This document shows positions 1 through 64,000 of a stretch of DNA of 64,000 bases, one piece after another; the first letter of the stretch is position 1, and each line of letters starts with the position of its first letter. Where the stretch lies: the NCBI GenBank assembly GCA_023247795.1, contig JAHFFT010000001.1, positions 2,868 to 66,867 of the forward strand, in the 5' to 3' direction. The stretch comes from Candidatus Omnitrophota bacterium. Its GTDB lineage: Bacteria > Omnitrophota > Gorgyraeia > Zapsychrales > JANLHA01. Made by a program: the position numbers and the translations under genes. The notes beneath the pieces were generated by a model. The model made no database searches. It saw only the letters and a program-made list of their open reading frames with translations, and had not been told where the DNA came from.

Positions 1-823
1 GCGATGGCCGTCGGGGTTTTTTGCTGGGTATGCGCGGCCAGATCAGTGATCGTCAGATTGATTTCATGGCCAATCCCGCTTAAGACGACAATCGGCATCT
101 GCGCGATCTTTTTAGCGATGCTCTCACTGTCAAAACAACTGAGCTCGGCAATGGAACCACCGCCGCGGGTGATAACCAAGACATCCAAATCATCAACTGT
201 ACTCAGTTCATCCAAAGCGCGACAGACGTCAGCCTCAGCCCTGCTCCCCTGCATCAAGGTGTTGCGACAAAAAATTTTAAATCCGTATCCGCTCAAACGC
301 AGTTCCGAAACAAAATCATGATACGCCGCCGAGTCATACGCCGTGATCAAACCGATGTTCAATGGGACCTGTGGAAAGGCAAGCTGCTTATTCGCGTCAA
401 GAACACCTTTGCTTTTTAACTCAGCAATCAATTTTTGCTTGGCCTGAGCGATTTTACCCAACGTATAAGTGGGATCAATATTCTCAACGATCAAACGGAG
501 CGCGCCATGCGGTGGATAAAAATCAATCCGGCATAAAAACTTGACCTCGATATCGTCTTTCAAAGGAAAGGCGTTTTGAGCGTCGGCCAAAACCTCCTCG
601 ATATAAATCTTCTTGCCGGAAAAAATCACCAGTCCCACACGGGCGACAATGTCCTTGGTCTTAATATCCTTCTCGCAGAGCTCAAAAAAGACATGCTTCT
701 TGTCCCGGTTGCGGTTAAATCCCTGAATCTCACCGCAGACCCACACCGCCTGAGGAAACCCCATCTGTAGGACTTCCTGAATGAGGGAATTCAATGCTGA
801 TACGGTAAGGAATTCTTGTGACA
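1..823 (-). CDS. xseA: Exodeoxyribonuclease VII large subunit, partial (C-terminal part runs off the window start)
   Basis: Not in the ORF track because it has no stop inside the window. The minus-strand translation from ATG at about 821-823 reads MSQEFLTVSALNSLIQEVLQMGFPQAVWVCGEIQGFNRNRDKKHVFFELCEKD... This matches the XseA N-terminal OB-fold pattern (E. coli ...[30 protein letters not shown]...HWYFTLKD). The plus-strand ORFs at 4-321, 362-544 and 576-770 are antisense artefacts of it. Confidence 0.7.
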
Positions 824-827
824 TTGT

Positions 828-1292
828 TTAGCGAAGCGAAGAAGGATTGATCAAAGAAACCAACTTCCAATTCCCTTTGGAATCGCGGTCCAAAATTGCC
901 AAACTGCCGGTTTGAAAACCAACCGCGTTCTGGGCCTCATCATAAGCCAACAATTTCATGGCCAGCGTCCCCAAAAATGGCATGTGCCCCGCGATCAGGA
1001 CCACCTTTTTTTCCTTGGATAAATCTTCCATAAAACCCTCCACCGGGTCATTGGGGTTAAGATCGTTTCTGATCTCAATGGAAACATTCGCGGCAACTTT
1101 CTGTTGAATGATTTTTGCGGTCTCTTGAGCGCGGGCCTTGGGACTGGAATAAATCCGTTCAATCACGGCCTGTTCTTTCAGCAAAAATTCCGCGATGGCT
1201 TCGACTTCCCTCTTCCCAGCAAAATTGAGCGATTCGGTTTCCGTCGCGTATTGCCCGTGGCGCAGCAAATAAAGTTTCATCCCTTGCCCCAT
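828..1292 (-). CDS. sixA: Histidine phosphatase family protein (phosphohistidine phosphatase SixA-like)
   Basis: N-terminal KLYLLRHGQ (RHG catalytic motif), central YSSPKARAQETA, and a 154-aa size are typical of SixA. It sits 4 bp downstream of xseA on the same strand. Confidence 0.6.
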   Translation of the reverse strand: MGQGMKLYLLRHGQYATETESLNFAGKREVEAIAEFLLKEQAVIERIYSSPKARAQETAKIIQQKVAANVSIEIRNDLNPNDPVEGFMEDLSKEKKVVLIAGHMPFLGTLAMKLLAYDEAQNAVGFQTGSLAILDRDSKGNWKLVSLINPSSLR

Positions 1293-1699
1293 CCTCTCAT
1301 TTTCAATTCCTTCGCGATTCCCTGCACAGCACTCTTAAGAATTCCCTCCAACGGCTTAAACCGGGCCTTTGCCTCTTCCTGCTTCTGATGAAGGACCAAC
1401 CCATTTTCTCTGGTTTTATTTTTCTCATCGGACGTGTACCAATTTTCAAAATCATGAAACCCTTTTAAGGCCTGCTGATAACTCTCAATCGCCGCGGCAT
1501 ATTTTAAGACCGGTTCCTCGAAGTTGACCTCTTTGCTTGCTTTGATCCGCTGCCAAGCGTCCAATTTAAAATCGCGCAATCGATTGATCTGAAACATGAC
1601 ATAATACGACTCTAAATTTTTAGCCGCTTCTTGATCAAGGGCCAGCAGTTCTTTTCGAAGCTGCCGTTCTTTCTGAAATTGTCGCAATAAATTTATCAT
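1277..1699 (-). CDS. Hypothetical protein (140 aa, charged/helical)
   Basis: ORF with a 16-bp overlap onto sixA on the same strand. No recognisable motif. Confidence 0.4.
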   Translation of the reverse strand: MINLLRQFQKERQLRKELLALDQEAAKNLESYYVMFQINRLRDFKLDAWQRIKASKEVNFEEPVLKYAAAIESYQQALKGFHDFENWYTSDEKNKTRENGLVLHQKQEEAKARFKPLEGILKSAVQGIAKELKMRGWGKG

Positions 1700-1771
1700 G
1701 TCTGGAAGAATTATTTTTTTATTCTACCAAATCTGCTAAAATAAACAACCTCGAGCAAAAATATCGTATCT

Positions 1772-1797
1772 CTCACCTCGCAGGTGTACCTGCGAAG
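1772..1797. repeat. Imperfect palindrome (hairpin) in a divergent intergenic region, CTCGCAG family
   Basis: ctcacctcgcaggtgtacctgcgaagtgag: arms cacctcgcagg / cctgcgaagtg with one mismatch. Same CTCGCAG / CTGCGAG core as the elements at 14481-14516 and 41068-41087. Confidence 0.5.
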
Positions 1798-1842
1798 TGA
1801 GAATTGGTAAAGATAAAAAGCACAAAAAAGGAGAATTCGCTC

Positions 1843-2436
1843 ATGAAAAGAATGTCTCGATTTGCACAACTTGTCGTCGTTGGGTTCTTGAGTCTGCTGG
1901 CAAACCCCTGCTGGGCGGCCAGTTATTCACTTGATCAAGCGCACAGCTCCATCGGTTTTTCCATTAAGCATCTCATGGTCAGCACCATCCGCGGGAGTTT
2001 TACTGACGCATCGGGTACAATTGAGTTTGATCCGACCGCGCTCGAAACTTTTAAGGCCTCGGTCACAATTCAAGCGACCAGCATTGACACCAACAATGAA
2101 AAACGGGACAACCATTTGCGTTCCGCGGATTTTTTCGACGTGGCCAACCATCCCGCGATCACTTTTACGGGGAAATCGCTAAAGAAAAACGGTGACTCTT
2201 ATCTGATCGTTGGTGATTTGACTCTCCTCAATGTCACGAAAGAAATCTCCATTCCCTGCAGCATTCAAGGCCCGATCAAAATGCCGTCGGGCGGACAAGC
2301 CATCGGCATCTCCGGACAGACCACCATCAACCGCAAAGATTTTGGCATGACCTGGAACAAACCCATGGACCAAGGTGGATTGATGGTTGGCGAAGACGTC
2401 GCAATTGATGTCAACATCGAGGCGCATCAGAAATGA
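1843..2436 (+). CDS. yceI: YceI family periplasmic protein (polyisoprenoid-binding fold)
   Basis: Start chosen at MKRMSRF... because AAGGAG lies 9 nt upstream, not at the ORF-track start 1804. Signal peptide (LLANPCWAAS). SLDQAHSSIGFSIKHLMVSTIRGSF matches the YceI-like domain signature (D..HS...F.v.H...s.v.G.F). Confidence 0.8.
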   Translation: MKRMSRFAQLVVVGFLSLLANPCWAASYSLDQAHSSIGFSIKHLMVSTIRGSFTDASGTIEFDPTALETFKASVTIQATSIDTNNEKRDNHLRSADFFDVANHPAITFTGKSLKKNGDSYLIVGDLTLLNVTKEISIPCSIQGPIKMPSGGQAIGISGQTTINRKDFGMTWNKPMDQGGLMVGEDVAIDVNIEAHQK

Positions 2437-2448
2437 ACCTCGGTTAAA

Positions 2449-2976
2449 TCAGCTGCTCAATAGCCTTTTATAAATTCGATAATCCTGGTCATCAAAACAA
2501 CAGAAAATAACTTTTTCAATTGCGGATACGCGGGAAAGGAACTCTTTAACGGTGGCGACTGCTATCTGACCTGCTTTTTCTTTTGGAAAAAGGTAAACTC
2601 CGGTGCTGATGCAGGGAAAGGCCATTGATCGAATCTTATTTTCTTCGGCAAGCAAGAGCGACCGCTGATAACATCTTCTTAAAAATTCTGCTTCGCGATG
2701 CTGCCCGCCCTTCCAAACAGGCCCAACGGTATGAATCACATATTTTGCAGATAAACGATACCCTTTCGTTATCTTCGCCTCTCCCGTCTGACATCCACCG
2801 AGTGTACGGCACTCTGCAAGAAGCTGGGGGCCGGCGGCCCGATGGATCGCCCCATCAACGCCTCCCCCGCCGAGCAGTGAAGTGTTTGCGGCATTGACAA
2901 TCGCGTCAACCGACAATCGGGTGATGTCTGCGCAGACAGCTTCGCTTTGATTCATCGACTCCATGATAACCGTCAT
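2449..2976 (-). CDS. Macro domain protein (MacroD/YmdB-type O-acetyl-ADP-ribose deacetylase or ADP-ribosyl hydrolase)
   Basis: [36 protein letters not shown] is the canonical MacroD N-terminal motif. The start is probably MTVIMESM (2976) or MESM (2964); the ORF track extends to 3009. Convergent with yceI. Confidence 0.8.
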
Positions 2977-3075
2977 TCCCAATGAAAAAAAATCCTCGGA
3001 ACCGGACAAAAACTCCCCTCCCAGACTCTTTATTAAACAGATTCAATTTATCCTTTATTTTCAGACGAGTAGGAA

Positions 3076-3870
3076 CTATATCATTCTCTTTCTTACCAGC
3101 TCCATGATTTGAATGATCGCTTCTTGGGCATTGTCATAGATCACCAAATCCGCATAAATGTCATAAGGAGTTGCCATCAGATTGATGATCAAAACTTTGG
3201 CCCCCCGCCGTTTGGCCTCGATCACCAAATAGGCGGCCGGCTGGACTAAAAGGGACGCCCCAATGACGATAAAAAGATCGCTTTGCATGGTAGCCTGCAG
3301 GGATCGCAGAGAAGACTCCAAAGGCATGGGTTGTCCAAAGGCAATGGTGTTTGATTTTAAAATACCCCCGCACAAATCACAATAAGGAACCTGGATTCCC
3401 CCTCCTTTAATCCGCTGATAGATATGATCTCGAGAGAACCGGGCATAACAATGCAAACAACTGACCGAAAATATACTGCCATGGATTTCGATCACTTTTT
3501 CTTCTGACGATTGCGCCCTTTGATGAAGGCGATCGACATTTTGGGTGATCACCGCCAACAATTTCCCTTTATGTTCTAATTCCGAATAGGCATAATGAAC
3601 CTCATTCGGTTGTACCCGCAGCACCAATTCATAAAATTGCTGTTCCATTTCCCAAAAGATCTTTCGTGACCTTTCACTGTCAATGAATTGCTGATAAAGA
3701 AAGTCCTTAGGATCATATTTGGTCCAATAACTGTGTCCGATCCCTCGAAAATCAGGTACACCCGAATCCGTGCATGCCCCCGCACCAGTAAAGCCGACGA
3801 TCTTCTGTGAACCTAAAATCAACGACGCGGCACGTTCAATTTTTTCCTTTTTCTTTCGCGTTGAAAACAT
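3076..3870 (-). CDS. cobB: NAD-dependent protein deacylase, Sir2 family (canonical sirtuin with a Zn-ribbon)
   Basis: GFTGAGACTDSGVPDFRG (NAD pocket), ITQNVDRLHQRA, IEIHGS (catalytic His) and two CxxC pairs (CLHC...CDLCGG) give the classical sirtuin architecture. The start overlaps the stop of the upstream permease. Confidence 0.85.
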   Translation of the reverse strand: MFSTRKKKEKIERAASLILGSQKIVGFTGAGACTDSGVPDFRGIGHSYWTKYDPKDFLYQQFIDSERSRKIFWEMEQQFYELVLRVQPNEVHYAYSELEHKGKLLAVITQNVDRLHQRAQSSEEKVIEIHGSIFSVSCLHCYARFSRDHIYQRIKGGGIQVPYCDLCGGILKSNTIAFGQPMPLESSLRSLQATMQSDLFIVIGASLLVQPAAYLVIEAKRRGAKVLIINLMATPYDIYADLVIYDNAQEAIIQIMELVRKRMI

Positions 3871-4958
3871 CAGCCTTGTCCAATCAGTTTTTCAAGGTCT
3901 CGCCAATAATGATCAGCAAAAACTTCTCCGCGGTACCACTCCAGACCAAATTCCGGAGAATAGACCAATTCCATGGGAACGGCATAAAATCCATCTTTTC
4001 GCTTTAATCGATTCGACTTAACTAACCAAATGATAAAAATAGTCACGGCATTGAAAGGAATAACAAAAGTTGGGAAAGGAAGATAATGGATTCCCAGATA
4101 GGTCAGAAGAACAGCGCCGAGACACCCCAAGAAGGTCAAGACACAAACATGTTTGTTAATCACAATAAAAATCCCCCCCAAGGCCAAGACAGTGGGAATC
4201 GAATTATAAATGTACAATTCCAGCATTCCAAATTCGTGTACTCCCCCCAGGAAAAAAATCAATATGATATTGATCAAGGTTGCCACGCTGACCACGAAAA
4301 ATGATAGCGAGGAATGGTAAAAAACGGCAATCATAATAATGAAAAAAGCCATCATATGATTAGAAAAGGCTTGCAAGAATATTTTTATGGTCTCCCACGT
4401 CCATTGCTTATTGGATAACGTGATGATACTCGCATTGAAATTCCGAAAATATTCGATCATACGCTCATCGGGGCCGCGCCAACTGCTCGACGGAAAAAAA
4501 TGGTTTGAAAGACTGCTCAGCAACAATAGGAGAAGTAGCGAAGGAATACTAAAGACCGGGAGGTTGGCAATTGTTCGGGCATTGAAATCACTCATCGCCT
4601 TCATCATCACTGAAGAAAGCGCCGCCGCAAAAATGAAAAGCAGAAGCGAGATAAAATTCAAATTGAAAAACCAAGCCCAGGCCACCCCAAGGACAACACC
4701 ATTGAATCCGTAAACCCCCGAGTTGATATGAAAGGGCCGCACTTTCAGATGAATGGCTGTGGCCGTCGACGCCATAACCCCTAAGACCGTCAGAAACCAT
4801 ACCTCCCTCGAAATAACAAAAATGGCGACGGATAAAAGAAAACCGGTGAGTTGATTAGGGCAAATCAGGACTTGCCCATATCCCTTTAAAAGGACCTGTA
4901 AATGTGGAAGGAATTTATCACGGGGAAGAAATTCTCTCCATTCGGTAAGATAATCCAT
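3870..4958 (-). CDS. Polytopic membrane protein, urea transporter (UT, PF03253-like) family, putative
   Basis: About 10 predicted TM segments. The N-terminal LLKGYGQVLICPNQLTGFLLSVAIF resembles the UT-family opening motif (LRG.GQ..FQNN..TGLLFL..IF). The two halves look internally duplicated. Assignment is from memory of the family motif only. Confidence 0.5.
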   Translation of the reverse strand: MDYLTEWREFLPRDKFLPHLQVLLKGYGQVLICPNQLTGFLLSVAIFVISREVWFLTVLGVMASTATAIHLKVRPFHINSGVYGFNGVVLGVAWAWFFNLNFISLLLFIFAAALSSVMMKAMSDFNARTIANLPVFSIPSLLLLLLLSSLSNHFFPSSSWRGPDERMIEYFRNFNASIITLSNKQWTWETIKIFLQAFSNHMMAFFIIMIAVFYHSSLSFFVVSVATLINIILIFFLGGVHEFGMLELYIYNSIPTVLALGGIFIVINKHVCVLTFLGCLGAVLLTYLGIHYLPFPTFVIPFNAVTIFIIWLVKSNRLKRKDGFYAVPMELVYSPEFGLEWYRGEVFADHYWRDLEKLIGQG

Positions 4959-4970
4959 GCGTGGACGATT

Positions 4971-6371
4971 TCATTTTTGCAGTTTCAAACGGTCGGGTAA
5001 CACATCTAGACGACGAAAGTCGGACATGACTTCCGGCATTCGCAAATATTCCGCCTCACCATGATGAACAATGACAACCGCGGGACGCGCATAAATGAAC
5101 TGCATTGATTGGCTCATATTATAAGCGCCGACATTCTTAATGATAAGCTGACTGCCCTTCTGCAACTGTGGTAAGCGCACGCCTAAACGAATCACATCGA
5201 TTTGCATGCACAAGGGGCCATACACATTCACATTATCCAAATGGGGGCCCATGTCCTGGACAGTCATAAATTCATGTTTATACCAATAAGCCGTAACCAA
5301 AATATTAACACCCGCATCAATGATAATCGCCTTTGTTCCATCAGCGAATCGTTTGGTCGCCACAACCGTTGTTATCATCGACACTGCCTCATCTACCAGG
5401 GAACGTCCCGGCTCGAGGATCAAACGGGGTTTGCTCTTAAACTCCTGAACCCGATTGCGCAACGGATAACAGAGGGCTTCCGCATACTGCTCTAAGGTCG
5501 GAATGATCGCGGAACCGGTTAAAAACTGCGAATGGAGAGTATTGCAGGAGGCATAGCCTCCCCCCATATCAAGATACTCAATCTGCACGTCGAATTCCCG
5601 CTCCAATTTTAAAGCAAAATCAATCAACTTATTAACCGCCTGATAATACGCCCCGTGGTCAGAGATGTAAGTCCCGATATGACAATGTAAGCCGTTCAAC
5701 TGCAGACTTCCCGACGAGACAACCCGACGCGCTGCTTCAAAGGCCTGTCCGGCCTCGAGATTAAAACCAAACTTACTCCAAGCCGGATAAGTCACATCAA
5801 CATTGACCCGAATCCCTACCTTCGCGGGATCCTTCTTAGACGGCCAAAGATTTTCAATTTGCTGAATCTCATCAAAAGAATCAATATTTATGATCGACTT
5901 TCCTTTTATGGCTCGCATCAGATCGGCACTTGTTTTATGGACACCATTGAAAACAATTTTTGTCGATGGCATACCTAAGTCTTCGGCCATTTCATATTCC
6001 AAACCCGAAACGACTTCTGCCCAGGCCCCTTCTTGATGCAAAATCGTACAAATACCAGAAAGATAGTTGGTCTTGTAAGAATAGGCAATATAGGTATCGG
6101 AATAAATTTTGCGTAAATTCTTGATAAAATCCCGATATCGCTGCCGAAGATCTTTCTCCGAAACAACATACAAAGGAGAACCATATTTGGCAACGAGTGT
6201 GGAGACATCCACACCGTCGATCTGCTGACAGGGAGTCGCGCTTAATGTTCGACCACGATATTTGTTCGTTGCTGCCAGCGAATGAATCGTGATCAGCGGT
6301 TTTTCGTAGGTGCCTCGGCGAACGCCGGGCGTCACAGTTTGACTTTTGGAATCATGATTTCTATGAATCAT
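4971..6371 (-). CDS. PLP-dependent decarboxylase, fold-type III (diaminopimelate/ornithine/carboxynorspermidine decarboxylase family)
   Basis: YSYKTN (equivalent to the AVKAN PLP-lysine motif), GLHCHIGT, MGGGY, EPGRSLV and CMQID are the hallmark motifs of the DapDC/ODC alanine-racemase-fold decarboxylases. It has an N-terminal extension of about 50 aa. It overlaps the upstream ATP-grasp gene by 11 bp. Confidence 0.8.
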   Translation of the reverse strand: MIHRNHDSKSQTVTPGVRRGTYEKPLITIHSLAATNKYRGRTLSATPCQQIDGVDVSTLVAKYGSPLYVVSEKDLRQRYRDFIKNLRKIYSDTYIAYSYKTNYLSGICTILHQEGAWAEVVSGLEYEMAEDLGMPSTKIVFNGVHKTSADLMRAIKGKSIINIDSFDEIQQIENLWPSKKDPAKVGIRVNVDVTYPAWSKFGFNLEAGQAFEAARRVVSSGSLQLNGLHCHIGTYISDHGAYYQAVNKLIDFALKLEREFDVQIEYLDMGGGYASCNTLHSQFLTGSAIIPTLEQYAEALCYPLRNRVQEFKSKPRLILEPGRSLVDEAVSMITTVVATKRFADGTKAIIIDAGVNILVTAYWYKHEFMTVQDMGPHLDNVNVYGPLCMQIDVIRLGVRLPQLQKGSQLIIKNVGAYNMSQSMQFIYARPAVVIVHHGEAEYLRMPEVMSDFRRLDVLPDRLKLQK

Positions 6372-7419
6372 GAAAGATGAGTTCCTTTGTTGTTGCTAAC
6401 TGACCTAAACGACTGATCTCACACGTCATATCCAGCGAACTTCTTGCAAATAAAATCCCTGGTTTGAAGGGCAATTCAAAATCACCTTTTTTCCCAGAGG
6501 CAATCATAATAGCCGCCTTGGGCATATTACAACCGGCCTTGGCAGCCAACTGAATCCAATTCGGAAAACGCGGCCGGATATCCGTCAAAACATATTGGTT
6601 CGTAGTATGGCTCTTCACAAATTCCAATTCGGCCGGGCCACACCATTGGATTTCTTTTAACACCTTCCTCGCCATATCATCCAAGATCTCATCTTGCGTG
6701 GTCATGCCAATCCACGTTGACCCGTTTCTCGATTTGACAATTTTTTTCATGCCGGCACAAGCAACAACCTGATGCCGACGATTTGTCAGAGCGGCGATGG
6801 AATACTCATCACCACTGATATACTGCTGTAAGACCAAGGGACTTCCCCAACTCTCAAAAAATCGGTTGCTAAAAACACCTGCTTCTTGCGTAGAATAAAC
6901 TAACTGCTGTTCGCCACTGGGACATTTAACGTAAAAAGGCGAATAGAAATTCAGTGCCAAACTGGCTAATTGAGCTTGATCCCACAAAGGCATCGTATAA
7001 GGAACACCGACTTCGATGTTAACGGCCCAATAAGGAATACTTTCGGTCCGTGCTTTTCTTAAACTCGCTTCGCTGGGAATGAGCATTTTTACACCAAGGT
7101 CCCGCAGATCCGGCTCGAGTTTGATCATCGATGGGATTTCAAATTCCAGATTCGGGATAAGAAAATTGTTCTTGGACGTATCAACAATTTCTTTCATCCG
7201 TGATAGGTAACGATCTTCCTCTTCCTGCGGATAAGGAACAACATAAACCGCATCCACAAGTTTATCCAAATAGGCAATGCTGTCCAATAATTCATATACC
7301 AGCGCAATGATTTTGACTTCGAAATCGGCTTCGTTGCGAAGACAGCGAATAACCCCTATTCCGGGAGCTGGATCGGCTCCGGCATTTAAGCCGGTGACAT
7401 AAATATGATACCGTGCCAT
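6361..7419 (-). CDS. ATP-grasp superfamily carboxylate-amine ligase (paralog 1)
   Basis: 352 aa. The N-terminal pre-ATP-grasp region (YHIYVTGLNAGADPAPGIGVIRCL) parallels the paralog (CNVAFTGVDSTENPYPGLSVLRAIK). The central and C-terminal regions have an ATP-grasp layout (PLVLQQYISGDEYSIAAL...ELEFVKSHTTNQYVLTDIRPRFP). Confidence 0.65.
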   Translation of the reverse strand: MARYHIYVTGLNAGADPAPGIGVIRCLRNEADFEVKIIALVYELLDSIAYLDKLVDAVYVVPYPQEEEDRYLSRMKEIVDTSKNNFLIPNLEFEIPSMIKLEPDLRDLGVKMLIPSEASLRKARTESIPYWAVNIEVGVPYTMPLWDQAQLASLALNFYSPFYVKCPSGEQQLVYSTQEAGVFSNRFFESWGSPLVLQQYISGDEYSIAALTNRRHQVVACAGMKKIVKSRNGSTWIGMTTQDEILDDMARKVLKEIQWCGPAELEFVKSHTTNQYVLTDIRPRFPNWIQLAAKAGCNMPKAAIMIASGKKGDFELPFKPGILFARSSLDMTCEISRLGQLATTKELIFHDS

Positions 7420-7429
7420 ATCGACGTTG

Positions 7430-8518
7430 TTATAAAGGTGTCTGTTCGTTACTCGATAACTGGATACTGCGCCAATTGAGCGATCCCTGAAGATTCAGTT
7501 GAACCAAATGATTAAAATCACAAAAGATGTCCTCAAAAACACGGCTGAACATAACACCCTTCTTATACTCCAGTTGCGGCTCTACGCGTTCGCCTAACGC
7601 CAGTTTGAGCGTGAGCAGCGGCAAATTCAAATTGCTTGACATCGTGGTGTATATCCAAGCGGGTAACCGGGCATTGATCTCAATGATAAATTTCTTATTG
7701 AAATACGGATTCTTGATGATTTCGAGTTCCATGGGGCCTTGCCATTGCAACGCCTTAACGACCTTGCTGGCCAATTCATGAAACTCTTCGCCATCAACGG
7801 TCACGCCGGCAAAAGCTTTACCAGAATTTGTGATCCCAATTTTTTTCATCACCACTTTGGCCACGATATCACTGTTCTGGTCGGCAACCAACGCGATATC
7901 ATATTCGTCTCCATCAACACATTCCTGAACAATGAGCGGCAATCCCCATTGATAGGAAAAACGATGAAAAAAAACCTGCGCCTCATCTCGGTAATAAACC
8001 TTCTGTGCGTCAATGATCGAGCCTTTGATCAATAATGGATAATGCAGCTCAACCGAATGTTGATCAATTTCCTGGGGATCGTTGATCACATAACTCTTCG
8101 GATGATCAAATTGATTTTTTTCACAAAATTCCCTTAAAAACGCTTTCGATCGGGCCTTAACTGCCGCTTCCGGCGGAACAAAAGTCTTGATCCCGATATT
8201 CCTCAATTTATCTGCCAAACGGGCATAGGTGGCAATCTCCGAATCTAAACACGGGATCAAAACATCGATTTTGGTTTGGCGATGGATATCCTCGATCCTG
8301 GGAAATAGATAATTCTCCGGTTCGGAAGGGAAGGGGATCTGATAAACTTCATCGATCAGATCATATTTGTAAAGACCGGTCGTTACGCTATCATAAGTAA
8401 AGACAATGATTTTTCCTAGAAACTCGCCGGATTCCTTAATGGCCCGCAGCACGCTCAAACCCGGATAAGGATTCTCCGTCGAGTCTACGCCGGTGAAGGC
8501 CACATTGCAGTCAATCAT
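7430..8518 (-). CDS. ATP-grasp superfamily carboxylate-amine ligase (paralog 2)
   Basis: 362 aa. YPLLIKGS, LIVQECVDGDEYDIALVAD, and MELEIIKNP...FIIEINARLPAWIY (the E-x-N-x-R Mg/ATP motif of ATP-grasp enzymes). It overlaps the PqqD-like gene by 4 bp. Confidence 0.7.
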   Translation of the reverse strand: MIDCNVAFTGVDSTENPYPGLSVLRAIKESGEFLGKIIVFTYDSVTTGLYKYDLIDEVYQIPFPSEPENYLFPRIEDIHRQTKIDVLIPCLDSEIATYARLADKLRNIGIKTFVPPEAAVKARSKAFLREFCEKNQFDHPKSYVINDPQEIDQHSVELHYPLLIKGSIIDAQKVYYRDEAQVFFHRFSYQWGLPLIVQECVDGDEYDIALVADQNSDIVAKVVMKKIGITNSGKAFAGVTVDGEEFHELASKVVKALQWQGPMELEIIKNPYFNKKFIIEINARLPAWIYTTMSSNLNLPLLTLKLALGERVEPQLEYKKGVMFSRVFEDIFCDFNHLVQLNLQGSLNWRSIQLSSNEQTPL

Positions 8519-8889
8519 TGCTTAATTCCAATTTCTAACTCGCGCAGTTGATAAAGCAGATCATGGATATCGGAAACTAAAATTCCTTCACTGACCTCAT
8601 ATTCTTGAGTGAGTTGTTTTGCTAAGTCCTCCAGCGAAAGCCCCTCTTTGATCCTGGCGATAATAAAAGAAGCGGTCGTATTTAAAGCATAGACCCGGCC
8701 TGATTTAGCGTCAAATAAAAACCCATGACCATCTTCCGAGATTTCCGTACTCACGTGCTCCGGGATCGAAATCACATAATTTCCTAAATCCTTAAATTGG
8801 CAATCCTTCTTATTATTTCGATTGCGGAAACGTTCCAGGATTTGATCGATATCCTCGATCTTTCCTTTCCTTTTGATATACAATTTCAT
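8515..8889 (-). CDS. PqqD-family small protein (RiPP recognition element-like peptide chaperone), 124 aa
   Basis: GHGFLFDAKSGRVYALNTTASFIIARIKEGLSLEDLAKQLTQEYEVSEGILVSDIHDLLYQLRELEIGI follows the PqqD/RRE pattern (..l.d...g.yy.LNetaa.IW.ll.G.sl.el...L...Y.v....a..Dv..fl..L...glI). A canonical ACP DSL motif is absent. Confidence 0.55.
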   Translation of the reverse strand: MKLYIKRKGKIEDIDQILERFRNRNNKKDCQFKDLGNYVISIPEHVSTEISEDGHGFLFDAKSGRVYALNTTASFIIARIKEGLSLEDLAKQLTQEYEVSEGILVSDIHDLLYQLRELEIGIKQ

Positions 8890-8895
8890 CGTACC

Positions 8896-11400
8896 TTATG
8901 CCCCTCTATTCAATTCCCCCAAACCGTTTAAGGCTCCCAAATGTCCTGGAACAATTTCCAAGGCTTTCATAAATCTTTGCTTTGCCGCACTTTTATCGCC
9001 CTTCTTCAAATCACACCAACCCAACGCGGTATAAGGATCGGCATAAATATCCTGCTCTTTATGCAGCTCGAGAAGTTGATTAAAATATCCGGCTGCCTTA
9101 TCATAATTTTTAGTGTAAAAGTAACTCCAGCCTAAATTATTCAATACCACACTCCATTTCAACCATCCGTCTTCCTTCTCCGGTTTCTTCGATAAGAGCG
9201 GTTCCAGTCGATCAATCGCCCCCTTATAATCACCCTGGATAAAATAGATCGCTCCTAAACCTAAAGAAGCGCTTTCCGAGGTTGGCTCCTTCGCTAATAC
9301 TTTTGCAAATGATTCGGAAGCCTTCTTATAAATGCCCTGATAATAATAACTCCATCCTAACCGGCTATAAAGATCAAACCAGCCCTTTTCTGCGGCAAGG
9401 ATCTTTTGAAAATCCTCCGTCATTACATAATCCGGATAAATGTCGATGGCTTTCGCAAAGGCTTCTTTAGCAGGATCCAAGTTTTTAACTTGATACTGAC
9501 TTAACCCCAAACCATAATAAGGATCGACCCAATAGGGGTTGATATCAATGGCCATTTGAAAGCTTTCCGCGGCCTTAGCGTAATCTTTGATCTTATAAGA
9601 ACTCCAAGCTAAAGCGGTCAAGGCGGAATAATTTTTTGGGCTTTCTGCCACGGCTTTCTCTAAATATTCTTTAGCGCCGACATAATCTTTCCTTTGAAAT
9701 AAAATATTGCCTAAACCACTCAGGGCATCGAGATTTTTAGGATATTCCGCCAATAATTCTCGGAATTCTTTCTCCGCACTATCCTCTTCCCCTAAACGAT
9801 AGTAACACCAACCGATCCCTCCCCGCATGGCCAAGGCCTTATCTTGCGGAATATTTTTACCAGCATTTTGCAGGTCATATTTAAATTGCTTCAAGGCCGA
9901 AAAATAATCTCCTTGATAATAATAACTCCAGCCCAAATCGGTCCGCCCATATTTGGCTTGATCAACGGCCAGCAAACCATTTAAGGCATCCGCATAGCTT
10001 GGATTGAGAGCGAGCACGGCTTTAAATTCTGATTCCGCATCATCAACCTTTTTCAACATATAATACGACCATGCCAATCCATCATGCGGATCAATCCAAT
10101 TAGGCTGATTCGTAACCGCCTTTTTAAACTCTTGTGCTGCTTCACTGTATTGTCCCAGTTTATAATCCGCCCACGCCAGGCTTGACTGGGCATCGCTTTG
10201 CACTAAATAGCTGGCAATGGTCCCGGGGATTTGGACATATTCGCTCACCGCCGGTAAAGTCGGATTCTCCTTTAACGATTGCTTAAAATATTTTGCAGCA
10301 TCTTCAAATTGACCCAATTTATAAGCGGCATAACCCAAACCCCTTAAGGTTTCGCCATTCTTTCCTAAAACTTTAGAAGCCTCATCAAATTCTTGGGCCG
10401 CGAGTTGAAAATACCCTTGTTGATAATAACTCCATCCAACCACATTATAGAGATCTTGCCAATCCGTCTGAATTTTGAGAACATTCTTAAATTGTTCATC
10501 GGCGACAAAAGGATAAATGTTGATGGCCGTCGTAAAATACTCCTTTGCCTTCGGGAAATCCTTCAAATCAAAATACGTCCAGGCCAAACCTTTATAAGGT
10601 TCAACCAAATAGGGGTTCAATTGTCGGGCCTTCTCAAACTCTGCTTTTGCCCTCTCAAAATCAGATTTGCGATTATAAATCCACCCGATCTTGCTTTGCA
10701 CATCCGGTTGATAAGCTTGAACATCAAGCGCTTTCTGCAAAAAAACCAAGGCCTGATCAAAATCATTCATCTCAAAATACGAAAAACCTATTCCTTTGAT
10801 GGCATCAAAACTATCCTTTTGCAGACTCAACACTTGCTCAAAATTATGAATGGCTTCCTGGTATTGCTTGTTGAAATGATACGACCATGCCAATCCAGTG
10901 TGAACCCTCCACAATTCTATATTCGGTAAACGTCCACTGGTATCAGCAACAATGGCTTCAAAGATAGTAATCGCCTTGCTATAATTCCCGGCATAATAAT
11001 ATTGCCAAGCACGATTAAAAGGGCGATAACGCCAAGCACTCACTTCTGCCATCCCGTTCAGGGAACCGGGGAAATATGGATAAATTTGTAGACATTTTTT
11101 AAAATTCTCTTCCGCAGTAACAAATTCGCCTTTTTGTAAATAATTCCATCCTAACCCATCATAGGGATCACACCAATCCGTGTGCTCCTGAACTTCTTTC
11201 TGAAATACCCCAATCGCTTGATCATATTGTTTATCATAATAAAGATCCCAAGCCTCTTGGGAAACGGTGGGCTCTTCCTTTTTATTGTTTTCCTCAGCCA
11301 CGGCCTTTTGAACATTGATGAAAACATTGATCAAAACAAAGATCGTCACAACGACAAAACATAACATCGTTTTACAGCTCATTAATTTTTTTAAACGCAT
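8896..11400 (-). CDS. Large TPR-repeat protein (834 aa) with an N-terminal signal/anchor
   Basis: Hydrophobic N-terminus (TMLCFVVVTIFVLINVFINV), then more than 20 TPR-like units with recurring GW(S/C)YY/GLG/A...NP motifs. The plus-strand ORFs inside it are antisense artefacts. Confidence 0.8.
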   Translation of the reverse strand: MRLKKLMSCKTMLCFVVVTIFVLINVFINVQKAVAEENNKKEEPTVSQEAWDLYYDKQYDQAIGVFQKEVQEHTDWCDPYDGLGWNYLQKGEFVTAEENFKKCLQIYPYFPGSLNGMAEVSAWRYRPFNRAWQYYYAGNYSKAITIFEAIVADTSGRLPNIELWRVHTGLAWSYHFNKQYQEAIHNFEQVLSLQKDSFDAIKGIGFSYFEMNDFDQALVFLQKALDVQAYQPDVQSKIGWIYNRKSDFERAKAEFEKARQLNPYLVEPYKGLAWTYFDLKDFPKAKEYFTTAINIYPFVADEQFKNVLKIQTDWQDLYNVVGWSYYQQGYFQLAAQEFDEASKVLGKNGETLRGLGYAAYKLGQFEDAAKYFKQSLKENPTLPAVSEYVQIPGTIASYLVQSDAQSSLAWADYKLGQYSEAAQEFKKAVTNQPNWIDPHDGLAWSYYMLKKVDDAESEFKAVLALNPSYADALNGLLAVDQAKYGRTDLGWSYYYQGDYFSALKQFKYDLQNAGKNIPQDKALAMRGGIGWCYYRLGEEDSAEKEFRELLAEYPKNLDALSGLGNILFQRKDYVGAKEYLEKAVAESPKNYSALTALAWSSYKIKDYAKAAESFQMAIDINPYWVDPYYGLGLSQYQVKNLDPAKEAFAKAIDIYPDYVMTEDFQKILAAEKGWFDLYSRLGWSYYYQGIYKKASESFAKVLAKEPTSESASLGLGAIYFIQGDYKGAIDRLEPLLSKKPEKEDGWLKWSVVLNNLGWSYFYTKNYDKAAGYFNQLLELHKEQDIYADPYTALGWCDLKKGDKSAAKQRFMKALEIVPGHLGALNGLGELNRGA

Positions 11401-11489
11401 ACTCTCCTCCTATGTTAATCTAAATCTGTTAAATAACTGCTCAAAATAGTTATCCTTGACAACAATGATCGTACGGGAAGTTTTTGTTC

Positions 11490-12611
11490 TTATAAAGAAT
11501 TGGTCTTTTGATCGACTTGCTCAAGTCCGGTGAGAGAACTCTTATACGAAGGAGTAAGAGCTAAGGCTTTATTGAACATCACTCGAGCAGCTTTCATACG
11601 TCTACGACTCGTTTTATTTTTTCCTTTGGCGGTCTTATCATTATCCCAGTAAAGATACGACCAACCGATCTTATCGTAAATTTCAGCATTTCTTTCATAC
11701 TTCAAAGCCTGTTTATAAATCCCTATGGCTTCTTGATATCGCTTTAAAGAAAACAAGCAATCTGCCCATTTGATTCGGGCGTCATTCCATTGCGGCTTCA
11801 GCCGAGTGGCCATTCGAAACTCTTTTAAGGCCTTTCCAAAATCCTGACGGCTAAAATTAAGATAACCTAATGCCCGATGAGCTTCCGGCTCAGTTTTAAC
11901 ATGCACGCCCCTTTGATATCGCATCCCTTTAACTAAGGCCCGCTGGAGATATTTTTCGGCAATCTCAACTTCTCCCTTTCGAAAATAACACCAACCCAGA
12001 CCTGCATAGGCATCAGAAGAATTAGAATCTATACTCAACGCTTGTTCAAAATAGTTAATGGCTTGGGCCCAATCTGATTTTTTAAAATTTGCCCAACCTC
12101 TCCCGGTATAAGCATCAACGACCTTAGGATCCACTAAAACCAAATCGCCAAACGTTTTGCTGGCACTCTCATAATCACCTTTACCAAAATAGGCCCACCC
12201 TAGCAAAGTCAAGGCCTCTGAACTCAAGGGATTCTGTCTCACTGCTTTCTCAAAATATTCAATGGCTTTCTCGTGATTGTTAACCGATAAATAATACGAC
12301 CCTTCTGAGGCATAACCTTTGCCTCGACGATCTCCGGTGGAAGTAAAAATGGGTTCTTCTCCTACATTAACAACGGTCATCGCCATTTCAACGGGCTTTG
12401 TTCCTATTTCATAAAGTGACTTAAAAAGTTCCGGTACCTGCTTGACATTCGTCATAGACTTCGCAACATCAACCGGTAGCTTCGCGATTCCCACAACCTC
12501 CTCTTTGACCAGTTTCGGCACTTTTTTAACGGTGGCAGCACAGCCGGTCATCATTCCTCCAGCCAGCAGCAGGGTGATGAATTGCAAACATGGGTATGAG
12601 GAAATTTTCAT
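11490..12611 (-). CDS. TPR-repeat lipoprotein
   Basis: Lipobox (LLAGGMMTG-C) after a signal peptide, then about 7 TPR units (LGWAYFGKGDY, RGWANFKKSDW, LGWCYFRKGEV). Confidence 0.75.
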   Translation of the reverse strand: MKISSYPCLQFITLLLAGGMMTGCAATVKKVPKLVKEEVVGIAKLPVDVAKSMTNVKQVPELFKSLYEIGTKPVEMAMTVVNVGEEPIFTSTGDRRGKGYASEGSYYLSVNNHEKAIEYFEKAVRQNPLSSEALTLLGWAYFGKGDYESASKTFGDLVLVDPKVVDAYTGRGWANFKKSDWAQAINYFEQALSIDSNSSDAYAGLGWCYFRKGEVEIAEKYLQRALVKGMRYQRGVHVKTEPEAHRALGYLNFSRQDFGKALKEFRMATRLKPQWNDARIKWADCLFSLKRYQEAIGIYKQALKYERNAEIYDKIGWSYLYWDNDKTAKGKNKTSRRRMKAARVMFNKALALTPSYKSSLTGLEQVDQKTNSL

Positions 12612-12628
12612 CGTAAGCCGTTCCTTCT

Positions 12629-14269
12629 TTAAAACTCGATATCCAAACCAAATTCCACTTGATAGGCGCCATCGGCCTCGCCATCCCGTCGAGGAGTAGG
12701 CGCGAATATGTTATTGGCGGCAGTATCGGCGCGGGTTTCCTTATAATAATCTCCCGGGAAAAAATATCCTGACAAAATACTAAACTTTATGGCTTTGGTG
12801 ATTTGATAACTAGCAAAGACATCCAATTCCTGGCCCAAGTCTTTTGAAAAAGTTTTTAAATTCCCATTGCCATCCAGACCCCATCCCGGTTCTTTTGAAC
12901 GCAAATACCAATAATCCACGCCGATATACCATTTTTCAAGTGGGGTATAATCAAATCCAACGGTCGAAGCAATCAAATTTTCAAACATGAAAGGGTCACC
13001 AAAGGTCCCGGGACGAGCGACGCCAAAATTGACCGCGTATCCGCCTGCCATTGCCACATAAGGACCAAACTGTTTCTGATAATGCGTATCGGTTAAATTG
13101 GTGTTTAATGGGGAAAAAACACTGAAGGCCTCATTTTCATTACTGGTGAGGGTAAGTTCATTATAATTCTGCGCGTTGAATCGGTTACCGGAGGCCATAA
13201 AAAATTTCGTCTTCGGTTTGAACGCCCCCAAATCATAACTGGCATCCGCAACCAAAAGATAACCTTTATGTTCGATATCATTTTGTGCCGTGTTGATGGC
13301 CTTCGCCTTTCCCAAATTTTGGTCCCCTTCAAACCCAAGATTCAGACGGTCAAAATTCAGTTTTAAATAAGCCCCTGGTGTCACAAGATCTTCGTTTTTC
13401 ACACGGGTGCTGAATCGACTTGCACGCGCACCTTCTGGTGTTCGATCCCTCAGCCAGCCGGTATAAAGTTGTAACCGTTGTTTACCCAATTTGAATGTCG
13501 TATCCGCCGTATAAAAGTAAGCATTGGTGTCATTCCAATCATTGACCTTCTCATGATCAATGACTTTTCCTAAATGAATACGATTATTCAGATCTTCTTT
13601 TTCCCAGTGGACATTCCAATCGAGTGATTCATTAACTCCAGAAAGGGTTAGCCCATAATTTTCATATTTTCCACCCAAGGCAATGTTATGACCAAGATCG
13701 CGTCCGTAAGGATACAGACCAAATTTGAAATTGACATCTTTCGTTGAATTCACCGGAACTTCCAGCCAGGTTTCTCTTAATCGAGGATATAAATCTGAGT
13801 TTTGGTACCAATGATACCGTCCAAATAAAGAGTTGATGCCACGGCTCCCATAAAGCGGGGCATCATAATCGGCGCGCCCCCTTCTTTCTACAAAAGAATA
13901 AAACTCAAGGCCGGAAAGATGGCGGAGATCAAAAGTAAAGTCATAAGCTAACCCAAGATAACTGGTCTTATCATTGTTATTCGCTAAATCAAGATCAACC
14001 GTATTGTTCACTAAATTATAAGACGTACGCAGGTGCGCTCCGGAATGAAATTTCCAATTTGATTCATCCAATAAAAAAGGATGTTTCTCAACATCCAAAT
14101 CTTTAACGTCTTTAAAATAACTCTGAGCATATATAGAGGAAGGCAGGGCAAATAAGGAAAGGAAAATAAAAATATTGACGAAAGGCTGAAGGAAAACTTT
14201 TTTACTTTTTTTGTTTTTACAAGTCATTCTCAAAGATTGTTGAGATTCAAATTTTATAACATCTCGCAA
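12629..14269 (-). CDS. Outer-membrane beta-barrel protein (porin/export-channel-like), putative
   Basis: Signal peptide (probable start MTCKNKKSKK...FALPSSIYAQS), alternating amphipathic strands rich in Y/G/N/D, and a C-terminal ...YQVEFGLDIEF ending in Phe, typical of BAM-targeted OMPs. It lies 17 bp upstream of the TPR lipoprotein on the same strand. Confidence 0.55.
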   Translation of the reverse strand: MRDVIKFESQQSLRMTCKNKKSKKVFLQPFVNIFIFLSLFALPSSIYAQSYFKDVKDLDVEKHPFLLDESNWKFHSGAHLRTSYNLVNNTVDLDLANNNDKTSYLGLAYDFTFDLRHLSGLEFYSFVERRGRADYDAPLYGSRGINSLFGRYHWYQNSDLYPRLRETWLEVPVNSTKDVNFKFGLYPYGRDLGHNIALGGKYENYGLTLSGVNESLDWNVHWEKEDLNNRIHLGKVIDHEKVNDWNDTNAYFYTADTTFKLGKQRLQLYTGWLRDRTPEGARASRFSTRVKNEDLVTPGAYLKLNFDRLNLGFEGDQNLGKAKAINTAQNDIEHKGYLLVADASYDLGAFKPKTKFFMASGNRFNAQNYNELTLTSNENEAFSVFSPLNTNLTDTHYQKQFGPYVAMAGGYAVNFGVARPGTFGDPFMFENLIASTVGFDYTPLEKWYIGVDYWYLRSKEPGWGLDGNGNLKTFSKDLGQELDVFASYQITKAIKFSILSGYFFPGDYYKETRADTAANNIFAPTPRRDGEADGAYQVEFGLDIEF

Positions 14270-14430
14270 ACATTTTTTATCCTAAGCATTTTTCGTTTCA
14301 ATTGCAAGTTTTTTTTAAATTTTTTGTGGGACAGGCCAAAAATCCCGGGTATCAGGGATAAAAGATGTTGCTGGTAAAAGTCGTAAATCCTTTTTCTCGT
14401 CGAATGTATTATAAAAATTTTTACTCTCAC

Positions 14431-14516
14431 ATAGCAAACGGATTTGCTATGTCCAAAAAATTTATCCTAGAAGTCGGCTGGAAGAATTCCTCGCAGCTAG
14501 CTGCGAGGAATTCGCT
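14431..14516. repeat. Two strong palindromes in a 408-bp intergenic region: atagcaaacggatttgctat and gaattcctcgcagctagctgcgaggaattc
   Basis: The second is a perfect 14-bp-arm inverted repeat with the CCTCGCAGC..GCTGCGAGG core, also seen at 1772-1797 and 41068-41087. Confidence 0.6.
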
Positions 14517-14606
14517 CGAGTAAAAACTGAAGATCAGAGGTATCGTGGTTTAACAGCAAGGATAAAATTCAATACTTAACTCAAGTCTCATGTCTCATCT
14601 CATATC

Positions 14607-14632
14607 GCAGGTCGCAAGTCATTTGTAACTTG
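14607..14632. repeat. CAAGT/ACTTG hairpin element (gtcgcaagt-catttgta-acttgcgac)
   Basis: Perfect 9-bp stem. Related CAAGT-rich hairpins occur at 22452-22497 and 50067-50097. It lies just 3' of the 14678-15778 gene on the minus strand, so it is a possible terminator. Confidence 0.5.
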
Positions 14633-14677
14633 CGACTTGGTACCTGGGACTTGTTACTTTGTCACTTCGCCGTGATG

Positions 14678-15778
14678 TTAATTGGGTCGCGGACCATCAC
14701 TGCCAAGGCCGCCCGGCTGACCACCAACATGATTGGCGTTATTCAGACCCGCGCCGCCCAGACCAGGTCTTTGCGTACCCTGACTTGATAATACCCCAGG
14801 CTTCGGCATGACAGGACCGACAGGCCGATTGCCATTTAACTCTTGATGGCCGGCTCCTTGCCCTTCCATTTGGGGAGATTGGTCGGACTGCATATTCCGC
14901 ATTTGACCTTGTTCTTCTTGACTATGCTCTTGCATCGCTCCCTTCGGTGCTTCATGTTGTACTTTTATCCCTCGCATTTTCTCATACTCGCTTTTCATTT
15001 GTTCTCGACGATCTTGCTGCTCTTCATGAGACGCTTGCATTTTCTCTTGATGCTGCTCTTTCATTTCCTGCAGCTGTTCATGCTCAGCATCCATCTGCTC
15101 TCGATACTCCTGTTGCTCTTCACGAACCGCTTGCATTTTCTCTTGATGCTGCTCTTTCATTTCCTGCAGCTGTTCATGTTGCGCCTTCATTTCTTCTCGC
15201 TGTTGCTGAAATTGTTCTTTATAAGCCTCTGCGCGTTCCGAATTAGCTAACGGCGGTTTTTGGTTAGGCCCGCTTATCAGTGGTCTATTCATTTCGCCCA
15301 TTGAAGCATTGGGACGAGAACCTTCTTGCTGATCACCCATAGGGCCATTATCACGTTGCCCCATCTGATCAGGTTGATTCATTGGTTGCTGCGAACCTTG
15401 ACGGTCATTATCTGTTCGTGGACCAACCTGAGAATTGCCTTGTTCACCTTGCTGCGCACCCGATTGCGGACGATTTTGTTCTCCACCCATACGATTGCCC
15501 TGAGATCCACCCTGGCCTTGCATTCCCGATCCGTTGGGCCGATCGTTATTCATACCAGGATCTCCTCTTTGGCCTCCTGGACCGCCAGAACCACCAGGTC
15601 CACCTGCTCCGCCTTGACCACCTTGATGTCCAGCGTTCATACCCTGTCCCGGACCGCCATGTCCACCTGGACCTCCAGCTCCCGGACCACCACCCGGCCG
15701 CGGCCCTTGCTGGGCGAAAACCACACCCGAAAGCGCTAAGCAAAAAATTCCAATCAAAGCCATGATTCTCATTTTCAT
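14678..15778 (-). CDS. Secreted low-complexity Gly/Gln/Pro/Met-rich protein with a tandem coiled-coil repeat
   Basis: Signal peptide MKMRIMALIGIFCLALSGVVFAQQ; long GGPG/QGG/MNxxxQ low-complexity tracts. The centre carries two copies of EQLQEMKEQHQEKMQA within 33-aa repeats. The plus-strand ORFs 14843-15250, 15326-15739 and others are antisense artefacts of the repeat. Confidence 0.6.
   Translation of the reverse strand: MKMRIMALIGIFCLALSGVVFAQQGPRPGGGPGAGGPGGHGGPGQGMNAGHQGGQGGAGGPGGSGGPGGQRGDPGMNNDRPNGSGMQGQGGSQGNRMGGEQNRPQSGAQQGEQGNSQVGPRTDNDRQGSQQPMNQPDQMGQRDNGPMGDQQEGSRPNASMGEMNRPLISGPNQKPPLANSERAEAYKEQFQQQREEMKAQHEQLQEMKEQHQEKMQAVREEQQEYREQMDAEHEQLQEMKEQHQEKMQASHEEQQDRREQMKSEYEKMRGIKVQHEAPKGAMQEHSQEEQGQMRNMQSDQSPQMEGQGAGHQELNGNRPVGPVMPKPGVLSSQGTQRPGLGGAGLNNANHVGGQPGGLGSDGPRPN
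15020..15220. repeat. Two tandem copies of a ~99-bp unit inside the Gly/Gln-rich gene
   Basis: Near-identical units gctcttca[tc]ga[ga]c[cg]cttgcattttctcttgatgctgctctttcatttcctgcagctgttcatg... are directly visible in the sequence. Confidence 0.7.
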
Positions 15779-15807
15779 TGTTTGTTCCTTTCCTTAATAT
15801 TAAACGC

Positions 15808-15845
15808 CTGTTCAATAAAAAAACCTATTCCCCAAAGAGAATAGG
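15808..15845 (-). terminator. Putative intrinsic terminator (hairpin cctattc-N8-gaatagg followed by a T7 run on the minus strand)
   Basis: Plus strand reads aaaaaaacctattccccaaagagaataggctt; on the minus strand the stem-loop is followed by TTTTTTT. It lies about 175 nt after the stop of the 2093-aa gene. Confidence 0.35.
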
Positions 15846-16018
15846 CTTAATTCAAAACACTTGATTCGGTAATCAGGCTATCCTCTCTTAAAGGACCCTT
15901 GACTTTGCGCCCCACTGTTACCAGTGGTTTGCCTTTTCGTCAGACCCGCGAATTGTTAAAGAACATTTTAAATATAAAATATTTTGCCGGTAAAAATCAA
16001 GTGACAAAAAAATATTTC

Positions 16019-19000
16019 CTAAAATTCTTGTAAAGACTTAACTCTTTTTGTTTCTTGATGATAGCTCAATTGCTCTTCGTTCGGTGGAACCGTTTTCCCG
16101 ATCAGAGCTGGTAAATTGGTCACAGGCTTGATCTCCATGATGATCGGCAGAAAGCCATCAAATTGTAAATTTTTAATCTGCTCCGGATCAAAATCAAACT
16201 TGATTGCTGGCCCTTCATTTTGAATCATCAGCTCCAAATTTTCCGGATTCAAGTCGATACCACCAACCTCCGATGAAGCATTTTGCGGAGCAATGGTAAT
16301 CGCCGACACCTGTGGATTATTTGTATTACCTAGAAAAAAGGAATCCTTCATCCCCGGAGCTAATACCAAATTTTGGTCTAATAAATCAAGATCATTGCTG
16401 TCTCCGTTTTCTTTCTTAACTTGATTTTTAGCAATGTCCCAGACCCCGCCAAACCCAAAATCGAAAGCCTTGCCAGCCCACCCAGGGTATCGAGCAAAAT
16501 CAATCTGAACAGCATTATCTTCTGCCATAACCGGCTTTCCAGTCTCTGGATCTCTGACCATCACTTTTCCCGTGGGATCAAAATAAAGTCCTAAATCCAA
16601 ATGCCAATTGACAATTTCTTGCGCGGTCTGCCGACTTTCACCGTTTGTTACCGCAAATGCCTTGGATTCAATCAACTGATTGATTTGGGCGGAAGCACTT
16701 TCTGACAAATCATGAGCGCTTTCAGAACGAGGCTTGGCATACCAAGATCTTTGAATCTCACCGGTTTCCGGGTCAAAGAGGGCCATGACCGCCTCCTGCC
16801 TTTTCCATTTGTATTGACCGGTAACGGTCGAATAAGTATCACTGCTGTAATAAAGTTCCATCCGATTATCACGCGAAGCCAAAACATAAATACGGTCGTG
16901 CATAAAAAACGCTTGATGGAACAGAAACAAATTGGGTTTACCTTCGGTTGTATTTTGACGGTTCTGCCTGACATATCTGGCAAATGCCTCTTTTGTGGGA
17001 GCATCCTTCGCGTTGATCACCTTGAATGAGTAATCCCCGCTGTTCACTTCGCCGATGACGCGATCTTCATCCCTGCGCCATTGAGCTTTTTTGTTTTTCT
17101 TGATCAGAAGTCTCTTGACCCGCCCCAATTCAACCGCCTTGGAAAATTTATAGCTCCGATATTTGTAGATCAATTCCGAAATGACGTATTTGAGATCCAC
17201 CACCTTCTCTGCCTTCTCAAATTGATAAACCAAAACGAGGTAATGCGTGATCAAAGCAAGAATATCGGCCTGATCACCCTCAGTTTTTACACCGAGTTCT
17301 TTGTCAACATCACGGATAAAATCCTGATCAATATACTCAGCCAGTTTTAGAATCCCATCTTTATCTTTCCCTAAAAAATATTTTTTCATCTCATCATTAA
17401 CTTCGATCGCCATTATTGTGTTCAACCGTTCTATTCTCCTTTCAAGCTTTAGTATTTCCTCTTGACCAAAATTTTCCTTTAACTGTAATTTTAGTAGCAC
17501 TAATTCATGCCTTCGTTCCGCGTTAGTCATTAATATGCTGCGGACTGGCACTTGAGTAAATTTGTGATACCCATTCGCCGTTAGGACCGGTGCTAAACGA
17601 TTCGCCTGAGCAAAAAAGTCAGCCCGATCTGACGGGTTTGTTGTAAGAACGATATCCAAGGCCAAAGCAATGAGATTGAGAATATTCCGGTAGCGGTCTG
17701 GATCAGATTGAAAAATCTTAGCCAAAGGAAAATCGACATCTAACTTGAAACGATTTCTTTCTTTTTCATCATTTTGGACAACAATCTTTAAAACGTTGCC
17801 GGGGCTGCGCTTTTTTATCGTTTTCTTGATTCGATCTCGATCGATATCCGCTTTCGTGATCTCATTGATCGCCATGGTTCCTTCTGTTCCAGCGGTCCCC
17901 TCGATTTCATCCTCGAATGCTTCAGGAACAGGTACGAGAGGGATATCCGACTTGGATTCTTTATGGCCTTCGACAATGGCAGCAATCGTTTGCTGTTGAA
18001 AATCTGTGAGATCTTCATCAACACCTGGTTTCGGTGTTCGAACAGGAAACCCTTTGCCAATCTCGGCCAAGACGGGTTTCAATTCACTCCATTCCTTAAT
18101 AGGCAATTTAGTAAATCGAGAACTTTCTCTCAATAAAACCAACCGCGAATAAATCCTGCCGACATGGCTTTCTGGTTCCAGTTCATCCAGTTCATGCAGA
18201 TCGATGGCTTCCAGCAACTCCGCGATATCATCCCTCGTTGCCTCAATCCTTTCCAAGTCACTCGCCACCGTCTGGCGAAAATACTCCATGACAACCTCTG
18301 ACGATTCCAAAATTTTTTTCATAGCGAACATCGCTTCTTCATCATCCATTTGATCACGGACCGAATTCATCCCTCTCGCGAAATAGCGAGTACATACCTC
18401 TGGTTCTCTTTCAAATTTCCCCAAAATCTTCGCAATCAACCCCTCACGTAATGCTGCTGCTAATTTTTGCACGTTCACACTGAATTTATTTTCCCTTCGA
18501 ATCATATCAAATGTTATAAGCTGACTGGCCGTAAGCTCTTGCTGACCTTTCCCACGTAAAATCTTGACCGCTTGCGGCAATTGCTTTTGTTGCGTTAGAA
18601 TGACGGCTAAAATCAATCGCTTTTGATCATCGGTCAATTGCGCGCTTTCTTTGATTCGCTTTTTTTCATCCAAATAATCCTGATTGGCATCAGCGACCAG
18701 GAACTTAACCGCGCGTTGCAAATATTCTGGCATTGCCTTGAGCATTTTATTATTTTGTAAAACATATCTTTGGTTTCCAGAATCGGGATCAAAAATTCTT
18801 CCGCAGCGCGTTGCGATGATTTTAAAAGGATACGAATCCCCGACCGAATCGTTATGAGTGGGTTCAAAATCAATCTTGCCCTCATCATCAATTCGACCTT
18901 CCAGCATCGTGGGCGTATACTCACTATGCATCGCCTCGGTTATCAAAACCTTTTCAACGGATTGATGGAACCGGCTTCTTTGATTTATCGCCAAGCTTTG

Positions 19001-22000
19001 AATTTTTTTGTCCGAAAGCGTAAACGCGCTTTTCCACGCAACACCGATGCCATTTTTCGATTTCAAATCTTGAATCTGAAACCGATACCCTTGCTGTTCA
19101 CTGCCCAAAACTTGAACTGAAAAATTCCTTCCCGAAAGCTTATCGTCATTCGCGAATAATAGCTCTGCCCCAGCACCCCTACCAACGATAAATTCCTTAC
19201 CTACGCTAAATGCCCTCACATCCCCAGCTAGTGCTGTGTCAATTGTTTTATCTGGAAACGCCTGTAGGTAGGCACGATCACCCGCAACCCAAAGCCGATA
19301 CCAACCTGTTCCGGCTTGGATCCAAACATCATCAATCAACTCTTGCATTCCCGTATCCAAGACCTTCTCTTCCCTCGTTTTCATATTTCTATCGTCTAAG
19401 ACTTGATCTTTAGTTTTGACCATCCTTTCCCATTCCACGGTGATGGATCTATCTGTATAAGTCCCTGTCTTAACTCGATAATTCTCTGTCCCTGGAATAG
19501 GGTCTACGACGATATAACAATGTTCCGATTGAAGGTTGGGATCATTCGGGAAATAAAGTTCATCGATCTGCTTATTTTTTCCAAAAGCATGGAGCTCTCC
19601 TAAACTTATTTTGTAAACTTTCGATTCGTTTGAGGGCGGACCATTCTTGATGTCATGCTGCAGGACCCGGACCTGGTTGTTCACAACCCGAATACTGTAC
19701 CAAAATTTTCCACCCTCGGGCTGGATCCACTGGACCCTACCGGGCAACAAAACAAATTCAACCGGTGCCGGAGTTTGCGATTCTCCCCGCCTATTGTTCG
19801 TCGGAGCCAAAACAACCGGCTTGCCCGCTTTTGTTTTCATATACCTTGCTGTTGCTCCTACTTTGGGAGCTGAATTAACCACAGCAGCATTGTCCATCGA
19901 TCTTTGAATGCCAATCAGATTGGATAAATTCTGATAGACACGGTGATAAAATCTTGCGTCTTGAGGAAAAAAGTCGGAGTCATAAATAAGACGGTTTGCC
20001 CACCCCAATGATAACCAATCCTTTTTCCGCAATTCGCTCATGATTTCAGCCTTTTCCACGAGACTTAAAACTTTCTCTTGTTTGAAATAATTTAAGGCTG
20101 CGTCATAATCATTTTTTAAAAGCGCCCCTAACAATTTAAAAGTTGCGTCGTTTTCTTTAGAATCACTTTGCATTTCACGCAAATATTGCACCAAATGATC
20201 CGCAGAAACTTGTTGAGGATATCTCTCTTGTAATTTCGCTTTCACGCGATTTTTAACTCGCAAAAAATTTTCGGTCGCATGTTCACCAAGCAAATAAGAA
20301 CGCTGCAACTCAGGTGTTTTCATGAAATTGAGCATTAAAGCATTGTCCACCGTACCAAAATAAGGATGAGCCTCTAGCGCATCCATATAACTACTCATTT
20401 TAGCAACGACTGCATCAAAGTCGTCGAAATCACCAGCGCTATACCCATCCTTCATGAGTGCCTCGGCAATGCCCTCTATCATTCGATCTTCATCAGGATT
20501 TTGAGATTCCACTGCGGTACCGATGGTGCTGACTTTATCTTGACGACCCGCGTTGGAATCAAGCAGTTGCTCCCGGTCCTGCTCGGTATATGCCCCGGTC
20601 CCCGTTCGTTGATCCGCCGTGACCCATTCTGCCGGTTGTTCCAGCAGTCCTAACTGCTCTCTGGCCCGTTTGATTTTGACCCGCCCATTGATTTCACTCA
20701 GCTCGTGCTGTTCGACCGCCTCGGTCATATCGTCGCTGAAACCGAGGACAATCCACTCTCCCCGGACCTTATCGAAATAGTTGATCGCCTTGATCCCGGC
20801 CTTGGCTCCGGTTTTACTGCTCATATGGTTGATCACCCATTTATCAAAAACTTTTCCTAATTCTGTTTCTTTCGCCCCGCGATCAATGCGGATGACCTTG
20901 ACTTTGTAGTTTAAGTCCTTTTGATTGATAACTTGCTGCCCCTCATAATCCAAGGTCTCGCCTGCTGCCACCTGCTGCTCAATCGACGGAGAAGCTGTTG
21001 GCAAAAACCCATTCTGGTCAAGAAGCCCAACGATATGATTCAAAATCTGGTCTTCACTGGCGTTTTCAGGAAGTTTTTTCCCCTTGGCAACGGTGTTCAA
21101 CAAACGAATCATCCGGTTATAATAGGTTACCGGGGTGACAACCGCGGAGGCATTATAAACTTTTTGGTTTTCTAATTGCGCGGAGGTTAAATTCTGAGCT
21201 TCTGATGAGACATCAATGGTGGTGACACCACTAACCTCTGTTCCTTTAAATCCTCCGGAAAAATATTTCCTCGGGATGGAGGCTTGAAGATACGGATCAT
21301 AATCTTCTTTGATGTAGTTATAAACCCCCTGCTTGAAGGCCGCGATATACTGCTCATAAATCTGCTGTTGACCGTCCTTGTCATCTGAATCAACTCCGAC
21401 GACCTTATTTTTATCCACATAAATGCTGTCGAGAATGCTTTCGCGCAACTTCTTTTTGAACCAGGTCGCGAGGATCATGGCGTTGTAAATCTGGCGCAAT
21501 TGGGCAAAATTCTGACCTTCATTGACTTCTTTTTCGATCGTCGGTAAAACGATTTTCTTGACGATGTCTGAAGAAAAAGTACTGACGCTACCAACATCCG
21601 TGTTAGTCAATGACTCCGTCCCTAAATTTTTATTGCCTCGATTGGAATCCAGAGCGAGATAATCTTCTTCCAACATCACCTGCAAATGACTTTCAATCAC
21701 AAAAGCGGTCGCGCCATTTTCATAGACCCGGGCCTTGTCAGGAACAATCCAGACTTTATTGAAGGTATTGATCGGGACGTTGGTGGTACCATATTCCTGA
21801 TAGGCCTTTTCATAAATTTCCTTCCAAAACTGCGCACCCAGCTCTTTTTCCGGGTAGATCAAAGAGGCAGTGATTTGCTTTAACAGATAGTCCTGGGCCA
21901 AAAGATCGCGCCCCATCTCGGTCTGACCAAACTGTTCGGGAATGATCCGATTTTCTTCATAGGGCGACAAATTGACCCACAAGTCCTTTTCCGGGACCGT

Positions 22001-22300
22001 CAGGGTTGCTAAAAAATATTTGATCATCTTTTGCGATTCTTCCTTCAAGGCTTGATCAGACAGCGTTTGGTCCCCAGGTGTTACGATGAAATCAAACCGA
22101 AAAGGGTTATTAGGGAAAACCTTCACCCCCTTTAACAAGGCCGGCGCAAAGGCCTGGCTTAGCCCGACCATCGAGCCTGCCTGCGGAAGATTGAGCGGTT
22201 GAATTTGCGCGAAACCATTCCCGGGGCTGATCAGATTGAAAAAAAAAGTGAAAATAATCAGCAGATTGATACTTCGATATTTTTTGATTTGCTTTGCCAT
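16019..22300 (-). CDS. Giant secreted protein (2093 aa) with FHA-like segments and a conserved ~55-aa C-terminal module
   Basis: A single uninterrupted 6.3-kb ORF with an N-terminal signal peptide (LLIIFTFFFNLISPGNGFA-QI). Internal FHA-like stretches (FIVGRGAGAELLFANDDKLSGRNFSVQVLGSEQQGYRFQIQDLKSKNGIGV). The C-terminal GGIDLNPENLELMIQNEGPAIKFDFDPEQIKNLQFDGFLPIIMEIKPVTNLPALIGK is homologous to the C-terminus of the 60206-63997 protein. Confidence 0.8.
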   Translation of the reverse strand: MAKQIKKYRSINLLIIFTFFFNLISPGNGFAQIQPLNLPQAGSMVGLSQAFAPALLKGVKVFPNNPFRFDFIVTPGDQTLSDQALKEESQKMIKYFLATLTVPEKDLWVNLSPYEENRIIPEQFGQTEMGRDLLAQDYLLKQITASLIYPEKELGAQFWKEIYEKAYQEYGTTNVPINTFNKVWIVPDKARVYENGATAFVIESHLQVMLEEDYLALDSNRGNKNLGTESLTNTDVGSVSTFSSDIVKKIVLPTIEKEVNEGQNFAQLRQIYNAMILATWFKKKLRESILDSIYVDKNKVVGVDSDDKDGQQQIYEQYIAAFKQGVYNYIKEDYDPYLQASIPRKYFSGGFKGTEVSGVTTIDVSSEAQNLTSAQLENQKVYNASAVVTPVTYYNRMIRLLNTVAKGKKLPENASEDQILNHIVGLLDQNGFLPTASPSIEQQVAAGETLDYEGQQVINQKDLNYKVKVIRIDRGAKETELGKVFDKWVINHMSSKTGAKAGIKAINYFDKVRGEWIVLGFSDDMTEAVEQHELSEINGRVKIKRAREQLGLLEQPAEWVTADQRTGTGAYTEQDREQLLDSNAGRQDKVSTIGTAVESQNPDEDRMIEGIAEALMKDGYSAGDFDDFDAVVAKMSSYMDALEAHPYFGTVDNALMLNFMKTPELQRSYLLGEHATENFLRVKNRVKAKLQERYPQQVSADHLVQYLREMQSDSKENDATFKLLGALLKNDYDAALNYFKQEKVLSLVEKAEIMSELRKKDWLSLGWANRLIYDSDFFPQDARFYHRVYQNLSNLIGIQRSMDNAAVVNSAPKVGATARYMKTKAGKPVVLAPTNNRRGESQTPAPVEFVLLPGRVQWIQPEGGKFWYSIRVVNNQVRVLQHDIKNGPPSNESKVYKISLGELHAFGKNKQIDELYFPNDPNLQSEHCYIVVDPIPGTENYRVKTGTYTDRSITVEWERMVKTKDQVLDDRNMKTREEKVLDTGMQELIDDVWIQAGTGWYRLWVAGDRAYLQAFPDKTIDTALAGDVRAFSVGKEFIVGRGAGAELLFANDDKLSGRNFSVQVLGSEQQGYRFQIQDLKSKNGIGVAWKSAFTLSDKKIQSLAINQRSRFHQSVEKVLITEAMHSEYTPTMLEGRIDDEGKIDFEPTHNDSVGDSYPFKIIATRCGRIFDPDSGNQRYVLQNNKMLKAMPEYLQRAVKFLVADANQDYLDEKKRIKESAQLTDDQKRLILAVILTQQKQLPQAVKILRGKGQQELTASQLITFDMIRRENKFSVNVQKLAAALREGLIAKILGKFEREPEVCTRYFARGMNSVRDQMDDEEAMFAMKKILESSEVVMEYFRQTVASDLERIEATRDDIAELLEAIDLHELDELEPESHVGRIYSRLVLLRESSRFTKLPIKEWSELKPVLAEIGKGFPVRTPKPGVDEDLTDFQQQTIAAIVEGHKESKSDIPLVPVPEAFEDEIEGTAGTEGTMAINEITKADIDRDRIKKTIKKRSPGNVLKIVVQNDEKERNRFKLDVDFPLAKIFQSDPDRYRNILNLIALALDIVLTTNPSDRADFFAQANRLAPVLTANGYHKFTQVPVRSILMTNAERRHELVLLKLQLKENFGQEEILKLERRIERLNTIMAIEVNDEMKKYFLGKDKDGILKLAEYIDQDFIRDVDKELGVKTEGDQADILALITHYLVLVYQFEKAEKVVDLKYVISELIYKYRSYKFSKAVELGRVKRLLIKKNKKAQWRRDEDRVIGEVNSGDYSFKVINAKDAPTKEAFARYVRQNRQNTTEGKPNLFLFHQAFFMHDRIYVLASRDNRMELYYSSDTYSTVTGQYKWKRQEAVMALFDPETGEIQRSWYAKPRSESAHDLSESASAQINQLIESKAFAVTNGESRQTAQEIVNWHLDLGLYFDPTGKVMVRDPETGKPVMAEDNAVQIDFARYPGWAGKAFDFGFGGVWDIAKNQVKKENGDSNDLDLLDQNLVLAPGMKDSFFLGNTNNPQVSAITIAPQNASSEVGGIDLNPENLELMIQNEGPAIKFDFDPEQIKNLQFDGFLPIIMEIKPVTNLPALIGKTVPPNEEQLSYHQETKRVKSLQEF

Positions 22301-22451
22301 GCTTTGTAAATGGTTGAAATTCCGTAATATGTTATACCTTTAAAAGTATAACACCTGATGATAGGAATGAAAGGCGTGGGGGGTTTTGGGAGGAAGCGCT
22401 TTCACGATACTTTAAGGAGGTTAGGGTAGGGACTTCTTTGCAGAGATCAAG

Positions 22452-22497
22452 CTACAAGTCTCAAGTTGCAAGTTGCAAGATACTTGAACTTGAGACT
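22452..22497. repeat. CAAGT/ACTTG long hairpin element upstream of the giant gene
   Basis: agtctcaagtt-gcaagttgcaagatacttg-aacttgagact: a perfect 11-bp stem. Confidence 0.5.
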
Positions 22498-22514
22498 GGA
22501 ACCATCGCTGTCCC

Positions 22515-23105
22515 CTATTTGCCTCTTACGATTTCTTCAAAGGCCTTTTGCGGACATATGTGCTTAAGGATATAATTCAGCAAAACCGACGCCAAGGAAC
22601 GGAGCCTTTTATCAACCTTTGGATCGAGACACTTTCCTTGATCGTCAAAGAGCTGATGAACGCCCGCCACCGATACAACGTCAGGTAAGACCACCGCGCC
22701 AATGTGCGCGCATACACTGCGTAAATGTTCCAAGGCCTTAATCGCCCCAATCTGTCCGGAAGCAACACCCAATAAGACAACCGGCTTTCCCGCCAACACC
22801 GACGGGTAACCTAAATTTTCAATGATCAATTTGATCACACTGCTATAGCTGCCGTGATATTCTGGTGTTGCTAAAATGATCCCGGTCGCCTGAGCAACTT
22901 TCGCCTTGATATCCTTCACCGACCGGCCTTCGCTTTCGCCTGGAAAAGCAAGGGTCAAACAGCCCGGATCAAGGATGTCGACCTCCAATGAATGGCTGTT
23001 CTTAAGCTCCGCAAGGACAATATCAAGCGCCTTGCGAGTAAAACTATCCCGACGGACACTGCCCAAAATAGCCACAATCCTAATCTTTTGTTCTTTTTTC
23101 ATCAT
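22515..23105 (-). CDS. NAD(P)H-dependent FMN reductase family protein
   Basis: IRIVAILGSVRRDSFTRKAL and ATPEYHGSYSSVIKLIIENL match the flavodoxin-like FMN_red family. Confidence 0.75.
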   Translation of the reverse strand: MMKKEQKIRIVAILGSVRRDSFTRKALDIVLAELKNSHSLEVDILDPGCLTLAFPGESEGRSVKDIKAKVAQATGIILATPEYHGSYSSVIKLIIENLGYPSVLAGKPVVLLGVASGQIGAIKALEHLRSVCAHIGAVVLPDVVSVAGVHQLFDDQGKCLDPKVDKRLRSLASVLLNYILKHICPQKAFEEIVRGK

Positions 23106-24775
23106 TGACCCTTTCCTTCCACCCCTCGTTCAAGAAGATAAATCTTCAATTCTTCGGGAATCGGCTGCCCCCACAAAGCCAATTTCTCAACACACTGCTT
23201 GGCTTGGTCCGGCTGCCCATTGCGATGATAAATTGAAGCCAGTTGATAATACGCTTGAAACAAATAGGGATCGATAGCTACCGCCTTCTGCAGCGAAGCA
23301 ATCGCCTGCTCAATCTTATTCTCTCGGAAATATAACAACCCAAGATTGAAATGCGCTGAGGCATATTCTGGGTTCAATTTGATTTCATTTTGATAAGCCT
23401 GTTCAGCCAGTTCAACCTGATTCGCCGCCGCATAAATCAATCCCAGATTATTATAGACCATGGGTTCCTGATCGTTGAGCTGCAGGGCCTTTTGATACTC
23501 ATCAATCGCCGCCGGGTAATCGCTTTTCAAATAATAAACCACACCCAAATTTTTGTGGGCCAACGCGCAATGCGGTGAGTGTTCAACCGCGTCCTTCCAA
23601 AAACTAAAAGGTCCCTGATAATTTTGGCTGTACTGAAAGGTCAGGACCGCCAAACCAACAACACTCACGCTCATCAGCAAATATTTCAAATTTTCAAATT
23701 GCAAAATCTTCTTAACCAAATCCGTTTCGAATAAAAACAGGAGGATCCCGATGATGGGAAGATAAAGACGGTATTCATGATCAACAAAACTAATAAATAA
23801 CGACGGCAATAAAAACAACAAATACCATAACAAACCCAACATCATGACCCGCCGCCGCTTTTGAGGCGAACGTTTCCACAACACGACGAGCACGGTAAAA
23901 GCAGCTAGTCCATACCAAGGATGAAGGTCTTGCAACAACGGAAACGGCGACAAATTGAAAGGGAAAAAAACCTTGCCAAGATACGTTATCAGCGACGGCA
24001 AATTCAGCAGAGATTTTGGCAGCGCCTGCGCTAGCGGCACGCCTAACCCATGACCAAGAACCAAAGACCGGATCACCAGCCAACTGATCAAAAGCACCCC
24101 CCAAGCGCCGAAATAAAAATGGAGTCTTTGCAAAGCAGCTCGCGGAACGGCAACGACCAGAAGTAAAAGAACATAAAATAAAGGAACAACGACCGCGGTC
24201 TCTTTTGTGAAAAGGGCCAAGACAAAAAAAAGATTTTGCAGTAAAAACATTCCCCAACGGTTTGATTGCAAAAAGTCCAGCCAGCACAGCAATGAGAGAA
24301 GAACAAAAATCGCCAACAAGGAATCGGTGCGCCCGGGGATCCAAACCACGGCCTGGGTGAGTGCCGGGTGCGCTAAAAAAATCAGACTCGCCCAAAGGCT
24401 TTGCTCTTTCGTGAAATTAAGTCGCAGAAAAAAAATAAAGAGCAGCCCACTATTCAAGACATGGATCAAAATATTCGTCAGATGATAACCCAACAGATTT
24501 TGTCCGTATAGCTGGGCATCCAGCATAAAGGAAAGACTTAAAACTGGACGATAAAAAACCGCAGAAACCAAATCTGGATTGAGAAAGATATCTTTCATCT
24601 TAGTAAAATCTTTCAAAAGCCAGTGCTTATCAAAAATCCACACTTGATCATCGAGCAGGGTCAAATCAAAAAAAAGGCTTTGCCAAAACAAAAGCACCCC
24701 CAGTAGCAAAAATAAACCTATGAAGGCGAATCGCGCTAATACCGAATGGCTTTTCAAGGAGGAAGGATGCTCCAT
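23102..24775 (-). CDS. GT-C/PMT-like polytopic membrane protein with C-terminal TPR repeats (DUF1736-type)
   Basis: N-terminal multi-TM domain with FYRPVLSLSFMLDAQLYGQNLLGYHLTNILIHVLNSGLLF (equivalent to the FYRPL..LSFALDY.L.G.NP.GYHL.N.LLH family motif). C-terminal 4-5 TPR units (NLGVVYYLKSDYPAAIDEYQKALQLN...). A 4-bp overlap with the FMN reductase gene. Confidence 0.7.
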   Translation of the reverse strand: MEHPSSLKSHSVLARFAFIGLFLLLGVLLFWQSLFFDLTLLDDQVWIFDKHWLLKDFTKMKDIFLNPDLVSAVFYRPVLSLSFMLDAQLYGQNLLGYHLTNILIHVLNSGLLFIFFLRLNFTKEQSLWASLIFLAHPALTQAVVWIPGRTDSLLAIFVLLSLLCWLDFLQSNRWGMFLLQNLFFVLALFTKETAVVVPLFYVLLLLVVAVPRAALQRLHFYFGAWGVLLISWLVIRSLVLGHGLGVPLAQALPKSLLNLPSLITYLGKVFFPFNLSPFPLLQDLHPWYGLAAFTVLVVLWKRSPQKRRRVMMLGLLWYLLFLLPSLFISFVDHEYRLYLPIIGILLFLFETDLVKKILQFENLKYLLMSVSVVGLAVLTFQYSQNYQGPFSFWKDAVEHSPHCALAHKNLGVVYYLKSDYPAAIDEYQKALQLNDQEPMVYNNLGLIYAAANQVELAEQAYQNEIKLNPEYASAHFNLGLLYFRENKIEQAIASLQKAVAIDPYLFQAYYQLASIYHRNGQPDQAKQCVEKLALWGQPIPEELKIYLLERGVEGKGQ

Positions 24776-24849
24776 CAGAATGGAAATACCTTAGAAAATT
24801 GATTGCGGATGACAAAAAAGCTATTTAAAATATAGCGACAGGAGCAAAA

Positions 24850-25194
24850 ATGCCTTACCAGGCTTTCATCAATAAAATCCGGCAGTGGGACAATCAAGCT
24901 TCGAAATGGATCCTCAGACATTTCTATATGATCTTCTTCGAATTTGTTTTGGTTATTATTTTTTTCGTCTTTTTATTCAATACGTTTCACTCGATTGATC
25001 TAGCAAAGACTCCGAATCAAAATTTGACGGAGCAGCTGCTGAGCCAGCAGCTGCTCAACACCTCAATGATCACCCTTTTACTTCTGCTCAATTCTTTTTG
25101 GCTGCTTTATCTGTTCAATGGGATGAACCGCATCCGTCTCTTACTTAAGGACATTGGCTTTCAACTGCTGCGCCGCCGGCACCAAGATGGTTGA
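24850..25194 (+). CDS. Small hypothetical membrane protein (114 aa, 2 TM)
   Basis: AGGAG 7 nt upstream of the ATG. Two hydrophobic helices. It is the only plus-strand gene in a long minus-strand run. Confidence 0.45.
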   Translation: MPYQAFINKIRQWDNQASKWILRHFYMIFFEFVLVIIFFVFLFNTFHSIDLAKTPNQNLTEQLLSQQLLNTSMITLLLLLNSFWLLYLFNGMNRIRLLLKDIGFQLLRRRHQDG

Positions 25195-25202
25195 CGTCCG
25201 CG

Positions 25203-26459
25203 TCAAAAATATTCCTGATAAAGTTCTTTAATCCGGCCCATCAAATCCGTCATCTTATTGGTTGAGCCCAACGTCGAAATCAATCGCGCCGCGTTCTGTT
25301 GAACTCCCATCTGTGCCAGACCAACGACCGAGGCATATTTAGCGGCATGATTCAAACGTTTGACGACGCTAGGGACTTTACCGATTTTGACATTCAAATT
25401 GATGGCCTCTTCCAACCGTTCTGCCAATCCAGGAAGAAGCGCTCCTCCGCCGATCATGATAACGCCGGCATTGATGGGTGGATTGAATTCTAAATGTTTG
25501 ATCAACTCATCAAGGGCCTGGATCCATTTGCCAACAACCGTTTCAATGGCCCGCGCAATCATGGCTTTCTTGATCGGAACGTATCCATCATCTCTTCTGA
25601 TCAAGATCTCTTCGTCCAAATTGCTATCGGAACTAACGGCAAAGGCGTACGATCTTTTCAAATCCTCAGCCAAATCAAAAGACAAATTCAACTCTTTGGC
25701 AATATTCACGGTGACATCTTCCCCACCCAAATTCACTTGATCCATAAAGCGCAATTGTCCCTCTTGAAAAACAAGCACTTCGGTCGTGCGGGTCCCAATA
25801 TCCAAAATGATGCAACCCTGGCGTTTATGGTAATCATCGAGAACGATCTGATTCGAAGCGAGCGGTGAATAATAAAAACGGGTTACATCAAACCCCGCTT
25901 CATTAACCGCGCTATTCAAATTCTTAATCAGTGTTGAGTTGGTCACAATCAGCAAGGAATGAAGTTCGATCTTACGGGCAAATAACCCCCGCGGATTCAA
26001 GGTCCTATTGGCGTCGTCCACCTTATATTGCTGCGGGAAATCATGCAACACGTCTTCATCCATGCCGATCCCTAACAGTCGTGCCTGATGCTGAACATGG
26101 ACGATATCGCGATTCCCGACCATTTTTGTTCCCCGGTCCACCAAAGGCACCACTGCGTTTCCCAGCCGCTTTTGCACCAGTTTTCCGCTGAATCCGACGT
26201 TGAGTTCTTTCAATTTGAGCCCGGTTTTATTCGTCAATCCCGCTATGGTGGCATGGATGCTCTCCGACAATTCACTCAAATCCGTGACCGCGCCGTCCTT
26301 AAACCCCGCGGTCTTTGTTTCATAAACACCGATCAGCACCGGACGAACCGGATCTCCGTTCTGAGCAACTGCCGGCACCCGCAGCAGACTGGCTTTGATC
26401 GTTTGGCCGCCCAAATCCAAACCACAATAAATTTTTTCTCCTATCAAACCTTTAAACAT
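25203..26459 (-). CDS. ftsA: Cell division protein FtsA
   Basis: Actin-fold ATPase: IYCGLDLGGQTIKASLLRV, then DIGTRTTEVLVF and GGGALLPGLAERLEE. It is positioned after ftsQ in the dcw cluster. Confidence 0.9.
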   Translation of the reverse strand: MFKGLIGEKIYCGLDLGGQTIKASLLRVPAVAQNGDPVRPVLIGVYETKTAGFKDGAVTDLSELSESIHATIAGLTNKTGLKLKELNVGFSGKLVQKRLGNAVVPLVDRGTKMVGNRDIVHVQHQARLLGIGMDEDVLHDFPQQYKVDDANRTLNPRGLFARKIELHSLLIVTNSTLIKNLNSAVNEAGFDVTRFYYSPLASNQIVLDDYHKRQGCIILDIGTRTTEVLVFQEGQLRFMDQVNLGGEDVTVNIAKELNLSFDLAEDLKRSYAFAVSSDSNLDEEILIRRDDGYVPIKKAMIARAIETVVGKWIQALDELIKHLEFNPPINAGVIMIGGGALLPGLAERLEEAINLNVKIGKVPSVVKRLNHAAKYASVVGLAQMGVQQNAARLISTLGSTNKMTDLMGRIKELYQEYF

Positions 26460-26505
26460 TTTCTATACCATCCCCGTTAAAATAAGCTTTCCTAAAAATC
26501 CAAAC

Positions 26506-27267
26506 TCAATGCTGGCTTAAGATCGGCTGTTTAAACCGCAGATCGATATAATTGATCTGATTCAAATCAAGGTTGCCCTGACTCAAAACCAAGGCCAGCT
26601 GTTGGAGTTTCGCTTCAACACGATCCCGATCCATAATCACCCTGACTTTATTGTCAAGGATCATCTGGATTTGCGATAAGCTTTCAATCTGAAAAGAAAC
26701 AATCTCAAATTTTTTAAGGTCTTCTTGCTCCCGCATCAACCGCATGATTCGCAAAGCAATTTCGATCTCTTTTGAATTCAGATGCTTACCCAAAACCGGC
26801 TGCTGCTCAAGTTTGACTCCATTGATGGTCGGCAGATCCGGATACCCCTTCGCATCAAAGGCGATCGCGTATCCCTGTTCATCGATCACCATGTCTTTGC
26901 CTCTGCTGGAAAAAACAGCGACCGGATCACGTCTTTTAGCAACGATATAAATTTTATCAGGGAACCGCCGGTAAACCTTAAGATCTTCCACGTTCGGGTA
27001 CTGCGTTTGCAGACGCCGATGGAGCTCCTTAAGATCCACGGAAAAAATATTCTTTCCCTCCAAGTAAGAAATTTGTTTGGGTTCAATGAATTGCAGCGAT
27101 GGCGCCAGCACAACCGCTTTGATTCTAAACATCTTGGCGTCTTTAAACGAGCGGACTGTACTTCGCGTTAGCGCCACGACCAAAAAAGCAAAAACCAAAA
27201 ACAGAATCAAAAACTTTAAAAACTTTGTTCCCAATGGAGCAGGCTTTTTATTTCCGCGTTTCGTCAT
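26506..27267 (-). CDS. ftsQ: Cell division protein FtsQ/DivIB
   Basis: Start set at MTKRGNKK, where ATGA overlaps the murC-ddl stop. It has a single TM (FLKFLILFLVFAFLVVAL) and POTRA-like/FtsQ C-terminal domains. Confidence 0.75.
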   Translation of the reverse strand: MTKRGNKKPAPLGTKFLKFLILFLVFAFLVVALTRSTVRSFKDAKMFRIKAVVLAPSLQFIEPKQISYLEGKNIFSVDLKELHRRLQTQYPNVEDLKVYRRFPDKIYIVAKRRDPVAVFSSRGKDMVIDEQGYAIAFDAKGYPDLPTINGVKLEQQPVLGKHLNSKEIEIALRIMRLMREQEDLKKFEIVSFQIESLSQIQMILDNKVRVIMDRDRVEAKLQQLALVLSQGNLDLNQINYIDLRFKQPILSQH

Positions 27268-29633
27268 AATAGGGCACTTAAATTTTGCAATACTTGCGTC
27301 CTTCTTTTGATGGCCAACCCAAGAATGGTCCAACACAGATCGTCAAAACTCAAACCTGCTTTTTGCGCGGCCATGGGCAAAAGGCTGGTCTCGGTGAAAC
27401 CCGGGATGGTATTGGCCTCCAAAAAATAACTTTGATTCTTTTCATCCAACATAAAGTCCATGCGGGCCAGATCCCTGGCTCCGATCATGGTGTAAATCGC
27501 GAGCGCTATCCTTTGCAGTTCCTGAGCTAATTCTGCCGGTAAATCCGCGGGTACCAGATATTCCGTGAGCCCTTTCTGATATTTGGCCTCGGAATCAAAA
27601 AATTCCCGTTTGGTCCTGATCTCGATCACCGGCAACGGTTCACCGTCGAGGATCCCAACCGTCACTTCCCGTCCCCGGATGTACTGTTCGACGATAACTT
27701 CATCGGCTAAGGCGGCGGCATCCTTCACAGCCTGATCATATTGTTCCGCGGTTCTCACAATGGCCACCCCAAAACTCGACCCTGCACATGCTGGCTTGAC
27801 CACCAACGGAAAAGCCATGCGGCACGCATCCAAAGAGTTCAAATCACGCACTGCGATCCGTTGATAAGCCGCCACGTTGATGTGTTGGCCGCTTACAAAA
27901 TCCTGCATTTTCCCTTTATGAAAAGCCAGCCGGCTTGGCCCTACGCCGGAACCGGTATAGACAAACTTCCCTTCTTCCAAAATCGTCTGCAACTGGCCGT
28001 CCTCGCCAAAATCGCCGTGCAGCGCGTTGAAAACAACATCGACCTCCTTTTCAAAAAGCAGGGATAAAATTGTTTTCCGATCGGTCGAAGTCAAATCAAA
28101 TGCGGAGACCCTGGCACCTTTTCTTTTCAAGGCTTCATAAATCGCTTTGCCTGATTTCAAAGAAACATCCCTTTCCGGAGAAACCCCGCCCATCACGACG
28201 GCAATATGGTCGGTCTGCTTGGAAGGACTGATCAACGACGCGGTCACCTGATCCGGCGATCTTCTTTCCTTAAGCCGCTGCACAAGGATATCTGATATCT
28301 GTGTGATGTCCCCCGCGCCCAGAGTCAGCACCAGATCACCGGGCTGAACGATTTTGAGAATGTGTTCGACAATCTGTTCTTTGCGTAAATAAATCGCTTC
28401 AGAAAAATCCCTGGCTTTCAGCCGGTCACAGATGTCCTGAGCGCTGATCTGATTATTATTTTCTTCACTCGCGGCATAGATATCGGTCACGATCAAGCGG
28501 TCCGTCAACATGAGACTACTGATGAATTCTTCCAACAAAAATTTCGTTCTGGAAAAACGATGCGGTTGAAAAATGGTGATGATCCGCTTTTTATTCAAAC
28601 TGCGCGCCGTCTTCAGCGTCTGTATGATCTCCGTCGGATGATGTCCGTAATCATCCACAACGCTGATGTCATCGACTTCCCCCTTCCATTGGAATCGGCG
28701 TTTGACGCCCTGGTAAATCTGCAGCGACTGCTGCATCATCGAAAAAGACAACTCCAATTCTAACCCGACCGCGATCGCGGCCAGAGAGTTAAGGATGTTA
28801 TGTTCTCCGGGAACGGCTAAGATCACCGGGCCCAACAAGCGGCCCTGCAAATAACAATCATATTGAGAATGGCCTCCACCGTCGGCGAGTTTTTGAATGT
28901 TGCGCGCCTGCAATTCATTATGATCTAAGAAACCATAGGTGAGGAACCGACGTGATGAGCGTTTCACAATACTCTTTAACGTTTCCTGATCTCCCCAGGC
29001 AATGACCTTTCCCTGCGGCTGGGTCTGCTGGATGAACTGTTGATACGCCCCGACGATATGCTGCAGGCTGCGATAATAATCCAGATGTTCCATGTCCAAA
29101 TTGGTGACCACCGAAAGGAAGGGATAAAAGCATAAAAACGTCCCATCACTTTCATCGATCTCAGCGACAAAATGTTTACCGCGGCCAACCCGGGCGTGAT
29201 TTTCGGTTCCGCGGATGATCCCGCCGACCGCCGTTGAAGGATCCAGCCCCGCGTGGATGAGCAGATTGGCAATCATTGCCGTCGTGGTGGTTTTCCCGTG
29301 CGCCCCGGCGATCGTTATCCCAATATATGTTTGCATCAATTCGGCAAGGCATTCCGCTCGTCTTAAAATCCGTAAATCCCTTCGTTTGGCCTCCTGCAAT
29401 TCCGGATTATCAAGGGAGACCGCCGAGGAATAAACAACCACCGGCGCCCCGTCGAGATTAGCGGCAGCATGACCGATGGCGATCCTGGCACCTTGTTCAC
29501 GCAGTTTCCGCACCATTTTATTTTCAGTAGTATCAGAGCCGCTCACCTGACAGCCCTGGCGCAGCATGAGCGAGGCAATCGTGCCGACCCCAATCCCGCC
29601 AATTCCGATGAAATGATATTTTTTCTCCATCAC
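27264..29633 (-). CDS. murC: Bifunctional UDP-N-acetylmuramate--L-alanine ligase / D-alanine--D-alanine ligase (MurC-Ddl fusion)
   Basis: The N-terminal half is MurC (HFIGIGGIGVGTIASLMLRQGCQVSGSD; ITIAGAHGKTTTTAMIANLL). The C-terminal half is Ddl (IAVVMGGVSPERDVSLKSG; ATP-grasp EANTIPGFTETS). It is one continuous 789-aa ORF. Confidence 0.9.
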   Translation of the reverse strand: MMEKKYHFIGIGGIGVGTIASLMLRQGCQVSGSDTTENKMVRKLREQGARIAIGHAAANLDGAPVVVYSSAVSLDNPELQEAKRRDLRILRRAECLAELMQTYIGITIAGAHGKTTTTAMIANLLIHAGLDPSTAVGGIIRGTENHARVGRGKHFVAEIDESDGTFLCFYPFLSVVTNLDMEHLDYYRSLQHIVGAYQQFIQQTQPQGKVIAWGDQETLKSIVKRSSRRFLTYGFLDHNELQARNIQKLADGGGHSQYDCYLQGRLLGPVILAVPGEHNILNSLAAIAVGLELELSFSMMQQSLQIYQGVKRRFQWKGEVDDISVVDDYGHHPTEIIQTLKTARSLNKKRIITIFQPHRFSRTKFLLEEFISSLMLTDRLIVTDIYAASEENNNQISAQDICDRLKARDFSEAIYLRKEQIVEHILKIVQPGDLVLTLGAGDITQISDILVQRLKERRSPDQVTASLISPSKQTDHIAVVMGGVSPERDVSLKSGKAIYEALKRKGARVSAFDLTSTDRKTILSLLFEKEVDVVFNALHGDFGEDGQLQTILEEGKFVYTGSGVGPSRLAFHKGKMQDFVSGQHINVAAYQRIAVRDLNSLDACRMAFPLVVKPACAGSSFGVAIVRTAEQYDQAVKDAAALADEVIVEQYIRGREVTVGILDGEPLPVIEIRTKREFFDSEAKYQKGLTEYLVPADLPAELAQELQRIALAIYTMIGARDLARMDFMLDEKNQSYFLEANTIPGFTETSLLPMAAQKAGLSFDDLCWTILGLAIKRRTQVLQNLSALL

Positions 29634-29640
29634 GTTCCTT

Positions 29641-30447
29641 TCATTCTTCTTTCAATAAAAAATCATACCAGGCGGAATTCAAATCGTTAAGCGATTTTAT
29701 TTTTAAATAAACACTGTCCAAAGCCGAATCCATGGTCAGTCCCTCATTCAATTTTTGACAAAAACGAAGAAACCGCGCATTATCCAATTGATTGATGATA
29801 AAAGAAACCGCGCTGGCCGATTCCGCGTAATACAAGTCAACGATCTCTTCATTTGTCGTGTCGTCCAATTTCATCAACGCCAATTGCGATAAAGGAATGA
29901 ATCGATTTTCTCTGATCGCTTGTCTGACTTGGGCCTGCGCCGATGCTCGTCTGGCCTTTTCCTGAAAACACGCCACACCTTCATCCAGCCATAAAGGGAA
30001 ATCGGTGTCCTCGCCGGCAAACTCGCGAAAAATGATATGTCCCAATTCATGCGGTAATATGGTATCAAAAAAACCGCTGTCCTGAGGAAAGGTGGCGATC
30101 ACCTTTTGCCGAATGTCCGCCGCACCGTGCGACCAATGCGTCATGTTGGTCGATTGAACATACTTTTCTTGCGAGTCATAAATATAAATTTTCGCGCGGT
30201 TGTTGTACGACCAGCCTTTGTAACGAGTGAACCCTAAGTCGGCCGTAATGCTCTCATAATATTGTTCGGCGGATTCAGCAACCGTTTTCGCGAAATCTTT
30301 TGGCGTCTTCTGATAATAAACCGAAAAATGATCCGTGCGCTCTTCCTGCCATTGGTCTTCATCAGCCTGAACGCCGATGCTAAAAATTCCAAACAAAAAC
30401 ACACCCAGTAAACAAAAAACGAAATGGCTCAGGCGACTTTTCTTCAT
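29641..30447 (-). CDS. Secreted HExxH zinc-metallopeptidase-like protein (peptidase MA-type), inserted in the dcw cluster
   Basis: Start set at MKKSRLSHFVFCLLGVFLFGIFSIGVQA (signal peptide; ATGA overlap with the murG stop). ILPHELGHIIFREF is an HExxH motif, and there is a downstream Glu (LWLDEG). Confidence 0.6.
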   Translation of the reverse strand: MKKSRLSHFVFCLLGVFLFGIFSIGVQADEDQWQEERTDHFSVYYQKTPKDFAKTVAESAEQYYESITADLGFTRYKGWSYNNRAKIYIYDSQEKYVQSTNMTHWSHGAADIRQKVIATFPQDSGFFDTILPHELGHIIFREFAGEDTDFPLWLDEGVACFQEKARRASAQAQVRQAIRENRFIPLSQLALMKLDDTTNEEIVDLYYAESASAVSFIINQLDNARFLRFCQKLNEGLTMDSALDSVYLKIKSLNDLNSAWYDFLLKEE

Positions 30448-31517
30448 AAAAATGCAACCGCCGCTTGGGCGATCCTTTGGGCGGCATTCGGAAAAAATAA
30501 TTTCTCCTCCACCTTTTTCCAATCTCCACCACCCACTGGAATTTGCGTGAGAGCTATGACAGCATCGGCCAATGATCTCGCGTTCAACTCCCTTTCTTCC
30601 AATTTTCGAAACATCGGGAATTCAGCCAATTGCCCAGCATTTTCATTTTGATGGCCGTCAGCATGCGGATAAGGAATCATAATGGCCTTTTTTTGCAGGG
30701 TTACAATTTCAGTAATGGTAACCGCGCCTGCGCGACAGATCACCAGATCGGCGCAGGAATAGAGTTTCATGATTTCCTTTGAGAAAGGTTGAACATAGCA
30801 GGGAATCGAGAACGCCTGATACCTCGCCTTGACCCATTCATAATCACTTGGCCCCGTCAAATGGATCACCTGGATCGCTCGCTGATCTTTCACAAGCGAG
30901 ATCGAGTCCAAAAACACTTGATTGACGGTGCGGCTGCCCTGCGATCCCCCAAAAACCAAAATGGTCAAACGCCCGGTCTCAAGCTGAAACCTCTCTTGCA
31001 ATTCCTCACGCGACAAAGTCCGGTCCGGCGTTTGGCACGGGCAACCGGTCAAGACTGTTTTTCCCGTCGGAAAATAAGCCTCACTGGCTTTAAAACTGAT
31101 CGCGACCTTTCTGGCAAAAGGGATTAAACAGCAATTGGCCTTTCCAGGACGAACATTCTGCTCATGCAGCAAAACCGGAATCCCCGAGAAACTCCCCATA
31201 AACACAAAAGGGAACGAAGCATAACTGCCAAATCCGATGATGCGGTCCGCCTTGATGCAGCGCAAAAATTCCTTTGCCTGAAATAATGACCGGATGAGGA
31301 GATATCCGCATCGCCCAAGTCCAAAAAGCGAACGGCCAGACCACCCACTCACCACCGTCTCAAAAACACGAAAATTTTTTTCTTGAATGACCGGCTTGAA
31401 AGCACCGAACTTTCCGGCAAAAATCACTTCGTGTCCCGCCGCTTTCAACTCTTCGGCAACTCGCAGGGCCGGATAAATATGCCCGCCGCTTCCGCCGGTA
31501 GCTAATAGCATTTTCAT
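30444..31517 (-). CDS. murG: UDP-N-acetylglucosamine--N-acetylmuramyl-(pentapeptide) pyrophosphoryl-undecaprenol N-acetylglucosamine transferase MurG
   Basis: MKMLLATGGSGGHIYPALRVAEEL (the G-loop of GT28), and the C-terminal domain ADLVICRAGAVTITE. Confidence 0.9.
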   Translation of the reverse strand: MKMLLATGGSGGHIYPALRVAEELKAAGHEVIFAGKFGAFKPVIQEKNFRVFETVVSGWSGRSLFGLGRCGYLLIRSLFQAKEFLRCIKADRIIGFGSYASFPFVFMGSFSGIPVLLHEQNVRPGKANCCLIPFARKVAISFKASEAYFPTGKTVLTGCPCQTPDRTLSREELQERFQLETGRLTILVFGGSQGSRTVNQVFLDSISLVKDQRAIQVIHLTGPSDYEWVKARYQAFSIPCYVQPFSKEIMKLYSCADLVICRAGAVTITEIVTLQKKAIMIPYPHADGHQNENAGQLAEFPMFRKLEERELNARSLADAVIALTQIPVGGGDWKKVEEKLFFPNAAQRIAQAAVAFL

Positions 31518-31518
31518 T

Positions 31519-32613
31519 TTAAGTTTGCGAATCCTGAACGCGCGAAATGTTCAATAACAAGGCCACCGCCAAAAGATTGACGATCAACGCCGAGCCTCCA
31601 TAACTGATAAAAGGAAGCGGCAGGCCTTTGGTCGGCAAAGCGCCGATACTGACTCCGACATTGACCATGGCCTGAAGACCGATCATAAAAACAATCCCCA
31701 TCGCGAGAAAATAGCCGAAGGGATCCATCGTGTTTTTGACAATCCTGGTCCCTTGCCAAATGAAACAGACAAAAAGGACAATGACCGCGAAGGCCCCCAA
31801 GAACCCCAATTCTTCACCAATGATGGATAAAATGAAATCGGTATGCGCCGCTGGAAGATAAAATAATTTTTGCACACTCTTGCCCAGGCCGACGCCAAAT
31901 ATCCCGCCGGAACCTAAAGCAATCTGCGATTGAATCAACTGAAAACCTGCTCCCTGGCTGTCGCTCCAAGGATCTAAAAAAATCATGATCCGCCGCCATC
32001 GATAAGGCACCATCATGACCAAAAAATAAAACGCCGGGATTACGGCCAAGGCTATGCCAAACAAAATTTCCAGACGCATTCCGGCCGTAAACAATAAAAC
32101 AAAGGCGATACTGGCAATCACCAGAGCACTTCCCAAATCCGGCTGCTTAAGAATCAAAAGACAGGTCACCCCCACAACCAGGCACAAAGGGATCACCCCT
32201 TCCCGCATTTGCTGTATTTGCTGCTGTTTCCTCGCCAAATAATCCGCGGCGTAAAGCAGAATCGCCAATTTAGCAAATTCCGAAGGTTGGATATAAAACG
32301 ACCCGATATGAAACCACCGACGAGCGCCAAAGCTGAGTTTGCCAATACCGGGGATGAGCACAACGACCAAAAGAAAGATCGATAACAACATGAGCGGTTT
32401 GGCCAAATGTCGAAGGTCACGATAATCGAAACCCAATGACAAAAAAGCCAACAACAACCCGACCAACAAAAAAAGCAAATGCCGTTTGAGAAAATAAAGA
32501 TTATCACCAAGTTCATGCATGGCATAGACGCCACTTGAACTGTAGATCATAATCACCCCTAAAAAAATGAGGATCGAAACAATGAAAACAATGGATATTC
32601 GCAGATGACGCAT
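31519..32613 (-). CDS. ftsW: Peptidoglycan glycosyltransferase FtsW (SEDS family)
   Basis: About 10 TM. SEDS motifs (YIQPSEFAKLAILLY, ILKQPDLGSALV, GSGGIFGVGLGKS). Confidence 0.85.
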   Translation of the reverse strand: MRHLRISIVFIVSILIFLGVIMIYSSSGVYAMHELGDNLYFLKRHLLFLLVGLLLAFLSLGFDYRDLRHLAKPLMLLSIFLLVVVLIPGIGKLSFGARRWFHIGSFYIQPSEFAKLAILLYAADYLARKQQQIQQMREGVIPLCLVVGVTCLLILKQPDLGSALVIASIAFVLLFTAGMRLEILFGIALAVIPAFYFLVMMVPYRWRRIMIFLDPWSDSQGAGFQLIQSQIALGSGGIFGVGLGKSVQKLFYLPAAHTDFILSIIGEELGFLGAFAVIVLFVCFIWQGTRIVKNTMDPFGYFLAMGIVFMIGLQAMVNVGVSIGALPTKGLPLPFISYGGSALIVNLLAVALLLNISRVQDSQT

Positions 32614-32626
32614 AAAAAGGATTAAC

Positions 32627-33949
32627 TCACTTTGATTTTTTTAAATCCTTCGATGATGCTTCGCATAGTCCACCCTGTTCAAACTTTTCTTTCAACATTT
32701 CAACCAGCTGTTTGAAACGCGAACCGCGCTCCTCAAAATTTTTAAACATGTCATAACTCGCGCACATCGGACTCAACAAAATGCAATCACCGGCCTGCGA
32801 ATTTTGATAGGCGGTCGCCAGCGCGTCCTCAAGCGTTTCACATTCCCGGACCGGAACCAGATGATGAAAACACTGCTTGATCTTTTCTTTCGCCTCGCCG
32901 ATGACGATCATCGTCTTGACTTTTTGCCGCACGATGTCCTGAATGGTTGAAAAATCAATGTTCTTGTCTCTCCCACCACAAATGAGCAAGACCGGGCATG
33001 AGATGTTCGCTAAGGCCCAGGCCGTTGCTTGCGCCGTGGTCGATTTGGAATCGTTGATAAACTCAACCCCTCGCAAAAGACCTAATTTCTCCATACGATG
33101 TTCCACCCCGCGGAATTCCGAAAAAATTTTGCGATAAATGTCTGGAGCAATATTTAAAACCCGACAAACTTGGGCCACCGCCCATTGGTTCTGGTTCAAA
33201 CCACTTTCCTTTCGTTGCTGCTCCTCGCTGTTAAAATAAAAGACCTTCGGGGTCAATCCCTGGATCCGCTGACTTAACGGATCACCCGCATTGATCACCG
33301 CAAAATCGGCTTGGGACTGATTCATAAACATCCGCTGTTTGATTTGAAAATATTCTTCCAAATTCGCGTGACGATCAAGATGATTTTGCGAGACGTTCGT
33401 CAAGACCGCGATCTTGGGACAAAATGCGCTAATCAACTCCAACTGAAAAGAACTGACTTCTAAGACGATAAAATCAATCCCACGAAGATCTAAGACCGCC
33501 TCGGAAAACGGCCAGCCGATGTTGCCGCATAAATGAACATGATAGCCGGCTTCGGTCAGAACCCTCGCCGTCAAATGCGACACGGTTGTTTTACCATTGC
33601 TGCCGGTGATGGCGATGATCGGGACCGGACAAAAGCGGTAAGCGAACTCAATTTCCGACCAAACCGTAACCCCTTTGCCCCTCGCCCACTTGACCGCGTC
33701 ACAGTTGAGATTGATCCCTGGACTCACAATCAAAAAATCGCTCTGCTCGATAAAATCCTTGGTATGGCCGCCGGTTTCTAAACGGATTTTATTTTGCTCA
33801 ATCCACTCGCGGAGAGCCGGAGTCAACTGGTCTTCAACGGCCTTTTCAGAAACCTTGACCTTGGCCCCTTTTGCCAGGCCCAAGGCCGCCGCAGCCTGAC
33901 CACTTTTCCCCGCGCCTAAAACCGTAACGATTTTTCCGGTCAAATCCAT
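32627..33949 (-). CDS. murD: UDP-N-acetylmuramoylalanine--D-glutamate ligase MurD
   Basis: Start set at MDLTGKIVTVLGAGKSG (TGATG overlap with the mraY stop; the ORF track extends to 34006). The Mur ligase P-loop IAITGSNGKTTV is present. Confidence 0.9.
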   Translation of the reverse strand: MDLTGKIVTVLGAGKSGQAAAALGLAKGAKVKVSEKAVEDQLTPALREWIEQNKIRLETGGHTKDFIEQSDFLIVSPGINLNCDAVKWARGKGVTVWSEIEFAYRFCPVPIIAITGSNGKTTVSHLTARVLTEAGYHVHLCGNIGWPFSEAVLDLRGIDFIVLEVSSFQLELISAFCPKIAVLTNVSQNHLDRHANLEEYFQIKQRMFMNQSQADFAVINAGDPLSQRIQGLTPKVFYFNSEEQQRKESGLNQNQWAVAQVCRVLNIAPDIYRKIFSEFRGVEHRMEKLGLLRGVEFINDSKSTTAQATAWALANISCPVLLICGGRDKNIDFSTIQDIVRQKVKTMIVIGEAKEKIKQCFHHLVPVRECETLEDALATAYQNSQAGDCILLSPMCASYDMFKNFEERGSRFKQLVEMLKEKFEQGGLCEASSKDLKKSK

Positions 33950-35034
33950 CAACGAATTTTTAAAGTCATCAAGGTTAATAGAGCGAAAATGATCCCCAAG
34001 ATCCAAAATCGAATGATGATCTTTGACTCATGCCAACCACTTAACTGCAGGTGATGATGCAGCGGGGAGACTTTGAAAATCCTTTTCCGTCGGGTACGGA
34101 CCGAAATCACTTGCAAAATGACCGAGAGCGCTTCGATCACAAAGACACCGCCCAAAATCACCATGAGCAATTCTTTCTTGATCAACACCGCGATCACCCC
34201 GATCGTTCCGCCGAGGGCCAAAGATCCGGTATCTCCCATGAATATCGTTGCTGGGTGAGCGTTGAACCACAGGAAACCCAGACTAGCACCAAGGATCGCG
34301 GCACAAAAAATCGTGAGTTCCCCGGCCTCGGCCACATAGGGCAGAAAAAGGTATTCGCTGAAACGGCTGTGTCCGGTGATATAACAGAGTATCGCCAACG
34401 TGGCACTGACAATCAAAACACTGCCAATGGCTAATCCATCCAGCCCGTCGGTCAAATTCACAGCGTTGGAACTGCCGATGACAACCAGTGCGGCAAACGG
34501 TATGTAAAGGACTCCTAAATCGATCAAATGTTTGAAGAACGGCATGTCCAGGCGGCTGGATAAGGAAGGATGAAAATAAACAAAGGCCCCAATAAAACAT
34601 CCTAAAAAAACCTGCCAAAGCATTTTTGTTCTTGGCCGCAATCCCCGATGAGGCTTAAGCCCTTTCAATTTTGTATAATCATCAATCGCCCCTAAAACGC
34701 TCAAGTAAAGACAGGTGAATAGCGTCAACAAAATCAATCGGTTGCTCAAATCGGCCCATAGCAAAACGGAAAGAACAATGCTACCGATGATAAAGACCCC
34801 GCCCATCGTCGGGGTCCCCTCCTTACTGACTTGCAAATGATCCAAAGCCGGACAATCCTCCCGCTTGGCGCGCTCGCGAATTCTAAGGGCGATGAAATAA
34901 CGGGTAAAGATCGGGGCAAAATAAATACAGGACGCGAAAGTTGTCACCGCTGCCATGGCCGCGCGGAACGTGATATATTTGAAAATGTTTAAAAGAGGAA
35001 AAAATTCACGCAATTCCGCCAAAAGATAAAACAT
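33949..35034 (-). CDS. mraY: Phospho-N-acetylmuramoyl-pentapeptide transferase MraY
   Basis: MFYLLAELREF...NIFKYITFRAAMAA, then NAVNLTDGLDGLA and the MraY DD and HHH motif regions. 10 TM. Confidence 0.9.
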   Translation of the reverse strand: MFYLLAELREFFPLLNIFKYITFRAAMAAVTTFASCIYFAPIFTRYFIALRIRERAKREDCPALDHLQVSKEGTPTMGGVFIIGSIVLSVLLWADLSNRLILLTLFTCLYLSVLGAIDDYTKLKGLKPHRGLRPRTKMLWQVFLGCFIGAFVYFHPSLSSRLDMPFFKHLIDLGVLYIPFAALVVIGSSNAVNLTDGLDGLAIGSVLIVSATLAILCYITGHSRFSEYLFLPYVAEAGELTIFCAAILGASLGFLWFNAHPATIFMGDTGSLALGGTIGVIAVLIKKELLMVILGGVFVIEALSVILQVISVRTRRKRIFKVSPLHHHLQLSGWHESKIIIRFWILGIIFALLTLMTLKIR

Positions 35035-35075
35035 GTTCGCCCCTTTGTTGCTGTTTGACGCCGCTTGTTATAACG

Positions 35076-36452
35076 TCAATCTTTTGAAAAATGTTTGGTT
35101 AAAAATACAACTGTTTTTTCCATCTGCATCGCCCGCGAACCCTTGACCAGCAAGACATCCTCGGGCTGGCAGACCTTGGCCAATCTTCGATGCAACTGCA
35201 ATCGGTCCGAAAAATGCTCAACCAGAACAGCTGGGTTTCGACGGACCGCTCCCTCGCTAATCAAACGTGAATTTGTACCAAATGTCAAGATTTGACGGAT
35301 CCCTAAATCCGCGGCCAACGTTCCCATGGCCAGATGCGAAGGCCCGCTCCATTCTCCCAACTCCAGCATATCCGCCGCCACCAAAATCCGCTTTTTTCTC
35401 GTCGGCCAGGCTGCCAATGTCTTCAATGCACTGCGAAAAGAAACAGGATTGGCATTATACACATCATCAATGACCATGACACCACCAATGGATTTGATCG
35501 TCTGCCGGGAACAATCGAAATCAAAAGTCTTAAGTTGCCGGCGGATGGTCTGATACCCGACTCGAAATACCCGCCCGCAGGAAATGGCGGCTAAGGCATT
35601 GTACACGTTGGCCTCGACCGGAGTGTTCAACTCAAATTTTTGTCCGTCGATTCTAAATTGGATTTGCTGTCCCCGACCAAGCAAAACCTTCTCTGCTCTA
35701 AAATCCGCGTCGCCCTTGATCCCGTAAGTCAAGATCCGGTCTTTCCATACGCGGCTGAGCAGTTTCCTTAACCAAGGATCATCGCTGTTGATCAAAATCT
35801 TTCCTCCTTTATCCATCCCTTTCAGCACTTGAATTTTTTCCTGAAAAACTTTGGCCGGACTCTTGAGTTTTTCTAAATGTGCCTCGCCAATGTTGGTGAG
35901 AACGGTAAAAGTGGGATGAACGATCGACGTCAGCCAGGCGATATCCCCAGGCTGATTGGTCCCGAGTTCCAGAACAGCCATTTGATGCTGCTTGGTCAAT
36001 TGGAACAATGTCAAAGGAACGCCGATAAAATTGTTAAACGAGCCGGTATTTTTCAAAACCCGGTAACGGGCCGCCAAGACCTGCGCTACCAATTCTTTGG
36101 TTGTGGTTTTACCCGCCGATCCAGTAACGGCAATCACCGGTATGGAAAATTTCCGACGGTGCGCGGCTGCCAACCGTCCCAAAGCCTTGGTGGTGTCGTC
36201 CACGTTGATGACGCTTACGTCACGCGGGACCGATCGCACCGATTTGGCAACAACAACGGCTCCCGCTCCTTGACGTACCGCTGCTCGAACAAATTGATGT
36301 CCATCGAGCCGATGACCTTGGATGGCAAAAAAAATATCACCGGTCTTGACCGAACGCGAATCAATGCTGACCCGATGAAACTCTTGATTTTTTCGCGACT
36401 GCGTGATCATTCCCTTAACCGCCCTTGCAATTTCCTTAACGGTTCCAATCAT
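35076..36452 (-). CDS. murF: UDP-N-acetylmuramoyl-tripeptide--D-alanyl-D-alanine ligase MurF
   Basis: Start set at MIGTVKEIARAV, which has a GGTGGGG RBS; the ORF track extends to 36560. VIAVTGSAGKTTTKEL P-loop, then the Mur ligase middle and C-terminal domains. Confidence 0.85.
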   Translation of the reverse strand: MIGTVKEIARAVKGMITQSRKNQEFHRVSIDSRSVKTGDIFFAIQGHRLDGHQFVRAAVRQGAGAVVVAKSVRSVPRDVSVINVDDTTKALGRLAAAHRRKFSIPVIAVTGSAGKTTTKELVAQVLAARYRVLKNTGSFNNFIGVPLTLFQLTKQHQMAVLELGTNQPGDIAWLTSIVHPTFTVLTNIGEAHLEKLKSPAKVFQEKIQVLKGMDKGGKILINSDDPWLRKLLSRVWKDRILTYGIKGDADFRAEKVLLGRGQQIQFRIDGQKFELNTPVEANVYNALAAISCGRVFRVGYQTIRRQLKTFDFDCSRQTIKSIGGVMVIDDVYNANPVSFRSALKTLAAWPTRKKRILVAADMLELGEWSGPSHLAMGTLAADLGIRQILTFGTNSRLISEGAVRRNPAVLVEHFSDRLQLHRRLAKVCQPEDVLLVKGSRAMQMEKTVVFLTKHFSKD

Positions 36453-36486
36453 CTTTACCCCACCCCCGAAAACAAACTTTTGCAAG

Positions 36487-37977
36487 TCATTTGACCGCCA
36501 GTCCACGAGACGTTTTCGAATTCCCCAACAGATAATCACGGATGACCTTGCGATCATCAAAAGGAATCGTCTGATTTTTTAAAATCTGATAATCTTCATG
36601 CCCCTTCCCCGCCACCAATACAATGTCGTCCTTCTGGGCCATCGCCAAGGCCTGTTTGATCGCTTCTCGACGATCATAAATGATTTCATAATTGTTCCGA
36701 CTGAACCCTTTGCTGATCATCTCGATGATCAACTGCGGATCTTCTCCCCGAGGGTTATCATTGGTGACAAACGAAAAATCTGCCCACTTTCCAGCGACCG
36801 CTCCCATTTTCGAACGCTTGCCCTTATCGCGATCTCCTCCACAGCCAAAAACCAAAATGATCCGCCTGCTTTTCATCTGCTGAAGACATTCAAGAACGCG
36901 GAACAGAGCGTCTTCGGTGTGGGCGTAATCAACAAAGATCTGATAATTCTGACCACAAACCACGCGCTCCAATCGCCCTGGAACTCCCGCCAAATTCTCC
37001 AGACCAGCCTGAATATCTTCTTTAGCGATGCCCTCTCCCAAAGCCACGGCCGTCGCAGCCAAAATGTTGTAGACATTATGAATCCCAATGAGCGGCGTGC
37101 GGACTCGAAATTCCTCATCGGCCGTTAGCACCACAAAAGTCGATGCGTTGACATCCATCTTAATCTCCTGGGCCATCACATCACTCTGCTGGTTGATCCC
37201 GTAAGTGACGGCCGGCACATCCGTCATTTTGACCAACTTTTTACCATAAACGTCGTCGCGGTTGATGACCACCCGTTCTTTATCCGTGGGTTTGGTAAAA
37301 AGTTTGGCCTTGGCCTGAAAATAACTTTCATGGTCCTTGTGATAATCCAAATGATCTTGAGTAAGATTGGTAAAAACGCAATTTCGAAAATGGATTCCGG
37401 CCACCCGATTTTGCTCTAAGGCATGCGAAGAGACTTCCATAACGCAATATTCGCTACCGGCTTCAAGCATCTGTGAAAGAAAGGAATAATTTTCAACCAA
37501 CCCAGGAGTTGTGTTTTTTGAAACTACCGTGCGCTGAGCGAAACGGTGATTCACCGTTCCAATGACTCCGGTCCGCTTATGGGCGGCCTGAAAAATGGCC
37601 TCCAAAAGATACGTGATCGTTGTTTTGCCGTTGGTTCCGGTCACCCCAATGACTTTCAATTGGCGGCTGGGATTTTTATAGAAAATATTAAGAAGTCGAG
37701 CAAGTTCCTGGCAAGGGTTTTCACGATCAATCCACAGAACACCGTTGGAAGTAGCTAGGCGTTCATCATCGCTGCTTTTGACGATCACTTTTGCCCCCTT
37801 CGCGACGGCCTGCGGAATGAATTTCTTTCCATGTTCTTTGACCCCCGGCAAGGCCACAAAAATGCTGCCATGCTCGACTTGCCGGGAATCTGATGTGATG
37901 GAACTCACGTCAAAATTTTGCCACTCGCCGGAAATCGTCACATCCGCAATATCTTTAAAAAGCTCAATCAATTTCAT
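36487..37977 (-). CDS. murE: UDP-N-acetylmuramoyl-L-alanyl-D-glutamate--2,6-diaminopimelate ligase MurE
   Basis: VIGVTGTNGKTTITYLL and the DNPR motif region (VTNDNPRGEDP). Confidence 0.9.
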   Translation of the reverse strand: MKLIELFKDIADVTISGEWQNFDVSSITSDSRQVEHGSIFVALPGVKEHGKKFIPQAVAKGAKVIVKSSDDERLATSNGVLWIDRENPCQELARLLNIFYKNPSRQLKVIGVTGTNGKTTITYLLEAIFQAAHKRTGVIGTVNHRFAQRTVVSKNTTPGLVENYSFLSQMLEAGSEYCVMEVSSHALEQNRVAGIHFRNCVFTNLTQDHLDYHKDHESYFQAKAKLFTKPTDKERVVINRDDVYGKKLVKMTDVPAVTYGINQQSDVMAQEIKMDVNASTFVVLTADEEFRVRTPLIGIHNVYNILAATAVALGEGIAKEDIQAGLENLAGVPGRLERVVCGQNYQIFVDYAHTEDALFRVLECLQQMKSRRIILVFGCGGDRDKGKRSKMGAVAGKWADFSFVTNDNPRGEDPQLIIEMISKGFSRNNYEIIYDRREAIKQALAMAQKDDIVLVAGKGHEDYQILKNQTIPFDDRKVIRDYLLGNSKTSRGLAVK

Positions 37978-37982
37978 AGACT

Positions 37983-39668
37983 CTACATCCCCGCGTCCAA
38001 CGCGTTAAGATACCGGAGCGAATCAGAAATCACCTCACGAAAAACCGGAGCGGAAACCGTTCCGCCAAAATGATTCGGATGAGGCTCATCAAAAACCACA
38101 ACCGCCGCCAATCGCGGATTCTCGACCGGCGCAAATCCGAAAAAAGTCGCGTAAAATTTGGAATTGGAATATCCGCCGCCCTCGGGCTTTTGCGCGGTTC
38201 CGGTTTTACCGGCGACGTTGACTCCTTTAATTTGGGCCAACTTACCCGTACCCTGCTCAACCACCTTTTGTAAAATGGCTTTAACTCGTCGGGCCGTATC
38301 AACGCTCATCACTTGATCAACCACTTTCGGATCCGTTGCCTTGATCAATTCCTCATGAACATCTTTGATGTATTTTACCACAAAGGGTCGCATGTACACC
38401 CCGTCATTTGCAATAGCAGAAATGGCACTGACCAATTGCAACGGCGTCACCGCGACTTCCTGGCCAATGGGAATCGCCCCGATCGAGGCTTTCGACCATT
38501 GCGAAGGTGGCTTTAAAATTCCCGGGACTTCCCCTTGGACATCAATGCCGGTTGTTTCGCCAAAATGAAACCGTTTAGCGTATTTGTAAACCGTTTCTAA
38601 TCCAATTTTTTGCGCCACTTTCACCGTGCCGATATTGCTGGATTGTTCGATGACTTCACTGAAGGTCAACCAGCCATGAGCATGATGGTCGTGCAGCATG
38701 TGATTGGCCACGCGGTACTGCCCATTTTCGCAAAAAAATTTGTCGGTTTCTTGGACCGCCTGCTCTTCCAAGGCCGCGGTCAACGTCACAATCTTAAAGA
38801 CCGACCCTGGCTCATAGATATAGGAAACCGCCCGATTCGTTCGGTCTTCCGCATGACTATCATTATAAGATTCCAAATTGTACGTCGGGAGATTGGCCAA
38901 GGCAAGGATCTCGCCGGTCCTCGGGTCCATCACAATGATGCTAGCGGACTTGGCCCGATGTGTCTTAAAGGCCTTTTCTAAAGCCCGCTCAGCGATATAT
39001 TGAATCGTTTCATCAATGGTCAAAACCAAACTGAAACCATCCTTAGGCGGGATAAATCCCTTATCAAGCATCAATTCCTGCTGCCGGGCGTCCCGCAGGA
39101 TCATCATCCAACCAAACTCTCCGCGAAGGTCCTTGTCATACGCGAGTTCCAATCCCTCCAACCCCAGATTATCAACTCCCGCGAACCCGATCAAGTGCGC
39201 GGCCAAATTCTGATTAGGATAATATCTTTTGCTTTCCTTAATGAAACCCACTCCCTTAAGATTCAATTTCTTGATCTGTTCCGCCAAATCCAATGGCAGT
39301 TTACGCACCAACCAGACAAAATATTTTTTCCGATCCAATTGATTTTCTAAATAACTTCTATTGAGACCTAGCATGTCACTGAGTTTTTTCGCGGCGATCT
39401 GCTTATCCTGACTGCTCATCTGTCGAGGATTCGCGTACAAGGATTGAACGCTGAGATTAATGGCCAGCGGGCGCATCTGCCGGTCAAAGACCGTTCCGCG
39501 CACCGGTTCCAGTTTTACATAATGATTTTGCTGTTGCTGGGCGAGTTCCGCCAGATGCGCGGATCGAAAGACCTGAATGAGGACCAGTTGGACAGAAAAA
39601 AGAAAGAGGCAAACGATGAGAAAAAGAAAAACCAAACTAAACCGCAGCGCACGTTTTCTTAAGTACAC
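37983..39668 (-). CDS. ftsI: Peptidoglycan D,D-transpeptidase FtsI (class B PBP)
   Basis: N-terminal TM, then the PBP dimerisation domain. The transpeptidase motifs are SVFK (SxxK), SSN and KTGT. Confidence 0.85.
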   Translation of the reverse strand: MYLRKRALRFSLVFLFLIVCLFLFSVQLVLIQVFRSAHLAELAQQQQNHYVKLEPVRGTVFDRQMRPLAINLSVQSLYANPRQMSSQDKQIAAKKLSDMLGLNRSYLENQLDRKKYFVWLVRKLPLDLAEQIKKLNLKGVGFIKESKRYYPNQNLAAHLIGFAGVDNLGLEGLELAYDKDLRGEFGWMMILRDARQQELMLDKGFIPPKDGFSLVLTIDETIQYIAERALEKAFKTHRAKSASIIVMDPRTGEILALANLPTYNLESYNDSHAEDRTNRAVSYIYEPGSVFKIVTLTAALEEQAVQETDKFFCENGQYRVANHMLHDHHAHGWLTFSEVIEQSSNIGTVKVAQKIGLETVYKYAKRFHFGETTGIDVQGEVPGILKPPSQWSKASIGAIPIGQEVAVTPLQLVSAISAIANDGVYMRPFVVKYIKDVHEELIKATDPKVVDQVMSVDTARRVKAILQKVVEQGTGKLAQIKGVNVAGKTGTAQKPEGGGYSNSKFYATFFGFAPVENPRLAAVVVFDEPHPNHFGGTVSAPVFREVISDSLRYLNALDAGM

Positions 39669-39703
39669 TTGATCCTAACCAACGTTGTTCACAACCCATT
39701 TGG

Positions 39704-40114
39704 TTATTGAAATTTCTTCCAGGGATTCAAACTTTTCTTTTGACTCTCGGCCCGCGCTTCCGACAGGGTTAGCAAAGACAGCAGTCGTTGCAAAAAACTA
39801 TTGTCTGAAGAATGAACATTCGTGACACCATTGTCGAGATCATCAGATCGTTTCGCCAACCGCACGGTCTGCTGTTGATCACGGAACCGCAAATCGGAAT
39901 CCTTGGCCAATAACGTATCACCTAAATGATGCGCTGATTTGAGCCGGAGGATTCGATAATTGATCATCGTATTGTACTCTTTCAGATTTAAAAAAATCCG
40001 TTCCTTCTGCTTCCCTTGATAGGCCAGCTCATAGATGTTCATCTGCATATAAATGTAGACCAAGGCAAGGAACGTAAAAAACAGCATGCATTTGAGTGAT
40101 CTGACTAACGGCAT
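39704..40114 (-). CDS. ftsL: Cell division protein FtsL, putative
   Basis: Small bitopic protein (one TM: CMLFFTFLALVYIYM) located between rsmH and ftsI. Start probably at MPLVRS, just after the rsmH stop; the ORF track extends to 40186 via a TTG. Confidence 0.6.
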   Translation of the reverse strand: MPLVRSLKCMLFFTFLALVYIYMQMNIYELAYQGKQKERIFLNLKEYNTMINYRILRLKSAHHLGDTLLAKDSDLRFRDQQQTVRLAKRSDDLDNGVTNVHSSDNSFLQRLLSLLTLSEARAESQKKSLNPWKKFQ

Positions 40115-40124
40115 ATCTTCATCC

Positions 40125-41056
40125 TTAAACTTTCTCCACGACCCGCAATCGAGCGCTGCGGGCACGGGCATTTTTTTGAACCTCAACTTCTTGAGGACGA
40201 ATCGGCTTTTTTGTAATCAAACTGACCGTTTCCGTTCGGGCTAAATGACGAAATTTATGTTTCACAATCCGATCTTCCAAAGAATGAAAAGCAATCACCA
40301 CCAAACGCGCTTTGGGTTTCAGGACCTGAACGCATTTTTCCAAAGCATCGGACAAGGATTCCAATTCATGATTCACGGCAATTCGAAAAGCCTGGAAAGT
40401 ACGCGTGGCAGGATGGATCTTCTGCTGCCAATACGAACGCGGAACGGCTTGCAAAATCGTTTCGCAAAGCTCCTGCGTTGTTTGCAATGGTTTCTTCGAA
40501 CGTGCGGTGACCAAATATTTGGCAATCCGATGAGAGAATCGCTCCTCACCATATTCGCGCAAAATTTGGGCCAACTCACGTTCCGATAAAGAATTGATCA
40601 AATCGTAAGCGCAGACCTGACCGTCCTGATCCATGCGCATATCCAACGGCCCTTCGTCCTTAAAACTGAACCCGCGCTGAGGATTATCCAGCTGAAAACT
40701 CGATATCCCTAGATCCATGAGGATCCCGTCGACCTTTTGAACTCCGCAATCCGCAAGGACTTGATCGATATGACGAAAATCCGCGTGCACGAAACGCATC
40801 CGATCAGCAAAATTCTTCAAGCGCTCTTTCGCAAATTTCAAGGAACTCTCATCGCGGTCAATGCCAATGATCCGCCCCTGCCCGCCCAGCCTCTGGACGA
40901 AAAGCTCACTATGCCCGCCCAGCCCTAGGGTCGCGTCAACCACGCAAGCGTCCGCGAAAAACGTCAAATAGCGCGAAACCTCTTCGGCCATAACCGGGAT
41001 ATGGTTGATTGGATCATTCATTAAATTTTGCGAATAATCTAGTGCTAAAGAATACA
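40125..41056 (-). CDS. rsmH: 16S rRNA (cytosine1402-N4)-methyltransferase RsmH (MraW)
   Basis: HIPVMAEEVSRYL...VVDATLGLGGHSE (SAM motif I), then IDRDESSL and the C-terminal part. Start set at MYSLALDY, which has GGAGG 7 nt upstream; the ORF track extends to 41162 through non-coding palindromic DNA. Confidence 0.85.
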
Positions 41057-41255
41057 TGTATGAACCTCCCCGCAGCAAGCTGCGAGGTATCAGAGTTGTA
41101 TCCTGAATTCGAGAAACCCATAGTTTCTCGAGCTCTTCCTTCAGATGGTAACCCCGGAGCAAGCTCCGAGGAATTCTCTCGATTAAAGTGAATTGCTAAG
41201 TTTTTTAATACCCCTGCCGCTAAAAAAATCCTTCGACGGAAAATAAACTCCGCTA
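41057..41255. repeat. ~200-bp insert between mraZ and rsmH carrying two related palindromic elements
   Basis: ccccgcagcaagctgcgagg and ccggagcaagctccgagg at about 41068-41087 and 41152-41170. Confidence 0.5.
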
Positions 41256-41705
41256 TCAGCTCTGCGGATTGCCTTGAACCAAATTCTCCGCAATCTGCTC
41301 AAAAGATTCCTGACAATTTGCGTAAAAATTTTCCCAGGTGGTCTTATCCCAAATCTCGATTCGATTTGATATCCCAATGATGATGGTGTCCCGTTTGATA
41401 TTGGCGTAATTTTTCAAAAATTGTGGAATGATAAATCGGCCCTGCTTATCCGGCAACACCTCAACGGCCCCGGAAAAAAATAACCGATTGAAACTGCGCG
41501 ATTCCTGTTTGGTAAAAGGCATTGTTTTAAATTTTTGTTCTTGCGTCCGCCACTCCCCCTCGGCGAAAACAAACAAGCAACGGTCCAAACCTCTGGTTAC
41601 AAAGAACTTTTCAATACCGCATTCTTGGCACACTTCGCGAAACCGTGCCGGAAGGATGATGCGACCTTTACGGTCAATCCCATGAATGTATTCGCCGTAA
41701 AACAT
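41256..41705 (-). CDS. mraZ: Transcriptional regulator MraZ
   Basis: MFYGEYIHGIDRKGRIILPARFRE...; two SpoVT/AbrB-like halves (DKQGRFIIPQFLKNYA). It is the first gene of the dcw cluster. Confidence 0.9.
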   Translation of the reverse strand: MFYGEYIHGIDRKGRIILPARFREVCQECGIEKFFVTRGLDRCLFVFAEGEWRTQEQKFKTMPFTKQESRSFNRLFFSGAVEVLPDKQGRFIIPQFLKNYANIKRDTIIIGISNRIEIWDKTTWENFYANCQESFEQIAENLVQGNPQS

Positions 41706-41720
41706 AGGTTCTCAAGATTC

Positions 41721-41790
41721 GTTTTAATCCACTTCACTCCACTTTGCTCCACCATTTGCCAGTATAAACACCTCACCAGGGGATGTCAAT
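41721..41790 (-). promoter_or_regulatory. mraZ promoter (sigma70-like TTGACA-17-TATACT) with three MraZ-box direct repeats
   Basis: The minus strand reads ttgacatcccctggtgaggtgtttatact, a consensus -35/-10 pair with a 17-nt spacer. Immediately downstream are three GTGGA(G/T) repeats at 10-bp periodicity, GTGGAG-caaa-GTGGAG-tgaa-GTGGAT (plus strand about 41727-41752). This is the arrangement of the E. coli MraZ operator. Confidence 0.6.
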
Positions 41791-41821
41791 CAGTATTTTT
41801 GTGTTTTTTTGTGATAAAAAA

Positions 41822-42751
41822 TCAGCGCTTTTGAAAAAACGCGCGGGCGAGTCTTACGTCATTTTGGATCTGCTTTTTGAGGGTTTCTACGGAAGGAAAA
41901 TATTTTTCGTCGCGGACTTTTTTCAAATATTGCAAGATCACCGTCTTACCATAAAGGTGACCGTGAAAATCCAGCAAATGAACTTCTAAAACGACTTCCT
42001 TTCCGCTTTTAAACGTTGGCCGATGACCAAGGTTGGCGATCCCCGGAAAAACTTTTCCGTCGAATCGAACGTAAACGAGATAAACCCCTAAAGGCGGCAA
42101 GACCTCGTTGGACAATTGGATATTGGCGGTGGGGAACCCGAGTTTTTCCCCTCGAGAATCGCCCTGAACAATGACACCCATCGTCGAGACCGGTCGCTTC
42201 AACAAACGCGCCGCCTTTTTCAAGTCGCCGGTAGAAATCAACTCGCGGATCACGCTGCTGCTCACTGTTTTTTTTCCCTGATTCCCCACTGAAATCGCAG
42301 CCACATGCAGGCCATATTTACGGCCAGCCTCTTCAAAATCGGCAAAAGATCCAGAACGATTCCTACCAAAGCGAAAATCCTCGCCGATGACAACCTCTTG
42401 CGCGGCGACTCGCTTCAAAAGATATTCCTGGATGAATTGCTCTGGAGTCTGAAGGGAAAATTTTTTGGTAAAAGGAACAACGATACCGATATCCACACCC
42501 TGCTCGGCGATCAATTTCAGTCGATAATCCAACGAGACAATCAACGGCAGATCAATTTCCGGGTGCAGCACATGAACCGGATGCGGATGGAACGTCATGA
42601 TCACAGACTTGACATTGAGTTTTTGGGCCCTTTGAACAACCCTTTGCATCAAACGCTGATGGCCGCGGTGGACGCCGTCAAAGACACCTATCCCGAGGAT
42701 GCACTTGGTTATTGTGGTCTTGATCTGACGGATGCCGTAAAGAATTTGCAT
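41822..42751 (-). CDS. ribF: Bifunctional riboflavin kinase / FMN adenylyltransferase RibF
   Basis: GVFDGVHRGHQ (nucleotidyltransferase motif), and the C-terminal riboflavin kinase region (GFPTANI, PPLGVY). Confidence 0.9.
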   Translation of the reverse strand: MQILYGIRQIKTTITKCILGIGVFDGVHRGHQRLMQRVVQRAQKLNVKSVIMTFHPHPVHVLHPEIDLPLIVSLDYRLKLIAEQGVDIGIVVPFTKKFSLQTPEQFIQEYLLKRVAAQEVVIGEDFRFGRNRSGSFADFEEAGRKYGLHVAAISVGNQGKKTVSSSVIRELISTGDLKKAARLLKRPVSTMGVIVQGDSRGEKLGFPTANIQLSNEVLPPLGVYLVYVRFDGKVFPGIANLGHRPTFKSGKEVVLEVHLLDFHGHLYGKTVILQYLKKVRDEKYFPSVETLKKQIQNDVRLARAFFQKR

Positions 42752-42757
42752 TTTGAT

Positions 42758-43492
42758 TTACGCGGCCTTGAGCGATGAAGCCGGCAGCACGTGCCGCTCC
42801 TGGAGCTCTTCTAAAGAAACAGCACAAGCAATATCGTACGGACCGACTTTGCTGCGTTCAATTTGAGTGATGCACGCCGAGCTGCCCAATTTCTCACCGA
42901 TGTCTTCGGCCAATTGGCGGACATACATTCCCTTTGAGCATTGAACGCTAAACTTGACTTCCGGCGGTGAAAAATGCAACAACTGAAGTTTTTGAATCGA
43001 GACAGTGCGCGTTGGCCTTTCCACTGCGATGCCTCGGCGGGCCAGTTGGTATAAGCGTTTGCCTTTCACCTTGACGGCGGAAAACATTGGTGGTTGCTGT
43101 TCGATCTCTCCTTCAAAAGTCTTTAACACCTCGAGAAACATGTCTTTCGTGATGTGATCATAAGGTTTATTCTCGATTACTTTTCCTTGGATGTCAGCGG
43201 TATTGGTCTTGGTTCCCAAAATGAGTGTTGCTTCGTAGGCTTTATCGCACGCTTCAAAATCAGAAAACTGCTTTGTCGCTCGTCCCAAAAGGATCACTAA
43301 AACACCGGTCGCTAAAGGATCCAACGTCCCGGCATGACCAACCCGGCGCATCTTAAACTTAGCACGCACACGGTCGACGACATCGTGCGACGTGATCCCC
43401 TTTGGTTTGTTGACGATGACAATACCTTCTAACATCCTGCCCTCAGCTGTTCTAGTCGTTGAAAATGATCTCGCGCCAGATGTTGAATTCAT
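42758..43492 (-). CDS. truB: tRNA pseudouridine(55) synthase TruB
   Basis: GIVIVNKPKGITSHDVV...VGHAGTLDPLATGVL carries the catalytic Asp motif. Start set at the ATGA overlap with the nrnA stop; the ORF track extends to 43561. Confidence 0.85.
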   Translation of the reverse strand: MNSTSGARSFSTTRTAEGRMLEGIVIVNKPKGITSHDVVDRVRAKFKMRRVGHAGTLDPLATGVLVILLGRATKQFSDFEACDKAYEATLILGTKTNTADIQGKVIENKPYDHITKDMFLEVLKTFEGEIEQQPPMFSAVKVKGKRLYQLARRGIAVERPTRTVSIQKLQLLHFSPPEVKFSVQCSKGMYVRQLAEDIGEKLGSSACITQIERSKVGPYDIACAVSLEELQERHVLPASSLKAA

Positions 43493-44460
43493 TTCAAATT
43501 CGCTCGGATTTTTGCTATGACTTTTCGTCGGGTATTGAGCAAATTGGTTGCGAGCACGCATCCACTGGCTTTGCGATGACCACCGCCATTGAAAAAGCTG
43601 GCGAGTTTGGCCACATTGACCTGCCCCTGGGAACGGAAGTTGACCCGTGTGATATTTTTCCGTTGTTCGGTAAAGATCGCGATCACCTCAACACCCTTGA
43701 TGGCCCGCAGGTACTGAAAAATTTTGTCCCGCAAATCAAATTCTTTCGAAAACTGCTTTACCCGCCGTCGCAGCAGGTCCAGACAAACCAATTTGCCGCC
43801 GTATAAAAAGTCAAATTCACTCACGACTTTTCCAAAATGGCGCAGGTCCTTGAGAGGGATCGTCTCATAAAGCCTTCGGTAAAGCTCGTCAACCGGAATG
43901 CCAAACCGCAAAAGTTCACCGACCACTTGATGCGTGCGCGCCGAGGTATTGTCATAGCGAAAGGATCCCGTGTCCGTCATAATCCCCAAATAGAGCAACA
44001 TAGCTACTTTTTTGGTTAAAGGGAACCGCGCGTGCTGAAAAAAATCAAACAAGACTTCTGCCGTCGAGGAAGCATTGGGTTTGACCAAATGGACATCCCC
44101 AAAAGAATCATTCGTGACATGATGGTCGATATTGATGATTGGTTGTCCAGTTCCGATCCCACCCTGCACCTTCCCCACTCGCTCGAGATCACCGCAATCG
44201 ACAATGATGACAACGTCCCAAGGTGACGGTTGACCTTTTTTAAGACTTTGATACGATTTGATTCGCGCCGTCCCGGGAAGGAAGCGAAGACGAGCCGGTA
44301 CTTCTGAATCATTAACCAGATGCACTTTCTTTCCCAAAAATTTCAGATATTCCGCCATCGCCAATTGCGAGGACAAGGCGTCCGGATCGGGATGGGTATG
44401 GGTCGTCACTAAGAATCGTTTATGTTTTTTGATCAGCCGCTCAATGGCTTGAAGACTCAT
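43489..44460 (-). CDS. nrnA: DHH-family phosphoesterase (NrnA-type bifunctional oligoribonuclease / pAp phosphatase)
   Basis: VTTHTHPDPDALSS (DHH motif I), IIVDCGD, NIDHH (the DHH motif itself), and DHHA1 with GGGH. A 4-bp overlap with rbfA. Confidence 0.75.
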   Translation of the reverse strand: MSLQAIERLIKKHKRFLVTTHTHPDPDALSSQLAMAEYLKFLGKKVHLVNDSEVPARLRFLPGTARIKSYQSLKKGQPSPWDVVIIVDCGDLERVGKVQGGIGTGQPIINIDHHVTNDSFGDVHLVKPNASSTAEVLFDFFQHARFPLTKKVAMLLYLGIMTDTGSFRYDNTSARTHQVVGELLRFGIPVDELYRRLYETIPLKDLRHFGKVVSEFDFLYGGKLVCLDLLRRRVKQFSKEFDLRDKIFQYLRAIKGVEVIAIFTEQRKNITRVNFRSQGQVNVAKLASFFNGGGHRKASGCVLATNLLNTRRKVIAKIRANLK

Positions 44461-44813
44461 GGTTTACTCTCTTCGGTTTTATGAATTTCGTCGATGATCC
44501 GTTCAATCCGATCACTATCGGTGACCGAAGGATCAAAGATAAATTCGATGTCCGGGGTGTAACGCAGACGCACACGCTGACCTACCAGCTTACGAATAAA
44601 TCCTTTGGCCCGCGATAGGGCATCTTCCGCTGCTAAAATTTTTTTATCATCGCCCAGGACACTGAAGTGAACATACGCGTTGTGCAAATCCGGACTGACC
44701 GAAACCCTGGTGATGGTCACAAATTCCAGACGCGGATCACGAACATCCTCTAGCAACATTGTGCTGATTTCACGTTTCATCAATTCGTTGACTTTATCCA
44801 ACCGTGACATCAT
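44457..44813 (-). CDS. rbfA: Ribosome-binding factor A
   Basis: MMSRLDKVNELMKREISTMLLEDVRDPRL..FVTITRVSVSPDL is typical RbfA. Confidence 0.85.
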   Translation of the reverse strand: MMSRLDKVNELMKREISTMLLEDVRDPRLEFVTITRVSVSPDLHNAYVHFSVLGDDKKILAAEDALSRAKGFIRKLVGQRVRLRYTPDIEFIFDPSVTDSDRIERIIDEIHKTEESKP

Positions 44814-46093
44814 TCCCCTCCCTTATCACTTCGCGGCACTGATTTGGTCAAACTCAAACGGATATAGGCTTCTTCCTTTTCCCTAGAACCAAGCTGCCCA
44901 TCGATCTTTTTAGACAAGACCGCCTTAAGCAATCGCCCAATTCGCTGACCATCAACAACACCCATTTTTCTTAAATCATTCCCGGTCAAGGACGTCCTAA
45001 CCGCCGAAGACTTTCGCTGATAGAATTCCAACGCCCTCGTGGCCCTTTGACTATTTGTCCGCAACTGCAAATAAACAATCGCGGGCAAAGGAGAATTCCG
45101 CGCAAGTTCATACACGGCACTGGGTGACAACTGCAAGCTCTCAATCTTTCGAAGAACTTTTAAATAACCGTCAATGTTGAAAACACATTCGCCCGCTATT
45201 TTGGTCAACTGAAAATTTCTTGCTAATTCTTCACGCTGTTTCACATTGAGCTGTTCCGCAATCGCTAGCAAATAAAACAGCGTCGTTTCATCACTGTGGA
45301 TCGCCGTCTTCGGGCGTCCGCTTCGAATACGTCGGTACAAACCCGCAACAACCCCAAAATCCAAATCCTTCCCAAACAAAAAATCCGTGCCGCAAATCTT
45401 ACGCAGTCGCTTCAAGCAGGCCAGCGGGTCCTTTTCACATAACATCTTTTTGAACTCAACCGCGTTTCGTTGAGCGCTGACAGTCCGCAAGAACCCTTCC
45501 TTGACCGACCATTTTAGCAAAGAAAGCGTTCTTCGTTCAATCTGAAAATGCAGACGCTGTTCAAAACGGATAATCCGTAAAATGCGAGTCGCGTCGTCGC
45601 GGAAACTTTGATCATGAAGAATCCTAATTTTTTTTCCTTTCAAATCCGCATATCCCTGATAGGGATCGATCAATGTTCCCTTGTCTTGAGGATGGATCTG
45701 GGCTGCCATCGCATTGATCGTAAAATCCCGACGGAACAGATCTTCTTGCAAACCACCGGGTCGAACTTTTGGCAAGGCCCCTGGTGAGGCATACGTTTCC
45801 TTTCGCGTCATCGCGATATCAACACGCAAATCATTTGCAAACGTCAGGGTCGTTGTTTGAAATTGCGGATAAATTTTTAGTTTTCCATTTTTCTTAGCCG
45901 CCAAAAACGCCGCAACTTTGCATGAATCGCCCTCGATGGCCATGTCCACATCAATATTCGGCTGGTTTAGAAGCAAATCCCGCACGCACCCGCCGACCAA
46001 ATAGGCAGAATATCCCCTAGATTCAGCTTCACGGGCTGCATCCTCAATGATCTCGCGTTGTTTTTTTGAAAAATTTCTAAATGTGATCTTCAT
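44810..46093 (-). CDS. tRNA nucleotidyltransferase (CCA-adding) / poly(A) polymerase family protein
   Basis: YLVGGCVRDLLLNQPNIDVDMA matches the Pol-beta-like head motif GG.VRD.LLG....D.D.A. A 4-bp overlap with rbfA. Confidence 0.75.
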   Translation of the reverse strand: MKITFRNFSKKQREIIEDAAREAESRGYSAYLVGGCVRDLLLNQPNIDVDMAIEGDSCKVAAFLAAKKNGKLKIYPQFQTTTLTFANDLRVDIAMTRKETYASPGALPKVRPGGLQEDLFRRDFTINAMAAQIHPQDKGTLIDPYQGYADLKGKKIRILHDQSFRDDATRILRIIRFEQRLHFQIERRTLSLLKWSVKEGFLRTVSAQRNAVEFKKMLCEKDPLACLKRLRKICGTDFLFGKDLDFGVVAGLYRRIRSGRPKTAIHSDETTLFYLLAIAEQLNVKQREELARNFQLTKIAGECVFNIDGYLKVLRKIESLQLSPSAVYELARNSPLPAIVYLQLRTNSQRATRALEFYQRKSSAVRTSLTGNDLRKMGVVDGQRIGRLLKAVLSKKIDGQLGSREKEEAYIRLSLTKSVPRSDKGGE

Positions 46094-46150
46094 TTCAATC
46101 TTAACCTGTTACCGTCATGGAGGACAAGTCCCTAAAGGGACCGCCCCCTC

Positions 46151-47038
46151 TCATCCTCGCGGATGAAACTGTTTATGCACGGCCTTCAAACGCTCCCGAT
46201 CCACATGCGTATAAATCTGTGTGGTTGAAATATCAGCATGACCGAGCATCTCCTGGACCGAACGCAGATCAGCCCCATGCTCTAAAAGATGTGTGGCAAA
46301 AGAATGTCGCAACGTATGCGGTTTGATCGATTTTTTGATATTGGCTTTACGGCCATAAGCCTTGATCAATTTCCAAATGCTTTGCCGGCTCAATTTCTTC
46401 CCCAGCCGGCTTAAAAAAACCTGCGGCTGCGCTTGCAACTTCACTGATTTCCGACGGGCCTGCTCAAAATACCGTTTGACCGCCTCCCTGGCACTTTTGC
46501 CGATCGGGATGATCCGTTCCTTACTGCCTTTGCCAACGCAACGGATATATCCCCCGTCCAAATTCACATTTTCAACCTTCAATTCCACGAGTTCCGAAAC
46601 CCGCATGCCGCTGGCATAAAACAATTCAAGGATGGCGAAATCCCGGACCTGTTGCGCCTTCCTTCCTTTCGCGGCATCGATGATCGCCTCAATTTCCTGA
46701 CCTGAGAGCACATCGGGTATGCGTTTCCAGGTCTTTGGCGTATCCAAAAGATTCGTGGGGTCTTCTTTGACCAATCGTTCCCTGACCAAAAAACGATGAA
46801 ACATCTTGGTCGCTGCCAAGCTGCGGCAGATTGAACCCGTCGACAATCCTTCTTCCTTCTGCGTAAAAATATATTTTGAAATCATTTCCCGATCAACCCG
46901 TTCCCAACGGCTCACTTTATGATGTTCCAGATAAGCCAGATATTTATTCAGGTCCCGATGGTAAGCCAACAAAGTGTTCTTGGCCAAACCTCGCTCAATT
47001 GACAAATGATTGATAAAATCGTCAATGAACTTCTCCAT
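46151..47038 (-). CDS. xerD: Site-specific tyrosine recombinase XerD/XerC family
   Basis: N-terminal SAM-like domain (LSIERGLAKNTLLAYHRDL) and a C-terminal catalytic domain (HTLRHSFATHLLEHGADLRSVQEMLGHADISTTQIYTHV with the R..H..R..Y residues). No phage or IS context, so it is read as a chromosomal Xer recombinase. Which paralog it is cannot be decided. Confidence 0.8.
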   Translation of the reverse strand: MEKFIDDFINHLSIERGLAKNTLLAYHRDLNKYLAYLEHHKVSRWERVDREMISKYIFTQKEEGLSTGSICRSLAATKMFHRFLVRERLVKEDPTNLLDTPKTWKRIPDVLSGQEIEAIIDAAKGRKAQQVRDFAILELFYASGMRVSELVELKVENVNLDGGYIRCVGKGSKERIIPIGKSAREAVKRYFEQARRKSVKLQAQPQVFLSRLGKKLSRQSIWKLIKAYGRKANIKKSIKPHTLRHSFATHLLEHGADLRSVQEMLGHADISTTQIYTHVDRERLKAVHKQFHPRG

Positions 47039-47047
47039 GGAACAATC

Positions 47048-49583
<2,536 letters not shown>

Positions 49584-49604
49584 TTACGGAAACTCCCGTA
49601 CCGC

Positions 49605-49874
49605 TCAAAAAACAATCTGAAAATCCCGACAGCTTTCTTTAACCTCCAACCAACTGACCGCTTTTTCTTTAATGCCCCTGTCAAAATGGTCGTCGATTTC
49701 CTGTATCAATTGTTCAATTTTTTCTTTGGAACCCTGCGTTCTGATCTCAACCCGGCCATCGGCCAAATTCTTCACCCATCCACAGATTTTGAGCGGTCTG
49801 GCGAGACTTTGGACCGTGTAACGAAAACCTACACCTTGAACTCGACCGGAATAGACAATGTGAGCTTCAATCAT
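49605..49874 (-). CDS. acyP: Acylphosphatase
   Basis: 89 aa. VQGVGFRYTV and GWVKNLADGRVEI are the two acylphosphatase signatures. Confidence 0.75.
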   Translation of the reverse strand: MIEAHIVYSGRVQGVGFRYTVQSLARPLKICGWVKNLADGRVEIRTQGSKEKIEQLIQEIDDHFDRGIKEKAVSWLEVKESCRDFQIVF

Positions 49875-49890
49875 GCGGATCTAAAAAAGA

Positions 49891-49967
49891 TGGTCGGGAA
49901 GGTGGGATTTGAACCCACGACCTCAACGTCCCGAACGTTGCGCGCTAGCCAGCTGCGCTACTCCCCG
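49891..49967 (-). tRNA. tRNA-Pro (anticodon CGG), CCA encoded
   Basis: The minus strand reads CGGGGAG-TA-GCGC-AGCTGGCTA-GCGC-G-CAACG-TTCGGGA-CGTTG-AGGTC-GTGGG-TTCAAAT-CCCAC-CTTCCCG-A-CCA. A 7-bp acceptor stem (one G-U), D, anticodon and T arms fold. The GTTCAAATCC T-loop is present. Coordinates are good to about 1 nt. Confidence 0.85.
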
Positions 49968-50066
49968 AACACATAAACGACCATCGAAGTTAACAATAAA
50001 ATTTGAAGGGTCATTTTACCATCGACCGGCAGGCGCGTCAACATTACCCCATTTCTTTAAAGCGAC

Positions 50067-50110
50067 AAGTTTCAAGTCACAAGTCGCAAGCAATACCTCT
50101 CCCGCAGAGG
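50067..50110. repeat. CAAGT-rich element plus a short hairpin 3' of the epimerase gene
   Basis: gcgacaagtttcaagtcacaagtcgc (gcgac/gtcgc arms) followed by cctct-cccgc-agagg. Confidence 0.4.
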
Positions 50111-50129
50111 GGTACCTACGGATTCAGAA

Positions 50130-51188
50130 TCAACGCCGGATGTTAAGCTCGCAGTGGATCTGCTCCAAAGTACTGACAAGATCAAACTTTTGCTGCCACT
50201 GCGGATAATGCGACTGAAACTTGGCTAATCGGGTTATGTACCAGATATGGTCCCCGCTTCGCGGCTGATCCAAATACTTAGTTTTTAACTTTTTACCGCA
50301 AATTTTTTCACACAGTGACGCAGCCTCGATCAATGAACAATTGTTTTTCCGACCGCCGCCGATGTTATAAACCTCCCCCGGCCGTGGGTCCTGAAAATAA
50401 TAATAAAAGGCATTCACCAAATCCCTGCTGTGGATATTGTCACGGACCTGTTTGCCCTGATATCCATAGATCGTATACGTTTCTCCAGACAAACAGCATT
50501 TCATCATATAGGATAAAAACCCATGCAACATGGCCCCGCTGTGTTTGGGGCCGGTCAAGCATCCTCCTCGAAACGATACGGTCTTCATCCCAAAATAACG
50601 GCTATATTCCTGCACCAAAATATCGGCTGCCACCTTCGAGGCCCCGAATAAAGAATGCTTGGAAAAATCAATGCTCATTTCTTCATCGATCCCGGAAAAA
50701 TAAGAATGCTTCGTGGGAAGTTCCCAACGTGTCGCCTGTTCCTCAAACGGTAAAGAATTGGGCCGGTCGCCGTAAACTTTATTCGTACTGGTAAAAATGA
50801 ATACCGCCTGTGGACAATACCGTCGGGATAACTCCAAAAGGTTCAACGTCCCATTGGCGTTGATGCTAAAATCGGTCAAGGGCTCTTTAGCCGCCCAGTC
50901 ATGCGACGGTTGGGCCGCGGCATGGATGATCAGTTGGATGCCTTTTTTAAATTTCTGAAAAATTTTTTCACACGCGCCGAACTCACGGATATCCACATCA
51001 CAATGCCGGTAAGACTTGATATGCTTCTTTAAACGGTCACGGTTCCATCGGGTTGACGCGCTTGGACCAAAGAAATACTTCCGGGCGTCATTATCAATCC
51101 CGACAACATCAAAACCCTTTTTCGAAAAAAATTCAACCGCTTCCGAGCCAATGAGCCCAGCTGAACCGGTGATCAACACGATAGCCAT
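50130..51188 (-). CDS. NAD-dependent epimerase/dehydratase family protein (CDP-paratose 2-epimerase-like SDR)
   Basis: The N-terminal Rossmann motif is [10 protein letters not shown]. The extended-SDR catalytic region is STNKVYGD...K. Confidence 0.8.
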
Positions 51189-51302
51189 TCATCTCCTCCT
51201 ATGACTTCTCCATTTTAATATAAAATCTCGGAATCAAAAACATTTCGTCAAATAATATGAAAGTTGTTGGGCGCGCTACGGTCATCGTGTTATAATTTTT
51301 TC

Positions 51303-52175
51303 ATGAAAAAAATCCCTGATCTTTTCAAACAAAAAGATCGCACCTATTCTTTTGAACTTTTCCCACCGAAGACCGACGTCGGATATCAAAATCTGCTTAA
51401 GACGATCTCTGCGCTCGCTCTTTTGAAACCGGATTTTTTTACCTGCACCTACGGGGCCGGCGGTGGCAATCGGGATAGGACCTTTGATATTGTTCAACAC
51501 ATCCAAACCAATCATCATTTCCCGACGGTGGCACATCTGACCTGCGTTTTGCACACCAAAGACGAAATAAAAAATATTTTAACCAACATTCAACATCGCG
51601 GCATCGTCAATGTTCTAGCCTTGCGGGGCGATCCGCCACAAACTCATCCTGATTGGAAACCAGGGGCCGAGAACTTTCATTACAGCAGCGAGCTCTGCGC
51701 TTTTATCCGTAAACATTTTGGCCAAAATTTCGGCATTGGGGTCGCCGGGTTTCCGGAAGGGCACCTGCTTTGCCCGGACCGCGATCTGGACGCCAAATAT
51801 CTCAAACTTAAAATGGAAAGCGGCGCTGACTTCATCATCACGCAGCTTTTTTTCAATAATCAAGACTATTTCGATTATGTCAAACGACTGCGAGTATTGG
51901 GCGTGACACAACGCGTGATCCCCGGGATCCTGCCGATCACCGATTATCCAGCTCTTTTGCGATTCACGAAAATGTGCGGAGCCACAGTGACCCCTGAAGT
52001 CAAGGAAATCTTTGAACCCATCCAAGATGATAAGGAAAAAACGCTGCAGACGGGAATTGACTTCGCGATTCGACAATGCCGAACCTTATTAGCCGGCGGA
52101 GCTCCGGGCCTGCATTTTTACACCCTCAACAAAACTCACCCCGTTGACGTGATCCTCAAAGAAGCTCGTTGTTAA
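51303..52175 (+). CDS. metF: Methylenetetrahydrofolate reductase MetF
   Basis: Start set at MKKIPDLFKQKDRTYSFELFPPKT, the canonical MetF N-terminus; the ORF track starts at a TTG at 51264. Also TYGAGG and ALRGDPP. Confidence 0.85.
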   Translation: MKKIPDLFKQKDRTYSFELFPPKTDVGYQNLLKTISALALLKPDFFTCTYGAGGGNRDRTFDIVQHIQTNHHFPTVAHLTCVLHTKDEIKNILTNIQHRGIVNVLALRGDPPQTHPDWKPGAENFHYSSELCAFIRKHFGQNFGIGVAGFPEGHLLCPDRDLDAKYLKLKMESGADFIITQLFFNNQDYFDYVKRLRVLGVTQRVIPGILPITDYPALLRFTKMCGATVTPEVKEIFEPIQDDKEKTLQTGIDFAIRQCRTLLAGGAPGLHFYTLNKTHPVDVILKEARC

Positions 52176-53713
52176 AACAACTGCATCTGATCTTCCGTCT
52201 TAACTTTCTTACGCCGGACAGATATCTTTTCATAACTTTTAAGATCTTCTTCAATATCACGCAGAAAAGGCGTTGGCCGACTTTGATGAGTTTGACCGAA
52301 AAGTTGACGCTGTTTAGCGTGCAATAAATAAAGTTGTTCCTTGGCCCGTGTCATACCAACGTAAAGCAGCCGACGCTCTTCTTCTTTATTGGACGAAAGA
52401 CCCGCTAAATCAAGCGGCAGCAATTTCTCTTCACAGCCGACGATAAAGACAACCGGAAATTCCAATCCCTTGGCCGCGTGCAATGTCATCAAACTCACCC
52501 GTTCATGATCAAAGACCACATCAATCTCCCGAGTTGGACAAACTTCGTCATCGTCTTCGCTCTTCGGTTCATTCACCTGATAAGGGATCCCACTGCGCTC
52601 AAAGGCCTGTTTCAAGGCATGACGCTGGCTATTGAGCCGGTACAGAACAGCAACATCACCAAAGCTGCGGTCGGCCATTTGATCCGCCGCGACCCGCGAC
52701 GAGTCGTACGAAAACAAGCTAGTCCCTCCGACCATTTTTTCCACTTCATGCACCACATATTCCGCCTCTGCCTTTTCCGTCGGGCAGGAATGGATGGTCA
52801 AACGGCCTTGCTGATAAATCTGTGCCGTGATTTTAGCGACCTGGGCATGACCCGACGAGCCGATCATCTGCGATGAGGCTGATAATAAATTTTGCGCGTT
52901 GCGGTAATTCTCCGTCAAGGACATGACCTCCGCCGGCACGAAATCCTGGCTAAAGCTGGAAAAATATTTCACCTCAGAACCACGAAAGCCATAAATGGCC
53001 TGGTTCGGATCGCCGATCGCGGTCAAATGGTTATCGTGTCCGACAACGCATTTTAAAAGTTCATGTTGGATCCGATTGATGTCTTGATATTCATCAACGC
53101 AAATGAACCGATAACATCCCTTTATATCGTCGAGAGTTTTGCGGTTTTTCAAAAATAACCGGTAGGTCTCTAACAACAAATCGTCGAAATCCAACCAGCG
53201 CAGTTCGCGCAGCCGCTGATCATATTCTTTCAAAACTTCCGGTGCCGCCCCGTCAAATTCGGTCGATTTCCACTGCGAGATCTGTTCGAGCCGTTCCTTC
53301 CGCTCTTTGGGTTTGAGCCGCGGCCAAAGGGTCTTGGCCAGAGCAACACGGTCTTCTTGACCAGCCACTTTAAAATCTTCTGCCAACCCTGAATGTTTTC
53401 CGTATTGCTGCAAAACCTGCAGGCACCATTGATGAAACGTCCCCATCACAATCTGCTCCCGAAATTGTGGCCAACGTTTTGCCACACGGCTAGCCATGTT
53501 ATCGGCAGCTTTATGGGTAAAAGTAACGGCTAAAATCTTTTGATGGGATTCCAATTCTTGGGCGAGGAAAGCCATGCGGTAAGTTAAGGTATGGGTCTTT
53601 CCCGTACCCGGACCGGCCACAATCAACAAATGATTTTTGGGGTGGGTGATGGCCTGCCATTGTGCGGCATTCACATCATCGGGCTTTTGCATAGGGGAGA
53701 CAGGGATTGTCAA
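52172..53713 (-). CDS. UvrD/Rep/PcrA-family DNA helicase, short form (513 aa)
   Basis: Motif I (LLIVAGPGTGKTHTL), Ia, II (DEYQD) and VI (YVGMTRAKEQL). It lacks the long 2B insertion. A 4-bp overlap with the upstream PHP gene. Confidence 0.75.
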   Translation of the reverse strand: MTIPVSPMQKPDDVNAAQWQAITHPKNHLLIVAGPGTGKTHTLTYRMAFLAQELESHQKILAVTFTHKAADNMASRVAKRWPQFREQIVMGTFHQWCLQVLQQYGKHSGLAEDFKVAGQEDRVALAKTLWPRLKPKERKERLEQISQWKSTEFDGAAPEVLKEYDQRLRELRWLDFDDLLLETYRLFLKNRKTLDDIKGCYRFICVDEYQDINRIQHELLKCVVGHDNHLTAIGDPNQAIYGFRGSEVKYFSSFSQDFVPAEVMSLTENYRNAQNLLSASSQMIGSSGHAQVAKITAQIYQQGRLTIHSCPTEKAEAEYVVHEVEKMVGGTSLFSYDSSRVAADQMADRSFGDVAVLYRLNSQRHALKQAFERSGIPYQVNEPKSEDDDEVCPTREIDVVFDHERVSLMTLHAAKGLEFPVVFIVGCEEKLLPLDLAGLSSNKEEERRLLYVGMTRAKEQLYLLHAKQRQLFGQTHQSRPTPFLRDIEEDLKSYEKISVRRKKVKTEDQMQLF

Positions 53714-54996
53714 AACAAGACGAGCTGTTCTTTCGCGGTTTCGCGTTCTTGCGGTTGATAAATCTTGATCACACCATATTCGCCGTCGTACCCAGGTTCA
53801 ATATTGACTTTACCTTCGCGCACACGGCGGATCCCTTCCGCTAAAATCGATCCGGCCATTGCCTTGATTTCAGCAAGCGAGGCTTCCCGCAAAATGTACA
53901 TCTCACTGCCCATTTTTGCTAACAGCTCCCTATAGACGCGCTGAACACCTTGCGCGTTCTGTCCCATGCCTTTGGCGTCGGCAATGATCTCTGGCAATGG
54001 AATCAAACTGGTATACGGCCGCCAGCGAGGAGATTTGCGTCCCTCAGGATGGTCAGCCAATTCTTCCACACGGTGCATGACCCCGATCGTGACCGGCTTG
54101 CCCGTTTGCGGATCTAATCCCTTATGCTTGATCGTTTCCTGAGGATGAAGGCGCAAATTTTGGCTGCGTAATCCGTCATAATGGTATTTTCCCTCTTCGG
54201 GAAAAAACTCAACCGTTCCCACGAGACCCTTATTTTGAGGGTCCTTCAGGGCCTGATAAATACCCGAATAAGAAAATTCTGTATCATAAATGGTGGATTC
54301 TCGACCAAGTTTTTGCGGCGAATGCGCATCCGAATGGGAAACCAACGCGTAAGGATCTAACTGACTCAATCGCCAGTTCATCAAAGGGTCCGACGACAAT
54401 CCGGTTTCAACCGCGAAAATATGCGGGCTAAGATCAGCGAAGCAATCGGTCATCTTATCAAAGCCGCTCTTGGAACCCAGCGCTGAGAACCAGGGCGTCC
54501 AGATGTGCGCCGGGATCAGATAACTCATGGGGTCGGATTCCAAGACAATCTCCAAAAGGTCACGGGAATCCAAACCTAAAATCGGCCGCCCGTCGGAAGA
54601 GATGTTGCCGATGGCCCCCAATCGACTTTGGATCTTTTCCGCGGCCTTAAAATCAGGAGCCAAAACCACGTTATGGACCTTGCGGACCTTATCCAGCCTT
54701 TTATAAATGTTTGAAATCTCGACGGTGAGCATGAAGCGCACCTCGCCTTGACAGGCCTTGGGGAGTTCCTTCTGAATTTTTTTTGTGTAAGCACTTTTGA
54801 GTTTGAAAAAACCTTCCTCTGCCGGTTCGAGCTTTTCTTTCAATTCTTTCATCCATCCGGGATGGGCAAAGTCGCCGGTACCGACGACCTGGATCCCCTT
54901 CAACTGCGCCCAGAGGAATAAGTATTCCAGATTGAGATTTTTGCTCGTCGCACGGGAAAAATGGGAATGGATATGAAGATCGGCGTAATAACGCAT
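53710..54996 (-). CDS. PHP-domain nuclease, endonuclease Q (EndoQ, TIGR00375)-like
   Basis: YADLHIHSHFSRA (PHP motif I), VVGTGD, IPAHIWTPW, TGLSSDP, SHSDAHSP..LGRE and PGYDGEYGVIKI parallel the conserved blocks of archaeal EndoQ as I recall them. The C-terminal Zn-finger cysteines of Pyrococcus EndoQ are not present here. Confidence 0.6.
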   Translation of the reverse strand: MRYYADLHIHSHFSRATSKNLNLEYLFLWAQLKGIQVVGTGDFAHPGWMKELKEKLEPAEEGFFKLKSAYTKKIQKELPKACQGEVRFMLTVEISNIYKRLDKVRKVHNVVLAPDFKAAEKIQSRLGAIGNISSDGRPILGLDSRDLLEIVLESDPMSYLIPAHIWTPWFSALGSKSGFDKMTDCFADLSPHIFAVETGLSSDPLMNWRLSQLDPYALVSHSDAHSPQKLGRESTIYDTEFSYSGIYQALKDPQNKGLVGTVEFFPEEGKYHYDGLRSQNLRLHPQETIKHKGLDPQTGKPVTIGVMHRVEELADHPEGRKSPRWRPYTSLIPLPEIIADAKGMGQNAQGVQRVYRELLAKMGSEMYILREASLAEIKAMAGSILAEGIRRVREGKVNIEPGYDGEYGVIKIYQPQERETAKEQLVLF

Positions 54997-55087
54997 GTTT
55001 TTATGGATGGATTTTGATTTGTCCTGATCCTAACAGATTAAAGGTGATATTGCAATAACCTTATTCTGACCTGCGGGGTCTACTGCG

Positions 55088-56257
55088 CTAATGATAGTAT
55101 TGGGAAAAGAGATAAAAATTGCGGCCGATAGCGATGAGTAGAAAAATGACGATATTGATAACGAAGAAATCATAGACCGGCTTCCAAGGCTTCAAACCTT
55201 CGATCGATTTGAGAATGAAATAAAAGACGAGTGGCGAGAGAAAAAGCGTCAGACGCTCACCGGTAAACGGATACTTTTTAATGATTGACAAGATAAACAA
55301 TTCGCATAATAAAAAGGCTCCGATGACCCCTGCCGTTTGGACCTTGAACTTCTCTCTTACCATCGCGACTAGCCCAAACCTAACCAGGCCATAAAGAAAA
55401 AATGGGATCAAAAAACTGCTCCATTGAATAAATACTTTTTCTTTCCCATACCAAGTCGTAGCTAGCCGGCGCAGACCTTCCCAGAAACTTTCCATAAAGC
55501 AGCCAAAGGAATGCGTGCAGATAAAATAAGATTCCCAATATTCGATCAGCGGTTGATGGGTGGTCGAATATCGCAAATCGGTCAAATAAACAAAAACAAC
55601 AACCAGCCCGGTTAACAAGAAAAAAATTACGGCGGGCTGATCCAGCTTTGGGGACAGTCCCTTAAGGGACTGTCCCCCACCACGGATGATTTCTGCTAAA
55701 AAATTCAAAATCAGAATACCCATAAAAAAAATAGCGGCATAAGAAAACAGCAAGCAGAACGGCAGCAACCAAAAGAAATACCTTGGCTGTTTTCCGCCTA
55801 AAAGATAAAATGTAAAAATCCCAGCAACGAGAACATCCATACTGTACGGCTTAAATTCTGCAGCATAATAACCAAAAAAATAACTTCCCCCCATCATCGT
55901 CAGTGCCAAAGCATAACTGGTCTTGTCGATGAAAACCTGTCGAAAAATTTTCTGCCAGACCCAAAAAGCCAAAATCATCGCGACGAGTGGAAATAAACGC
56001 AAAACCGGAACCGGATAACCAAACGGCTGGCTGACCGCTTTGATCAACATGAGATAAACCCGCGGGAAGGCTTGGGAATGGTCCAACAGCCCTAAAAGCC
56101 CCGAATAAGAAAACCTTTGGATATTATCGAGAAGAAAAAGTTCATCCATCCATAAGGGACGAGCTGAAAAATAATGCAAAAGTGCCAATGCAAGAAACAG
56201 CGTCCAGCTGCCGATATCAATCCATCTTAGAGAAAGCCTCTGAGAGAATCTAACCAT
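55088..56257 (-). CDS. GT-C superfamily glycosyltransferase (ArnT/PMT, GT39/GT83-like) membrane protein
   Basis: First-loop RPLWMDELFLLD (the DE motif) and PFGYPVPVLRLFPLVAMILAFW (equivalent to fGyse.aaRlpsalfg), with about 11 TM. Confidence 0.55.
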   Translation of the reverse strand: MVRFSQRLSLRWIDIGSWTLFLALALLHYFSARPLWMDELFLLDNIQRFSYSGLLGLLDHSQAFPRVYLMLIKAVSQPFGYPVPVLRLFPLVAMILAFWVWQKIFRQVFIDKTSYALALTMMGGSYFFGYYAAEFKPYSMDVLVAGIFTFYLLGGKQPRYFFWLLPFCLLFSYAAIFFMGILILNFLAEIIRGGGQSLKGLSPKLDQPAVIFFLLTGLVVVFVYLTDLRYSTTHQPLIEYWESYFICTHSFGCFMESFWEGLRRLATTWYGKEKVFIQWSSFLIPFFLYGLVRFGLVAMVREKFKVQTAGVIGAFLLCELFILSIIKKYPFTGERLTLFLSPLVFYFILKSIEGLKPWKPVYDFFVINIVIFLLIAIGRNFYLFSQYYH

Positions 56258-56295
56258 GCCCCTATGATGGATAAAAAATTTTTATTTTTCAAGCG

Positions 56296-56360
56296 GAATA
56301 TAAAAAACAACCCCGGGAGTTAAACCCCCGGGGTTGAAGCCAAAGGCGAACTTCGCCTTG
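56296..56360 (-). terminator. Rho-independent terminator (two hairpins plus a T-tract) 3' of the 56368-57024 gene
   Basis: Plus-strand aaggcgaacttcgcctt and aaccccgggagttaaacccccggggtt (9-bp GC-rich stem). On the minus strand the second hairpin is followed by GTTTTTTAT. Confidence 0.6.
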
Positions 56361-56367
56361 AGCGAGG

Positions 56368-57024
56368 TTACTTCTTTGCAAAATACTTGGCTGCTTTATC
56401 TTTGCCGCCTAGCCCATAAGCCAGGGCAAGAGCAAGCACCACACCGCCAAAAAGAATATAGAACGGGGTGCCGACAAAGATCTCGCCGAACCCAAGTTCG
56501 ATGACCGTTACCTTGATGGCATAGATCGTAATGGCCCATCGAGTTACGCGTTCATAGATCTTTGGCTTGGGAAAACCGACGTGCGTGGTGATGACATAAA
56601 TGACGCTTGCAACCACCTTCGCTATGATTAAGCCCAACGCCAAAGCTAATACGGCTGCGACAACCTGCGGCAAATAAGCCACAGTGCCAGAGATCATGCC
56701 GCCCGACATCGTCACTCCGAGGTGATCAACCGTCATCAAAACAAAGATGACCATAACCACCAAGTGGACCAATGAAGCAACCAGATCACTGAATTTATGC
56801 TTTACCCCACCTTTATGAAGAGCCCCTGACAAGCCAATCTTGTCAGAAAGAATGTCAAACTTGAGCTCTGTCAATAATCGGTGAAAGATAACGCGCAGCA
56901 CTTTAGCCACAAAAATACCGACTAATAGAATTATTAGTGCGCTGACCAAAGTGGGGACGTAACTCGCTACCTTATAGACCATGTCTCGAAACGGTGACAG
57001 TAATAAAGTATCGATTGTAGTCAT
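56368..57024 (-). CDS. Membrane protein with conserved TM-helix repeats (MscS-associated TM_helix type)
   Basis: Start probably at MTTIDTLLL; the ORF track extends to 57081. Repeated hydrophobic helices are separated by K/R-rich loops (ALIILLVGIFVAKVLRVIFHRLL...). Weak family assignment. Confidence 0.45.
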   Translation of the reverse strand: MTTIDTLLLSPFRDMVYKVASYVPTLVSALIILLVGIFVAKVLRVIFHRLLTELKFDILSDKIGLSGALHKGGVKHKFSDLVASLVHLVVMVIFVLMTVDHLGVTMSGGMISGTVAYLPQVVAAVLALALGLIIAKVVASVIYVITTHVGFPKPKIYERVTRWAITIYAIKVTVIELGFGEIFVGTPFYILFGGVVLALALAYGLGGKDKAAKYFAKK

Positions 57025-57456
57025 TTTAATCCCCTCCTTTCTTTTAACCATTGCTGCCTGCATCATCAGCTGTCGTAACAAAAAAGGCCCAGACTTTGAA
57101 TCGATCTGGACCTTAGATATGCGTAAAATCAGTTGGACTGCTATTGTTGCAGCCCGGCCACCATAGAAGTATCCTTAGGTCCGAGGCTTTGCGCCCTTAA
57201 GTTTCCTTAAGTTTGCCTTTCGAGAGTCCTCCCCTACTTTTCTCACCTCTGAGAACCTCTCAATTAGAGCATATCACATTTTGGTGGTTTGACAAGGTGG
57301 CTAGAGGGAATTAGACTAGAATCATAATATATTGAAAATAAATGAGTTATGGATTAGACATTTACAGATCCCTAAAATGAAGCATGCTCGCAACCAAAAT
57401 CGCGCCTCAAGAGAATCAAATGGGAGCCAAGTCCGGATCTGACTCACTTTTTATAC

Positions 57457-57520
57457 TTAAAAACAATCTCAGGTCGTACAGCGGCTGGATATTGATGATG
57501 GAGACAAAACTTGTGTGAAT
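57457..57520 (-). pseudogene. Orphan 3' fragment of the giant-gene C-terminal module (about 20 codons, degenerate)
   Basis: The minus-strand translation FVSIINIQPLYDLRLFLSIK* aligns with ...FVPVIINVQPLYDLLAFLGIK* of the 60206-63997 gene. The DNA (cgtacagcggctggatattgatgatg) matches 60239-60262. No start codon. Confidence 0.55.
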
Positions 57521-57538
57521 AGAAAAACTTCCTCAAAA

Positions 57539-58720
57539 TTATTCATTCAAAGATTGTATCCGTTGATAACAATCAAGAACATTCAGGTAGGAATGAATTG
57601 AAACATCTTCCCTGTTAAATTCATTTTTGCCTCCATAAACGACAGCCCGGCCCAACATATCTTTGCCAGCCAAACGCTTTAGAAAATCAAGGCCTTTAAA
57701 AAATTCCTCATGTATGGTCTGCCCCGCTTTGATTTCGACACTCATAATCCGGCGGGCCTTTTCGATGATCAGGTCCACCTCGCTGCCGTGATTATCCCTA
57801 AAAAAATAAAGCGGCGCCTCTCGCCCCTGCGACCAAAAATATTTCAAGAATTCAATGACCACAAAATTTTCAAACAAGGCACCCCGCAAAGGATCACGGC
57901 TCATCTGAGAAGACTTTTCGATCCCCAGCAAATATGCCGCGAGTCCGGTATCGTAAAAATACATTTTAGGGGCCTTAATGATCCTTTTCTTCCAATTACG
58001 GTAATAAGCTGGAAGCAAAAAAACCACATAGCTCGCTTCCAGAACAGACATCCATTCCTTGATCGTCGTATGCGAAACCCCTAAGTCATTGCTGATACTA
58101 GAGAGGTTAAGTATTTGACCGATCCGCCCGGCGCATAGTTTCAAAAATTTCTGGAATGAAGAAAGGTTCTTGACATTGATGACCTGCCGCACGTCCCGTT
58201 CCACATAGGTCGCGACATAGTCGCGCATCGCGTCGGAAGGGTCAATCTTTTGATCAAAAATCCTGGGGAAAAACCCTGTGTGGACAATGTCATCCGCTGT
58301 ACGCTTTTGGATCAAAGAACGGATTTCCTCCACCGAAAAGGGCAAAAGTTTCAGGACGGCCGTACGGCCGGCCAAAGACTGCCGAATGGACCGCAATAAC
58401 AAAAGGTTCTGACTACCACTGAGAATATACAGACCATTTTTGTTACGTTCATCGACAATCCCCTGAAGATAAGAAAGGATTTCCGGGACCCGTTGGACTT
58501 CATCCAGAATAGCTCCTTCAGGATAACGGCCCAGAAACCCCCTGGGATCCTGCATGGCTAGTTCACGAATATCCGGAATCTCAAAAGAAAGATAAGATTT
58601 TTTGGGGAAAACTTTACGGCACAACGTGGTTTTGCCGGATTGCCTAGGCCCGGTCACCGAAACAACCGGATAATGTCTGGCGGATTCCCTGAGTTTGGCT
58701 TCAAGAATTCTAGTGATCAT
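57539..58720 (-). CDS. AAA+ ATPase, COG1373 family (AAA_14 + DUF4143)
   Basis: Start set at MITRILEAKL; the ORF-track extension to 58864 reads through the orphan repeat. Walker A (VTGPRQSGKTTL); ILDEVQRVPEI (the DEvQ Walker B region); C-terminal DUF4143-like. Confidence 0.75.
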   Translation of the reverse strand: MITRILEAKLRESARHYPVVSVTGPRQSGKTTLCRKVFPKKSYLSFEIPDIRELAMQDPRGFLGRYPEGAILDEVQRVPEILSYLQGIVDERNKNGLYILSGSQNLLLLRSIRQSLAGRTAVLKLLPFSVEEIRSLIQKRTADDIVHTGFFPRIFDQKIDPSDAMRDYVATYVERDVRQVINVKNLSSFQKFLKLCAGRIGQILNLSSISNDLGVSHTTIKEWMSVLEASYVVFLLPAYYRNWKKRIIKAPKMYFYDTGLAAYLLGIEKSSQMSRDPLRGALFENFVVIEFLKYFWSQGREAPLYFFRDNHGSEVDLIIEKARRIMSVEIKAGQTIHEEFFKGLDFLKRLAGKDMLGRAVVYGGKNEFNREDVSIHSYLNVLDCYQRIQSLNE

Positions 58721-58789
58721 AAATAAACCATACCACATCTTGTACAGTTTGCAAGTTAAATATTCAATTAGTACAGATTTGTTCTCAAA

Positions 58790-58910
58790 CCTTAATTCCC
58801 AAAAAGGTCGACAGATCGTAAAGCGGCTGGACATTGATGATGACCGGGACAAAACCTGGAGCATTTTGCAATTGTTTGAGCAGGGCGGGATCGAGATGAA
58901 ATTGGATTTT
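58790..58910 (-). pseudogene. Orphan 3' fragment of the giant-gene C-terminal module (about 40 codons, in frame after a stop)
   Basis: The minus-strand translation IKIQFHLDPALLKQLQNAPGFVPVIINVQPLYDLSTFLGIK* is about 90% identical in both DNA and protein to the last 40 codons plus stop of the 60206-63997 gene (compare 60212-60335). It is preceded by an in-frame TAA and has no start codon. Confidence 0.65.
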
Positions 58911-58976
58911 TATGGAATACACAATTCTTCGGTTGTTTTAAAAATATTATTGACAAAGGCTCCATATTCGTCGAAA

Positions 58977-60161
58977 ATGGAGTCTATGCAATACATATTA
59001 AGACTGACCGAAAACGATATCCAAAACTCTTTACAACGCAATAAAAGTGTTTTATTGTTGGGCGCTCGTCAAACCGGTAAAACAACCCTCATTCAGCGGC
59101 TGCCGGCCGACTTGTCGATTTCCTTTGTCCGTCCGGATGTCAGGCAGCAATACGAAAAAAACTCCACGCTTTTAGTGGGAGAAGTTGAAGCACTAAAGAG
59201 CAAAACGCCCGCGGCTCGCCCCTTGGTTGTTTTAGATGAGGTCCAGCGTGTCCCAGAAATACTCGACATCGTTCAGGATCTCATTGATCGAAAAATAGCC
59301 AACTTTATTTTAACCGGATCCTCCGCAAGAAAATTACGCCATGGATCTCACATCAACCTTCTTCCGGGAAGAGTGACGGCTTTAAAACTAAATCCACTTA
59401 ACATTCAAGAAATTCCGCAAACAGATCTTAAAACGCATTTGCTCTACGGCTCTTTGCCGGCTATTCATCAGGTTACTTCACTGAAAGACAAAGAAATCGA
59501 CCTAAGCTCTTATGTCATCACCTACCTCGAGGAAGAAATCCGTGCCGAAGCGATTGTTAGAAATTTAGGGCCGTTTGCCCGCTTTCTGGAATCAGCGGCT
59601 ATTGAATCAGGAAAGGTCGTGAACTTCAGAAAACTTTCTCAAGAAATCGGTGTTGCCCACACAACCATTGCCTCTTATTATCAAATTTTGGAAGACTGCC
59701 TGATTGTCGAAAAAATAATGCCACTGACAAAAAGCGAAACACGCAAAAAGCTGACCAAAACCCATAAATATATCTTTTTCGATATGGGCGTTCGACGGCT
59801 CACCGCGCATCAAAATACTCAATTGACCAAAGAAATGTGGGGATATCTGTTCGAACAATTCATTGGACTTCAGCTCATTCAACTAGCCGAGCTCTCCGAT
59901 AAAAATATCCAGATCAAATTTTGGCGAGATCCCGATGGCCCGGAAGTAGACTTTATTGTCGACAACAATCATAGCTACTTGCCTCTAGAAGTCAAATGGA
60001 CAAAAAGCCCTACAGCAAAAGACGTTAAACATCTGAAAGTATTCTTAAATGAATATCCCAATGCTAAACAAGCCTATCTCATCTGCCAATGTGAGCGGGA
60101 TGTTGCCCTTGAAAAAAACATTACCGCAATCCCCTGGCAAAAAATAAAAAATATTTTTTAA
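58977..60161 (+). CDS. AAA+ ATPase, COG1373 family (AAA_14 + DUF4143), divergent paralog of 57539-58720
   Basis: Start set at MESMQYILRL; the ORF track starts at 58695 by reading antisense through the orphan repeat. Walker A (LLLGARQTGKTTL), VLDEVQRVPEIL, and a C-terminal DUF4143-like region. Confidence 0.75.
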   Translation: MESMQYILRLTENDIQNSLQRNKSVLLLGARQTGKTTLIQRLPADLSISFVRPDVRQQYEKNSTLLVGEVEALKSKTPAARPLVVLDEVQRVPEILDIVQDLIDRKIANFILTGSSARKLRHGSHINLLPGRVTALKLNPLNIQEIPQTDLKTHLLYGSLPAIHQVTSLKDKEIDLSSYVITYLEEEIRAEAIVRNLGPFARFLESAAIESGKVVNFRKLSQEIGVAHTTIASYYQILEDCLIVEKIMPLTKSETRKKLTKTHKYIFFDMGVRRLTAHQNTQLTKEMWGYLFEQFIGLQLIQLAELSDKNIQIKFWRDPDGPEVDFIVDNNHSYLPLEVKWTKSPTAKDVKHLKVFLNEYPNAKQAYLICQCERDVALEKNITAIPWQKIKNIF

Positions 60162-60205
60162 TAAAATATTCAGCCATACCTATTTTTCCTCAGAATCGGA
60201 TCGCT

Positions 60206-63200
60206 CTATTTAATTCCCAAAAAGGCCAATAAATCGTACAGCGGCTGGACATTGATGATGACGGGGACAAAACCCGGGGCATCTTGCAGTTGCTTGAGTA
60301 GGGCGGGATCAAGATGAAATTGGATTTCACCGTTCTGATTTACTTTCAGGTTCATTTTGTTAGGATCGAAATCAATACCACCAAGCTGATCAGGACGATC
60401 CGACATCTCCGGTGCTGCGTCCTCACCTAACATCAACCGATCCGACGCTCCTCCGCCATTGGGCTTCTGATTTTGTAAACTGTCCTCTGCATTACTTTGC
60501 ACTTCTCTAATTTTAGCTTCAATGCGATTGACCGCGTCAGGGTACAATTTACCTTCAACGAAATCGGCCTCATTCAAAGGAACCCAATATTTCGCTTCAA
60601 TCTTCTCTATCCCAACACCGATTAAATCATTGGAATGGTTTTCAAAATGTTCACGCATCAATGCGAACGCATCGGCTGTAGATAAATATTTTATCATTTT
60701 AATAAAATCCACACTGCTGTTTATCGCAGCAACTTGCTTAGTTAGTCTTTCCTCGATATCCAATTCCATTAATTCTGTCTTGTCATCCAAGGTTGGCGTA
60801 TACTCCCCTAATTTTTGAATATATATTGTATGTTCTTTCCCTTCCTCAATGTCACAAGAATAGCCAATGTTGCGCAAAATAATTGATAATATTTCTTTAT
60901 CCTTATATTCACTGTCAAATAAAATGAACCAACCATCATTCTCAAGGACACGCATAACCTCTTTTAAGACCACCATAAAATCTTTGATCGAAATAAAATA
61001 TACCATCACAAAAGACTCGTTGATAATGTCTATGGACTGATTACTAAATGGTAGCCGACGGAGATCACCATTGACAAGCTGCACACCTGGCAACGATTGT
61101 TTAGGATCGATATCCATATCAATGCCTATCCCTTCTACTTGATCACCTAATTCTTTCCTAAGTTCGACCAACGCCCTGCCTTCTGGACCAGAACCCAAAT
61201 CTAAAACCCGCAATTTACCTGGCGCCTTTCGCGCCAGATGGTCTTTGATCAGCTCCAAATGTTTTAGCAAATAATCCGGTCTATTACTATCACGGGCATA
61301 TTTCTGATGAAACACCTCCCACAAAAAAATCTCGTCTTTCTCAAGAGTCCCCAATTCTTTCAGACGATTTATTAATCTTCCCACAATCTTACCTTGCAAA
61401 AGTTCTTGCATATTAAACTTTCTAAAATATTGGACCATAATCATGCCAAGATGTTCTGGGATTGGCTTTTGAATTCCACTGAAACGAAGCCATCCTTCGT
61501 TTAACAGTCGCACTTTTTCATCCATGCTCAAAGACTCCTCCCCCAATTTAACACTCAAAATTTCTGCGAATTTTTCAACATCATCTCCGGTCTCATTCAA
61601 TATTCCCTGAAATATATCCTGACCAAGCATTAGACGATCCGCTGTTTCTACAGTAGCAGACGGCTCCGCCAAATCCCTCATCGCCATTTCATCTAATATT
61701 TCAATAGAAGGATTCTTTGCCATCCTGATCTGCTCCGGCTCTAAAACCGCGATATGAATATTCCTACTCCCAAACATAACCGCATCTTCATCTTGCAGCT
61801 CTCTCAATCCTGTAAAAAATAAATTATCGTATGCTTTTCCCAAAAATTCTGTGACATTGACATATTCAGGATGCCGTTCAATGACATTCAAAGGTTTTCT
61901 GACATTCAAAAAAGCAGACATTAAAATCTTCTTTACTGTATTAGGGACATATAATTGCTCTCCATTAATTTTTATAAGATGACAATTAATTTTATTTGGT
62001 GCTAATCCATCAAATAAATCAGCAAGCTCTGATTGAACAAACAAATTCTTTCCATCAAAAACTACGATTCCAGGTTTCTTTGTAAACGATACCCGATCCA
62101 GATTCTCTGCGTTTTCGATAAATTCATTCCATTTTTTAAACACTGCAGGCGTATCGGTAAGATTAAACTTTTCTTTTAGCAGAGATAACATGCTTTTTAA
62201 AAATTTAAATCTAAAATAGCTAAATTCATTCACAACAAAATCTCGATCTGAAGAGAAATAAAATGCATGTCTTTCACCAAAATCAAAATTCCTGCGCGCA
62301 TTTTTATCAAATTCATTAAATTCCCTGCCAGTTCCATGATAAAAAATTTTGGGCTCACCGGTTTCGGCATCAATCATTTTCGAGGCTAATTCGGGATGAT
62401 TTATCCAATCTCCAAACCATGCGATAAAATCAGGATCTCTCACTTGTAAAAAATGTAGGAGCCCAAGTTTAGAGGGTTTGCCATTTGGCGCTTTCAATTC
62501 AACCACTTTTCCATCTTGAATTTTAATGTTTCCATTCAAAACTTCTCTATTAAAAATCTGCTTATAAATTTCTATATCAATATGATCATCATATCTTTCT
62601 GTCAATGTTGACAACATCAATCGATCAAATCGCCCAACTTCATCCGCTGTTTCTACAGCGGCAGGCGGCTCCGCCAGATCCCTCATCGCTTGATTGCGCT
62701 CGGTGATCTGCTGATCGAGATCAGCGCTGCTACGCATCTCGATTCGATAGACCATTGCTTGCTCGCTTATCATCTCTTCAACCACTTTTTGGAATAAAAC
62801 CGCTGTCTCCGGCGAAGAATGGATGACCCTTCTGTAAATCTCCCTCTGATTTTTATCATTAATCCGCCAATAGGAAACATATCTCCTTATGAACTCTTCC
62901 ATTGATAAATCCAAAGGAACCCACCCCCATTCCGATTCCGGCAATTGCCTGATGAACGCGATCGTCGCTGCCGGTAAATTCAATCGCCGCGGCAGAACCT
63001 CATTAAAAATGCTGTCGCGGGACGGACTTTCAACGCCAATGGTATCCGCAAATCGATCCAGATGGTATAAACGAAACAGCAAGGCTCCAAGATGATCATC
63101 TCTCTCTTTCATCAGCGCCCTTTCCACAGCAAAATCAAAAAATTCTGCATTCGCAACATTGATTCTCTGGGCAACAAACAGCTCTTTCATAATTTTTTGA

Positions 63201-63997
63201 TGACCTTTTCCAGCAAGTGATTGGTACACCTCCCAAAGCAATCGTACCTGCTGTTTTTCGTTCAAATGTCTTAAAGGGATAAGTTGCTGAAGTCGTCTCG
63301 CCAGTTCCTCAAAATTCCTTGCCGTCATAATTGGATAAATCAATGTGGATGAAGACAGCCCCATCAATTCCGCGATCTTTGTATAAGCCCTTATCAGATC
63401 TCGATAATCTTTTGCCTTTTTAAAAAGTATTTTTTTTCGCGTGTAAATTAAGCTATACGGTGAGACGCTGCTCAAATCGCGATTCTCCAATGCATAAGCA
63501 ATGATTTCATCTTTAAAACGTTTAAAGGCATCGAATTCCGCGTCAAACATCTCAGGAGTTTGATTTGGATTGACATTGATTTTCCTTAAAACATTTTTTC
63601 TAAAAAAATAATTGTGAAGTTCATGATGAAATTCGTGTCTTGAGGTACTGTCGTCTTTAAAAATTTTGGTTTCTTGCAAGCTTTTGGCTAATTTGGGCCT
63701 TGGTAATAGCATAAACCCCACATCTCTGCTATTACTGCTCATAAAACAAACAGCCACTCCATTAAAAATAAATAATTTTTGATCACGGAGCAATTCAAAA
63801 AAAGGATCTTCAACTTCCAGCATAAACACACCCGGTTTGATTTCGATCAAAACTCCAGCTTTCCGATTTGCTTGGACGTCGCTCGGGCCAATCTGATATT
63901 GTTTAATGAACTCTAAAACCTGTTTCAAATCTTCCGCAATCTTCTTTGCTCCCCTATTGAAACCATTTGCAATGATAGCAACTGACAGAAAATACAA
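60206..63997 (-). CDS. Giant modular protein (more than 1263 aa, N-terminus beyond the window) with an embedded class-I SAM methyltransferase domain and the shared C-terminal module
   Basis: The ORF is open to the window edge. The MTase domain lies at about 60911-61210 (RVLDLGSGPEG motif I; GIDMD; LPFSNQSIDII; LKEVMRVLENDGWFILFD). A thrice-repeated linker motif reads (ETAD..)DRLML. The C-terminal GGIDFDPNKMNLKVNQNGEIQFHLDPALLKQLQDAPGFVPVIINVQPLYDLLAFLGIK is homologous to the C-terminus of the 2093-aa protein. Confidence 0.75.
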   Translation of the reverse strand: MYFLSVAIIANGFNRGAKKIAEDLKQVLEFIKQYQIGPSDVQANRKAGVLIEIKPGVFMLEVEDPFFELLRDQKLFIFNGVAVCFMSSNSRDVGFMLLPRPKLAKSLQETKIFKDDSTSRHEFHHELHNYFFRKNVLRKINVNPNQTPEMFDAEFDAFKRFKDEIIAYALENRDLSSVSPYSLIYTRKKILFKKAKDYRDLIRAYTKIAELMGLSSSTLIYPIMTARNFEELARRLQQLIPLRHLNEKQQVRLLWEVYQSLAGKGHQKIMKELFVAQRINVANAEFFDFAVERALMKERDDHLGALLFRLYHLDRFADTIGVESPSRDSIFNEVLPRRLNLPAATIAFIRQLPESEWGWVPLDLSMEEFIRRYVSYWRINDKNQREIYRRVIHSSPETAVLFQKVVEEMISEQAMVYRIEMRSSADLDQQITERNQAMRDLAEPPAAVETADEVGRFDRLMLSTLTERYDDHIDIEIYKQIFNREVLNGNIKIQDGKVVELKAPNGKPSKLGLLHFLQVRDPDFIAWFGDWINHPELASKMIDAETGEPKIFYHGTGREFNEFDKNARRNFDFGERHAFYFSSDRDFVVNEFSYFRFKFLKSMLSLLKEKFNLTDTPAVFKKWNEFIENAENLDRVSFTKKPGIVVFDGKNLFVQSELADLFDGLAPNKINCHLIKINGEQLYVPNTVKKILMSAFLNVRKPLNVIERHPEYVNVTEFLGKAYDNLFFTGLRELQDEDAVMFGSRNIHIAVLEPEQIRMAKNPSIEILDEMAMRDLAEPSATVETADRLMLGQDIFQGILNETGDDVEKFAEILSVKLGEESLSMDEKVRLLNEGWLRFSGIQKPIPEHLGMIMVQYFRKFNMQELLQGKIVGRLINRLKELGTLEKDEIFLWEVFHQKYARDSNRPDYLLKHLELIKDHLARKAPGKLRVLDLGSGPEGRALVELRKELGDQVEGIGIDMDIDPKQSLPGVQLVNGDLRRLPFSNQSIDIINESFVMVYFISIKDFMVVLKEVMRVLENDGWFILFDSEYKDKEILSIILRNIGYSCDIEEGKEHTIYIQKLGEYTPTLDDKTELMELDIEERLTKQVAAINSSVDFIKMIKYLSTADAFALMREHFENHSNDLIGVGIEKIEAKYWVPLNEADFVEGKLYPDAVNRIEAKIREVQSNAEDSLQNQKPNGGGASDRLMLGEDAAPEMSDRPDQLGGIDFDPNKMNLKVNQNGEIQFHLDPALLKQLQDAPGFVPVIINVQPLYDLLAFLGIK

Positions 63998-64000
63998 TAC

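Follow-up and report, generated by a model that had tools for sequence, protein, structure and literature searches.

A conserved, so far uncharacterised nine-gene block linking a PqqD/ATP-grasp/decarboxylase core to a UT-family membrane protein, a sirtuin and an AlgE-like outer membrane barrel

The locus described here is part of a 64-kb stretch of DNA (the window), in which nearly every gene is located on the minus strand. The first-pass annotation had described a co-directional block of ten ORFs. These encode, in order of reading, an outer membrane protein (OMP), a TPR lipoprotein, a larger TPR protein, a PqqD-like RiPP recognition element (RRE), two ATP-grasp proteins (AG1 and AG2), a PLP-dependent decarboxylase, a UT-family membrane protein, a sirtuin (Sir2) and a macro domain protein. 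All ten minus-strand ORFs were recovered at the same positions and separated by gaps of exactly 17, 89, 6, −4, 10, −11, 12, −1 and 66 bp, and the domain assignments were likewise confirmed (Alginate_exp in the OMP, TPR in two proteins, PqqD, two ATP-grasp, Orn/DAP-type PLP decarboxylase, UT, SIR2 and Macro). Only the OMP and macro ORFs probably have over-extended starts. Start and stop codons overlap at the PqqD/AG1, AG2/decarboxylase and UT/Sir2 junctions, and folding of the internal gaps of the block gave no terminator-like structure. Of the junctions in the block, 78% measure 20 bp or less versus 48% elsewhere in the window, and 100% versus 64% do not exceed 100 bp; since co-direction and tight spacing are common throughout the window, they are only weakly above background and prove little, and it is comparative genomics rather than layout which bears the weight of the claim that these genes form a system.

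The OMP (12629..14227, minus strand, as are all features below) is predicted to be an outer membrane beta-barrel of the 18-strand type (Pfam Alginate_exp, 27.7 bits), with a signal peptide and with Phe as its last residue. Its ORF reaches back to a TTG at 14269, but the alignment with homologs begins at the ATG at 14227, which is the likely startcodon. The AF2 model (pLDDT 82) takes the form of an AlgE-like barrel, in line with the beta-barrel first proposed, with AlgE accounting for all top 15 matches in a Foldseek search of the PDB (E 4e-16 to 4e-13). Orthologs of the OMP are linked to the cassette in 8/9 evaluable loci, and three more distant homologs (35–40% identity) are found in unrelated contexts without the cassette. 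Always found together with the OMP gene is the gene for the TPR lipoprotein (11490..12611, 373 aa, TPR families), for which a lipobox Cys is present in the window (MTGC) and in four of the five relatives checked (the L084, L090, L091 and L086 counterparts), supporting its assignment as a lipoprotein; by analogy it may have an AlgK-like role. The third envelope component is a putative periplasmic scaffold of 834 aa (8896..11400, TPR families, signal peptide), with orthologs in all ten evaluable loci of the subtype defined below, and a homolog encoded between AG1 and AG2 in locus L004. The periplasmic and outer membrane proteins other than the TPR lipoprotein have signal peptides, and the OMP C-terminus is F or Y.

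Upstream of the OMP gene, where the gap is 450 bp if translation starts at 14227, the three strong hairpins reported previously (14608-14639, 14484-14513 and 14429-14452, together spanning 14429..14639) are real, with folding z-scores of −3.2 and −5.0; none is followed by a U-run, and the hairpin at 14484-14513 is a perfect 30-nt palindrome which is unique in the window. The region had been suggested to hold the promoter, but all three hairpins are located upstream of the promoter-like site that is best conserved (TTGCAA-N17-TAGGAT, 14279..14307). Because of this position and because they directly follow the stopcodon of the upstream 366-aa riboswitch-controlled gene, they are more likely to be 3' structures of that gene than to belong to the promoter, and we infer that they insulate it from the operon. 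The promoter-like site is preceded by an A-tract, with the OMP ATG approximately 50 nt downstream, and the combination of TTGCAA-N16/17-(T/C)AnnAT and A-tract recurs before the OMP gene of L082 and L084 and is lacking in L090; it is a candidate promoter by consensus match only, which is no proof of function.

The enzymatic core starts with the PqqD-like RRE (8515..8889, 124 aa, Pfam PqqD E 2.5e-12), which is extended at its N-terminus by about 45 aa and has a stopcodon overlapping the AG1 startcodon by 4 nt. The ATP-grasp ligase AG1 (7430..8518) has an intact catalytic motif set and a confident AF2 model (pLDDT 91.5), to which, among solved folds, the CPS-like and itself uncharacterised 2pn1 comes nearest. 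As structure and database comparisons gave no close characterised relative, the ligation chemistry can only be guessed from analogous systems. While AG1 retains all invariant ATP-grasp residues, its paralog AG2 (6361..7419, 31% identity to AG1) does not: K234 is gone in all orthologs, N282 is replaced by R/K in L082, L086 and the window protein, and R284 by Q/H in L086 and L017. Judged from its sequence, AG2 probably acts as a partner which is specialised or has no catalytic activity, and proteins of about 710 aa with two ATP-grasp units fused in tandem do exist. The PLP-dependent decarboxylase (4971..6371) has the Orn/DAP fold (Pfam) and is FslC-like, as FslC is its best NCBIfam match, albeit below cut-off (258 bits versus 500), and the N-citrylornithine decarboxylase 7kh2 its best match in the PDB (E 2e-66, versus 3e-47 for the best DAP decarboxylase), where BtrK was matched as well. 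Both FslC and BtrK act on amino acids already ligated via another group. No conserved short ORF which could encode a precursor peptide was found near the cassette, neither in loci of the subtype nor among the 80 loci discussed below, and very short RRE substrates are easily overlooked (PMC13622209).

The UT-family protein (3870..4958, Pfam UT E 2e-32) is predicted to be an inner membrane protein with the urea transporter fold, although it scores far below the Yut equivalog cut-off (90 versus 275 bits). In the family as a whole, 60/64 UT members are fused to a Peptidase_M23 domain. The window protein is a short form without M23, and its stopcodon overlaps the Sir2 startcodon by 1 nt; such short forms are either followed by Sir2 or fused to it. 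The two arrangements are mutually exclusive, so that the majority subtype has a UT-fused M23 peptidase where the window subtype has Sir2 as the next gene. To our knowledge UT channels are known for small amides alone, and export of anything larger would go beyond this. The sirtuin (3076..3870) is a canonical Zn-ribbon, CobB-like protein and the conserved last gene of the subtype, directly following UT in all ten loci which reach that far, and forming a single protein with it in L088. Catalytic motifs are intact in 9/9 cassette-linked copies, which cluster together in a neighbour-joining tree (without support values), and the 43–49% identity to distant cassette counterparts is no closer than that to many generic CobB-like proteins. 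Finally, the macro domain protein (2449..2976) is a YmdB-type O-acetyl-ADP-ribose deacetylase (NF001664, 236 bits, cut-off 200), with the ATG at 2976 as the probable start (175 aa), which agrees with a second gene call as well as with the ortholog in L025 and gives a gap of 99 bp to Sir2. It adjoins the cassette in two of about nine loci, the window and L025, where it is convergent, and is absent beside the cassette in L082, L084, L086, L088, L091 and L004; it is therefore an optional neighbour and not a core gene.

We expanded the comparison to genomes from many phyla, where the PqqD-like RRE, ATP-grasp, FslC-like decarboxylase and UT-family protein occur together in at least 596 species genomes, and the family forms 501 clusters (50% identity, E ≤ 1e-30). 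Among 80 loci taken from these matches, PqqD opens the core in 67, PqqD, ATP-grasp and decarboxylase genes are neighbours in 72–77, with the decarboxylase gene coming after the ATP-grasp gene in 72–77, and UT comes next in 64. The window subtype, found in about ten independent loci (L082, L084, L090, L091, L025, L086, L088, L017, L004 and L015), adds the second ATP-grasp, which is degenerate, together with large TPR proteins (one or two) and a canonical Sir2, which always directly follows UT, while the TPR lipoprotein and the AlgE-like barrel are usually present. These loci span Omnitrophota-like, Planctomycetia, Nitrospinota and 'Deltaproteobacteria' genomes, and the synteny from OMP/TPR to Sir2 is kept despite unrelated flanking genes, with further links provided by fusions within the family (UT::SIR2 in L088, tandem ATP-grasp proteins, and UT-M23 in the majority subtype). 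Hence the proposal of a single ten-gene system stands for the nine genes from OMP to Sir2, which recur together, but not for the macro gene. The OMP and TPR lipoprotein genes are a separable module, being divergent in L086, on the opposite strand and downstream in L091, and downstream in L088, and therefore a single transcript is no property of the family. Literature searches turned up no papers on the nine-gene system, which is a conserved, so far uncharacterised new variant.

Taking the established gene linkage across phyla, some fusions, the domain identities and the AlgE-like OMP fold as starting point, we infer that the OMP to Sir2 genes probably form one functional system, in which an amide-linked, amine-bearing product is made and exported from the cytoplasm to the outer membrane. 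The PqqD-like RRE would hold a peptide-like substrate, on which AG1, with the degenerate AG2 as structural partner, could join a carboxylate and an amino acid via an acyl-phosphate, using the side chain of the amino acid and leaving its alpha-amino-acid end free, after which the FslC/BtrK-like decarboxylase would strip the alpha-carboxylate to give a primary amine. The sirtuin, which would be docked on the cytoplasmic tail of the UT-like channel (to which it is fused in one relative), may cleave an N-acyl-lysine-type amide and thus release or mature the product, a position that would be taken by the UT-fused M23 domain in most other family members. The UT-like channel would pass the product across the inner membrane, and the 834-aa scaffold, TPR lipoprotein and AlgE-like barrel would take it across the periplasm and outer membrane, while the macro protein, as facultative add-on, could hydrolyse the O-acyl-ADP-ribose made by the sirtuin.

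The same genes could also encode a small-molecule pathway for a polyamine-like or siderophore-like N-acyl-diamine. Two small acids or amino acids would be joined by the ATP-grasp and their product trimmed by the decarboxylase as in NIS-siderophore routes, UT and OMP would export it, and PqqD would be an accessory subunit without peptide substrate. This fits with the lack of a detected precursor peptide, the similarity of the decarboxylase to FslC of rhizoferrin biosynthesis, the small amides known for the UT fold and the resemblance of the ATP-grasp fold to L-amino-acid ligases such as RizA and 3vot, but we consider it unlikely, as PqqD-type domains are known to bind peptides and the core invariably opens with the PqqD gene, which is coupled in translation to that of the ligase, the channel is always tied to a peptidase (M23) or lysine deacylase (Sir2), the block has neither TonB receptor nor NIS synthetase, and a very short RRE substrate may have escaped detection. 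Less probable still is that the product is attached to peptidoglycan or an outer membrane component (e.g. as a diamine-type decoration) instead of being secreted. M23 domains are mostly peptidoglycan peptidases, ATP-grasp ligases such as D-aspartate ligase decorate peptidoglycan precursors in other bacteria, and the TPR and OMP partners are envelope proteins; yet the M23 and Sir2 domains fused after the UT C-terminus are predicted to be cytoplasmic, as no further hydrophobic segment follows and Sir2 requires NAD+, the block is devoid of Mur- and Fem-type genes, and the AlgE-like pore suggests passage across the outer membrane.

It is very improbable that the porin and UT channel instead import urea or a small amide for cytoplasmic enzymes: passive urea uptake is known for the UT family, and the three more distant OMP homologs stand alone like ordinary porins, but the block contains no urease or amidase, the UT score is far under the urea transporter cut-off, a ligase that consumes ATP and comes with an RRE is a mark of biosynthesis rather than catabolism, and an AlgE-like barrel combined with large TPR scaffolds in the periplasm is what export machines typically have. 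We give equally little credit to the idea that these genes are neighbours by chance in a genome which is compact and reads from one strand, with only the four-gene core as a real unit, OMP and TPR as generic envelope genes and Sir2/macro as a housekeeping CobB/YmdB pair. The co-directional, tightly packed genes of the window, the non-conserved macro gene and the OMP homologs found elsewhere would agree with it; for OMP to Sir2 it is largely refuted by the linkage kept with unrelated flanks in four groups of genomes, the UT::SIR2 fusion and the TPR gene embedded in the enzyme operon of another locus.

Several known systems resemble parts of the block. Like butirosin BtrI/BtrJ/BtrK, it combines an ATP-grasp ligase with a DAP-decarboxylase-fold PLP enzyme, and homology between BtrK and the window decarboxylase is detectable. 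The butirosin ligase and decarboxylase act on carrier-tethered glutamate, with decarboxylation only after ligation, and the ligase may act both before and after decarboxylation. The block differs in having a PqqD-like RRE instead of an acyl-carrier protein with phosphopantetheine, and a dedicated UT/TPR/OMP export set and sirtuin but no aminoglycoside genes. It shares the ligate-then-decarboxylate logic of NIS-siderophore pathways (FslA/FslC for rhizoferrin, SbnH-type), although its ligase is an ATP-grasp rather than an IucA/IucC synthetase and there is no TonB-dependent receptor. As in RRE-dependent RiPP pathways (lasso B1/B2/C/D, PQQ PqqD/PqqE), the RRE is a discrete PqqD-type protein and is translationally coupled to an enzyme which forms amides at the expense of ATP, with peptidase and exporter within one cluster in the majority subtype, but without a detectable precursor gene, and in literature searches the combination of CPS-like ATP-grasp, PLP decarboxylase, sirtuin and UT channel matched no described RiPP class. 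The envelope part mirrors AlgK/AlgE exopolysaccharide secretion (also PelB, BcsC and PgaA) in its AlgE-like barrel, TPR lipoprotein and further periplasmic TPR repeats, whereas it lacks a glycosyltransferase/synthase and c-di-GMP receptor protein, has a UT-fold protein as inner membrane part, and the OMP is only about 12% identical to AlgE. The tie between channel and cleaving enzyme, UT-M23 or UT/Sir2, recalls the PCAT-type bacteriocin ABC transporters, except that the channel is not an ABC transporter and the cleaver is an M23 metallopeptidase or NAD-dependent sirtuin rather than a C39 protease. Unlike in SirTM-macro operons, the sirtuin is Zn-ribbon CobB-like and not class M, without GcvH-L/LplA2 partners. 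It does lie beside a YmdB-type O-acetyl-ADP-ribose deacetylase in the window, a biochemically coherent combination as in the CobB and YmdB pair, but conservation of the system does not extend to the macro gene, and the conserved partner of the sirtuin is the UT protein.

The genes from the OMP to Sir2 are a real, conserved nine-gene system, as is clear from related loci (designated L0xx) of the same subtype, which is defined by two ATP-grasp genes and a short UT gene followed by Sir2. These loci have AG1 (first ATP-grasp) identities to the window of 58-65% (L025, L082, L084, L090 and L091), 43% (L086), 44% (L088), 40% (L004, Planctomycetia), 39% (L017) and 38% (L015, a truncated locus from Nitrospinota). 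Sir2 directly follows the short UT gene in all ten evaluable loci, a homolog of the large TPR protein is present in 10/10 and a homolog of the AlgE-like OMP in 8/9, while the flanking genes vary by locus (IS110 and gcvT; PDH E1 and smpB; NAD synthase; tRNA synthetases). In L004 a large TPR gene is located between the two ATP-grasp genes AG1 and AG2. The first-pass annotation had described all ten genes as one envelope-associated system, to be abandoned if synteny with the enzymatic core was absent in related genomes. The OMP, TPR and Sir2 genes are kept beside the cassette (PqqD, ATP-grasp and decarboxylase, with or without UT), whereas the macro gene is not. The claim thus holds from the OMP to Sir2, based on synteny, a UT::SIR2 fusion and the TPR gene inserted between AG1 and AG2, and has to be given up for macro. 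We consider it very probable that the nine remaining genes form one functional system.

The UT protein matches Pfam UT over the full domain (E 2e-32) and stays well below the urea-transporter equivalog (TIGR03441, 90.5 bits vs a cut-off of 274.6). In L088 (L088:13568-15433) UT and Sir2 are a single 621-aa protein, in which a UT domain is joined to a complete SIR2 domain by a linker matching the C-terminal tail of the window UT protein; two database proteins, P0120 and P0123, look like pieces of this fusion type. To our knowledge, fusions to M23 or Sir2 such as those carried by UT family members here have not been described for urea transporters. The sirtuin motifs GAGxS..SGxPDFR, TQNVD, HG and CxxC...CxxC (catalytic His, NAD-binding and Zn ribbon) are found in all cassette copies, and the cassette-linked sirtuins form one group in a neighbour-joining tree calculated without support values; the window sirtuin scores below the CobB equivalogs (NF040867, 217 bits vs 320; NF001753, 215 vs 243). 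The macro protein is of the YmdB type and passes the cut-off for O-acetyl-ADP-ribose deacetylase. Its homolog adjoins the cassette in only two of ~9 loci, the window and L025 (where it is convergent), and is absent from L082, L084, L086, L088, L091 and L004, making macro an occasional neighbour of the system. Other genes found directly after Sir2 are an aldo-keto reductase with a few-base overlap (L084:15569-16483 and L091:15524-16486), and in L086 an HGSNAT_cat membrane acyltransferase follows Sir2 (L086:15413-16504); they are possibly specific to their lineages and involved in tailoring.

The ten minus-strand ORFs and their nine distances (17, 89, 6, -4, 10, -11, 12, -1 and 66 bp) were recovered exactly as first annotated, with the OMP and macro genes probably called too early. 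Homologs of the OMP align from an ATG at 14227, and for macro an ATG at 2976 fits both the L025 ortholog and a gene call of 175 aa from an independent contig; with these two starts, the gap upstream of the OMP becomes 450 bp, and Sir2 and macro are 99 bp apart. Since the minus strand holds almost every gene of the 64-kb window, co-direction is uninformative here. Junctions of ≤20 bp make up 78% in the block vs 48% elsewhere in the window, and those of ≤100 bp 100% vs 64%; the block layout by itself is weak evidence for an operon. Almost all window genes of at least 150 aa are on the minus strand, with many start/stop overlaps, and the compact genome in the window fits Omnitrophota. The window further contains a tRNA-Pro(CGG) gene at 49891-49967 (-), a 2093-aa ORF at 16019-22300 (-) without a Pfam family at E ≤ 0.001, and a gene for a YceI-family periplasmic protein at 1804-2436 (+), which is convergent with the macro gene, 12 bp away, and is the downstream limit of the minus-strand run.

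With regard to transcription, the promoter had been expected in the structured gap upstream of the OMP gene. The three hairpins in this gap (14608-14639, 14484-14513 and 14429-14452) are real, with folding z-scores of -3.2 and -5.0, and the second is a perfect 30-nt palindrome that is unique in the window. The hairpins are probably not the promoter, as they lie directly 3' of the stop codon of a gene at 14678-15778 (-), which encodes a secreted 366-aa Gly/Gln/Pro-rich protein with internal repeats and no Pfam match, and as a promoter-like site, TTGCAA-N17-TAGGAT behind an A-tract, is located downstream of them at 14307-14279 (-). An element of this type is also present 5' of the OMP gene in L082 and L084 and was not found in L090 (retention in 3/4 close loci); in L084 the promoter must lie in the OMP-upstream gap, because the upstream gene is divergent. 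Within the block, the gaps of 89 bp and 66/99 bp are unstructured (z +0.4 and +0.9), and predicted intrinsic terminators do not exceed the shuffle expectation, with the sites inside the block falling within coding sequence. From such sequence features, a single transcript from approximately 14272 to Sir2 is plausible. Ahead of the 366-aa gene, the segment 15821-15942 (-) contains a c-di-GMP-I-GGC riboswitch (RF03167, 61.8 bits, E 9e-13, above the gathering score) and then a terminator-like hairpin (15848-15821). The riboswitch was rejected as part of the system, as a search of seven related loci did not recover it and the gene under its control is not conserved either.

Domain identities of the block genes were assigned using Pfam and NCBIfam. 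The PqqD-type recognition element (RRE; Pfam PqqD, E 2.5e-12) adjoins AG1 with a 4-nt overlap, in an order identical in 67 loci, and so stands beside a modifying enzyme as in RRE-dependent RiPP systems. Going by gene-call lengths, PqqD of the two-ATP-grasp subtype (8515-8889 (-) in the window, and in L025, L082, L084, L086, L090 and L091) mostly has a basic N-terminal extension of ~40-45 aa, with a conserved '...L..RFR...' stretch in the alignment of the window and L025; this extension is missing in the 80-86-aa forms elsewhere, with L088 as the exception within the subtype. A role of PqqD as a LysW-like carrier was ruled out, since its C-termini are not conserved. AG1 and AG2 are paralogs with 31% identity. 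The AlphaFold model of AG1 (pLDDT 91.5) is a clear ATP-grasp, with the uncharacterised CPS-like protein 2pn1 as closest solved structure; searches for ATP-grasp function by sequence and fold gave matches only to this type of protein, biotin carboxylases and L-amino-acid ligases, and the closest AG1 relatives (~65% identity) are labelled Candidatus Omnitrophica. AG2 has lost family-invariant positions (K234 in all orthologs, N282 replaced by R or K in three lineages, R284 by Q or H in two), which makes a role as a non-catalytic or specialised partner probable. The top matches of the AG1 profile are database proteins P0270-P0296 (~704-734 aa), which have two ATP-grasp halves and correspond to the neighbouring AG1 and AG2 genes of the window in fused form, as AG1-AG2 or AG2-AG1. 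The decarboxylase is an Orn/DAP-fold PLP enzyme with the N-citrylornithine decarboxylase FslC (7kh2, E 2e-66) as best curated and solved relative, vs only 3e-47 for the best DAP decarboxylase; BtrK was also matched. It scores below the lysA equivalog (TIGR01048, 246 bits vs a cut-off of 298), and is nearer to FslC than to a housekeeping LysA. It is part of the cassette in 72-77 of 80 loci.

The envelope proteins resemble those of alginate export. The OMP belongs to the Alginate_exp family (above the gathering score), and all top 15 PDB matches of its AlphaFold (AF2) model (pLDDT 82) are AlgE; as in alginate-type export, it is an AlgE-fold 18-strand barrel with a partner TPR lipoprotein, the gene of which always adjoins that of the OMP. 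This 373-aa partner has TPR domains and a lipobox Cys (read by eye) that is kept in most orthologs, while the 834-aa TPR protein has a signal peptide. As a pair, the OMP and lipoprotein genes are oriented divergently in L086 and lie downstream in both L088 and L091 (in L091 on the opposite strand), and are thus a module that can be relocated. Three OMP homologs with 35-40% identity are found in unrelated contexts, not beside the cassette.

The nine-gene system, itself uncharacterised, is a variant of a widespread family that is likewise uncharacterised. A scan with one genome per species identified at least 596 loci with AG1 relatives, and the best 80 of these were analysed by tblastn and de novo clustering of neighbours. 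Virtually all of these 80 loci have PqqD (~83 aa), ATP-grasp and decarboxylase next to each other, and a UT-family protein comes next in 64. In 60/64 loci this protein is ~730 aa and fused to Peptidase_M23 and a C-terminal region, and after it come a signal-peptide protein without an assigned family and a ~206-aa TPR protein. This UT-M23 architecture, found in Bacteroidota, Ignavibacteriota, Cloacimonadota, Myxococcota and other phyla, and the short UT with Sir2 are mutually exclusive. The core gene set is present in at least 596 species-level genomes, including Bacteroidota, Ignavibacteriota, Cloacimonadota, Planctomycetota, Myxococcota and Omnitrophota, and has no curated family name; isolates with the cassette include Hymenobacter edaphi and H. 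gummosus. Among 1.84 billion representatives, 501 clusters matched the AG1 profile at E ≤ 1e-30. The C-terminal region of the UT::M23 fusion (e.g. L019:12657-14867 and 59 other loci, such as L003, L009, L045 and L089) is ~230 aa. If this fusion is arranged like UT::SIR2, its M23 domain would be located in the cytoplasm, an unusual place for a family of peptidoglycan peptidases; for both fused domains we infer this placement because Sir2 needs NAD+ and no extra hydrophobic segment follows UT. The secreted c5/c9/c10 proteins encoded after UT-M23 were rejected as homologs of the AlgE-like OMP, as the OMP HMM did not match them, and to see them as barrels would be a guess. Many Bacteroidales loci have a LytTR response regulator and a histidine kinase ahead of the cassette.

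Based on domains and signals, five of the nine gene products are cytoplasmic and one is a polytopic protein of the inner membrane; of the other three, two are periplasmic TPR proteins, one of them lipid-anchored as a lipoprotein, and the third is the barrel in the outer membrane. As the overall explanation, we lean towards a system that makes and exports an amide-linked product. In the specific scheme, which draws on analogy and in which our confidence is moderate to low, the RRE would present a peptide-like substrate, AG1 would make an amide bond leaving an alpha-amino-acid end free, and the FslC/BtrK-like enzyme would decarboxylate this end to an amine, the ligate-then-decarboxylate order of rhizoferrin and butirosin biosynthesis. 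An amide-cleaving enzyme at the cytoplasmic face of the UT-like channel (the sirtuin here, M23 in most loci) would release or mature the product, which may then exit via the UT protein, the TPR scaffold and the AlgE-like pore, while macro, where present, would clear the O-acyl-ADP-ribose of the sirtuin. With the conserved genes and the limits of the set now defined, heterologous expression offers a direct test of the system.

A candidate precursor peptide did not emerge: an all-against-all comparison of ORFs of 18-109 aa in eight subtype loci recovered only PqqD, as did the best 80 loci, and there was no consistent ORF of 8-70 aa with a ribosome binding site upstream of PqqD. Remote, hypervariable or very short precursors are possible, and RRE substrates of ~21 aa have been overlooked before (PMC13622209). 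A far more speculative alternative, which we consider very improbable, is that AG1/AG2 and the decarboxylase act iteratively, adding an acidic or diamino acid, decarboxylating and adding again, so that a linear, unbranched polyamide (a biological 'nylon' or oligo-amine amide) would grow from a lysine in a primer peptide bound by the RRE; the channel-tethered sirtuin would move the chain from lysine to ADP-ribose, macro, where present, would hydrolyse the ester, and the chain would be threaded through the UT-like pore and the AlgK/AlgE-like TPR/barrel. BtrJ/BtrK are an iterative precedent for such a pairing of ATP-grasp and decarboxylase. If true, this would be a polymer secretion machine without a glycosyltransferase, with wholly new roles for a sirtuin and a UT-fold protein.

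Finally, we compared the locus with known systems. RiPP clusters are expected to have a precursor peptide gene, which was not found here, and graspetides (microviridin-type) have precursors with a conserved leader and core, likewise not found, and a different ATP-grasp clade from the window proteins, which match Pfam ATPgrasp_Ter/ATP-grasp_3 and are structurally closest to CPS-like 2pn1 and biotin carboxylases; a graspetide survey does not mention this gene set. Alginate-type secretion includes an Alg8/Alg44-like synthase/glycosyltransferase, whereas no such domain is present in the ten genes or conserved neighbours. With NIS siderophore pathways only the FslC-like decarboxylase is shared, scoring below the family cut-off, while both the IucA/IucC synthetase and the receptor are absent. 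Similarly, the window proteins score under the curated cut-offs for the LysA, Yut and CobB equivalogs, and the SirTM-macro operons combine a class-M sirtuin and a conserved macro gene with GcvH-L and LplA2 partners that are missing from the block, with macro adjacent in only 2/~9 loci. SIR2-type anti-phage defence was also considered and rejected, as PADLOC gave no match for Sir2, macro, ATP-grasp, decarboxylase, UT, PqqD or OMP, and only generic TPR matches. Full-text searches of a literature library found no description of the gene set, and it is not described in the fosfazinomycin preprint or the PEARL paper. The locus belongs to none of the compared families, because each fails a defining feature, and yet it works like several of them. 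It joins parts not known to act together, i.e. a RiPP-type recognition element, a ligate-then-decarboxylate pair, a UT-fold protein always accompanied by an amide-cleaving enzyme (M23 or sirtuin), either carried or recruited, and an alginate-type TPR/barrel exit. Its study could reveal a new class of secreted amide/amine products, a function of the UT fold unrelated to urea and a bacterial sirtuin dedicated to biosynthesis.

Follow-up and report, generated by a model that had tools for sequence, protein, structure and literature searches.

Gene content of the locus

The window, i.e. the complete 64,000-nucleotide stretch of Omnitrophota DNA analysed here, carries on its reverse strand a gene string that closes with a sirtuin gene and a macro-domain gene (Table 1). 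Both ORFs lie exactly where the first-pass annotation had placed them. The string ends at the macro gene, 12 nt from the end of a convergent YceI gene.

Table 1. Positions of the genes and of the riboswitch aptamer described in the text.
Feature	Position	Strand	Length	Remarks
MacroD/YmdB-type macro domain, predicted O-acyl-ADP-ribose deacetylase	2449..3009	-	186 aa (from TTG)	lineage-specific accessory
SIR2, canonical sirtuin, Sir2Af2/Sir2Tm-like	3076..3870	-	264 aa	H130-G131, two CxxC pairs; conserved as the final cassette gene
UT (urea-transporter) family inner-membrane protein	3870..4958	-	362 aa	Pfam UT, 2.2e-32
Fold-type III PLP decarboxylase	4971..6371	-	466 aa	closest to FslC, ahead of LysA
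ATP-grasp ligase 2	6361..7419	-	352 aa	paralog of ligase 1, limited to the Omnitrophota-type cassette
ATP-grasp ligase 1	7430..8518	-	362 aa	PRK12767/PylC-like; core ligase, conserved in distant cassettes too
PqqD-family (RRE-type) peptide chaperone	8515..8889	-	124 aa	Lys-rich N-terminal extension
Secreted TPR protein (TPR834)	8896..11400	-	834 aa	opens the tight operon in riboswitch-headed relatives
TPR protein (TPR373)	11490..12611	-	373 aa	cassette linkage kept even where genes are rearranged
Outer-membrane beta-barrel	12629..14269	-	546 aa	weakly alginate-export-like; cassette linkage kept despite rearrangement
c-di-GMP-I-GGC variant riboswitch aptamer	15864..15942	-		RF03167, 61.8 bits (gathering score 59); upstream of the same-strand gene string

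The small protein encoded directly upstream of the modifying enzymes, and overlapping them, scores 47.4 bits against Pfam PqqD (cutoff 23.4), in agreement with the NCBIfam PqqD models and the alignment. It had previously been described as a carrier, a label to be replaced by that of a PqqD/RRE-type peptide chaperone: an ACP, a LysW- or GcvH-like protein or another acyl or amino-group carrier is rejected, as only PqqD-family chaperone models are matched. Stand-alone PqqD-family proteins encoded with modifying enzymes are also a feature of RRE (PqqD)-dependent peptide maturation. Window-type loci differ from such systems in that a search for a conserved precursor peptide gene gave no candidate: of the small ORFs (18-110 aa) at window positions 1-26000 that lie outside the large genes, none is conserved across nine related loci. 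The literature revealed no known RiPP class in which these enzymes occur together with a UT-family protein or sirtuin, and nothing relevant on this cassette or on sirtuin genes of similar clusters.

ATP-grasp ligase 1 displays a weak similarity to PylC, which makes an N-epsilon-acyl-lysine bond. Structural homologs of the ligases, searched by sequence, comprise only 2pn1 ('CPS-like', structural genomics) besides weak PurD and Ddl matches, and are uninformative. In the PDB, the PLP decarboxylase matches FslC (7kh2) with 227 bits versus 164 bits for LysA, and BtrK matches more distantly. FslC is an N-citrylornithine decarboxylase; both FslC and BtrK have amide- or carrier-linked amino acids as substrates, i.e. 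they decarboxylate an amino acid that is already ligated. The cassette shares with the pathways of rhizoferrin (FslA/FslC) and butirosin (BtrI/BtrJ/BtrK) the combination of a carboxylate-amine ligase and a PLP enzyme of the DAP-decarboxylase fold. In contrast to them, it possesses neither an NIS synthetase nor an ACP and comprises PqqD, UT-like, TPR and OM-barrel proteins as well as a sirtuin. Close homologs of the UT protein number just 18 and are confined to the Omnitrophota type, and the OM barrel reaches 27.7 bits with Pfam Alginate_exp (cutoff 25.2).

The sirtuin

The sirtuin ORF matches Pfam SIR2 with E = 1.1e-39 (136.6 bits, cutoff 24), and its closest structures are Sir2Af2 (1ma3, 3e-48) and Sir2Tm (1yc5, 1.8e-41). 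Aligned to both, it displays GAGxxTDSGVPDFRG, TQNVD, H130-G131, C138xxC141 and C164xxC167. The Rossmann NAD-binding motifs of the family (GAGxSxxSGIPDFR and TQNxD) and the catalytic histidine are present as GAGACTDSGVPDFRG, TQNVD and H130, and the Zn-ribbon cysteines C138/C141 and C164/C167 coincide with those of Sir2Af2. The alignment bears out the earlier description of a canonical sirtuin with both CxxC pairs and the catalytic His. Catalytic, NAD and Zn positions are kept in at least 95% of 25 clade and 55 outgroup sequences. Substitutions specific to the clade, relative to housekeeping sirtuins, are few and mostly conservative, and therefore leave no sequence mark of a new specificity.

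The highest NCBIfam scores are obtained with CobB-type models and stay below the cutoffs (NF040867 CobB, 217.5 against 320; NF001753, 215.4 against 243); by these models the protein is a member of the family, not a curated CobB or deacylase equivalog. Its class placement, based on ranked PDB and NCBIfam scores, is that of a predicted canonical NAD+-dependent lysine deacylase of the Sir2Af2/Sir2Tm type, probably with deacylase rather than transferase chemistry. This agrees with the classical deacylase type proposed beforehand, the catalytic, NAD-binding and Zn residues being conserved in the sirtuin and its clade.

SIR2 proteins of defence systems (ThsA, DSR, SIR2-HerA etc.) were considered separately and rejected: PADLOC returns no match for the sirtuin, the macro protein, the UT protein or either ligase.

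The macro-domain protein

The macro ORF (Pfam Macro, E = 6.8e-49) reaches 236.1 bits with the O-acetyl-ADP-ribose deacetylase model NF001664, i.e. equivalog level (cutoff 200), and stays below the cutoff of the protein-ADP-ribose hydrolase model NF003163 (171.6 against 272). Its best PDB relatives are MacroD2 (204 bits), MacroD1 (187 bits) and E. coli YmdB (177 bits), and SAV0325 (5kiv) follows with 116 bits. The MacroD type assigned in the first-pass annotation is thereby upheld. N-x-GGVD-x-H and GVYG are the catalytic motifs of MacroD/YmdB proteins (PMC8120803); the window protein carries N..N..GGGVD..H, beginning with NAAN, and a variant GVYL in place of GVYG. Hydrolysis of OAADPr by MacroD enzymes is established (PMC8120803).

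Instead of the TTG, any of the ATG codons at 2976, 2964 and 2955 may be the true start. The gap to the sirtuin gene spans 66 nt when counted from the TTG and about 100-120 nt from the ATGs. A scan of this gap yielded no terminator-like or promoter-like site.

Conservation of the cassette among relatives

The gene order TPR, PqqD, ATP-grasp, ATP-grasp, FslC-like PLP decarboxylase, UT-like membrane protein and finally sirtuin occurs in all ten related loci, at sirtuin identities of 56-64%. In the window, the start codon of the sirtuin (ATG) shares 1 nt with the UT stop. Across the ten loci, UT-SIR2 junctions measure -1 or -4 nt in six and +1, +9, -20 and +114 nt in the others; the stop/start overlaps are consistent with translational coupling. 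The cassette sirtuins are monophyletic (40/40 NJ bootstraps, stem of 0.21 substitutions per site), and every clade member of known context is located in the cassette. Sirtuins just outside the clade (46-49% identity) are found beside an AMP-forming ligase/acyl-CoA synthetase or unrelated genes. Downstream of SIR2 the gene varies by locus and may be a macro gene, an aldo-keto reductase, an RND pump, a response regulator or a transposase. In two loci (L004 and L011), the genes for OM barrel and TPR373 are relocated to the opposite side and strand. In these uncultured Omnitrophota the sirtuin gene has a fixed place at the end of an operon associated with the envelope.

An immediate position downstream of a ligase cassette had been noted for the sirtuin. 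Its linkage to the cassette stands, being non-chance by gene order and clade support; immediate adjacency to the ligases does not, with PLP decarboxylase and UT genes intervening. Where the first-pass annotation had named unrelated neighbours in relatives as a sign of chance adjacency, the relatives share one and the same cassette, and their sirtuins form a clade of their own.

In L004 and L011, the TPR834-to-SIR2 operon is immediately preceded by a c-di-GMP-I aptamer. In three further loci (L019, L020 and L021) none was found in the available upstream sequence, even at a relaxed threshold, and control by the riboswitch is therefore not universal. Control by the window's own c-di-GMP-I-GGC aptamer may reach the cassette. 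Two of the relatives, L010 and L011, are Omnitrophota MAGs.

The macro gene follows a different pattern, adjoining the sirtuin gene in 3/11 loci and missing in 8/11. The sirtuin-adjacent macro proteins belong to two subfamilies, and their genes occur in two orientations and on two or more distinct branches. A 4-nt overlap joins the SIR2 stop to the macro start in L022; in L012 the macro gene is convergent to the sirtuin gene and therefore not co-transcribed with it. The nearest homologs of the window macro protein elsewhere have no sirtuin nearby, and its family is very large (at least 8000 matches at E <= 1e-20; 62-72% identity and several phyla among the matches listed). Assuming one or two macro genes per genome of roughly 2,000 genes, adjacency in 3/11 loci has a chance probability in the order of 1e-7. 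The recurrence of macro genes beside the sirtuin thus exceeds chance and fits clearance of O-acyl-ADP-ribose. Repeatedly recruited, the macro gene is an optional accessory outside the core system. As a unit, the sirtuin-macro pair proposed earlier does not hold: it is not conserved, and its macro partner is a member of a housekeeping family that is very common. The pairing on its own is ordinary enzymology, probably the clearance of a by-product.

The sirtuin could nevertheless be a general CobB-like deacetylase and the macro protein a general YmdB, with an inherited position and no pathway-specific role. CobB-type models provide the best NCBIfam scores (217 bits), the active site is unchanged with few clade-specific substitutions, the nearest outgroup sirtuins reside in housekeeping-like contexts and the macro family is ubiquitous. 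Moreover, all cassette-linked sirtuins come from one phylum-level lineage, so that the conservation could in part be due to inheritance of the gene order. Against this, the UT-SIR2 junction is retained in 10/10 loci although both flanks are rearranged, stop and start codons overlap in most of them, and no clade member of known context lies outside the cassette. We regard such a housekeeping role as rather unlikely. CobB, Sir2Tm and Sir2Af2, together with YmdB/MacroD, have the same fold, motifs and predicted chemistry as the pair in the window, with the macro match at equivalog level. Housekeeping sirtuin and macro genes, however, are normally scattered or beside an acyl-CoA synthetase, whereas here the sirtuin is fixed in a specialised operon and forms its own clade.

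Comparison with SirTM operons

SirTM is the one well-studied operon-embedded sirtuin and represents a chemically divergent class. Its linkage to a roughly 270-aa, Zn-containing macro subclass is obligate, often with GcvH-L and LplA2, and its target is lipoylated GcvH-L (PMC4518038). The operon of SirTM, Zn-macro, GcvH-L and LplA2 resembles the window in that sirtuin and macro genes adjoin within a gene string containing ATP-dependent ligases and a small protein. A SirTM-like genetic arrangement had been suggested from the sirtuin-macro pair, and the likeness is superficial. The hallmark of SirTM is the change of HG to QG (Rack et al. 2015, PMC4518038), whereas the window sirtuin keeps HG (H130-G131). 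The macro partner is of the YmdB/MacroD type instead of the SAV0325-like Zn-macro (MacroD2 204 bits versus 5kiv 116 bits), its linkage is confined to 3/11 loci instead of being obligate, and neither GcvH-L nor LplA2 is present; a search of the neighbourhood revealed no lipoyl-carrier or LplA domain. The first-pass annotation was also mistaken in calling SirTM Zn-less, since a zinc-coordinating domain has been described for it (PMC4518038).

Signalling of the SirTM kind, in which the sirtuin would ADP-ribosylate a cassette protein (e.g. the 124-aa PqqD protein once the ligases have modified it) and the macro protein would reverse this, is very improbable. The joint occurrence of sirtuin, macro, ligases and small protein in one gene string speaks for it, as does the weak ADP-ribosyltransferase activity reviewed for some canonical sirtuins (PMC8120803). 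On the other hand, the differences in active site, macro type and operon partners all point away from it, YmdB and MacroD1 fail to reverse the SirTM modification (PMC4518038), and with the macro gene missing from 8/11 loci there is therefore no obligate eraser. A write/erase cycle exerted by the sirtuin on a cassette component is possible.

Proposed role of the sirtuin

The explanation that we favour, with moderate confidence, is the recruitment of a canonical lysine deacylase as the dedicated last operon gene in one Omnitrophota clade, accompanied by an optional macro protein as by-product scavenger. The sirtuin would be co-translated with an envelope-associated operon and would most likely remove an acyl group from a lysine-type epsilon-amide, either on a cassette enzyme or on a peptide or protein substrate handled by the cassette. 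Such deacylation may serve to maintain pathway activity or to edit the product. It would yield nicotinamide and 2'-O-acyl-ADP-ribose, and the downstream MacroD-type protein would hydrolyse the latter to ADP-ribose and acid. Action of the sirtuin on a cassette target and of the macro protein on the sirtuin's product are both predictions from gene context and domain identity. The cassette revealed neither an acyltransferase 'writer' nor an identifiable target lysine.

Bacterial sirtuins are usually regarded as global deacetylases. Here, an unmodified classical sirtuin is tied, apparently by translational coupling, into an uncharacterised operon that is headed in some relatives by a c-di-GMP riboswitch, and provides a definite example, open to experiment, of a canonical sirtuin that has its own pathway partner.

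Distant cassettes

The combination of PqqD, ATP-grasp, PLP decarboxylase and a UT::Peptidase_M23 fusion is a widespread cassette without described function, present in 74 metagenomic loci. These distant cassettes contain a single ATP-grasp ligase and no sirtuin. The place of the M23 domain is that of the sirtuin in the window, immediately after UT.

This correspondence permits a second reading, in which the sirtuin has no regulatory function but catalyses a step of an envelope pathway under c-di-GMP control. There, the enzyme would cleave the N-epsilon-acyl or isopeptide bond made by the PylC-like ATP-grasp ligases, on a PqqD-bound substrate at the cytoplasmic mouth of the UT-like channel, and stand in for the M23 domain that is joined to UT in other phyla; the macro protein, and perhaps the aldo-keto reductases that occupy its slot in other loci, would then process the O-acyl-ADP-ribose. 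The shared place after UT, the intact HxxxD and HxH motifs of M23, the PylC-like tendency of ligase 1 and the affinity of the decarboxylase to FslC and BtrK are in its favour. The argument is, however, a positional one. Sirtuins normally require a peptide context, the macro gene is absent from most loci, and the Omnitrophota cassette has also gained a second ligase, i.e. several things changed at once. We consider this biosynthetic role doubtful, and dedicated deacylation by the last operon gene remains our preferred reading. The UT::M23 architecture itself is confirmed by Pfam in all three proteins tested, and an M23 signal is found where expected in 11 of 18 distant loci.

The sirtuin and macro domain proteins

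A canonical sirtuin gene is present in the window, followed on the same strand by a MacroD-type macro domain gene, as the first-pass annotation had recognised. The closest solved relatives of the sirtuin are Archaeoglobus Sir2Af2 (1ma3, 3e-48) and Thermotoga Sir2Tm (1yc5, 1.8e-41), with Sir2Af1, SIRT6, SIRT3 and SIRT5 as lower-ranked structural matches. Alignments display the motifs GAGxxTDSGVPDFRG and TQNVD, the catalytic H130-G131 and both zinc-binding CxxC pairs (C138/C141 and C164/C167). No defence-system model matches the sirtuin. The macro protein scores 236 bits with NF001664, NCBI's equivalog model of O-acetyl-ADP-ribose deacetylases (cutoff 200), and is most similar to MacroD2 (204 bits), MacroD1 (187 bits) and E. 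coli YmdB (177 bits). Its family, of housekeeping type, is very large (at least 8000 matches); those listed share 62-72% identity and derive from Bacteroidota, Chlorobiota, Ignavibacteriota and Omnitrophota. Both proteins are ordinary members of their respective families.

Features of the window and of related loci (L-numbers: metagenome contigs or MAGs)
Feature	Sequence	Position	Strand	Remarks
SixA-type phosphohistidine phosphatase	window	828-1699	-	TIGR00249, 90.7 bits vs cutoff 74.5
Macro domain	window	2449-3009	-	Pfam 6.8e-49
Sirtuin, Sir2 family	window	3076-3870	-	264 aa; Pfam SIR2 1.1e-39
366-aa ORF	window	14678-15778	-	no Pfam match at E <=0.01
c-di-GMP-I-GGC variant aptamer	window	15864-15942	-	RF03167, 61.8 bits vs gathering score 59
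2093-aa ORF	window	16019-22300	-	no Pfam match at E <=0.01
237-aa ORF	window	56368-57081	-	
c-di-GMP-I aptamer	window	57145-57227	-	RF01051, 73.4 bits
c-di-GMP-I aptamer	L004	2066-2152	+	RF01051, 64.6 bits
Aldo-keto reductase	L004	10828-11727		3' of sirtuin
c-di-GMP-I aptamer	L011	6863-6950	+	RF01051, 60.6 bits
Aldo-keto reductase	L011	15524-16486		3' of sirtuin
Aldo-keto reductase	L021	15551-16483		3' of sirtuin
Decarboxylase, two ORFs	L022	1890-3304		tblastn pieces 1959-2492, 2498-3301
M23-carrying protein	L023	13104-15353		
M23-carrying protein	L024	12441-14606		
M23-carrying protein	L031	12443-14749		

Linkage of the sirtuin to the ligase cassette

Upstream of the sirtuin the same-strand genes are tightly packed (gaps -11 to +12 nt). 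Transcription on the minus strand runs from a secreted 834-aa TPR protein (TPR834) through a 124-aa PqqD-family protein, two paralogous ATP-grasp ligases, a fold-type III PLP decarboxylase and a urea-transporter (UT) family membrane protein to the sirtuin, whose ATG shares 1 base with the UT stop codon. The 124-aa protein had been taken for a carrier; its sole model matches are PqqD/RRE-type peptide chaperones, which speaks against that assignment. No precursor peptide for PqqD was found among the small ORFs of window positions 1-26000 compared with nine related loci. The decarboxylase is nearer to FslC (7kh2, 227 bits) than to diaminopimelate decarboxylases (at most 164 bits) and also matches BtrK. 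FslC is the N-citrylornithine decarboxylase of rhizoferrin synthesis, and BtrK decarboxylates carrier-bound glutamate; the likeness suggests a substrate amino acid already attached to something by a ligase.

Ten distinct loci have a contig that includes the 3' end of the UT gene (window, L002, L004, L005, L009, L011, L012, L020, L021, L022), and in all of them the same cassette is followed by the sirtuin. In six, the UT stop overlaps the sirtuin start by 1 or 4 nt; the remaining junctions measure +1, +9, -20 and +114 nt. The gene 3' of the sirtuin varies by locus, being a macro domain gene, aldo-keto reductase, RND pump, response regulator, transposase fragment or unknown ORF, and in L004 and L011 the beta-barrel and small TPR genes have changed both side and strand. 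Both flanks of the UT-sirtuin block are therefore reshuffled among loci. The complete Omnitrophota-type cassette of L012 (CAZOWS010000037.1), whose proteins share 43-67% identity with those of the window, is on a contig labelled 'uncultured Actinomycetota bacterium'; this may reflect a binning or labelling error. In L022 the decarboxylase gene is broken into two ORFs; this is a pseudogene, or else an assembly error has introduced a frameshift or stop.

Metagenomes and Omnitrophota MAGs supply the closest homologs of the sirtuin, at 56-64% identity. The 25 sirtuins with at least 56% identity form one clade on a long stem (40/40 neighbour-joining bootstraps). Outside it, the nearest sirtuins share 46-49% identity; their neighbours are an AMP-forming acyl-CoA ligase or unrelated genes. 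Catalytic, NAD-binding and zinc positions are all kept in the clade and in the outgroup alignment; the two differ at only about 14 positions, most of them conservative, and this comparison gives no sign of altered chemistry. The first-pass annotation had named a housekeeping-type affiliation and unrelated neighbours in relatives as signs of chance adjacency. The former is borne out, as the sirtuin is of housekeeping deacylase-type origin, but unrelated neighbours occur only outside the clade, and the link to the cassette, recurring in all ten loci, is not due to chance. It is unlikely that a housekeeping sirtuin has been carried along through inherited gene order: its ordinary sequence agrees with such an origin, but the block persists between reshuffled flanks.

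Comparative genomics gives good support for the functional membership of the sirtuin in the ligase cassette; the macro pairing is facultative. With moderate confidence, we regard the sirtuin as a dedicated canonical deacylase that would act on a cassette enzyme or on the peptide or protein substrate of the cassette, macro domains serving as optional scavengers that would clear its O-acyl-ADP-ribose. No writer enzyme for the acyl group was found in the cassette.

Linkage of the macro domain gene

In the window the gap between sirtuin and macro gene is 66 nt, counted from a TTG start with a Shine-Dalgarno-like run (GGGAGGGGAG) just 5' of it, and holds no terminator-like or promoter-like sites; homolog lengths suggest that the real start could be an ATG 30-55 nt further in. 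Beyond the macro gene, a convergent YceI gene closes the gene string. Past it, outside the operon, lies a SixA-type gene overlapping a 140-aa ORF of no assigned function.

A macro gene adjoins the sirtuin in three of the eleven loci with known 3' flank (window, L012, L022). That of L012 is of the window's subfamily (57% identity) but convergent, with overlapping 3' ends, and so belongs to a separate transcript; that of L022 is of another subfamily at 32% identity, has 'ADP-ribose-binding protein' as its best NCBIfam match and overlaps the sirtuin stop by 4 nt with its start. The macros of the window and of L012 are less similar to each other than to relatives elsewhere (71% and 68%), and the macro-bearing loci are spread over two or more separate branches in the sirtuin tree. 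The three nearest homologs of the window macro, among the matches listed, have genes such as MsrB, DUF2203 and HisG as neighbours, in no case a sirtuin. Three independent juxtapositions in eleven loci would arise by chance with a probability of the order of 1e-7, an estimate assuming about 2,000 genes per genome and a one- or two-copy gene. The association, far above chance, is thus real, though facultative.

The write/erase cycle (acyl- or ADP-ribosyl-) proposed in analogy to class M sirtuins (SirTM) is not supported for the macro protein, and we consider SirTM-like ADP-ribosylation highly improbable here. Four features define class M sirtuins: QG in place of the catalytic HG, obligate linkage to a special macro subclass, operons often shared with GcvH-L and LplA2, and an ADP-ribosyltransferase activity that YmdB and MacroD1 do not reverse (Rack et al. 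2015, PMC4518038). The window pair has none of the defining features that can be tested here; the likeness is confined to a sirtuin and a macro gene in one gene string with ligases. Nor are SirTM enzymes 'Zn-less', as had been assumed: the structure has a zinc-coordinating domain (PMC4518038), and zinc binding by the special macro subclass was shown later (PMC8120803). Adjacency in three of eleven loci is unlike an obligate eraser. It is the pattern expected of a macro protein scavenging the sirtuin's O-acyl-ADP-ribose by-product, whose hydrolysis is an established MacroD activity (PMC8120803). In three other loci the 3' slot holds an aldo-keto reductase gene, which in two cases overlaps the sirtuin stop; the enzyme is similar to methylglyoxal reductase YdjG below cutoff, and a reactive by-product of the sirtuin might, speculatively, be its substrate.

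Distant cassettes and the UT::M23 fusion

A scan with the ligase-1 alignment recovered 5 genomic and 74 metagenomic loci. Distant cassettes (30-38% ligase identity; one from an Elusimicrobia MAG) comprise PqqD, the decarboxylase and only one ATP-grasp. Of the 18 whose sequence extends far enough downstream, 11 have next a gene for a 715-770-aa protein with an M23 peptidase domain (L023, L024, L031; further signals in L013, L027-L030, L032, L034 and L083). All three proteins tested by Pfam have a UT::Peptidase_M23 architecture. The metallopeptidase motifs HxxxD and HxH are intact, M23 is followed by an unassigned C-terminal domain some 220 aa long, and no additional hydrophobic segment is seen C-terminal to the UT domain. 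Downstream of the fusion, L024 encodes a putative outer-membrane protein and a TPR protein. The Omnitrophota type differs by its second ligase, a UT protein without M23, and the sirtuin directly after UT; neither sirtuin nor macro genes occur within the fetched flanks of distant loci. Sirtuin and M23, two amide-cleaving modules, correspond in position relative to UT, and the sirtuin might stand in for M23 as a biosynthetic amidase; such a replacement, however, is deduced from position, and we consider it doubtful. The literature search returned nothing on this PqqD/ATP-grasp/FslC-like decarboxylase/UT::M23 cassette, which is widespread and apparently undescribed.

Regulatory elements

Further upstream of TPR834, the window encodes a 373-aa TPR protein and a 546-aa outer-membrane beta-barrel with weak similarity to alginate export proteins. 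A c-di-GMP-I-GGC variant aptamer precedes the 366-aa ORF, itself followed by the beta-barrel gene; this ORF and the 2093-aa ORF lie on either side of the riboswitch, upstream of the cassette. In L004 and L011 c-di-GMP-I aptamers are located directly 5' of the TPR834-to-sirtuin operon, and the upstream sequence available for L019, L020 and L021 yielded no riboswitch. Together with the TPR and beta-barrel genes, these riboswitches suggest an envelope- or matrix-related function of the operon. Elsewhere in the window, a second aptamer, of the c-di-GMP-I type, lies upstream of the 237-aa ORF.

Follow-up and report, generated by a model that had tools for sequence, protein, structure and literature searches.

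The C-terminal module shared by two giant proteins of a Candidatus Omnitrophota bacterium is an uncatalogued, constant C-terminal domain of a very large family of modular exported proteins that is found essentially only in Omnitrophota. The core of this tail domain (CTD) is about 58 residues long, or about 72 residues with its linker. It came to light in a stretch of 64,000 nucleotides, hereafter called the window, and occurs in 5330 representative proteins (clusters at 50% identity) at E<=1e-3 and in 1916 at E<=1e-10. In every one of the 154 sequences inspected, 0–26 residues separate the end of the module from the C-terminus; among 84 copies from the fetched loci, 83 end 0–24 residues before the stop codon. 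The 106 confirmed genome matches come from essentially nothing other than Candidatus Omnitrophota MAGs, with up to 8 copies per MAG when a single strict search pattern is used. The earlier note on this DNA made recurrence of the module at the C-terminus of other secreted proteins one point on which its reading as a sorting or docking signal turned. The module does recur there, in thousands of proteins, and most of the complete ones bear a signal peptide. A phage origin of the tail was also considered and rejected because no viral contig encodes it.

An HMM built only from sequences outside the window matches 3 of the 749 six-frame ORFs of the window, and none besides even at E<=100. The E values are 2.7e-28 for copy B, 1.7e-23 for a truncated remnant and 2e-18 for copy A. 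Copy B (GGIDFDPNKMNLKVNQNGEIQFHLDPALLKQLQDAPGFVPVIINVQPLYDLLAFLGIK; 60209..60382, minus strand) lies exactly where the earlier note had placed it and is truly terminal, forming the final 58 residues of protein B, whose stop codon is at 60206-60208. Copy A (GGIDLNPENLELMIQNEGPAIKFDFDPEQIKNLQFDGFLPIIMEIKPVTNLPALIGK; 16094..16264, minus strand) belongs to a divergent subtype and is followed by a polar extension of 24 residues (TVPPNEEQLSYHQETKRVKSLQEF; 16022..16093, minus strand) before the stop codon of protein A at 16019-16021. The span 16019-16195 given earlier for this copy is therefore off by 75 nt and covers the 24-residue extension plus no more than the final 34 module residues; the peptide quoted as the last 55-58 residues of the 2093-aa protein in fact corresponds to residues 2013-2069. 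The resemblance between the two protein ends is real, since BLASTP aligns them with 22 of 60 residues identical (37%, E 5e-12) and the independent HMM matches both. Consistently, the tail is the sole significant segment when the whole proteins are compared (E 7e-10; E >= 0.29 for the rest), although the claim that the upstream parts are unrelated holds only for the 1206 visible residues of protein B, because the window edge cuts this protein. The orphan fragment is present as well (...KIQFHLDPALLKQLQNAPGFVPVIINVQPLYDLSTFLGIKV*; 58788..58937, minus strand). It spans only the C-terminal two thirds of the module (profile positions 34-72), and about 118 nt of its DNA match that of copy B at about 89% identity; the DNA further upstream shows no similarity. 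A recent inverted duplication of the two AAA_14/DUF4143 genes flanking this remnant was rejected because they are only 30% identical.

Protein A (2093 aa; 16019..22300, minus strand) is a complete family member composed of a signal peptide, an N-terminal domain (NTD), a long variable middle with no Pfam match and the tail domain; ENA ERZ27297570 lists its gene among those called. The Sec-type signal peptide of protein A (MAKQIKKYRSINLLIIFTFFFNLISPGNGFAQ; 22205..22300, minus strand), recognised by eye and hydropathy, has a basic n-region, a core that is hydrophobic (hydropathy 2.66 over 12 residues) and a site resembling a cleavage site, GFA-Q, in agreement with the earlier suggestion that at least one of the giant proteins carries such a peptide. 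The NTD follows directly (residues 33-350; 21251..22204, minus strand) and ends in the letters PRKYFSGG. Protein B (at least 1264 aa; 60206..64000, minus strand) has lost its N-terminus at the window edge, and the missing part was not recovered because the records hold short contigs only. The remainder is modular cargo, in which an HEFHH motif (aa 122-126), an ART-PolyVal segment (aa 546-594) and a SAM methyltransferase segment (aa 929-1031) precede the tail domain. A short linker motif, DRLML, which is the window variant of a family-wide D-x-A-M motif, is found at 3 of the 3 domain borders of protein B: between the first (HEFHH) and ART segments (aa 459-463; 62612..62626), between the ART and methyltransferase segments (aa 788-792; 61625..61639) and 15 residues ahead of GGIDF of copy B (60428..60442), all on the minus strand. 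Two 48-nt linker sequences on the minus strand accompany the first two of these borders as a direct repeat that is 92% identical and 1005 nt apart. One (61637..61684, encoding AMRDLAEPSATVETAD) overlaps the DRLML at 61625-61639 by 3 nt, and the other (62642..62689, encoding AMRDLAEPPAAVETAD) ends 15 nt before the DRLML at 62612-62626.

Complete members of the family share one head. Among 43 complete host ORFs, 32 carry a Sec-type signal peptide followed by the conserved NTD and 3 more carry a truncated one. The earlier note had described the tail as a tag on otherwise unrelated proteins; however, complete genes, including that of protein A, almost always couple it to this single NTD. The module thus forms the constant end of a single expanded family whose middle varies, and because the coupling is nearly constant, it could be the structural or functional half of a unit with the NTD rather than an independent signal. 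A few long tail-bearing proteins (P0091 and P0137) seemingly have neither signal peptide nor NTD and, if their genes are complete, would not fit Sec-dependent export. At L019 and L063, apparent in-frame stops separate the head ORF from the tail ORF. Homologues of the NTD number 1578 at E<=1e-10; all are unnamed, their source names are almost all Omnitrophica/Omnitrophota, and no Pfam family covers the domain among them. The NTD is about 310 residues long and has a confidently predicted fold (AF2 pLDDT 80-97 in the relative P0256), which is helix-rich with two long beta-hairpins. Structure searches with this fold give no significant match; the non-significant ones include the pore-forming toxins NheA and MakA and colicin Ia.

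The family layout thus runs from the Sec signal peptide and NTD through a D-x-A-M linker to at least one unrelated cargo domain, each bordered by D-x-A-M. The final D-x-A-M stands about 8-12 residues before GGIDL..IKFHLDPAMLQQLQNAPGFVPVIINIQP..L..FLG, which is followed by a short polar end. The arrangement is mirrored around the cargo: NTD...GG, 1-35 residues, D-x-A-M, cargo, D-x-A-M, 8-12 residues, GG...CTD. Cargo domains include ART-PolyVal, SAM methyltransferases, ABC1 kinase, GNAT, PLD, phosphatases, DnaJ and M48 peptidase; these are enzymes that depend on cofactors, as is typical of effectors with an intracellular site of action. The border motif occurs 221 times in 135 proteins, compared with 7.3 occurrences expected, and its density is 1.37 per 1000 aa in the family versus 0.12 in neighbouring genes. 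It lies within 40 residues after the NTD in 83 of 166 proteins, versus 4.7% of control windows. Its coding DNA shows a G bias at two wobble positions, which gives GAT-NNG-GCG-ATG, and an internal ribosome-binding site was rejected because no Shine-Dalgarno-like signal lies upstream. D-x-A-M is a candidate processing site at domain borders, at which the protein may be cleaved.

No catalogued domain accounts for the tail, and no HMM places it in an ordinary internal domain. Neither the window copies nor 30 diverse copies match a Pfam or NCBIfam family, and no T9SS, PEP-CTERM or other NCBIfam sorting domain appears even at E<=10. The earlier statement that the module matches no known sorting domain is thus upheld, as are its remarks on the lack of a PEP motif, LPXTG and RTX repeats, to which the absence of a transmembrane helix can be added. 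Searches of the PDB by sequence with the tail and head profiles found nothing, and neither the tail domain nor the NTD is described in the literature searched. The COMM domain (PF07258) was considered because 19 of the 30 tail copies give sub-threshold Pfam matches to it. It was rejected, since these matches reach 13-16 bits (cut-off 22.4) over a stretch of just 27 residues, and hhalign with the COMM domain of COMMD1 (sequence verified against 8f2u_A) gives a probability of 0.1%.

All-against-all clustering of 579 ORFs from 79 loci retrieved only generic TPR proteins and further family members as conserved neighbours. Across these 79 loci the family has no linked gene for secretion, for a sortase-like enzyme or for a protease; the co-occurrence with secretion or sortase-like genes envisaged earlier is not seen there. 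Consistently, no secretion genes adjoin protein A or protein B in the window, where the family genes sit among chromosomal housekeeping genes.

The tail is conserved as a peptide. Tail paralogues, within and between MAGs, share 68-73% amino-acid identity but only 47-52% identity at third codon positions, which is the signature of selection on the peptide. The highest DNA identity between tail copies of one MAG is 85%, too little for efficient homologous recombination, and gene conversion or another role of the tail at the DNA level was rejected because synonymous sites are close to saturated. Modelled alone from an alignment of 124 sequences, the tail reaches only pLDDT 65 and pTM 0.24 in AF2, and the low-confidence model shows two 3-residue strands and two short helices. 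In the full-length 600-aa P0256 the tail is left undocked at pLDDT 24-47, while the NTD reaches the values given above; intramolecular docking of the tail on the NTD was rejected from this model, in which the tail alignment is shallow (about 14-20 rows). These predictions suggest that the tail does not fold on its own and perhaps folds only with a partner. Its invariant strand, FVPVIINIQ, is hydrophobic and beta-prone. The maximum 19-residue hydropathy is 0.9-1.6, over stretches broken by Pro, Asp and Gln, and there is neither an amphipathic nor a transmembrane segment. The ends are polar, not basic.

We tentatively prefer the explanation that the tail is a sorting or docking signal of an exported, effector-like family and binds a conserved partner of the producer cell. 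The terminal recurrence together with signal peptides and the lack of any known domain speak for this part of the earlier proposal, whereas the lack of a linked secretion machine and of a structural match speaks against it. A family protein would cross the inner membrane by Sec, and its tail would then bind a conserved partner in the producer, which could be a surface anchor or a component for export or translocation in the outer membrane. In this contact the invariant hydrophobic strand of the tail (GF-P-I-N-P) would probably join a beta-sheet of the partner, and binding would send the cargo to the cell surface or to the exterior. Cleavage at the candidate D-x-A-M sites would free the cargo from head and tail; the codon bias of the motif counts against this proposal. 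We infer the export or docking role, the partner and the cleavage.

It is unlikely, but worth setting beside this explanation, that head and tail together form a delivery device resembling MARTX or AB toxins. The device would attach to or enter the envelope of a host or prey cell, carry the central cargo across and free it at D-x-A-M; the tail would then belong to a translocator and not be an export signal of the producer. The nearly constant coupling of head and tail around a variable middle, the mirrored layout and cargo enzymes that need cytoplasmic cofactors would all be expected of such a device, as would a helix-rich NTD with hairpins whose non-significant structural matches include NheA, MakA and colicin Ia. 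However, AF2 does not dock the tail on the NTD, the tail has no segment suited to membrane insertion by hydropathy or amphipathicity, and its very high conservation across MAGs of many habitats argues for a co-inherited partner rather than diverse host surfaces. The failure of a strongly conserved, strictly terminal sequence with a hydrophobic beta-prone strand to fold as an AF2 monomer could instead reflect an obligate oligomerisation or assembly domain, comparable to a foldon or an intertwined dimer, that links family members into multimers or, like dockerin and cohesin, to a shared scaffold and has no role in membrane crossing. The weak matches to COMM, itself an obligate dimer, point the same way, but they stay below threshold as described above. 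No scaffold protein with repeated receptor modules is found among the neighbours, and there is no evident reason why very diverse enzymes should share one oligomeric state; we consider this explanation quite improbable.

A role of the conserved ends as homology arms in DNA, which would allow cargo cassettes to be exchanged as in polymorphic toxins or antigenic variation and would make the peptide of minor importance, has several observations in its favour. Orphan or truncated ORFs consisting of cargo plus tail lie directly downstream of complete genes (L019, L031 and L032), the remnant in the window closely resembles copy B, the linker DNA is nearly the same between unrelated domains of protein B, and D-x-A-M shows codon bias. 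The linkers may well recombine, but this leaves the tail unexplained. As the main explanation this role is largely refuted by the synonymous divergence and the low DNA identity of tail copies within MAGs, and we regard it as very improbable.

Omnitrophota are widespread, uncultured and ultra-small bacteria that are thought to be host-dependent or predatory (PMC10066038; 10.1101/2023.11.21.568195). The cargo enzyme types fit the host-dependent lifestyle proposed for the phylum (PMC10066038). The family is very large, with more than 5000 tail clusters (50% identity) and more than 1500 relatives of its head, and neither tail nor head has a match in Pfam, NCBIfam or the PDB. Because its members carry diverse enzyme domains of the kind that pathogens inject into other cells, the tail profile provides a handle for listing candidate effectors in each genome, for searching for the partner and for testing whether these bacteria possess an export or delivery route of their own. 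D-x-A-M likewise offers a concrete, testable candidate processing site. It is conceivable, albeit rather doubtful, that tail and NTD mark the substrates of a hitherto undescribed, Omnitrophota-specific pathway of export or cell-to-cell delivery. One HMM would in that case be enough to list every host-directed effector of these bacteria, and a dedicated processing protease would recognise D-x-A-M.

Among known systems, the T9SS is a natural reference. Its CTDs are compact, 7-stranded Ig-like beta-sandwiches that the translocon recognises before they are cleaved from the cargo (PMC11285876). Like a T9SS CTD (PF18962/TIGR04183), the tail is conserved at the extreme C-terminus of many otherwise different cargoes with a Sec signal peptide (32 of the 43 complete host ORFs as well as protein A), occurs in many copies per genome and is restricted to a lineage. 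Unlike it, the tail has no match to T9SS models, is shorter (58 residues), is tied to one NTD and belongs to a phylum of the PVC group, whereas the T9SS belongs to Bacteroidota. The two short strands and two helices predicted for the tail also differ from a sandwich of about 70-100 residues, but the model is of low confidence and hence only weak evidence against a T9SS-type fold. Two-step signals of the T9SS CTD type are folded beta-sandwiches, and that the tail is not predicted to fold counts against its reading as a signal.

Other systems differ as well. PEP-CTERM/exosortase (TIGR02595), GlyGly-CTERM and LPXTG signals are set apart by a signature motif, a transmembrane helix and a basic cluster at the end; the tail has no PEP or LPXTG motif, no transmembrane helix and no basic end. 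T1SS/RTX substrates have no N-terminal signal peptide, and glycine-rich nonapeptide repeats precede a poorly conserved C-terminal signal; in contrast, the family has signal peptides and a highly conserved tail, and Pfam finds no RTX repeats in it. XVIPCD-type T4SS effectors, which kill bacteria, are taken from the cytoplasm without Sec signal peptides, and no sequence relation between their recognition domains and the tail is detected. TpsA proteins of two-partner secretion carry a beta-helix TPS domain, unlike the NTD, which is modelled as helix-rich with two beta-hairpins and has no Pfam match. The polyvalent proteins of phages and conjugative elements (ART-PolyVal, PF18760) resemble protein B in that it joins ART-PolyVal, methyltransferase and HExxH segments with repeated linkers. 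However, no viral contig carries the tail, and the genes lie among chromosomal housekeeping genes.

Two kinds of toxin also resemble the family in architecture. MARTX proteins have constant N- and C-terminal regions around a variable array of effectors, with processing sites between them and release after delivery. Their arms consist of glycine-rich repeats, they are exported by a T1SS without a Sec signal, and they are processed by an embedded cysteine protease domain; neither glycine-rich arms nor a cysteine protease domain is found in the family by Pfam. Polymorphic toxins such as Rhs and CDI (PMC3482391) end in a variable toxin region that is followed by an immunity gene, whereas the Omnitrophota family varies in the centre, keeps its C-terminus constant and has no conserved gene family downstream in the 79 loci. 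Like the polymorphic toxins, the Omnitrophota proteins are numerous paralogues in which the trafficking end is constant and the enzymatic part varies, with short junction motifs (here D-x-A-M) and with truncated or orphan cassettes downstream of full genes.

Two large proteins encoded on the minus strand of the window, protein A (2093 aa, 16019-22300) and protein B (at least 1264 aa, 60206 to beyond 64000, continuing past the window edge), share a C-terminal module of about 58 residues, the tail. Their ends align with 37% identity across 60 residues (E 5e-12), which is the sole significant similarity between protein A and the visible part of protein B. An HMM trained exclusively on non-window sequences matches 3 of the 749 six-frame window ORFs and nothing else, namely protein B (2.7e-28), protein A (2e-18) and a minus-strand remnant of 50 codons at 58788-58937 (1.7e-23), from which the first third of the module is missing. 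Thus, both the similarity of the two ends and the orphan fragment described in an earlier note are real. When located in the translation, the peptide quoted for copy B occupies exactly 60209-60382 (minus strand), the very end of protein B. Because the peptide quoted for copy A corresponds to residues 2013-2069 and is followed by 24 residues and then the stop codon, copy A lies at 16094-16264 (minus strand), 75 nt away from the originally proposed 16019-16195. The proposed location at the extreme C-terminus therefore holds for protein B, but protein A carries the tail only near its end.

The window looks like ordinary chromosome, with a dcw cluster, DNA ligase, MTHFR and a UvrD-like helicase. 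The DNA of the remnant is about 89% identical to that of copy B over about 118 nt, and the similarity breaks off abruptly upstream. AAA_14 + DUF4143 ATPase genes with a mutual identity of only 30% flank the remnant in opposite orientation (57542-58864, minus; about 58977-60158, plus), and the start of the minus-strand gene overlaps it. Directly 3' of protein A (12632-15778, minus) are a 366-aa ORF without a Pfam match and an Alginate_exp-like outer-membrane barrel, then two TPR proteins; this barrel/TPR arrangement is not conserved beside other family genes. A fused MurC-Ddl gene (27267-29633, minus), with Mur ligase and D-Ala-D-Ala ligase domains in one 789-aa ORF, sits in the dcw cluster, with FtsQ and FtsA following it. 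Macro-domain and SIR2 genes, which as a pair are linked to ADP-ribose metabolism or signalling, lie side by side at 2452-3870 (minus).

The tail recurs widely. A profile of the two window copies and six first matches, scored against 1.84 billion representative proteins, matches 5330 of them at E<=1e-3 and 1916 at E<=1e-10. In each of the 154 retrieved sequences, 0-26 residues separate the module from the C-terminus; recurrence at C-termini was a check set in the earlier note, and its outcome favours that note. The host proteins are 69 to 2491 residues long, many short ones being fragments from short contigs. The consensus is GGIDLTPANMNLQTQN-G--IKFHLDPAMLQQLQNAPGFVPVIINIQP(M/L)--L--FLG(L/I), in which GG, G-F-x-P and P are invariant and from which the window copies diverge. 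Copy A is intermediate between this canonical type and a second subtype, GGINLN..LDLQIKRD..GFLPVIINI.PV.LPLLLG. Scanning a single genome for each GTDB species, with copy numbers resting on one strict nine-residue pattern, confirmed 106 copies, up to 8 per MAG and essentially all in Candidatus Omnitrophota, a part of the PVC group. Some tail-bearing MAGs carry other submitter labels, mostly 'uncultured Planctomycetales', and single ones are labelled 'uncultured Alphaproteobacteria bacterium' and plain 'bacterium'; no viral contig encodes the tail. Some family proteins contain in-frame insertions such as DSRFRGND and VIPAKAGIQ, located in the tail loop (P0053, P0123, P0127, P0132) or after the N-terminal motif (L022, L026, L051), which resemble translations of a small repeated DNA element.

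The tail is the constant end of one head-and-tail family rather than a free tag. In 32 of 43 complete host ORFs from genome loci, a Sec-type signal peptide opens the protein and a conserved domain, the head, comes next; another 3 carry a truncated version. The head carries the signature (D/E)F.LPAPGVMVHLSP.F.PP.LKGIKVHPDNPFRFDFILD... and has many invariant Trp, Tyr and Phe residues (protein A, P0241-P0360). Protein A is a divergent member of this group; its head follows the signal peptide, spans about 310 residues and finishes with PRKYFSGG (21251-22204, minus). The head has 1578 relatives at E<=1e-10, none of them named and nearly all from sources called Omnitrophica or Omnitrophota, and no Pfam family covers it. 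Among the best tail matches, 24 proteins reach 1000 residues or more, and 20 of these have the head. Gene maps show that nearly all 'tail-only' ORFs are cut by a locus edge, belong to split genes in which the tail ORF directly follows a head-only ORF on the same strand (L024, L029, L049, L063, L078), or lie directly downstream of a complete gene (L019, after one stop codon alone; L031, an orphan of 148 aa; L032). Because the head is coupled to the tail and the 'tail-only' ORFs are so explained, proteins A and B are most aptly viewed as members of a single family that differ in their middles, the N-terminus of protein B lying beyond the window. The earlier description of a tag on otherwise unrelated proteins is right in that significant similarity between A and the visible part of B is confined to the tail, but it misses this family; its interpretation as a candidate signal points in the right direction. 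Many MAG family genes are split into head and tail ORFs by a single in-frame stop or overlap (L019, 4131/4135; L063, 3672/3676; also L029, L049 and L078), which could be sequencing errors, pseudogenes or recoding.

The variable middles mostly lack Pfam matches, and the matched domains vary among proteins. Protein B carries ART-PolyVal and SAM methyltransferase domains; other members carry ABC1 kinase, GNAT, PLD, histidine phosphatase, DnaJ, M48 peptidase, glycosyltransferase, PRTase or response-regulator receiver domains. A HEFHH (HExxH) motif in the first visible segment of protein B (63623-63637, minus) may mark a zincin-like protease relevant to self-processing; Pfam gives this segment no support as a protease. 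The tetrapeptide D-x-A-M sits at domain borders. It lies 8-12 residues upstream of GGIDL (D in 114/150, A in 97/134, M in 70/91) and within 40 residues past the head end in 83/166 proteins versus 4.7% of control windows. It is also scattered elsewhere along the proteins: it occurs 221 times in 135 of them, whereas shuffled sequences predict 7.3, and its density is 1.37 per 1000 aa in the family versus 0.12 in neighbouring genes, where the few genes with at least two motifs are family members themselves. The codons are biased towards GAT-NNG-GCG-ATG: GCG encodes the Ala of 51% of motifs but of 23% of Ala-Met pairs elsewhere, while CAG makes up 24/27 of the Gln codons and CGG 13/23 of the Arg codons. 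In protein B, the variant DRLML at residues 459, 788 and 1187 (62612-62626, 61625-61639 and 60428-60442, minus) falls exactly between the HEFHH, ART-PolyVal and methyltransferase segments and the tail. Each of the first two DRLML is preceded by one copy of a 48-nt direct repeat (61637-61684 and 62642-62689, minus; 92% identity, spaced 1005 nt apart), which codes for the linker AMRDLAEP.A.VETAD between unrelated domains; this suggests a recent linker duplication or cassette exchange. D-x-A-M is a good candidate for a processing site.

Paralogous tails share 68-73% protein identity versus 47-52% at third codon positions, within and between MAGs. Therefore, selection acts on the peptide, and gene conversion is ruled out as the cause of their likeness. 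The same figures largely refute a tail serving mainly as a DNA homology arm, which is now very improbable. AlphaFold2 modelling of the tail is poor (pLDDT 65, pTM 0.24; 124-sequence alignment), giving at low confidence two 3-residue strands, a helix on DPAxLxQL, the invariant stretch GFVPVIINVQP as coil and a short last helix. In a full-length 600-residue member the head is confident (pLDDT 80-97), with no significant structural neighbours in PDB or BFVD; the tail (pLDDT 24-47) is unplaced, with no docking to the head. Because a sequence this conserved does not fold alone, the models are most simply explained if the tail folds on a conserved partner. That the tail is an obligate oligomerisation or scaffold-docking domain is unlikely.

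The reading favoured here, tentatively, is an export, sorting or docking signal. The family protein would be exported by Sec, after which the tail would bind, probably through strand addition, to a conserved component of the producer cell and might be cut off at D-x-A-M. The cargo domains are enzymes dependent on cytoplasmic cofactors or targets; carried by Sec-exported proteins, they would most plausibly act inside another cell, which fits the host-dependent or predatory lifestyle proposed for Omnitrophota (PMC10066038; 10.1101/2023.11.21.568195). That head and tail jointly form a device delivering cargo into a target cell is rather unlikely. Neighbour-gene comparison around tail loci found no machinery, protease or partner linked to the family, the main weakness of all functional readings. 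In a single case, on a nanopore contig where many genes are broken, T2SS-K, PilM and PilN genes (L001, 1-2209) occur upstream of a gene fragment encoding the tail, at a distance of about 8 kb.

Pfam-A and NCBIfam hold no model matching the tail even at E<=10, so PF18962, TIGR04183, TIGR02595 and other curated sorting domains are excluded, in line with the earlier note, which by eye saw no match to T9SS CTDs, PEP-CTERM or T1SS signals. The tail has no transmembrane helix, PEP motif, LPXTG or RTX repeat, and PDB sequence searches found nothing. Sub-threshold matches to the COMM domain were rejected by profile comparison. The literature searched for the motif strings and domain, Omnitrophota papers included, contains no description, and, as far as these libraries and papers go, the tail domain is previously undescribed. 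The family lacks the defining features of T9SS CTDs, MARTX toxins and polymorphic toxins. However, it shares with the T9SS CTD, the closest in function, a signal peptide and a conserved, lineage-restricted C-terminal tag on many cargoes. Closest in architecture are MARTX toxins, which likewise have constant ends, a variable effector array and border sites, and polymorphic toxin loci, with their junction motif and orphan cassettes.

Follow-up and report, generated by a model that had tools for sequence, protein, structure and literature searches.

Within the 64,000 nucleotides of Candidatus Omnitrophota contig JAHFFT010000001.1 analysed here (the window), the end of a large minus-strand gene occurs three times, and two COG1373 ATPase genes stand among the copies. 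The question raised by this locus is how gene ends come to lie apart from their gene, interleaved with ATPases. A reading made without database searches (the sequence-only reading) had proposed repeated insertion or recombination at the 3' end of the gene, or mobility of an ATPase cassette that targets the repeated segment.

A gene end in three copies

The large gene occupies positions 60206 to 63997 on the minus strand and continues past the end of the window. The 1263 codons seen (open reading frame list and Pfam) include ART-PolyVal and SAM-methyltransferase domains, with a C-terminal module last. Copy A, the intact end, comprises the final 39 codons (60209 to 60325, minus strand, IQFHLD...FLGIK), followed by the stop TAG at 60206 to 60208. 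Copy B (58785 to 58909, minus strand), a gene end out of its place, keeps 39 codons intact at 58791 to 58907 and has one more, GTT, before the stop TGA. Blastn and a repeat search align its positions 58792 to 58909 with the large gene's 3' end at 60210 to 60327 (89% identity over 118 nt, E 1e-39), bearing out the copy of about 90% first noticed near 58790 to 58910. The shorter, degenerate copy that had been placed near 57457 to 57520 was located as copy C, an older and degraded gene end (57449 to 57513, minus strand). Within it, 57474 to 57510 match copy A at 60234 to 60273 (87.5% over 40 nt, E 1e-7), and 57470 to 57513 match copy B at 58812 to 58858 (83% over 47 nt, E 1e-9). As had been observed, the three copies share the orientation of the large gene, on the minus strand. 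Copy B translates as IQFHLDPALLKQLQNAPGFVPVIINVQPLYDLSTFLGIKV followed by a stop; copy C, with a 3-nt deletion within the GFVPVI motif, translates as ..FVSIINIQPLYDLRLFLSIK..

The stop codon had been counted as part of the repeat; it differs between copies, reading ..AAA TAG in A and ..AAG GTT TGA in B, and it is lost in C. Similarity beyond the stops, put earlier at 2-3 nt, is weak and longer (GATCCG..CT, for ~15-20 nt). Public assembly ERZ27297570 has contigs with matching gene order and spacing of the region, which excludes misassembly. Copies B and C are supported as genuine displaced 3' ends in the orientation of the large gene.

Copies A and B differ at 14 nucleotides, 11 of them synonymous and 3 non-synonymous, and copy B contains neither a stop nor an indel. 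When neutral decay of copy B was simulated, about 9 of 14 differences were expected to be non-synonymous and a stop arose in 32% of runs; the observed pattern has P~0.001. A simple origin by duplication and subsequent decay is rejected by this simulation, and the view of copy B as today's gene end duplicated and since decayed is not supported. Because the A/B changes are nearly all synonymous, copy B would be a gene end that worked until recently, not a decaying duplicate.

The same strong signature of purifying selection is what a real small gene would leave. An in-frame GTG at 58922 opens a mechanical 45-aa ORF (58785 to 58922), and the statement that neither copy has a start codon must be given up for copy B. 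The frame is intact, although a convincing ribosome-binding site is absent and the peptide, perhaps co-transcribed with ATPase 2, would be half a module, without the first conserved block (GGIDL). A minus-strand promoter-like match does lie upstream of copy B; it is the palindrome of the ATPase 1 promoter, described below, in mirror image. Small module-only ORFs are also called in other assemblies (P0001-P0008), but their contigs, like L001 from nanopore sequencing, are short or prone to frameshifts, and no orthologous small gene was found beside any other ATPase. We consider a small gene extremely unlikely.

The stretch from 57082 to 57538, described earlier as having no convincing ORF, is occupied. 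On the minus strand at 57145 to 57227, Rfam model RF01051 identifies a c-di-GMP-I riboswitch aptamer (73.4 bits, the gathering score being 35; E 1e-13, model positions 1-87 of 87) in the leader of an MscS-like membrane protein gene at 56368 to 57063 (minus strand, 231 aa in the public call, Pfam MS_channel_1st_1). This is the first conserved gene past the insert region. Consensus scans place a promoter-like site at 57268-57295 and a terminator-like stem at 57135-57155, both on the minus strand. A minus-strand terminator-like hairpin just downstream of copy C (57424 to 57445), found by consensus scan only, is probably the large gene's original terminator, standing today behind ATPase 2.

The C-terminal module and its carriers

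What is repeated is the latter half of a C-terminal domain of about 65 aa that lacks annotation. We define this module by profile A2, with a GGID[LF] block, then a block I.FhLDP..LQNAPGFVPVIINIQP..L..FLG, at most ~25 residues from the C-terminus. Copy A matches profile positions 5-68 with 101.6 bits (residues 1202-1264 of the large gene, 0 residues from its end), copy B positions 29-68 only (83.7 bits), and copy C positions 52-70 only (21.3 bits). The distance to the C-terminus stays within ~25 residues in 90 of 90 locus hits and in all 150 of the 150 representatives listed. A word-indexed protein search returned just 8 short proteins and was misleading; corrected by a genome scan and an exhaustive profile search, the picture is of a module that terminates thousands of large Omnitrophota proteins, its carriers being diverse, large and many per genome. 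The gene at 16019-22300, which had been suggested for comparison, has the module in common with the large gene at the protein level only (32%) and shows no DNA similarity by blastn. An AlphaFold model of modest confidence (pLDDT 76) gives a small hairpin-helix unit.

Type IX CTD and PEP-CTERM sorting domains are likewise short conserved terminal domains on diverse large carriers, many per genome. The module differs from them in having no sequence match among Pfam and NCBIfam models. It is an obvious candidate export or sorting signal for the giant effector-like proteins of Omnitrophota.

Genes bearing the module often stand in tandem arrays (L024, L038, L046, L064, L070), which gives some standing to a reading in which two such genes once followed the large gene and lost their bodies by deletion, leaving only their ends, B and C. 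The ATPases would lie, or have landed, in the gaps, and nothing would have been duplicated. Divergence between A and B at synonymous sites only would follow directly. Yet A and B are far more alike than typical within-genome module paralogues (median identity 73.5%, 95th percentile 81%); the one pair closer than A/B (87%) is that of adjacent paralogues in L038, whose module cores are 94% identical, a point for this reading. Orphan or collapsed module genes also exist without any ATPase: L061 keeps a signal peptide and the module's second half, with a breakpoint nearly that of copy B, and in L027 and L025 an orphan module lies immediately behind a full gene. Against this, two independent multi-kilobase deletions would be required, each stopping beside an intact ATPase cassette, and repeats of single-copy genes around other ATPases (an ABC-2 permease and a thiolase-like gene, below) would go unexplained. 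We hold loss of paralogues, the main rival of the reading preferred below, to be possible and on the doubtful side.

The suggestion that the module is the specific target of the ATPases is not supported. At 79 other loci with the module, no ATPase occurs within 10 kb, and the proposed check for the module repeat beside other COG1373 genes found none in 88 ATPase loci (515 kb); module-specific targeting is rejected on these counts.

The ATPase-nuclease unit and its flanking repeats

The two COG1373 ATPases recognised between the copies were confirmed. ATPase 1 (58986 to 60161, plus strand, 391 aa) has an AAA_14 domain, a winged-helix region and DUF4143 (PD-(D/E)XK); its stop converges with that of the large gene across a 44-nt spacer (60162 to 60205, from the sequence). 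ATPase 2 (57539 to 58720, minus strand, 393 aa) has AAA_14 and DUF4143 and is 30% identical to ATPase 1. Both show the COG1373 order, AAA_14 then DUF4143, above the Pfam cut-offs of 27 and 28.1 bits (ATPase 1, 77.1 and 102; ATPase 2, 92.8 and 173.8). Walker A and B motifs read GARQTGKTT and VVLDEVQ in ATPase 1, where their residues are invariant across 27 homologues, and GPRQSGKTT and AILDEVQ in ATPase 2. DUF4143 is counted among the PD-(D/E)XK families (PMC3424549), and the signature is present in both proteins (PEVDFIV...LEVKW and SEVDLII...VEIKA), with residues E323, D325, E338 and K340 invariant in ATPase 1 homologues. Each 1.3-1.4-kb unit encodes the ATPase ORF alone; the open reading frame list and Pfam reveal no tyrosine or serine recombinase between the repeats.

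The coordinates first given for ATPase 2 stand, while the start of ATPase 1 is most likely ATG 58986 (MQYILRL) rather than 58977, because homologues have a stop after the first ATG; ATG 58977 falls within the promoter palindrome. The N-terminal extensions of both ATPase ORFs were rightly called artefacts: the public call for ATPase 1 (P0009, 473 aa) reads antisense through copy B, whereas family members have 391-396 aa. Since public gene calls carry such over-long starts, exact-sequence look-ups of both ATPases in public proteins gave no match. More than 6300 relatives of ATPase 1, mostly of 391-396 aa and from Omnitrophota, were found at E<1e-30, and none in the viral contigs searched. Solved structures include no sequence homologue of ATPase 1, and a fold search with its model returned only generic AAA+ and STAND folds and a Card1-like nuclease protein, at low TM-score.

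The PADLOC profile for candidate system PDC-S01 matches the two ATPases with E 8.1e-65 and 6e-105, making both candidate anti-phage genes. PDC-S01 was defined by embedding in defence islands, has the ATPase plus PD-(D/E)XK architecture, numbers tens of thousands of genes across bacteria and archaea, with about 39,000 loci in complete genomes, and awaits validation of antiviral activity (PMC12988326). Among the candidate defence genes of prokaryotes, COG1373/PDC-S01 is reported to rank fourth in frequency.

Both ATPase genes are self-contained units, each having a promoter of its own. Upstream of ATPase 1, promoter and operator occupy 58950 to 58982 on the plus strand, with TTGACA at 58950-58955 and the near-palindrome CTCCATATTCGTCGAAAATGGAG at 58960-58982 containing a -10-like GAAAAT. 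The TTGACA plus palindrome leader precedes nearly all ATPase 1 homologues sampled, and transcripts of the family are probably leaderless and self-regulated through the palindromic operator. Between copy B and this promoter lies a 40-nt junction segment (58910 to 58949) that has no homologue among the loci examined.

In pairs of ATPase genes that are 82-96% identical at the DNA level, similarity breaks off completely about 30-50 nt upstream of the start and 0-38 nt beyond the stop. Finished Agrobacterium and Rhizobium plasmids carry a 1361-nt unit that recurs at 92.6% identity in two contexts unrelated to each other, its ends sharp to the nucleotide. Lone insertions on the opposite strand interrupt a polysaccharide operon (L083) and araD/araA (Emticicia). 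By sequence comparison, relatives of ATPase 1 behave as a unit of promoter plus ORF that moves; homology extends from the promoter to the stop codon or just past it, and no further. Terminal inverted repeats are lacking at the unit ends (best match mean 6.4 against 6.3 in mismatched controls), including the sharp ends of the plasmid copies. Relatives of the Agrobacterium pAt locus offer no clean empty site and carry IS elements on both flanks, marking it as a variable spot.

Direct repeats of 37-242 nt flank 8 of 58 sampled ATPase 1-family loci (14%). They score 53-308 bits, whereas the best of 149 mismatched flank pairs reaches 28 bits, and size-matched control genes have repeats in 3 of 196 cases (1.5%; Fisher P 0.008 to 0.0005). 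This survey rests on the ATPase 1 family; ATPase 2-type relatives from metagenome loci number one, in L106. The repeats are pieces of neighbouring genes, unrelated between loci, which again speaks against the module as a specific target. They derive from the 3' end of an ABC-2 permease gene in L083 (30 nt identical), the 3' end of a thiolase-like gene in L089, and, in L106, the promoter and opening codons of an ATPase 2-like neighbour (64 nt at 98%). In L161 the upstream copy is 94.5% identical to an allele in another contig and 84% to its own partner. The cases are heterogeneous: both copies are fragments in L149, the repeat is internal in L148, and the repeats of L097 and L118 could be neighbouring paralogues. 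All 8 plasmid loci checked lack flanking repeats, six with ATPase 2-like genes among them. The literature searched contains no description of flanking repeats and sharp boundaries for PDC-S01.

The near-perfect repeats in L106 and L083 are what would be expected of a transposition-like event that duplicates its target identically, here the gene end, with the outer copies decaying since. The older pairs of L089 and L148 have frameshifts and mostly non-synonymous change, as decay predicts, and copy C looks decayed. For A and B this origin is rejected by the simulation (3 non-synonymous changes where about 9 of 14 were expected), and we rate it very unlikely for the locus. No fixed-length short target-site duplication is seen; repeats spread from 37 to 242 nt where present and are absent at most loci, and neither terminal inverted repeats nor a transposase was found.

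History of the locus

The reading we prefer, for which the case stands about in balance, is that copies B and C are gene ends stranded by two successive arrivals of single-gene ATPase cassettes (PDC-S01/COG1373). The ATPase 2 cassette would have come first, leaving copy C behind, and the ATPase 1 cassette later, leaving copy B; the intact end A would be the end now joined to the large gene. Recombination between the incoming DNA and the resident gene would most likely have used a module copy that had diverged yet still worked, either an imported allele or a close paralogue. GC3 is 0.43 in ATPase 1, below the 0.52-0.57 of housekeeping genes, and 0.50, near them, in ATPase 2, which fits ATPase 1 as the later arrival; the large gene, with 0.38, also lies below the housekeeping range. 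Repeated insertion at the gene's 3' end, as first proposed, agrees with the family-wide unit boundaries and flanking repeats. The same evidence upholds the mobility half of the idea of a cassette that targets the module, and the targeting half falls away.

Several observations count against successive cassette arrivals, among them that flanking repeats occur at only 14% of ATPase 1-family loci and that orphan or collapsed module genes are seen elsewhere with no ATPase beside them. For a model without targeting, two events at the same gene end, when ATPase and module are otherwise not associated, remain an unexplained coincidence. No empty site turned up: the relatives closest to the flanking 389-aa gene are only 47% identical, lie out of synteny and have other neighbours. 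With no recombinase, terminal inverted repeats or fixed-length duplication, the mechanism is not demonstrated.

The route would resemble that of integrative elements that replace a gene end, such as e14 and phage 21 in the icd gene of E. coli. There, too, an intact gene end comes with the insert or is left by it, the former 3' end stays behind beyond the insert without a change of orientation, and the two ends differ mainly synonymously since both were functional. As with such elements, the insert here stands between direct repeats of the target gene's end, and the gene is intact. The present case differs in that the repeats enclose no integrase or recombinase, a single 1.2-kb gene with its promoter makes up the insert, repeat length varies by locus (37-242 nt), and the targets are unrelated genes. 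Orphan modules of Rhs and CDI systems, to which the locus had been likened, are also truncated, start-less gene ends downstream in the same orientation. They retain a variable toxin tip with an immunity gene, plus a remnant of the conserved core through which to recombine, whereas B and C consist of the conserved terminal module only, and the genes between them are ATPase-nucleases, not immunity genes; the analogy is not supported. Compared with PDC-S01 as described (PMC12988326), profile matches and architecture agree, while the surroundings are housekeeping genes and the end of a large effector-like gene instead of a defence island.

A bolder form of the preferred reading would make COG1373/PDC-S01 genes autonomous single-gene mobile elements, in which the ATPase-nuclease may itself drive the move: its own ATPase, DNA-binding region and nuclease would break the target and insert the unit, often at gene 3' ends, with long and variable target duplications rather than the ends of a classical transposon. 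In that case the window would be the record of two insertions of this kind at one gene end. We regard this as unlikely.

Together with the related loci, the locus offers a testable picture of a sharp-bounded unit of promoter and ORF that lands beside or inside other genes, a fraction of the landings measurably leaving duplicated pieces of the neighbours. These pieces hint at how the very common PDC-S01 family moves. If the picture were true in complete genomes, defence genes would be installed without a recombinase, or the family would consist of selfish mobile nuclease genes.

Three copies of a gene end and the domain they carry

The large minus-strand gene whose 3' part occupies 60206-63997 in the ORF list runs off the window; its product ends in ...GGIDFDPNKMNLKVNQNGEIQFHLDPALLKQLQDAPGFVPVIINVQPLYDLLAFLGIK* and also has ART-PolyVal and methyltransferase domains by Pfam. 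The last 118 nt of this gene (the intact end, copy A) are repeated at 58792-58909 (copy B) with 89% identity (E 1e-39), and a shorter repeat (copy C) lies at about 57449-57513, which confirms the sequence-only reading in its claim that displaced gene-end copies are present. All three share one common sense. Copy B keeps 39 codons in frame, followed by one extra codon and TGA, while copy C retains about 21 codons, has lost the stop, and shows a 3-nt deletion within the conserved GFVPVI motif. Weak likeness (GATCCG..CT, 15-20 nt) continues beyond the stops of the copies. A plus-strand ATPase gene stands between A and B, and a minus-strand ATPase gene between B and C. The order and spacing recur in contigs of a second public assembly, which rules out a misassembly.

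The repeated end belongs to a C-terminal module of about 65 residues, GGID[LF] ... I.FhLDP..LQNAPGFVPVIINIQP..L..FLG, which occurs in the window at 60209-60400 and 16097-16345, both on the minus strand. In the proposed comparison with the 16019-22300 gene, the module is shared only as protein, at 32% identity. The module matches no Pfam or NCBIfam model and is not mentioned in the literature on Omnitrophota giant genes, so far as consulted. Among genomes scanned at one per species, at least 155 copies turned up, many per genome and all in Candidatus Omnitrophota MAGs, some of them labelled 'uncultured Planctomycetales'. At 79 fetched loci the carriers are mostly 1000-3000 aa and the profile match ends within about 25 residues of the C-terminus. 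Exhaustive profile search, with clustering at 50% identity, gave 4320 clusters, 1620 of them at E<1e-10, and all of the 150 matches listed end within the same distance. The module is thus a sizeable domain family, as yet undescribed, at the C-termini of big Omnitrophota proteins, and it may act in their export or sorting. In the large protein of the window, a linker-like motif occurs three times (AMRDLAEPxAxVETAD..RLML, and SDRLMLGED immediately before the module) and sets the ART-PolyVal and methyltransferase parts apart; these repeats could be processing sites.

Over 39 codons, copies A and B differ at 14 nt; 11 of these changes are synonymous, three are non-synonymous, and neither a stop nor an indel has arisen. 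When B was simulated as a copy drifting neutrally, about 9 differences in non-synonymous codons were expected and B acquired a stop in 32% of runs; three or fewer non-synonymous differences had P of about 0.001, and B as a neutrally decayed copy was rejected. This synonymous bias means that A and B diverged while both coded a working module. Across the module core the two have 87% DNA identity, where within-genome paralogues have a median of 73.5%; the sole closer case is a set of adjacent tandem paralogues at module locus L038 (94%).

The region 57082-57538, earlier taken as some 450 bp with no convincing ORF, is accounted for by regulatory features. On the minus strand, a full-length c-di-GMP-I riboswitch (RF01051, 73.4 bits; 57145-57227) is part of the leader of the MscS-like gene (56368-57063). 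Also present are a terminator-like stem at 57135-57155, a promoter-like site at 57268-57295 and, directly 3' of copy C, a terminator-like hairpin that probably once terminated the large gene.

Unusual arrangements of module genes occur at other loci too. At L061, a collapsed module gene (9704-10192) has its signal peptide and a conserved N-terminal stretch fused straight to the second half of the module, with a breakpoint no more than 2-3 codons from that of copy B; a VapC-like gene lies just upstream. At L079 (4402-7006), two tandem minus-strand paralogues, 72.5% identical in DNA, enclose a full-length module ORF on the plus strand (5563-5928), an orphan within the tandem duplication of a gene unrelated to it. 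At L002 (7857-8637), a toxin-antitoxin pair of TacA/TacT type, its toxin an acetyltransferase, separates an ORF of more than 2500 aa without the module from a 350-aa ORF, after which a module-only ORF follows. This may be a further insertion near a module-gene end, or a frameshift.

The ATPase gene as a self-contained unit

ATPase 1 (58986-60161, plus strand) and ATPase 2 (57539-58720, minus strand) both contain AAA_14 and DUF4143 domains (Pfam), have unbroken Walker A, Walker B and PD-(D/E)XK signatures, and match the PADLOC single-gene candidate PDC-S01. PDC-S01 is reported to be the fourth commonest 'defence' candidate in prokaryotes, with validation pending (PMC12988326). At only 30% protein identity, neither ATPase is a recent duplicate of the other. 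Relatives of ATPase 1 number more than 6300 at E<1e-30, mostly of 391-396 aa; the closest, at 60-68% identity, are largely from Omnitrophota. GC3 is 0.43 for ATPase 1 and 0.38 for the large gene, well below neighbouring housekeeping genes (0.52-0.57), and 0.50, near those genes, for ATPase 2.

Nearly all sampled ATPase 1 relatives have, 5' of the gene, a conserved TTGACA and after it the palindrome CTCCATTTTCGGCGAAAATGGAG. The -10 element lies within the palindrome, and the start codon follows about 7 nt past the -10. This promoter with its perfect-palindrome operator is conserved across the family (window 58950-58988, plus strand; family loci L083-L122) and suggests a self-repressed gene with a leaderless transcript. 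In several relatives the ATG of the palindrome meets an immediate stop, so the true start of ATPase 1 is most likely ATG 58986. The over-long N-terminus had rightly been called an artefact: the public call of 473 aa (P0009) is over-extended and runs antisense through copy B.

In gene pairs 82-96% identical in DNA, likeness begins 26-50 nt 5' of the gene and stops 0-38 nt 3' of it, and the flanks are unrelated. Finished Agrobacterium/Rhizobium plasmids carry a 1361-nt ATPase unit at 92.6% identity in two very different contexts (L176, 2838-4198; L177, 3001-4361). It has its own palindrome, ATGCATTTCAAATGCAT, and ends that are sharp to the nucleotide (CCCATCGGG ... TGGAACT), one adjoining the pyc stop codon. 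Relatives of the pAt locus have both flanks running into IS66 or ISNCY elements. Lone opposite-strand copies break a polysaccharide operon (L083) and, for an ATPase 2-like gene lacking a flanking repeat, the arabinose operon of Emticicia oligotrophica pEMTOL02 between araD and araA (L172, 2495-3661). Relatives were found on 326 plasmid records and on none of 2.9 million viral contigs. By these sequence boundaries, the ATPase gene behaves as a self-contained unit of promoter plus ORF. Terminal inverted repeats of the units were looked for and none were seen.

Flanking repeats around family members

A 37-nt direct repeat, 30 nt of it perfect, brackets the L083 homologue (63% identity to ATPase 1); the repeat is the 3' end of the adjoining ABC-2 permease gene, duplicated over the next gene's start. 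The geometry is that of the window. Systematic flank-versus-flank comparison of 58 ATPase 1-family loci found such repeats in eight (37-242 nt, 84-98% identity, 53-308 bits), compared to 0 of 149 mismatched flank pairs (maximum 28 bits) and 3 of 196 size-matched control genes at 40 bits or more, mainly tandem paralogues. The excess over controls has a Fisher P of 0.008 to 0.0005. Flanking repeats are a trait of the ATPase 1 family.

The cases are heterogeneous, and the repeats come from whatever gene adjoins the ATPase. At L089 and L149 they are 3' ends, of a thiolase-like and of a small gene respectively; at L118 the repeat is the 5' third of a HAD-like gene, and at L106 (118-181 and 1876-1939; 64 nt, 98% identity) it spans the promoter and four initial codons of an adjoining ATPase 2-like gene. 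L106, with an ATPase 1-type gene directly upstream of an ATPase 2-type gene, is a second case of both types side by side. Repeats at L097 and L118 could instead be neighbouring paralogues. At L161, the upstream repeat copy is 94.5% identical to an allele in another contig versus 84% to its own partner, over short segments, a hint that repeat pairs can derive from two alleles. None of the eight plasmid loci checked has flanking repeats.

Origin of the arrangement

In the favoured account, PDC-S01 cassettes arrived twice in succession where the large gene ends, and each arrival would have stranded one gene end: first copy C, the older and now degraded remnant, then copy B. The event that stranded B would have joined two diverged, functional module copies, since the A/B differences are mostly synonymous. 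Incoming DNA probably recombined through the conserved module, much as integrative elements replace gene ends, except that no recombinase gene accompanies it here. A more recent origin of ATPase 1 and the large gene would fit their low GC3.

The main rival takes B and C as leftovers of module genes that once stood next door in tandem and then lost their bodies to deletion. Module genes in tandem arrays, and others that are collapsed or orphaned, do occur without ATPases (L038, L061, L027, L025), although deletion of this kind leaves the family-wide repeats of single-copy genes unexplained. An empty site was looked for and not found, as no close relative of this genome was available, and the deleted-tandem explanation therefore stays alongside cassette arrival.

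No ATPase relative occurs within 10 kb of the module at the 79 other module loci, and no module at 88 ATPase loci (515 kb in total). The module is not a homing target, and the suggestion that ATPase cassettes target it is not borne out. The first interpretation was half right: displaced ends stand and cassette insertion is favoured, whereas the module as target and a polymorphic-toxin-style orphan array do not describe this locus. Under cassette arrival, the locus is best filed as a novel variant of gene-end displacement through inserted DNA, and it matters chiefly as a clue to how genomes come by their highly abundant PDC-S01 genes.
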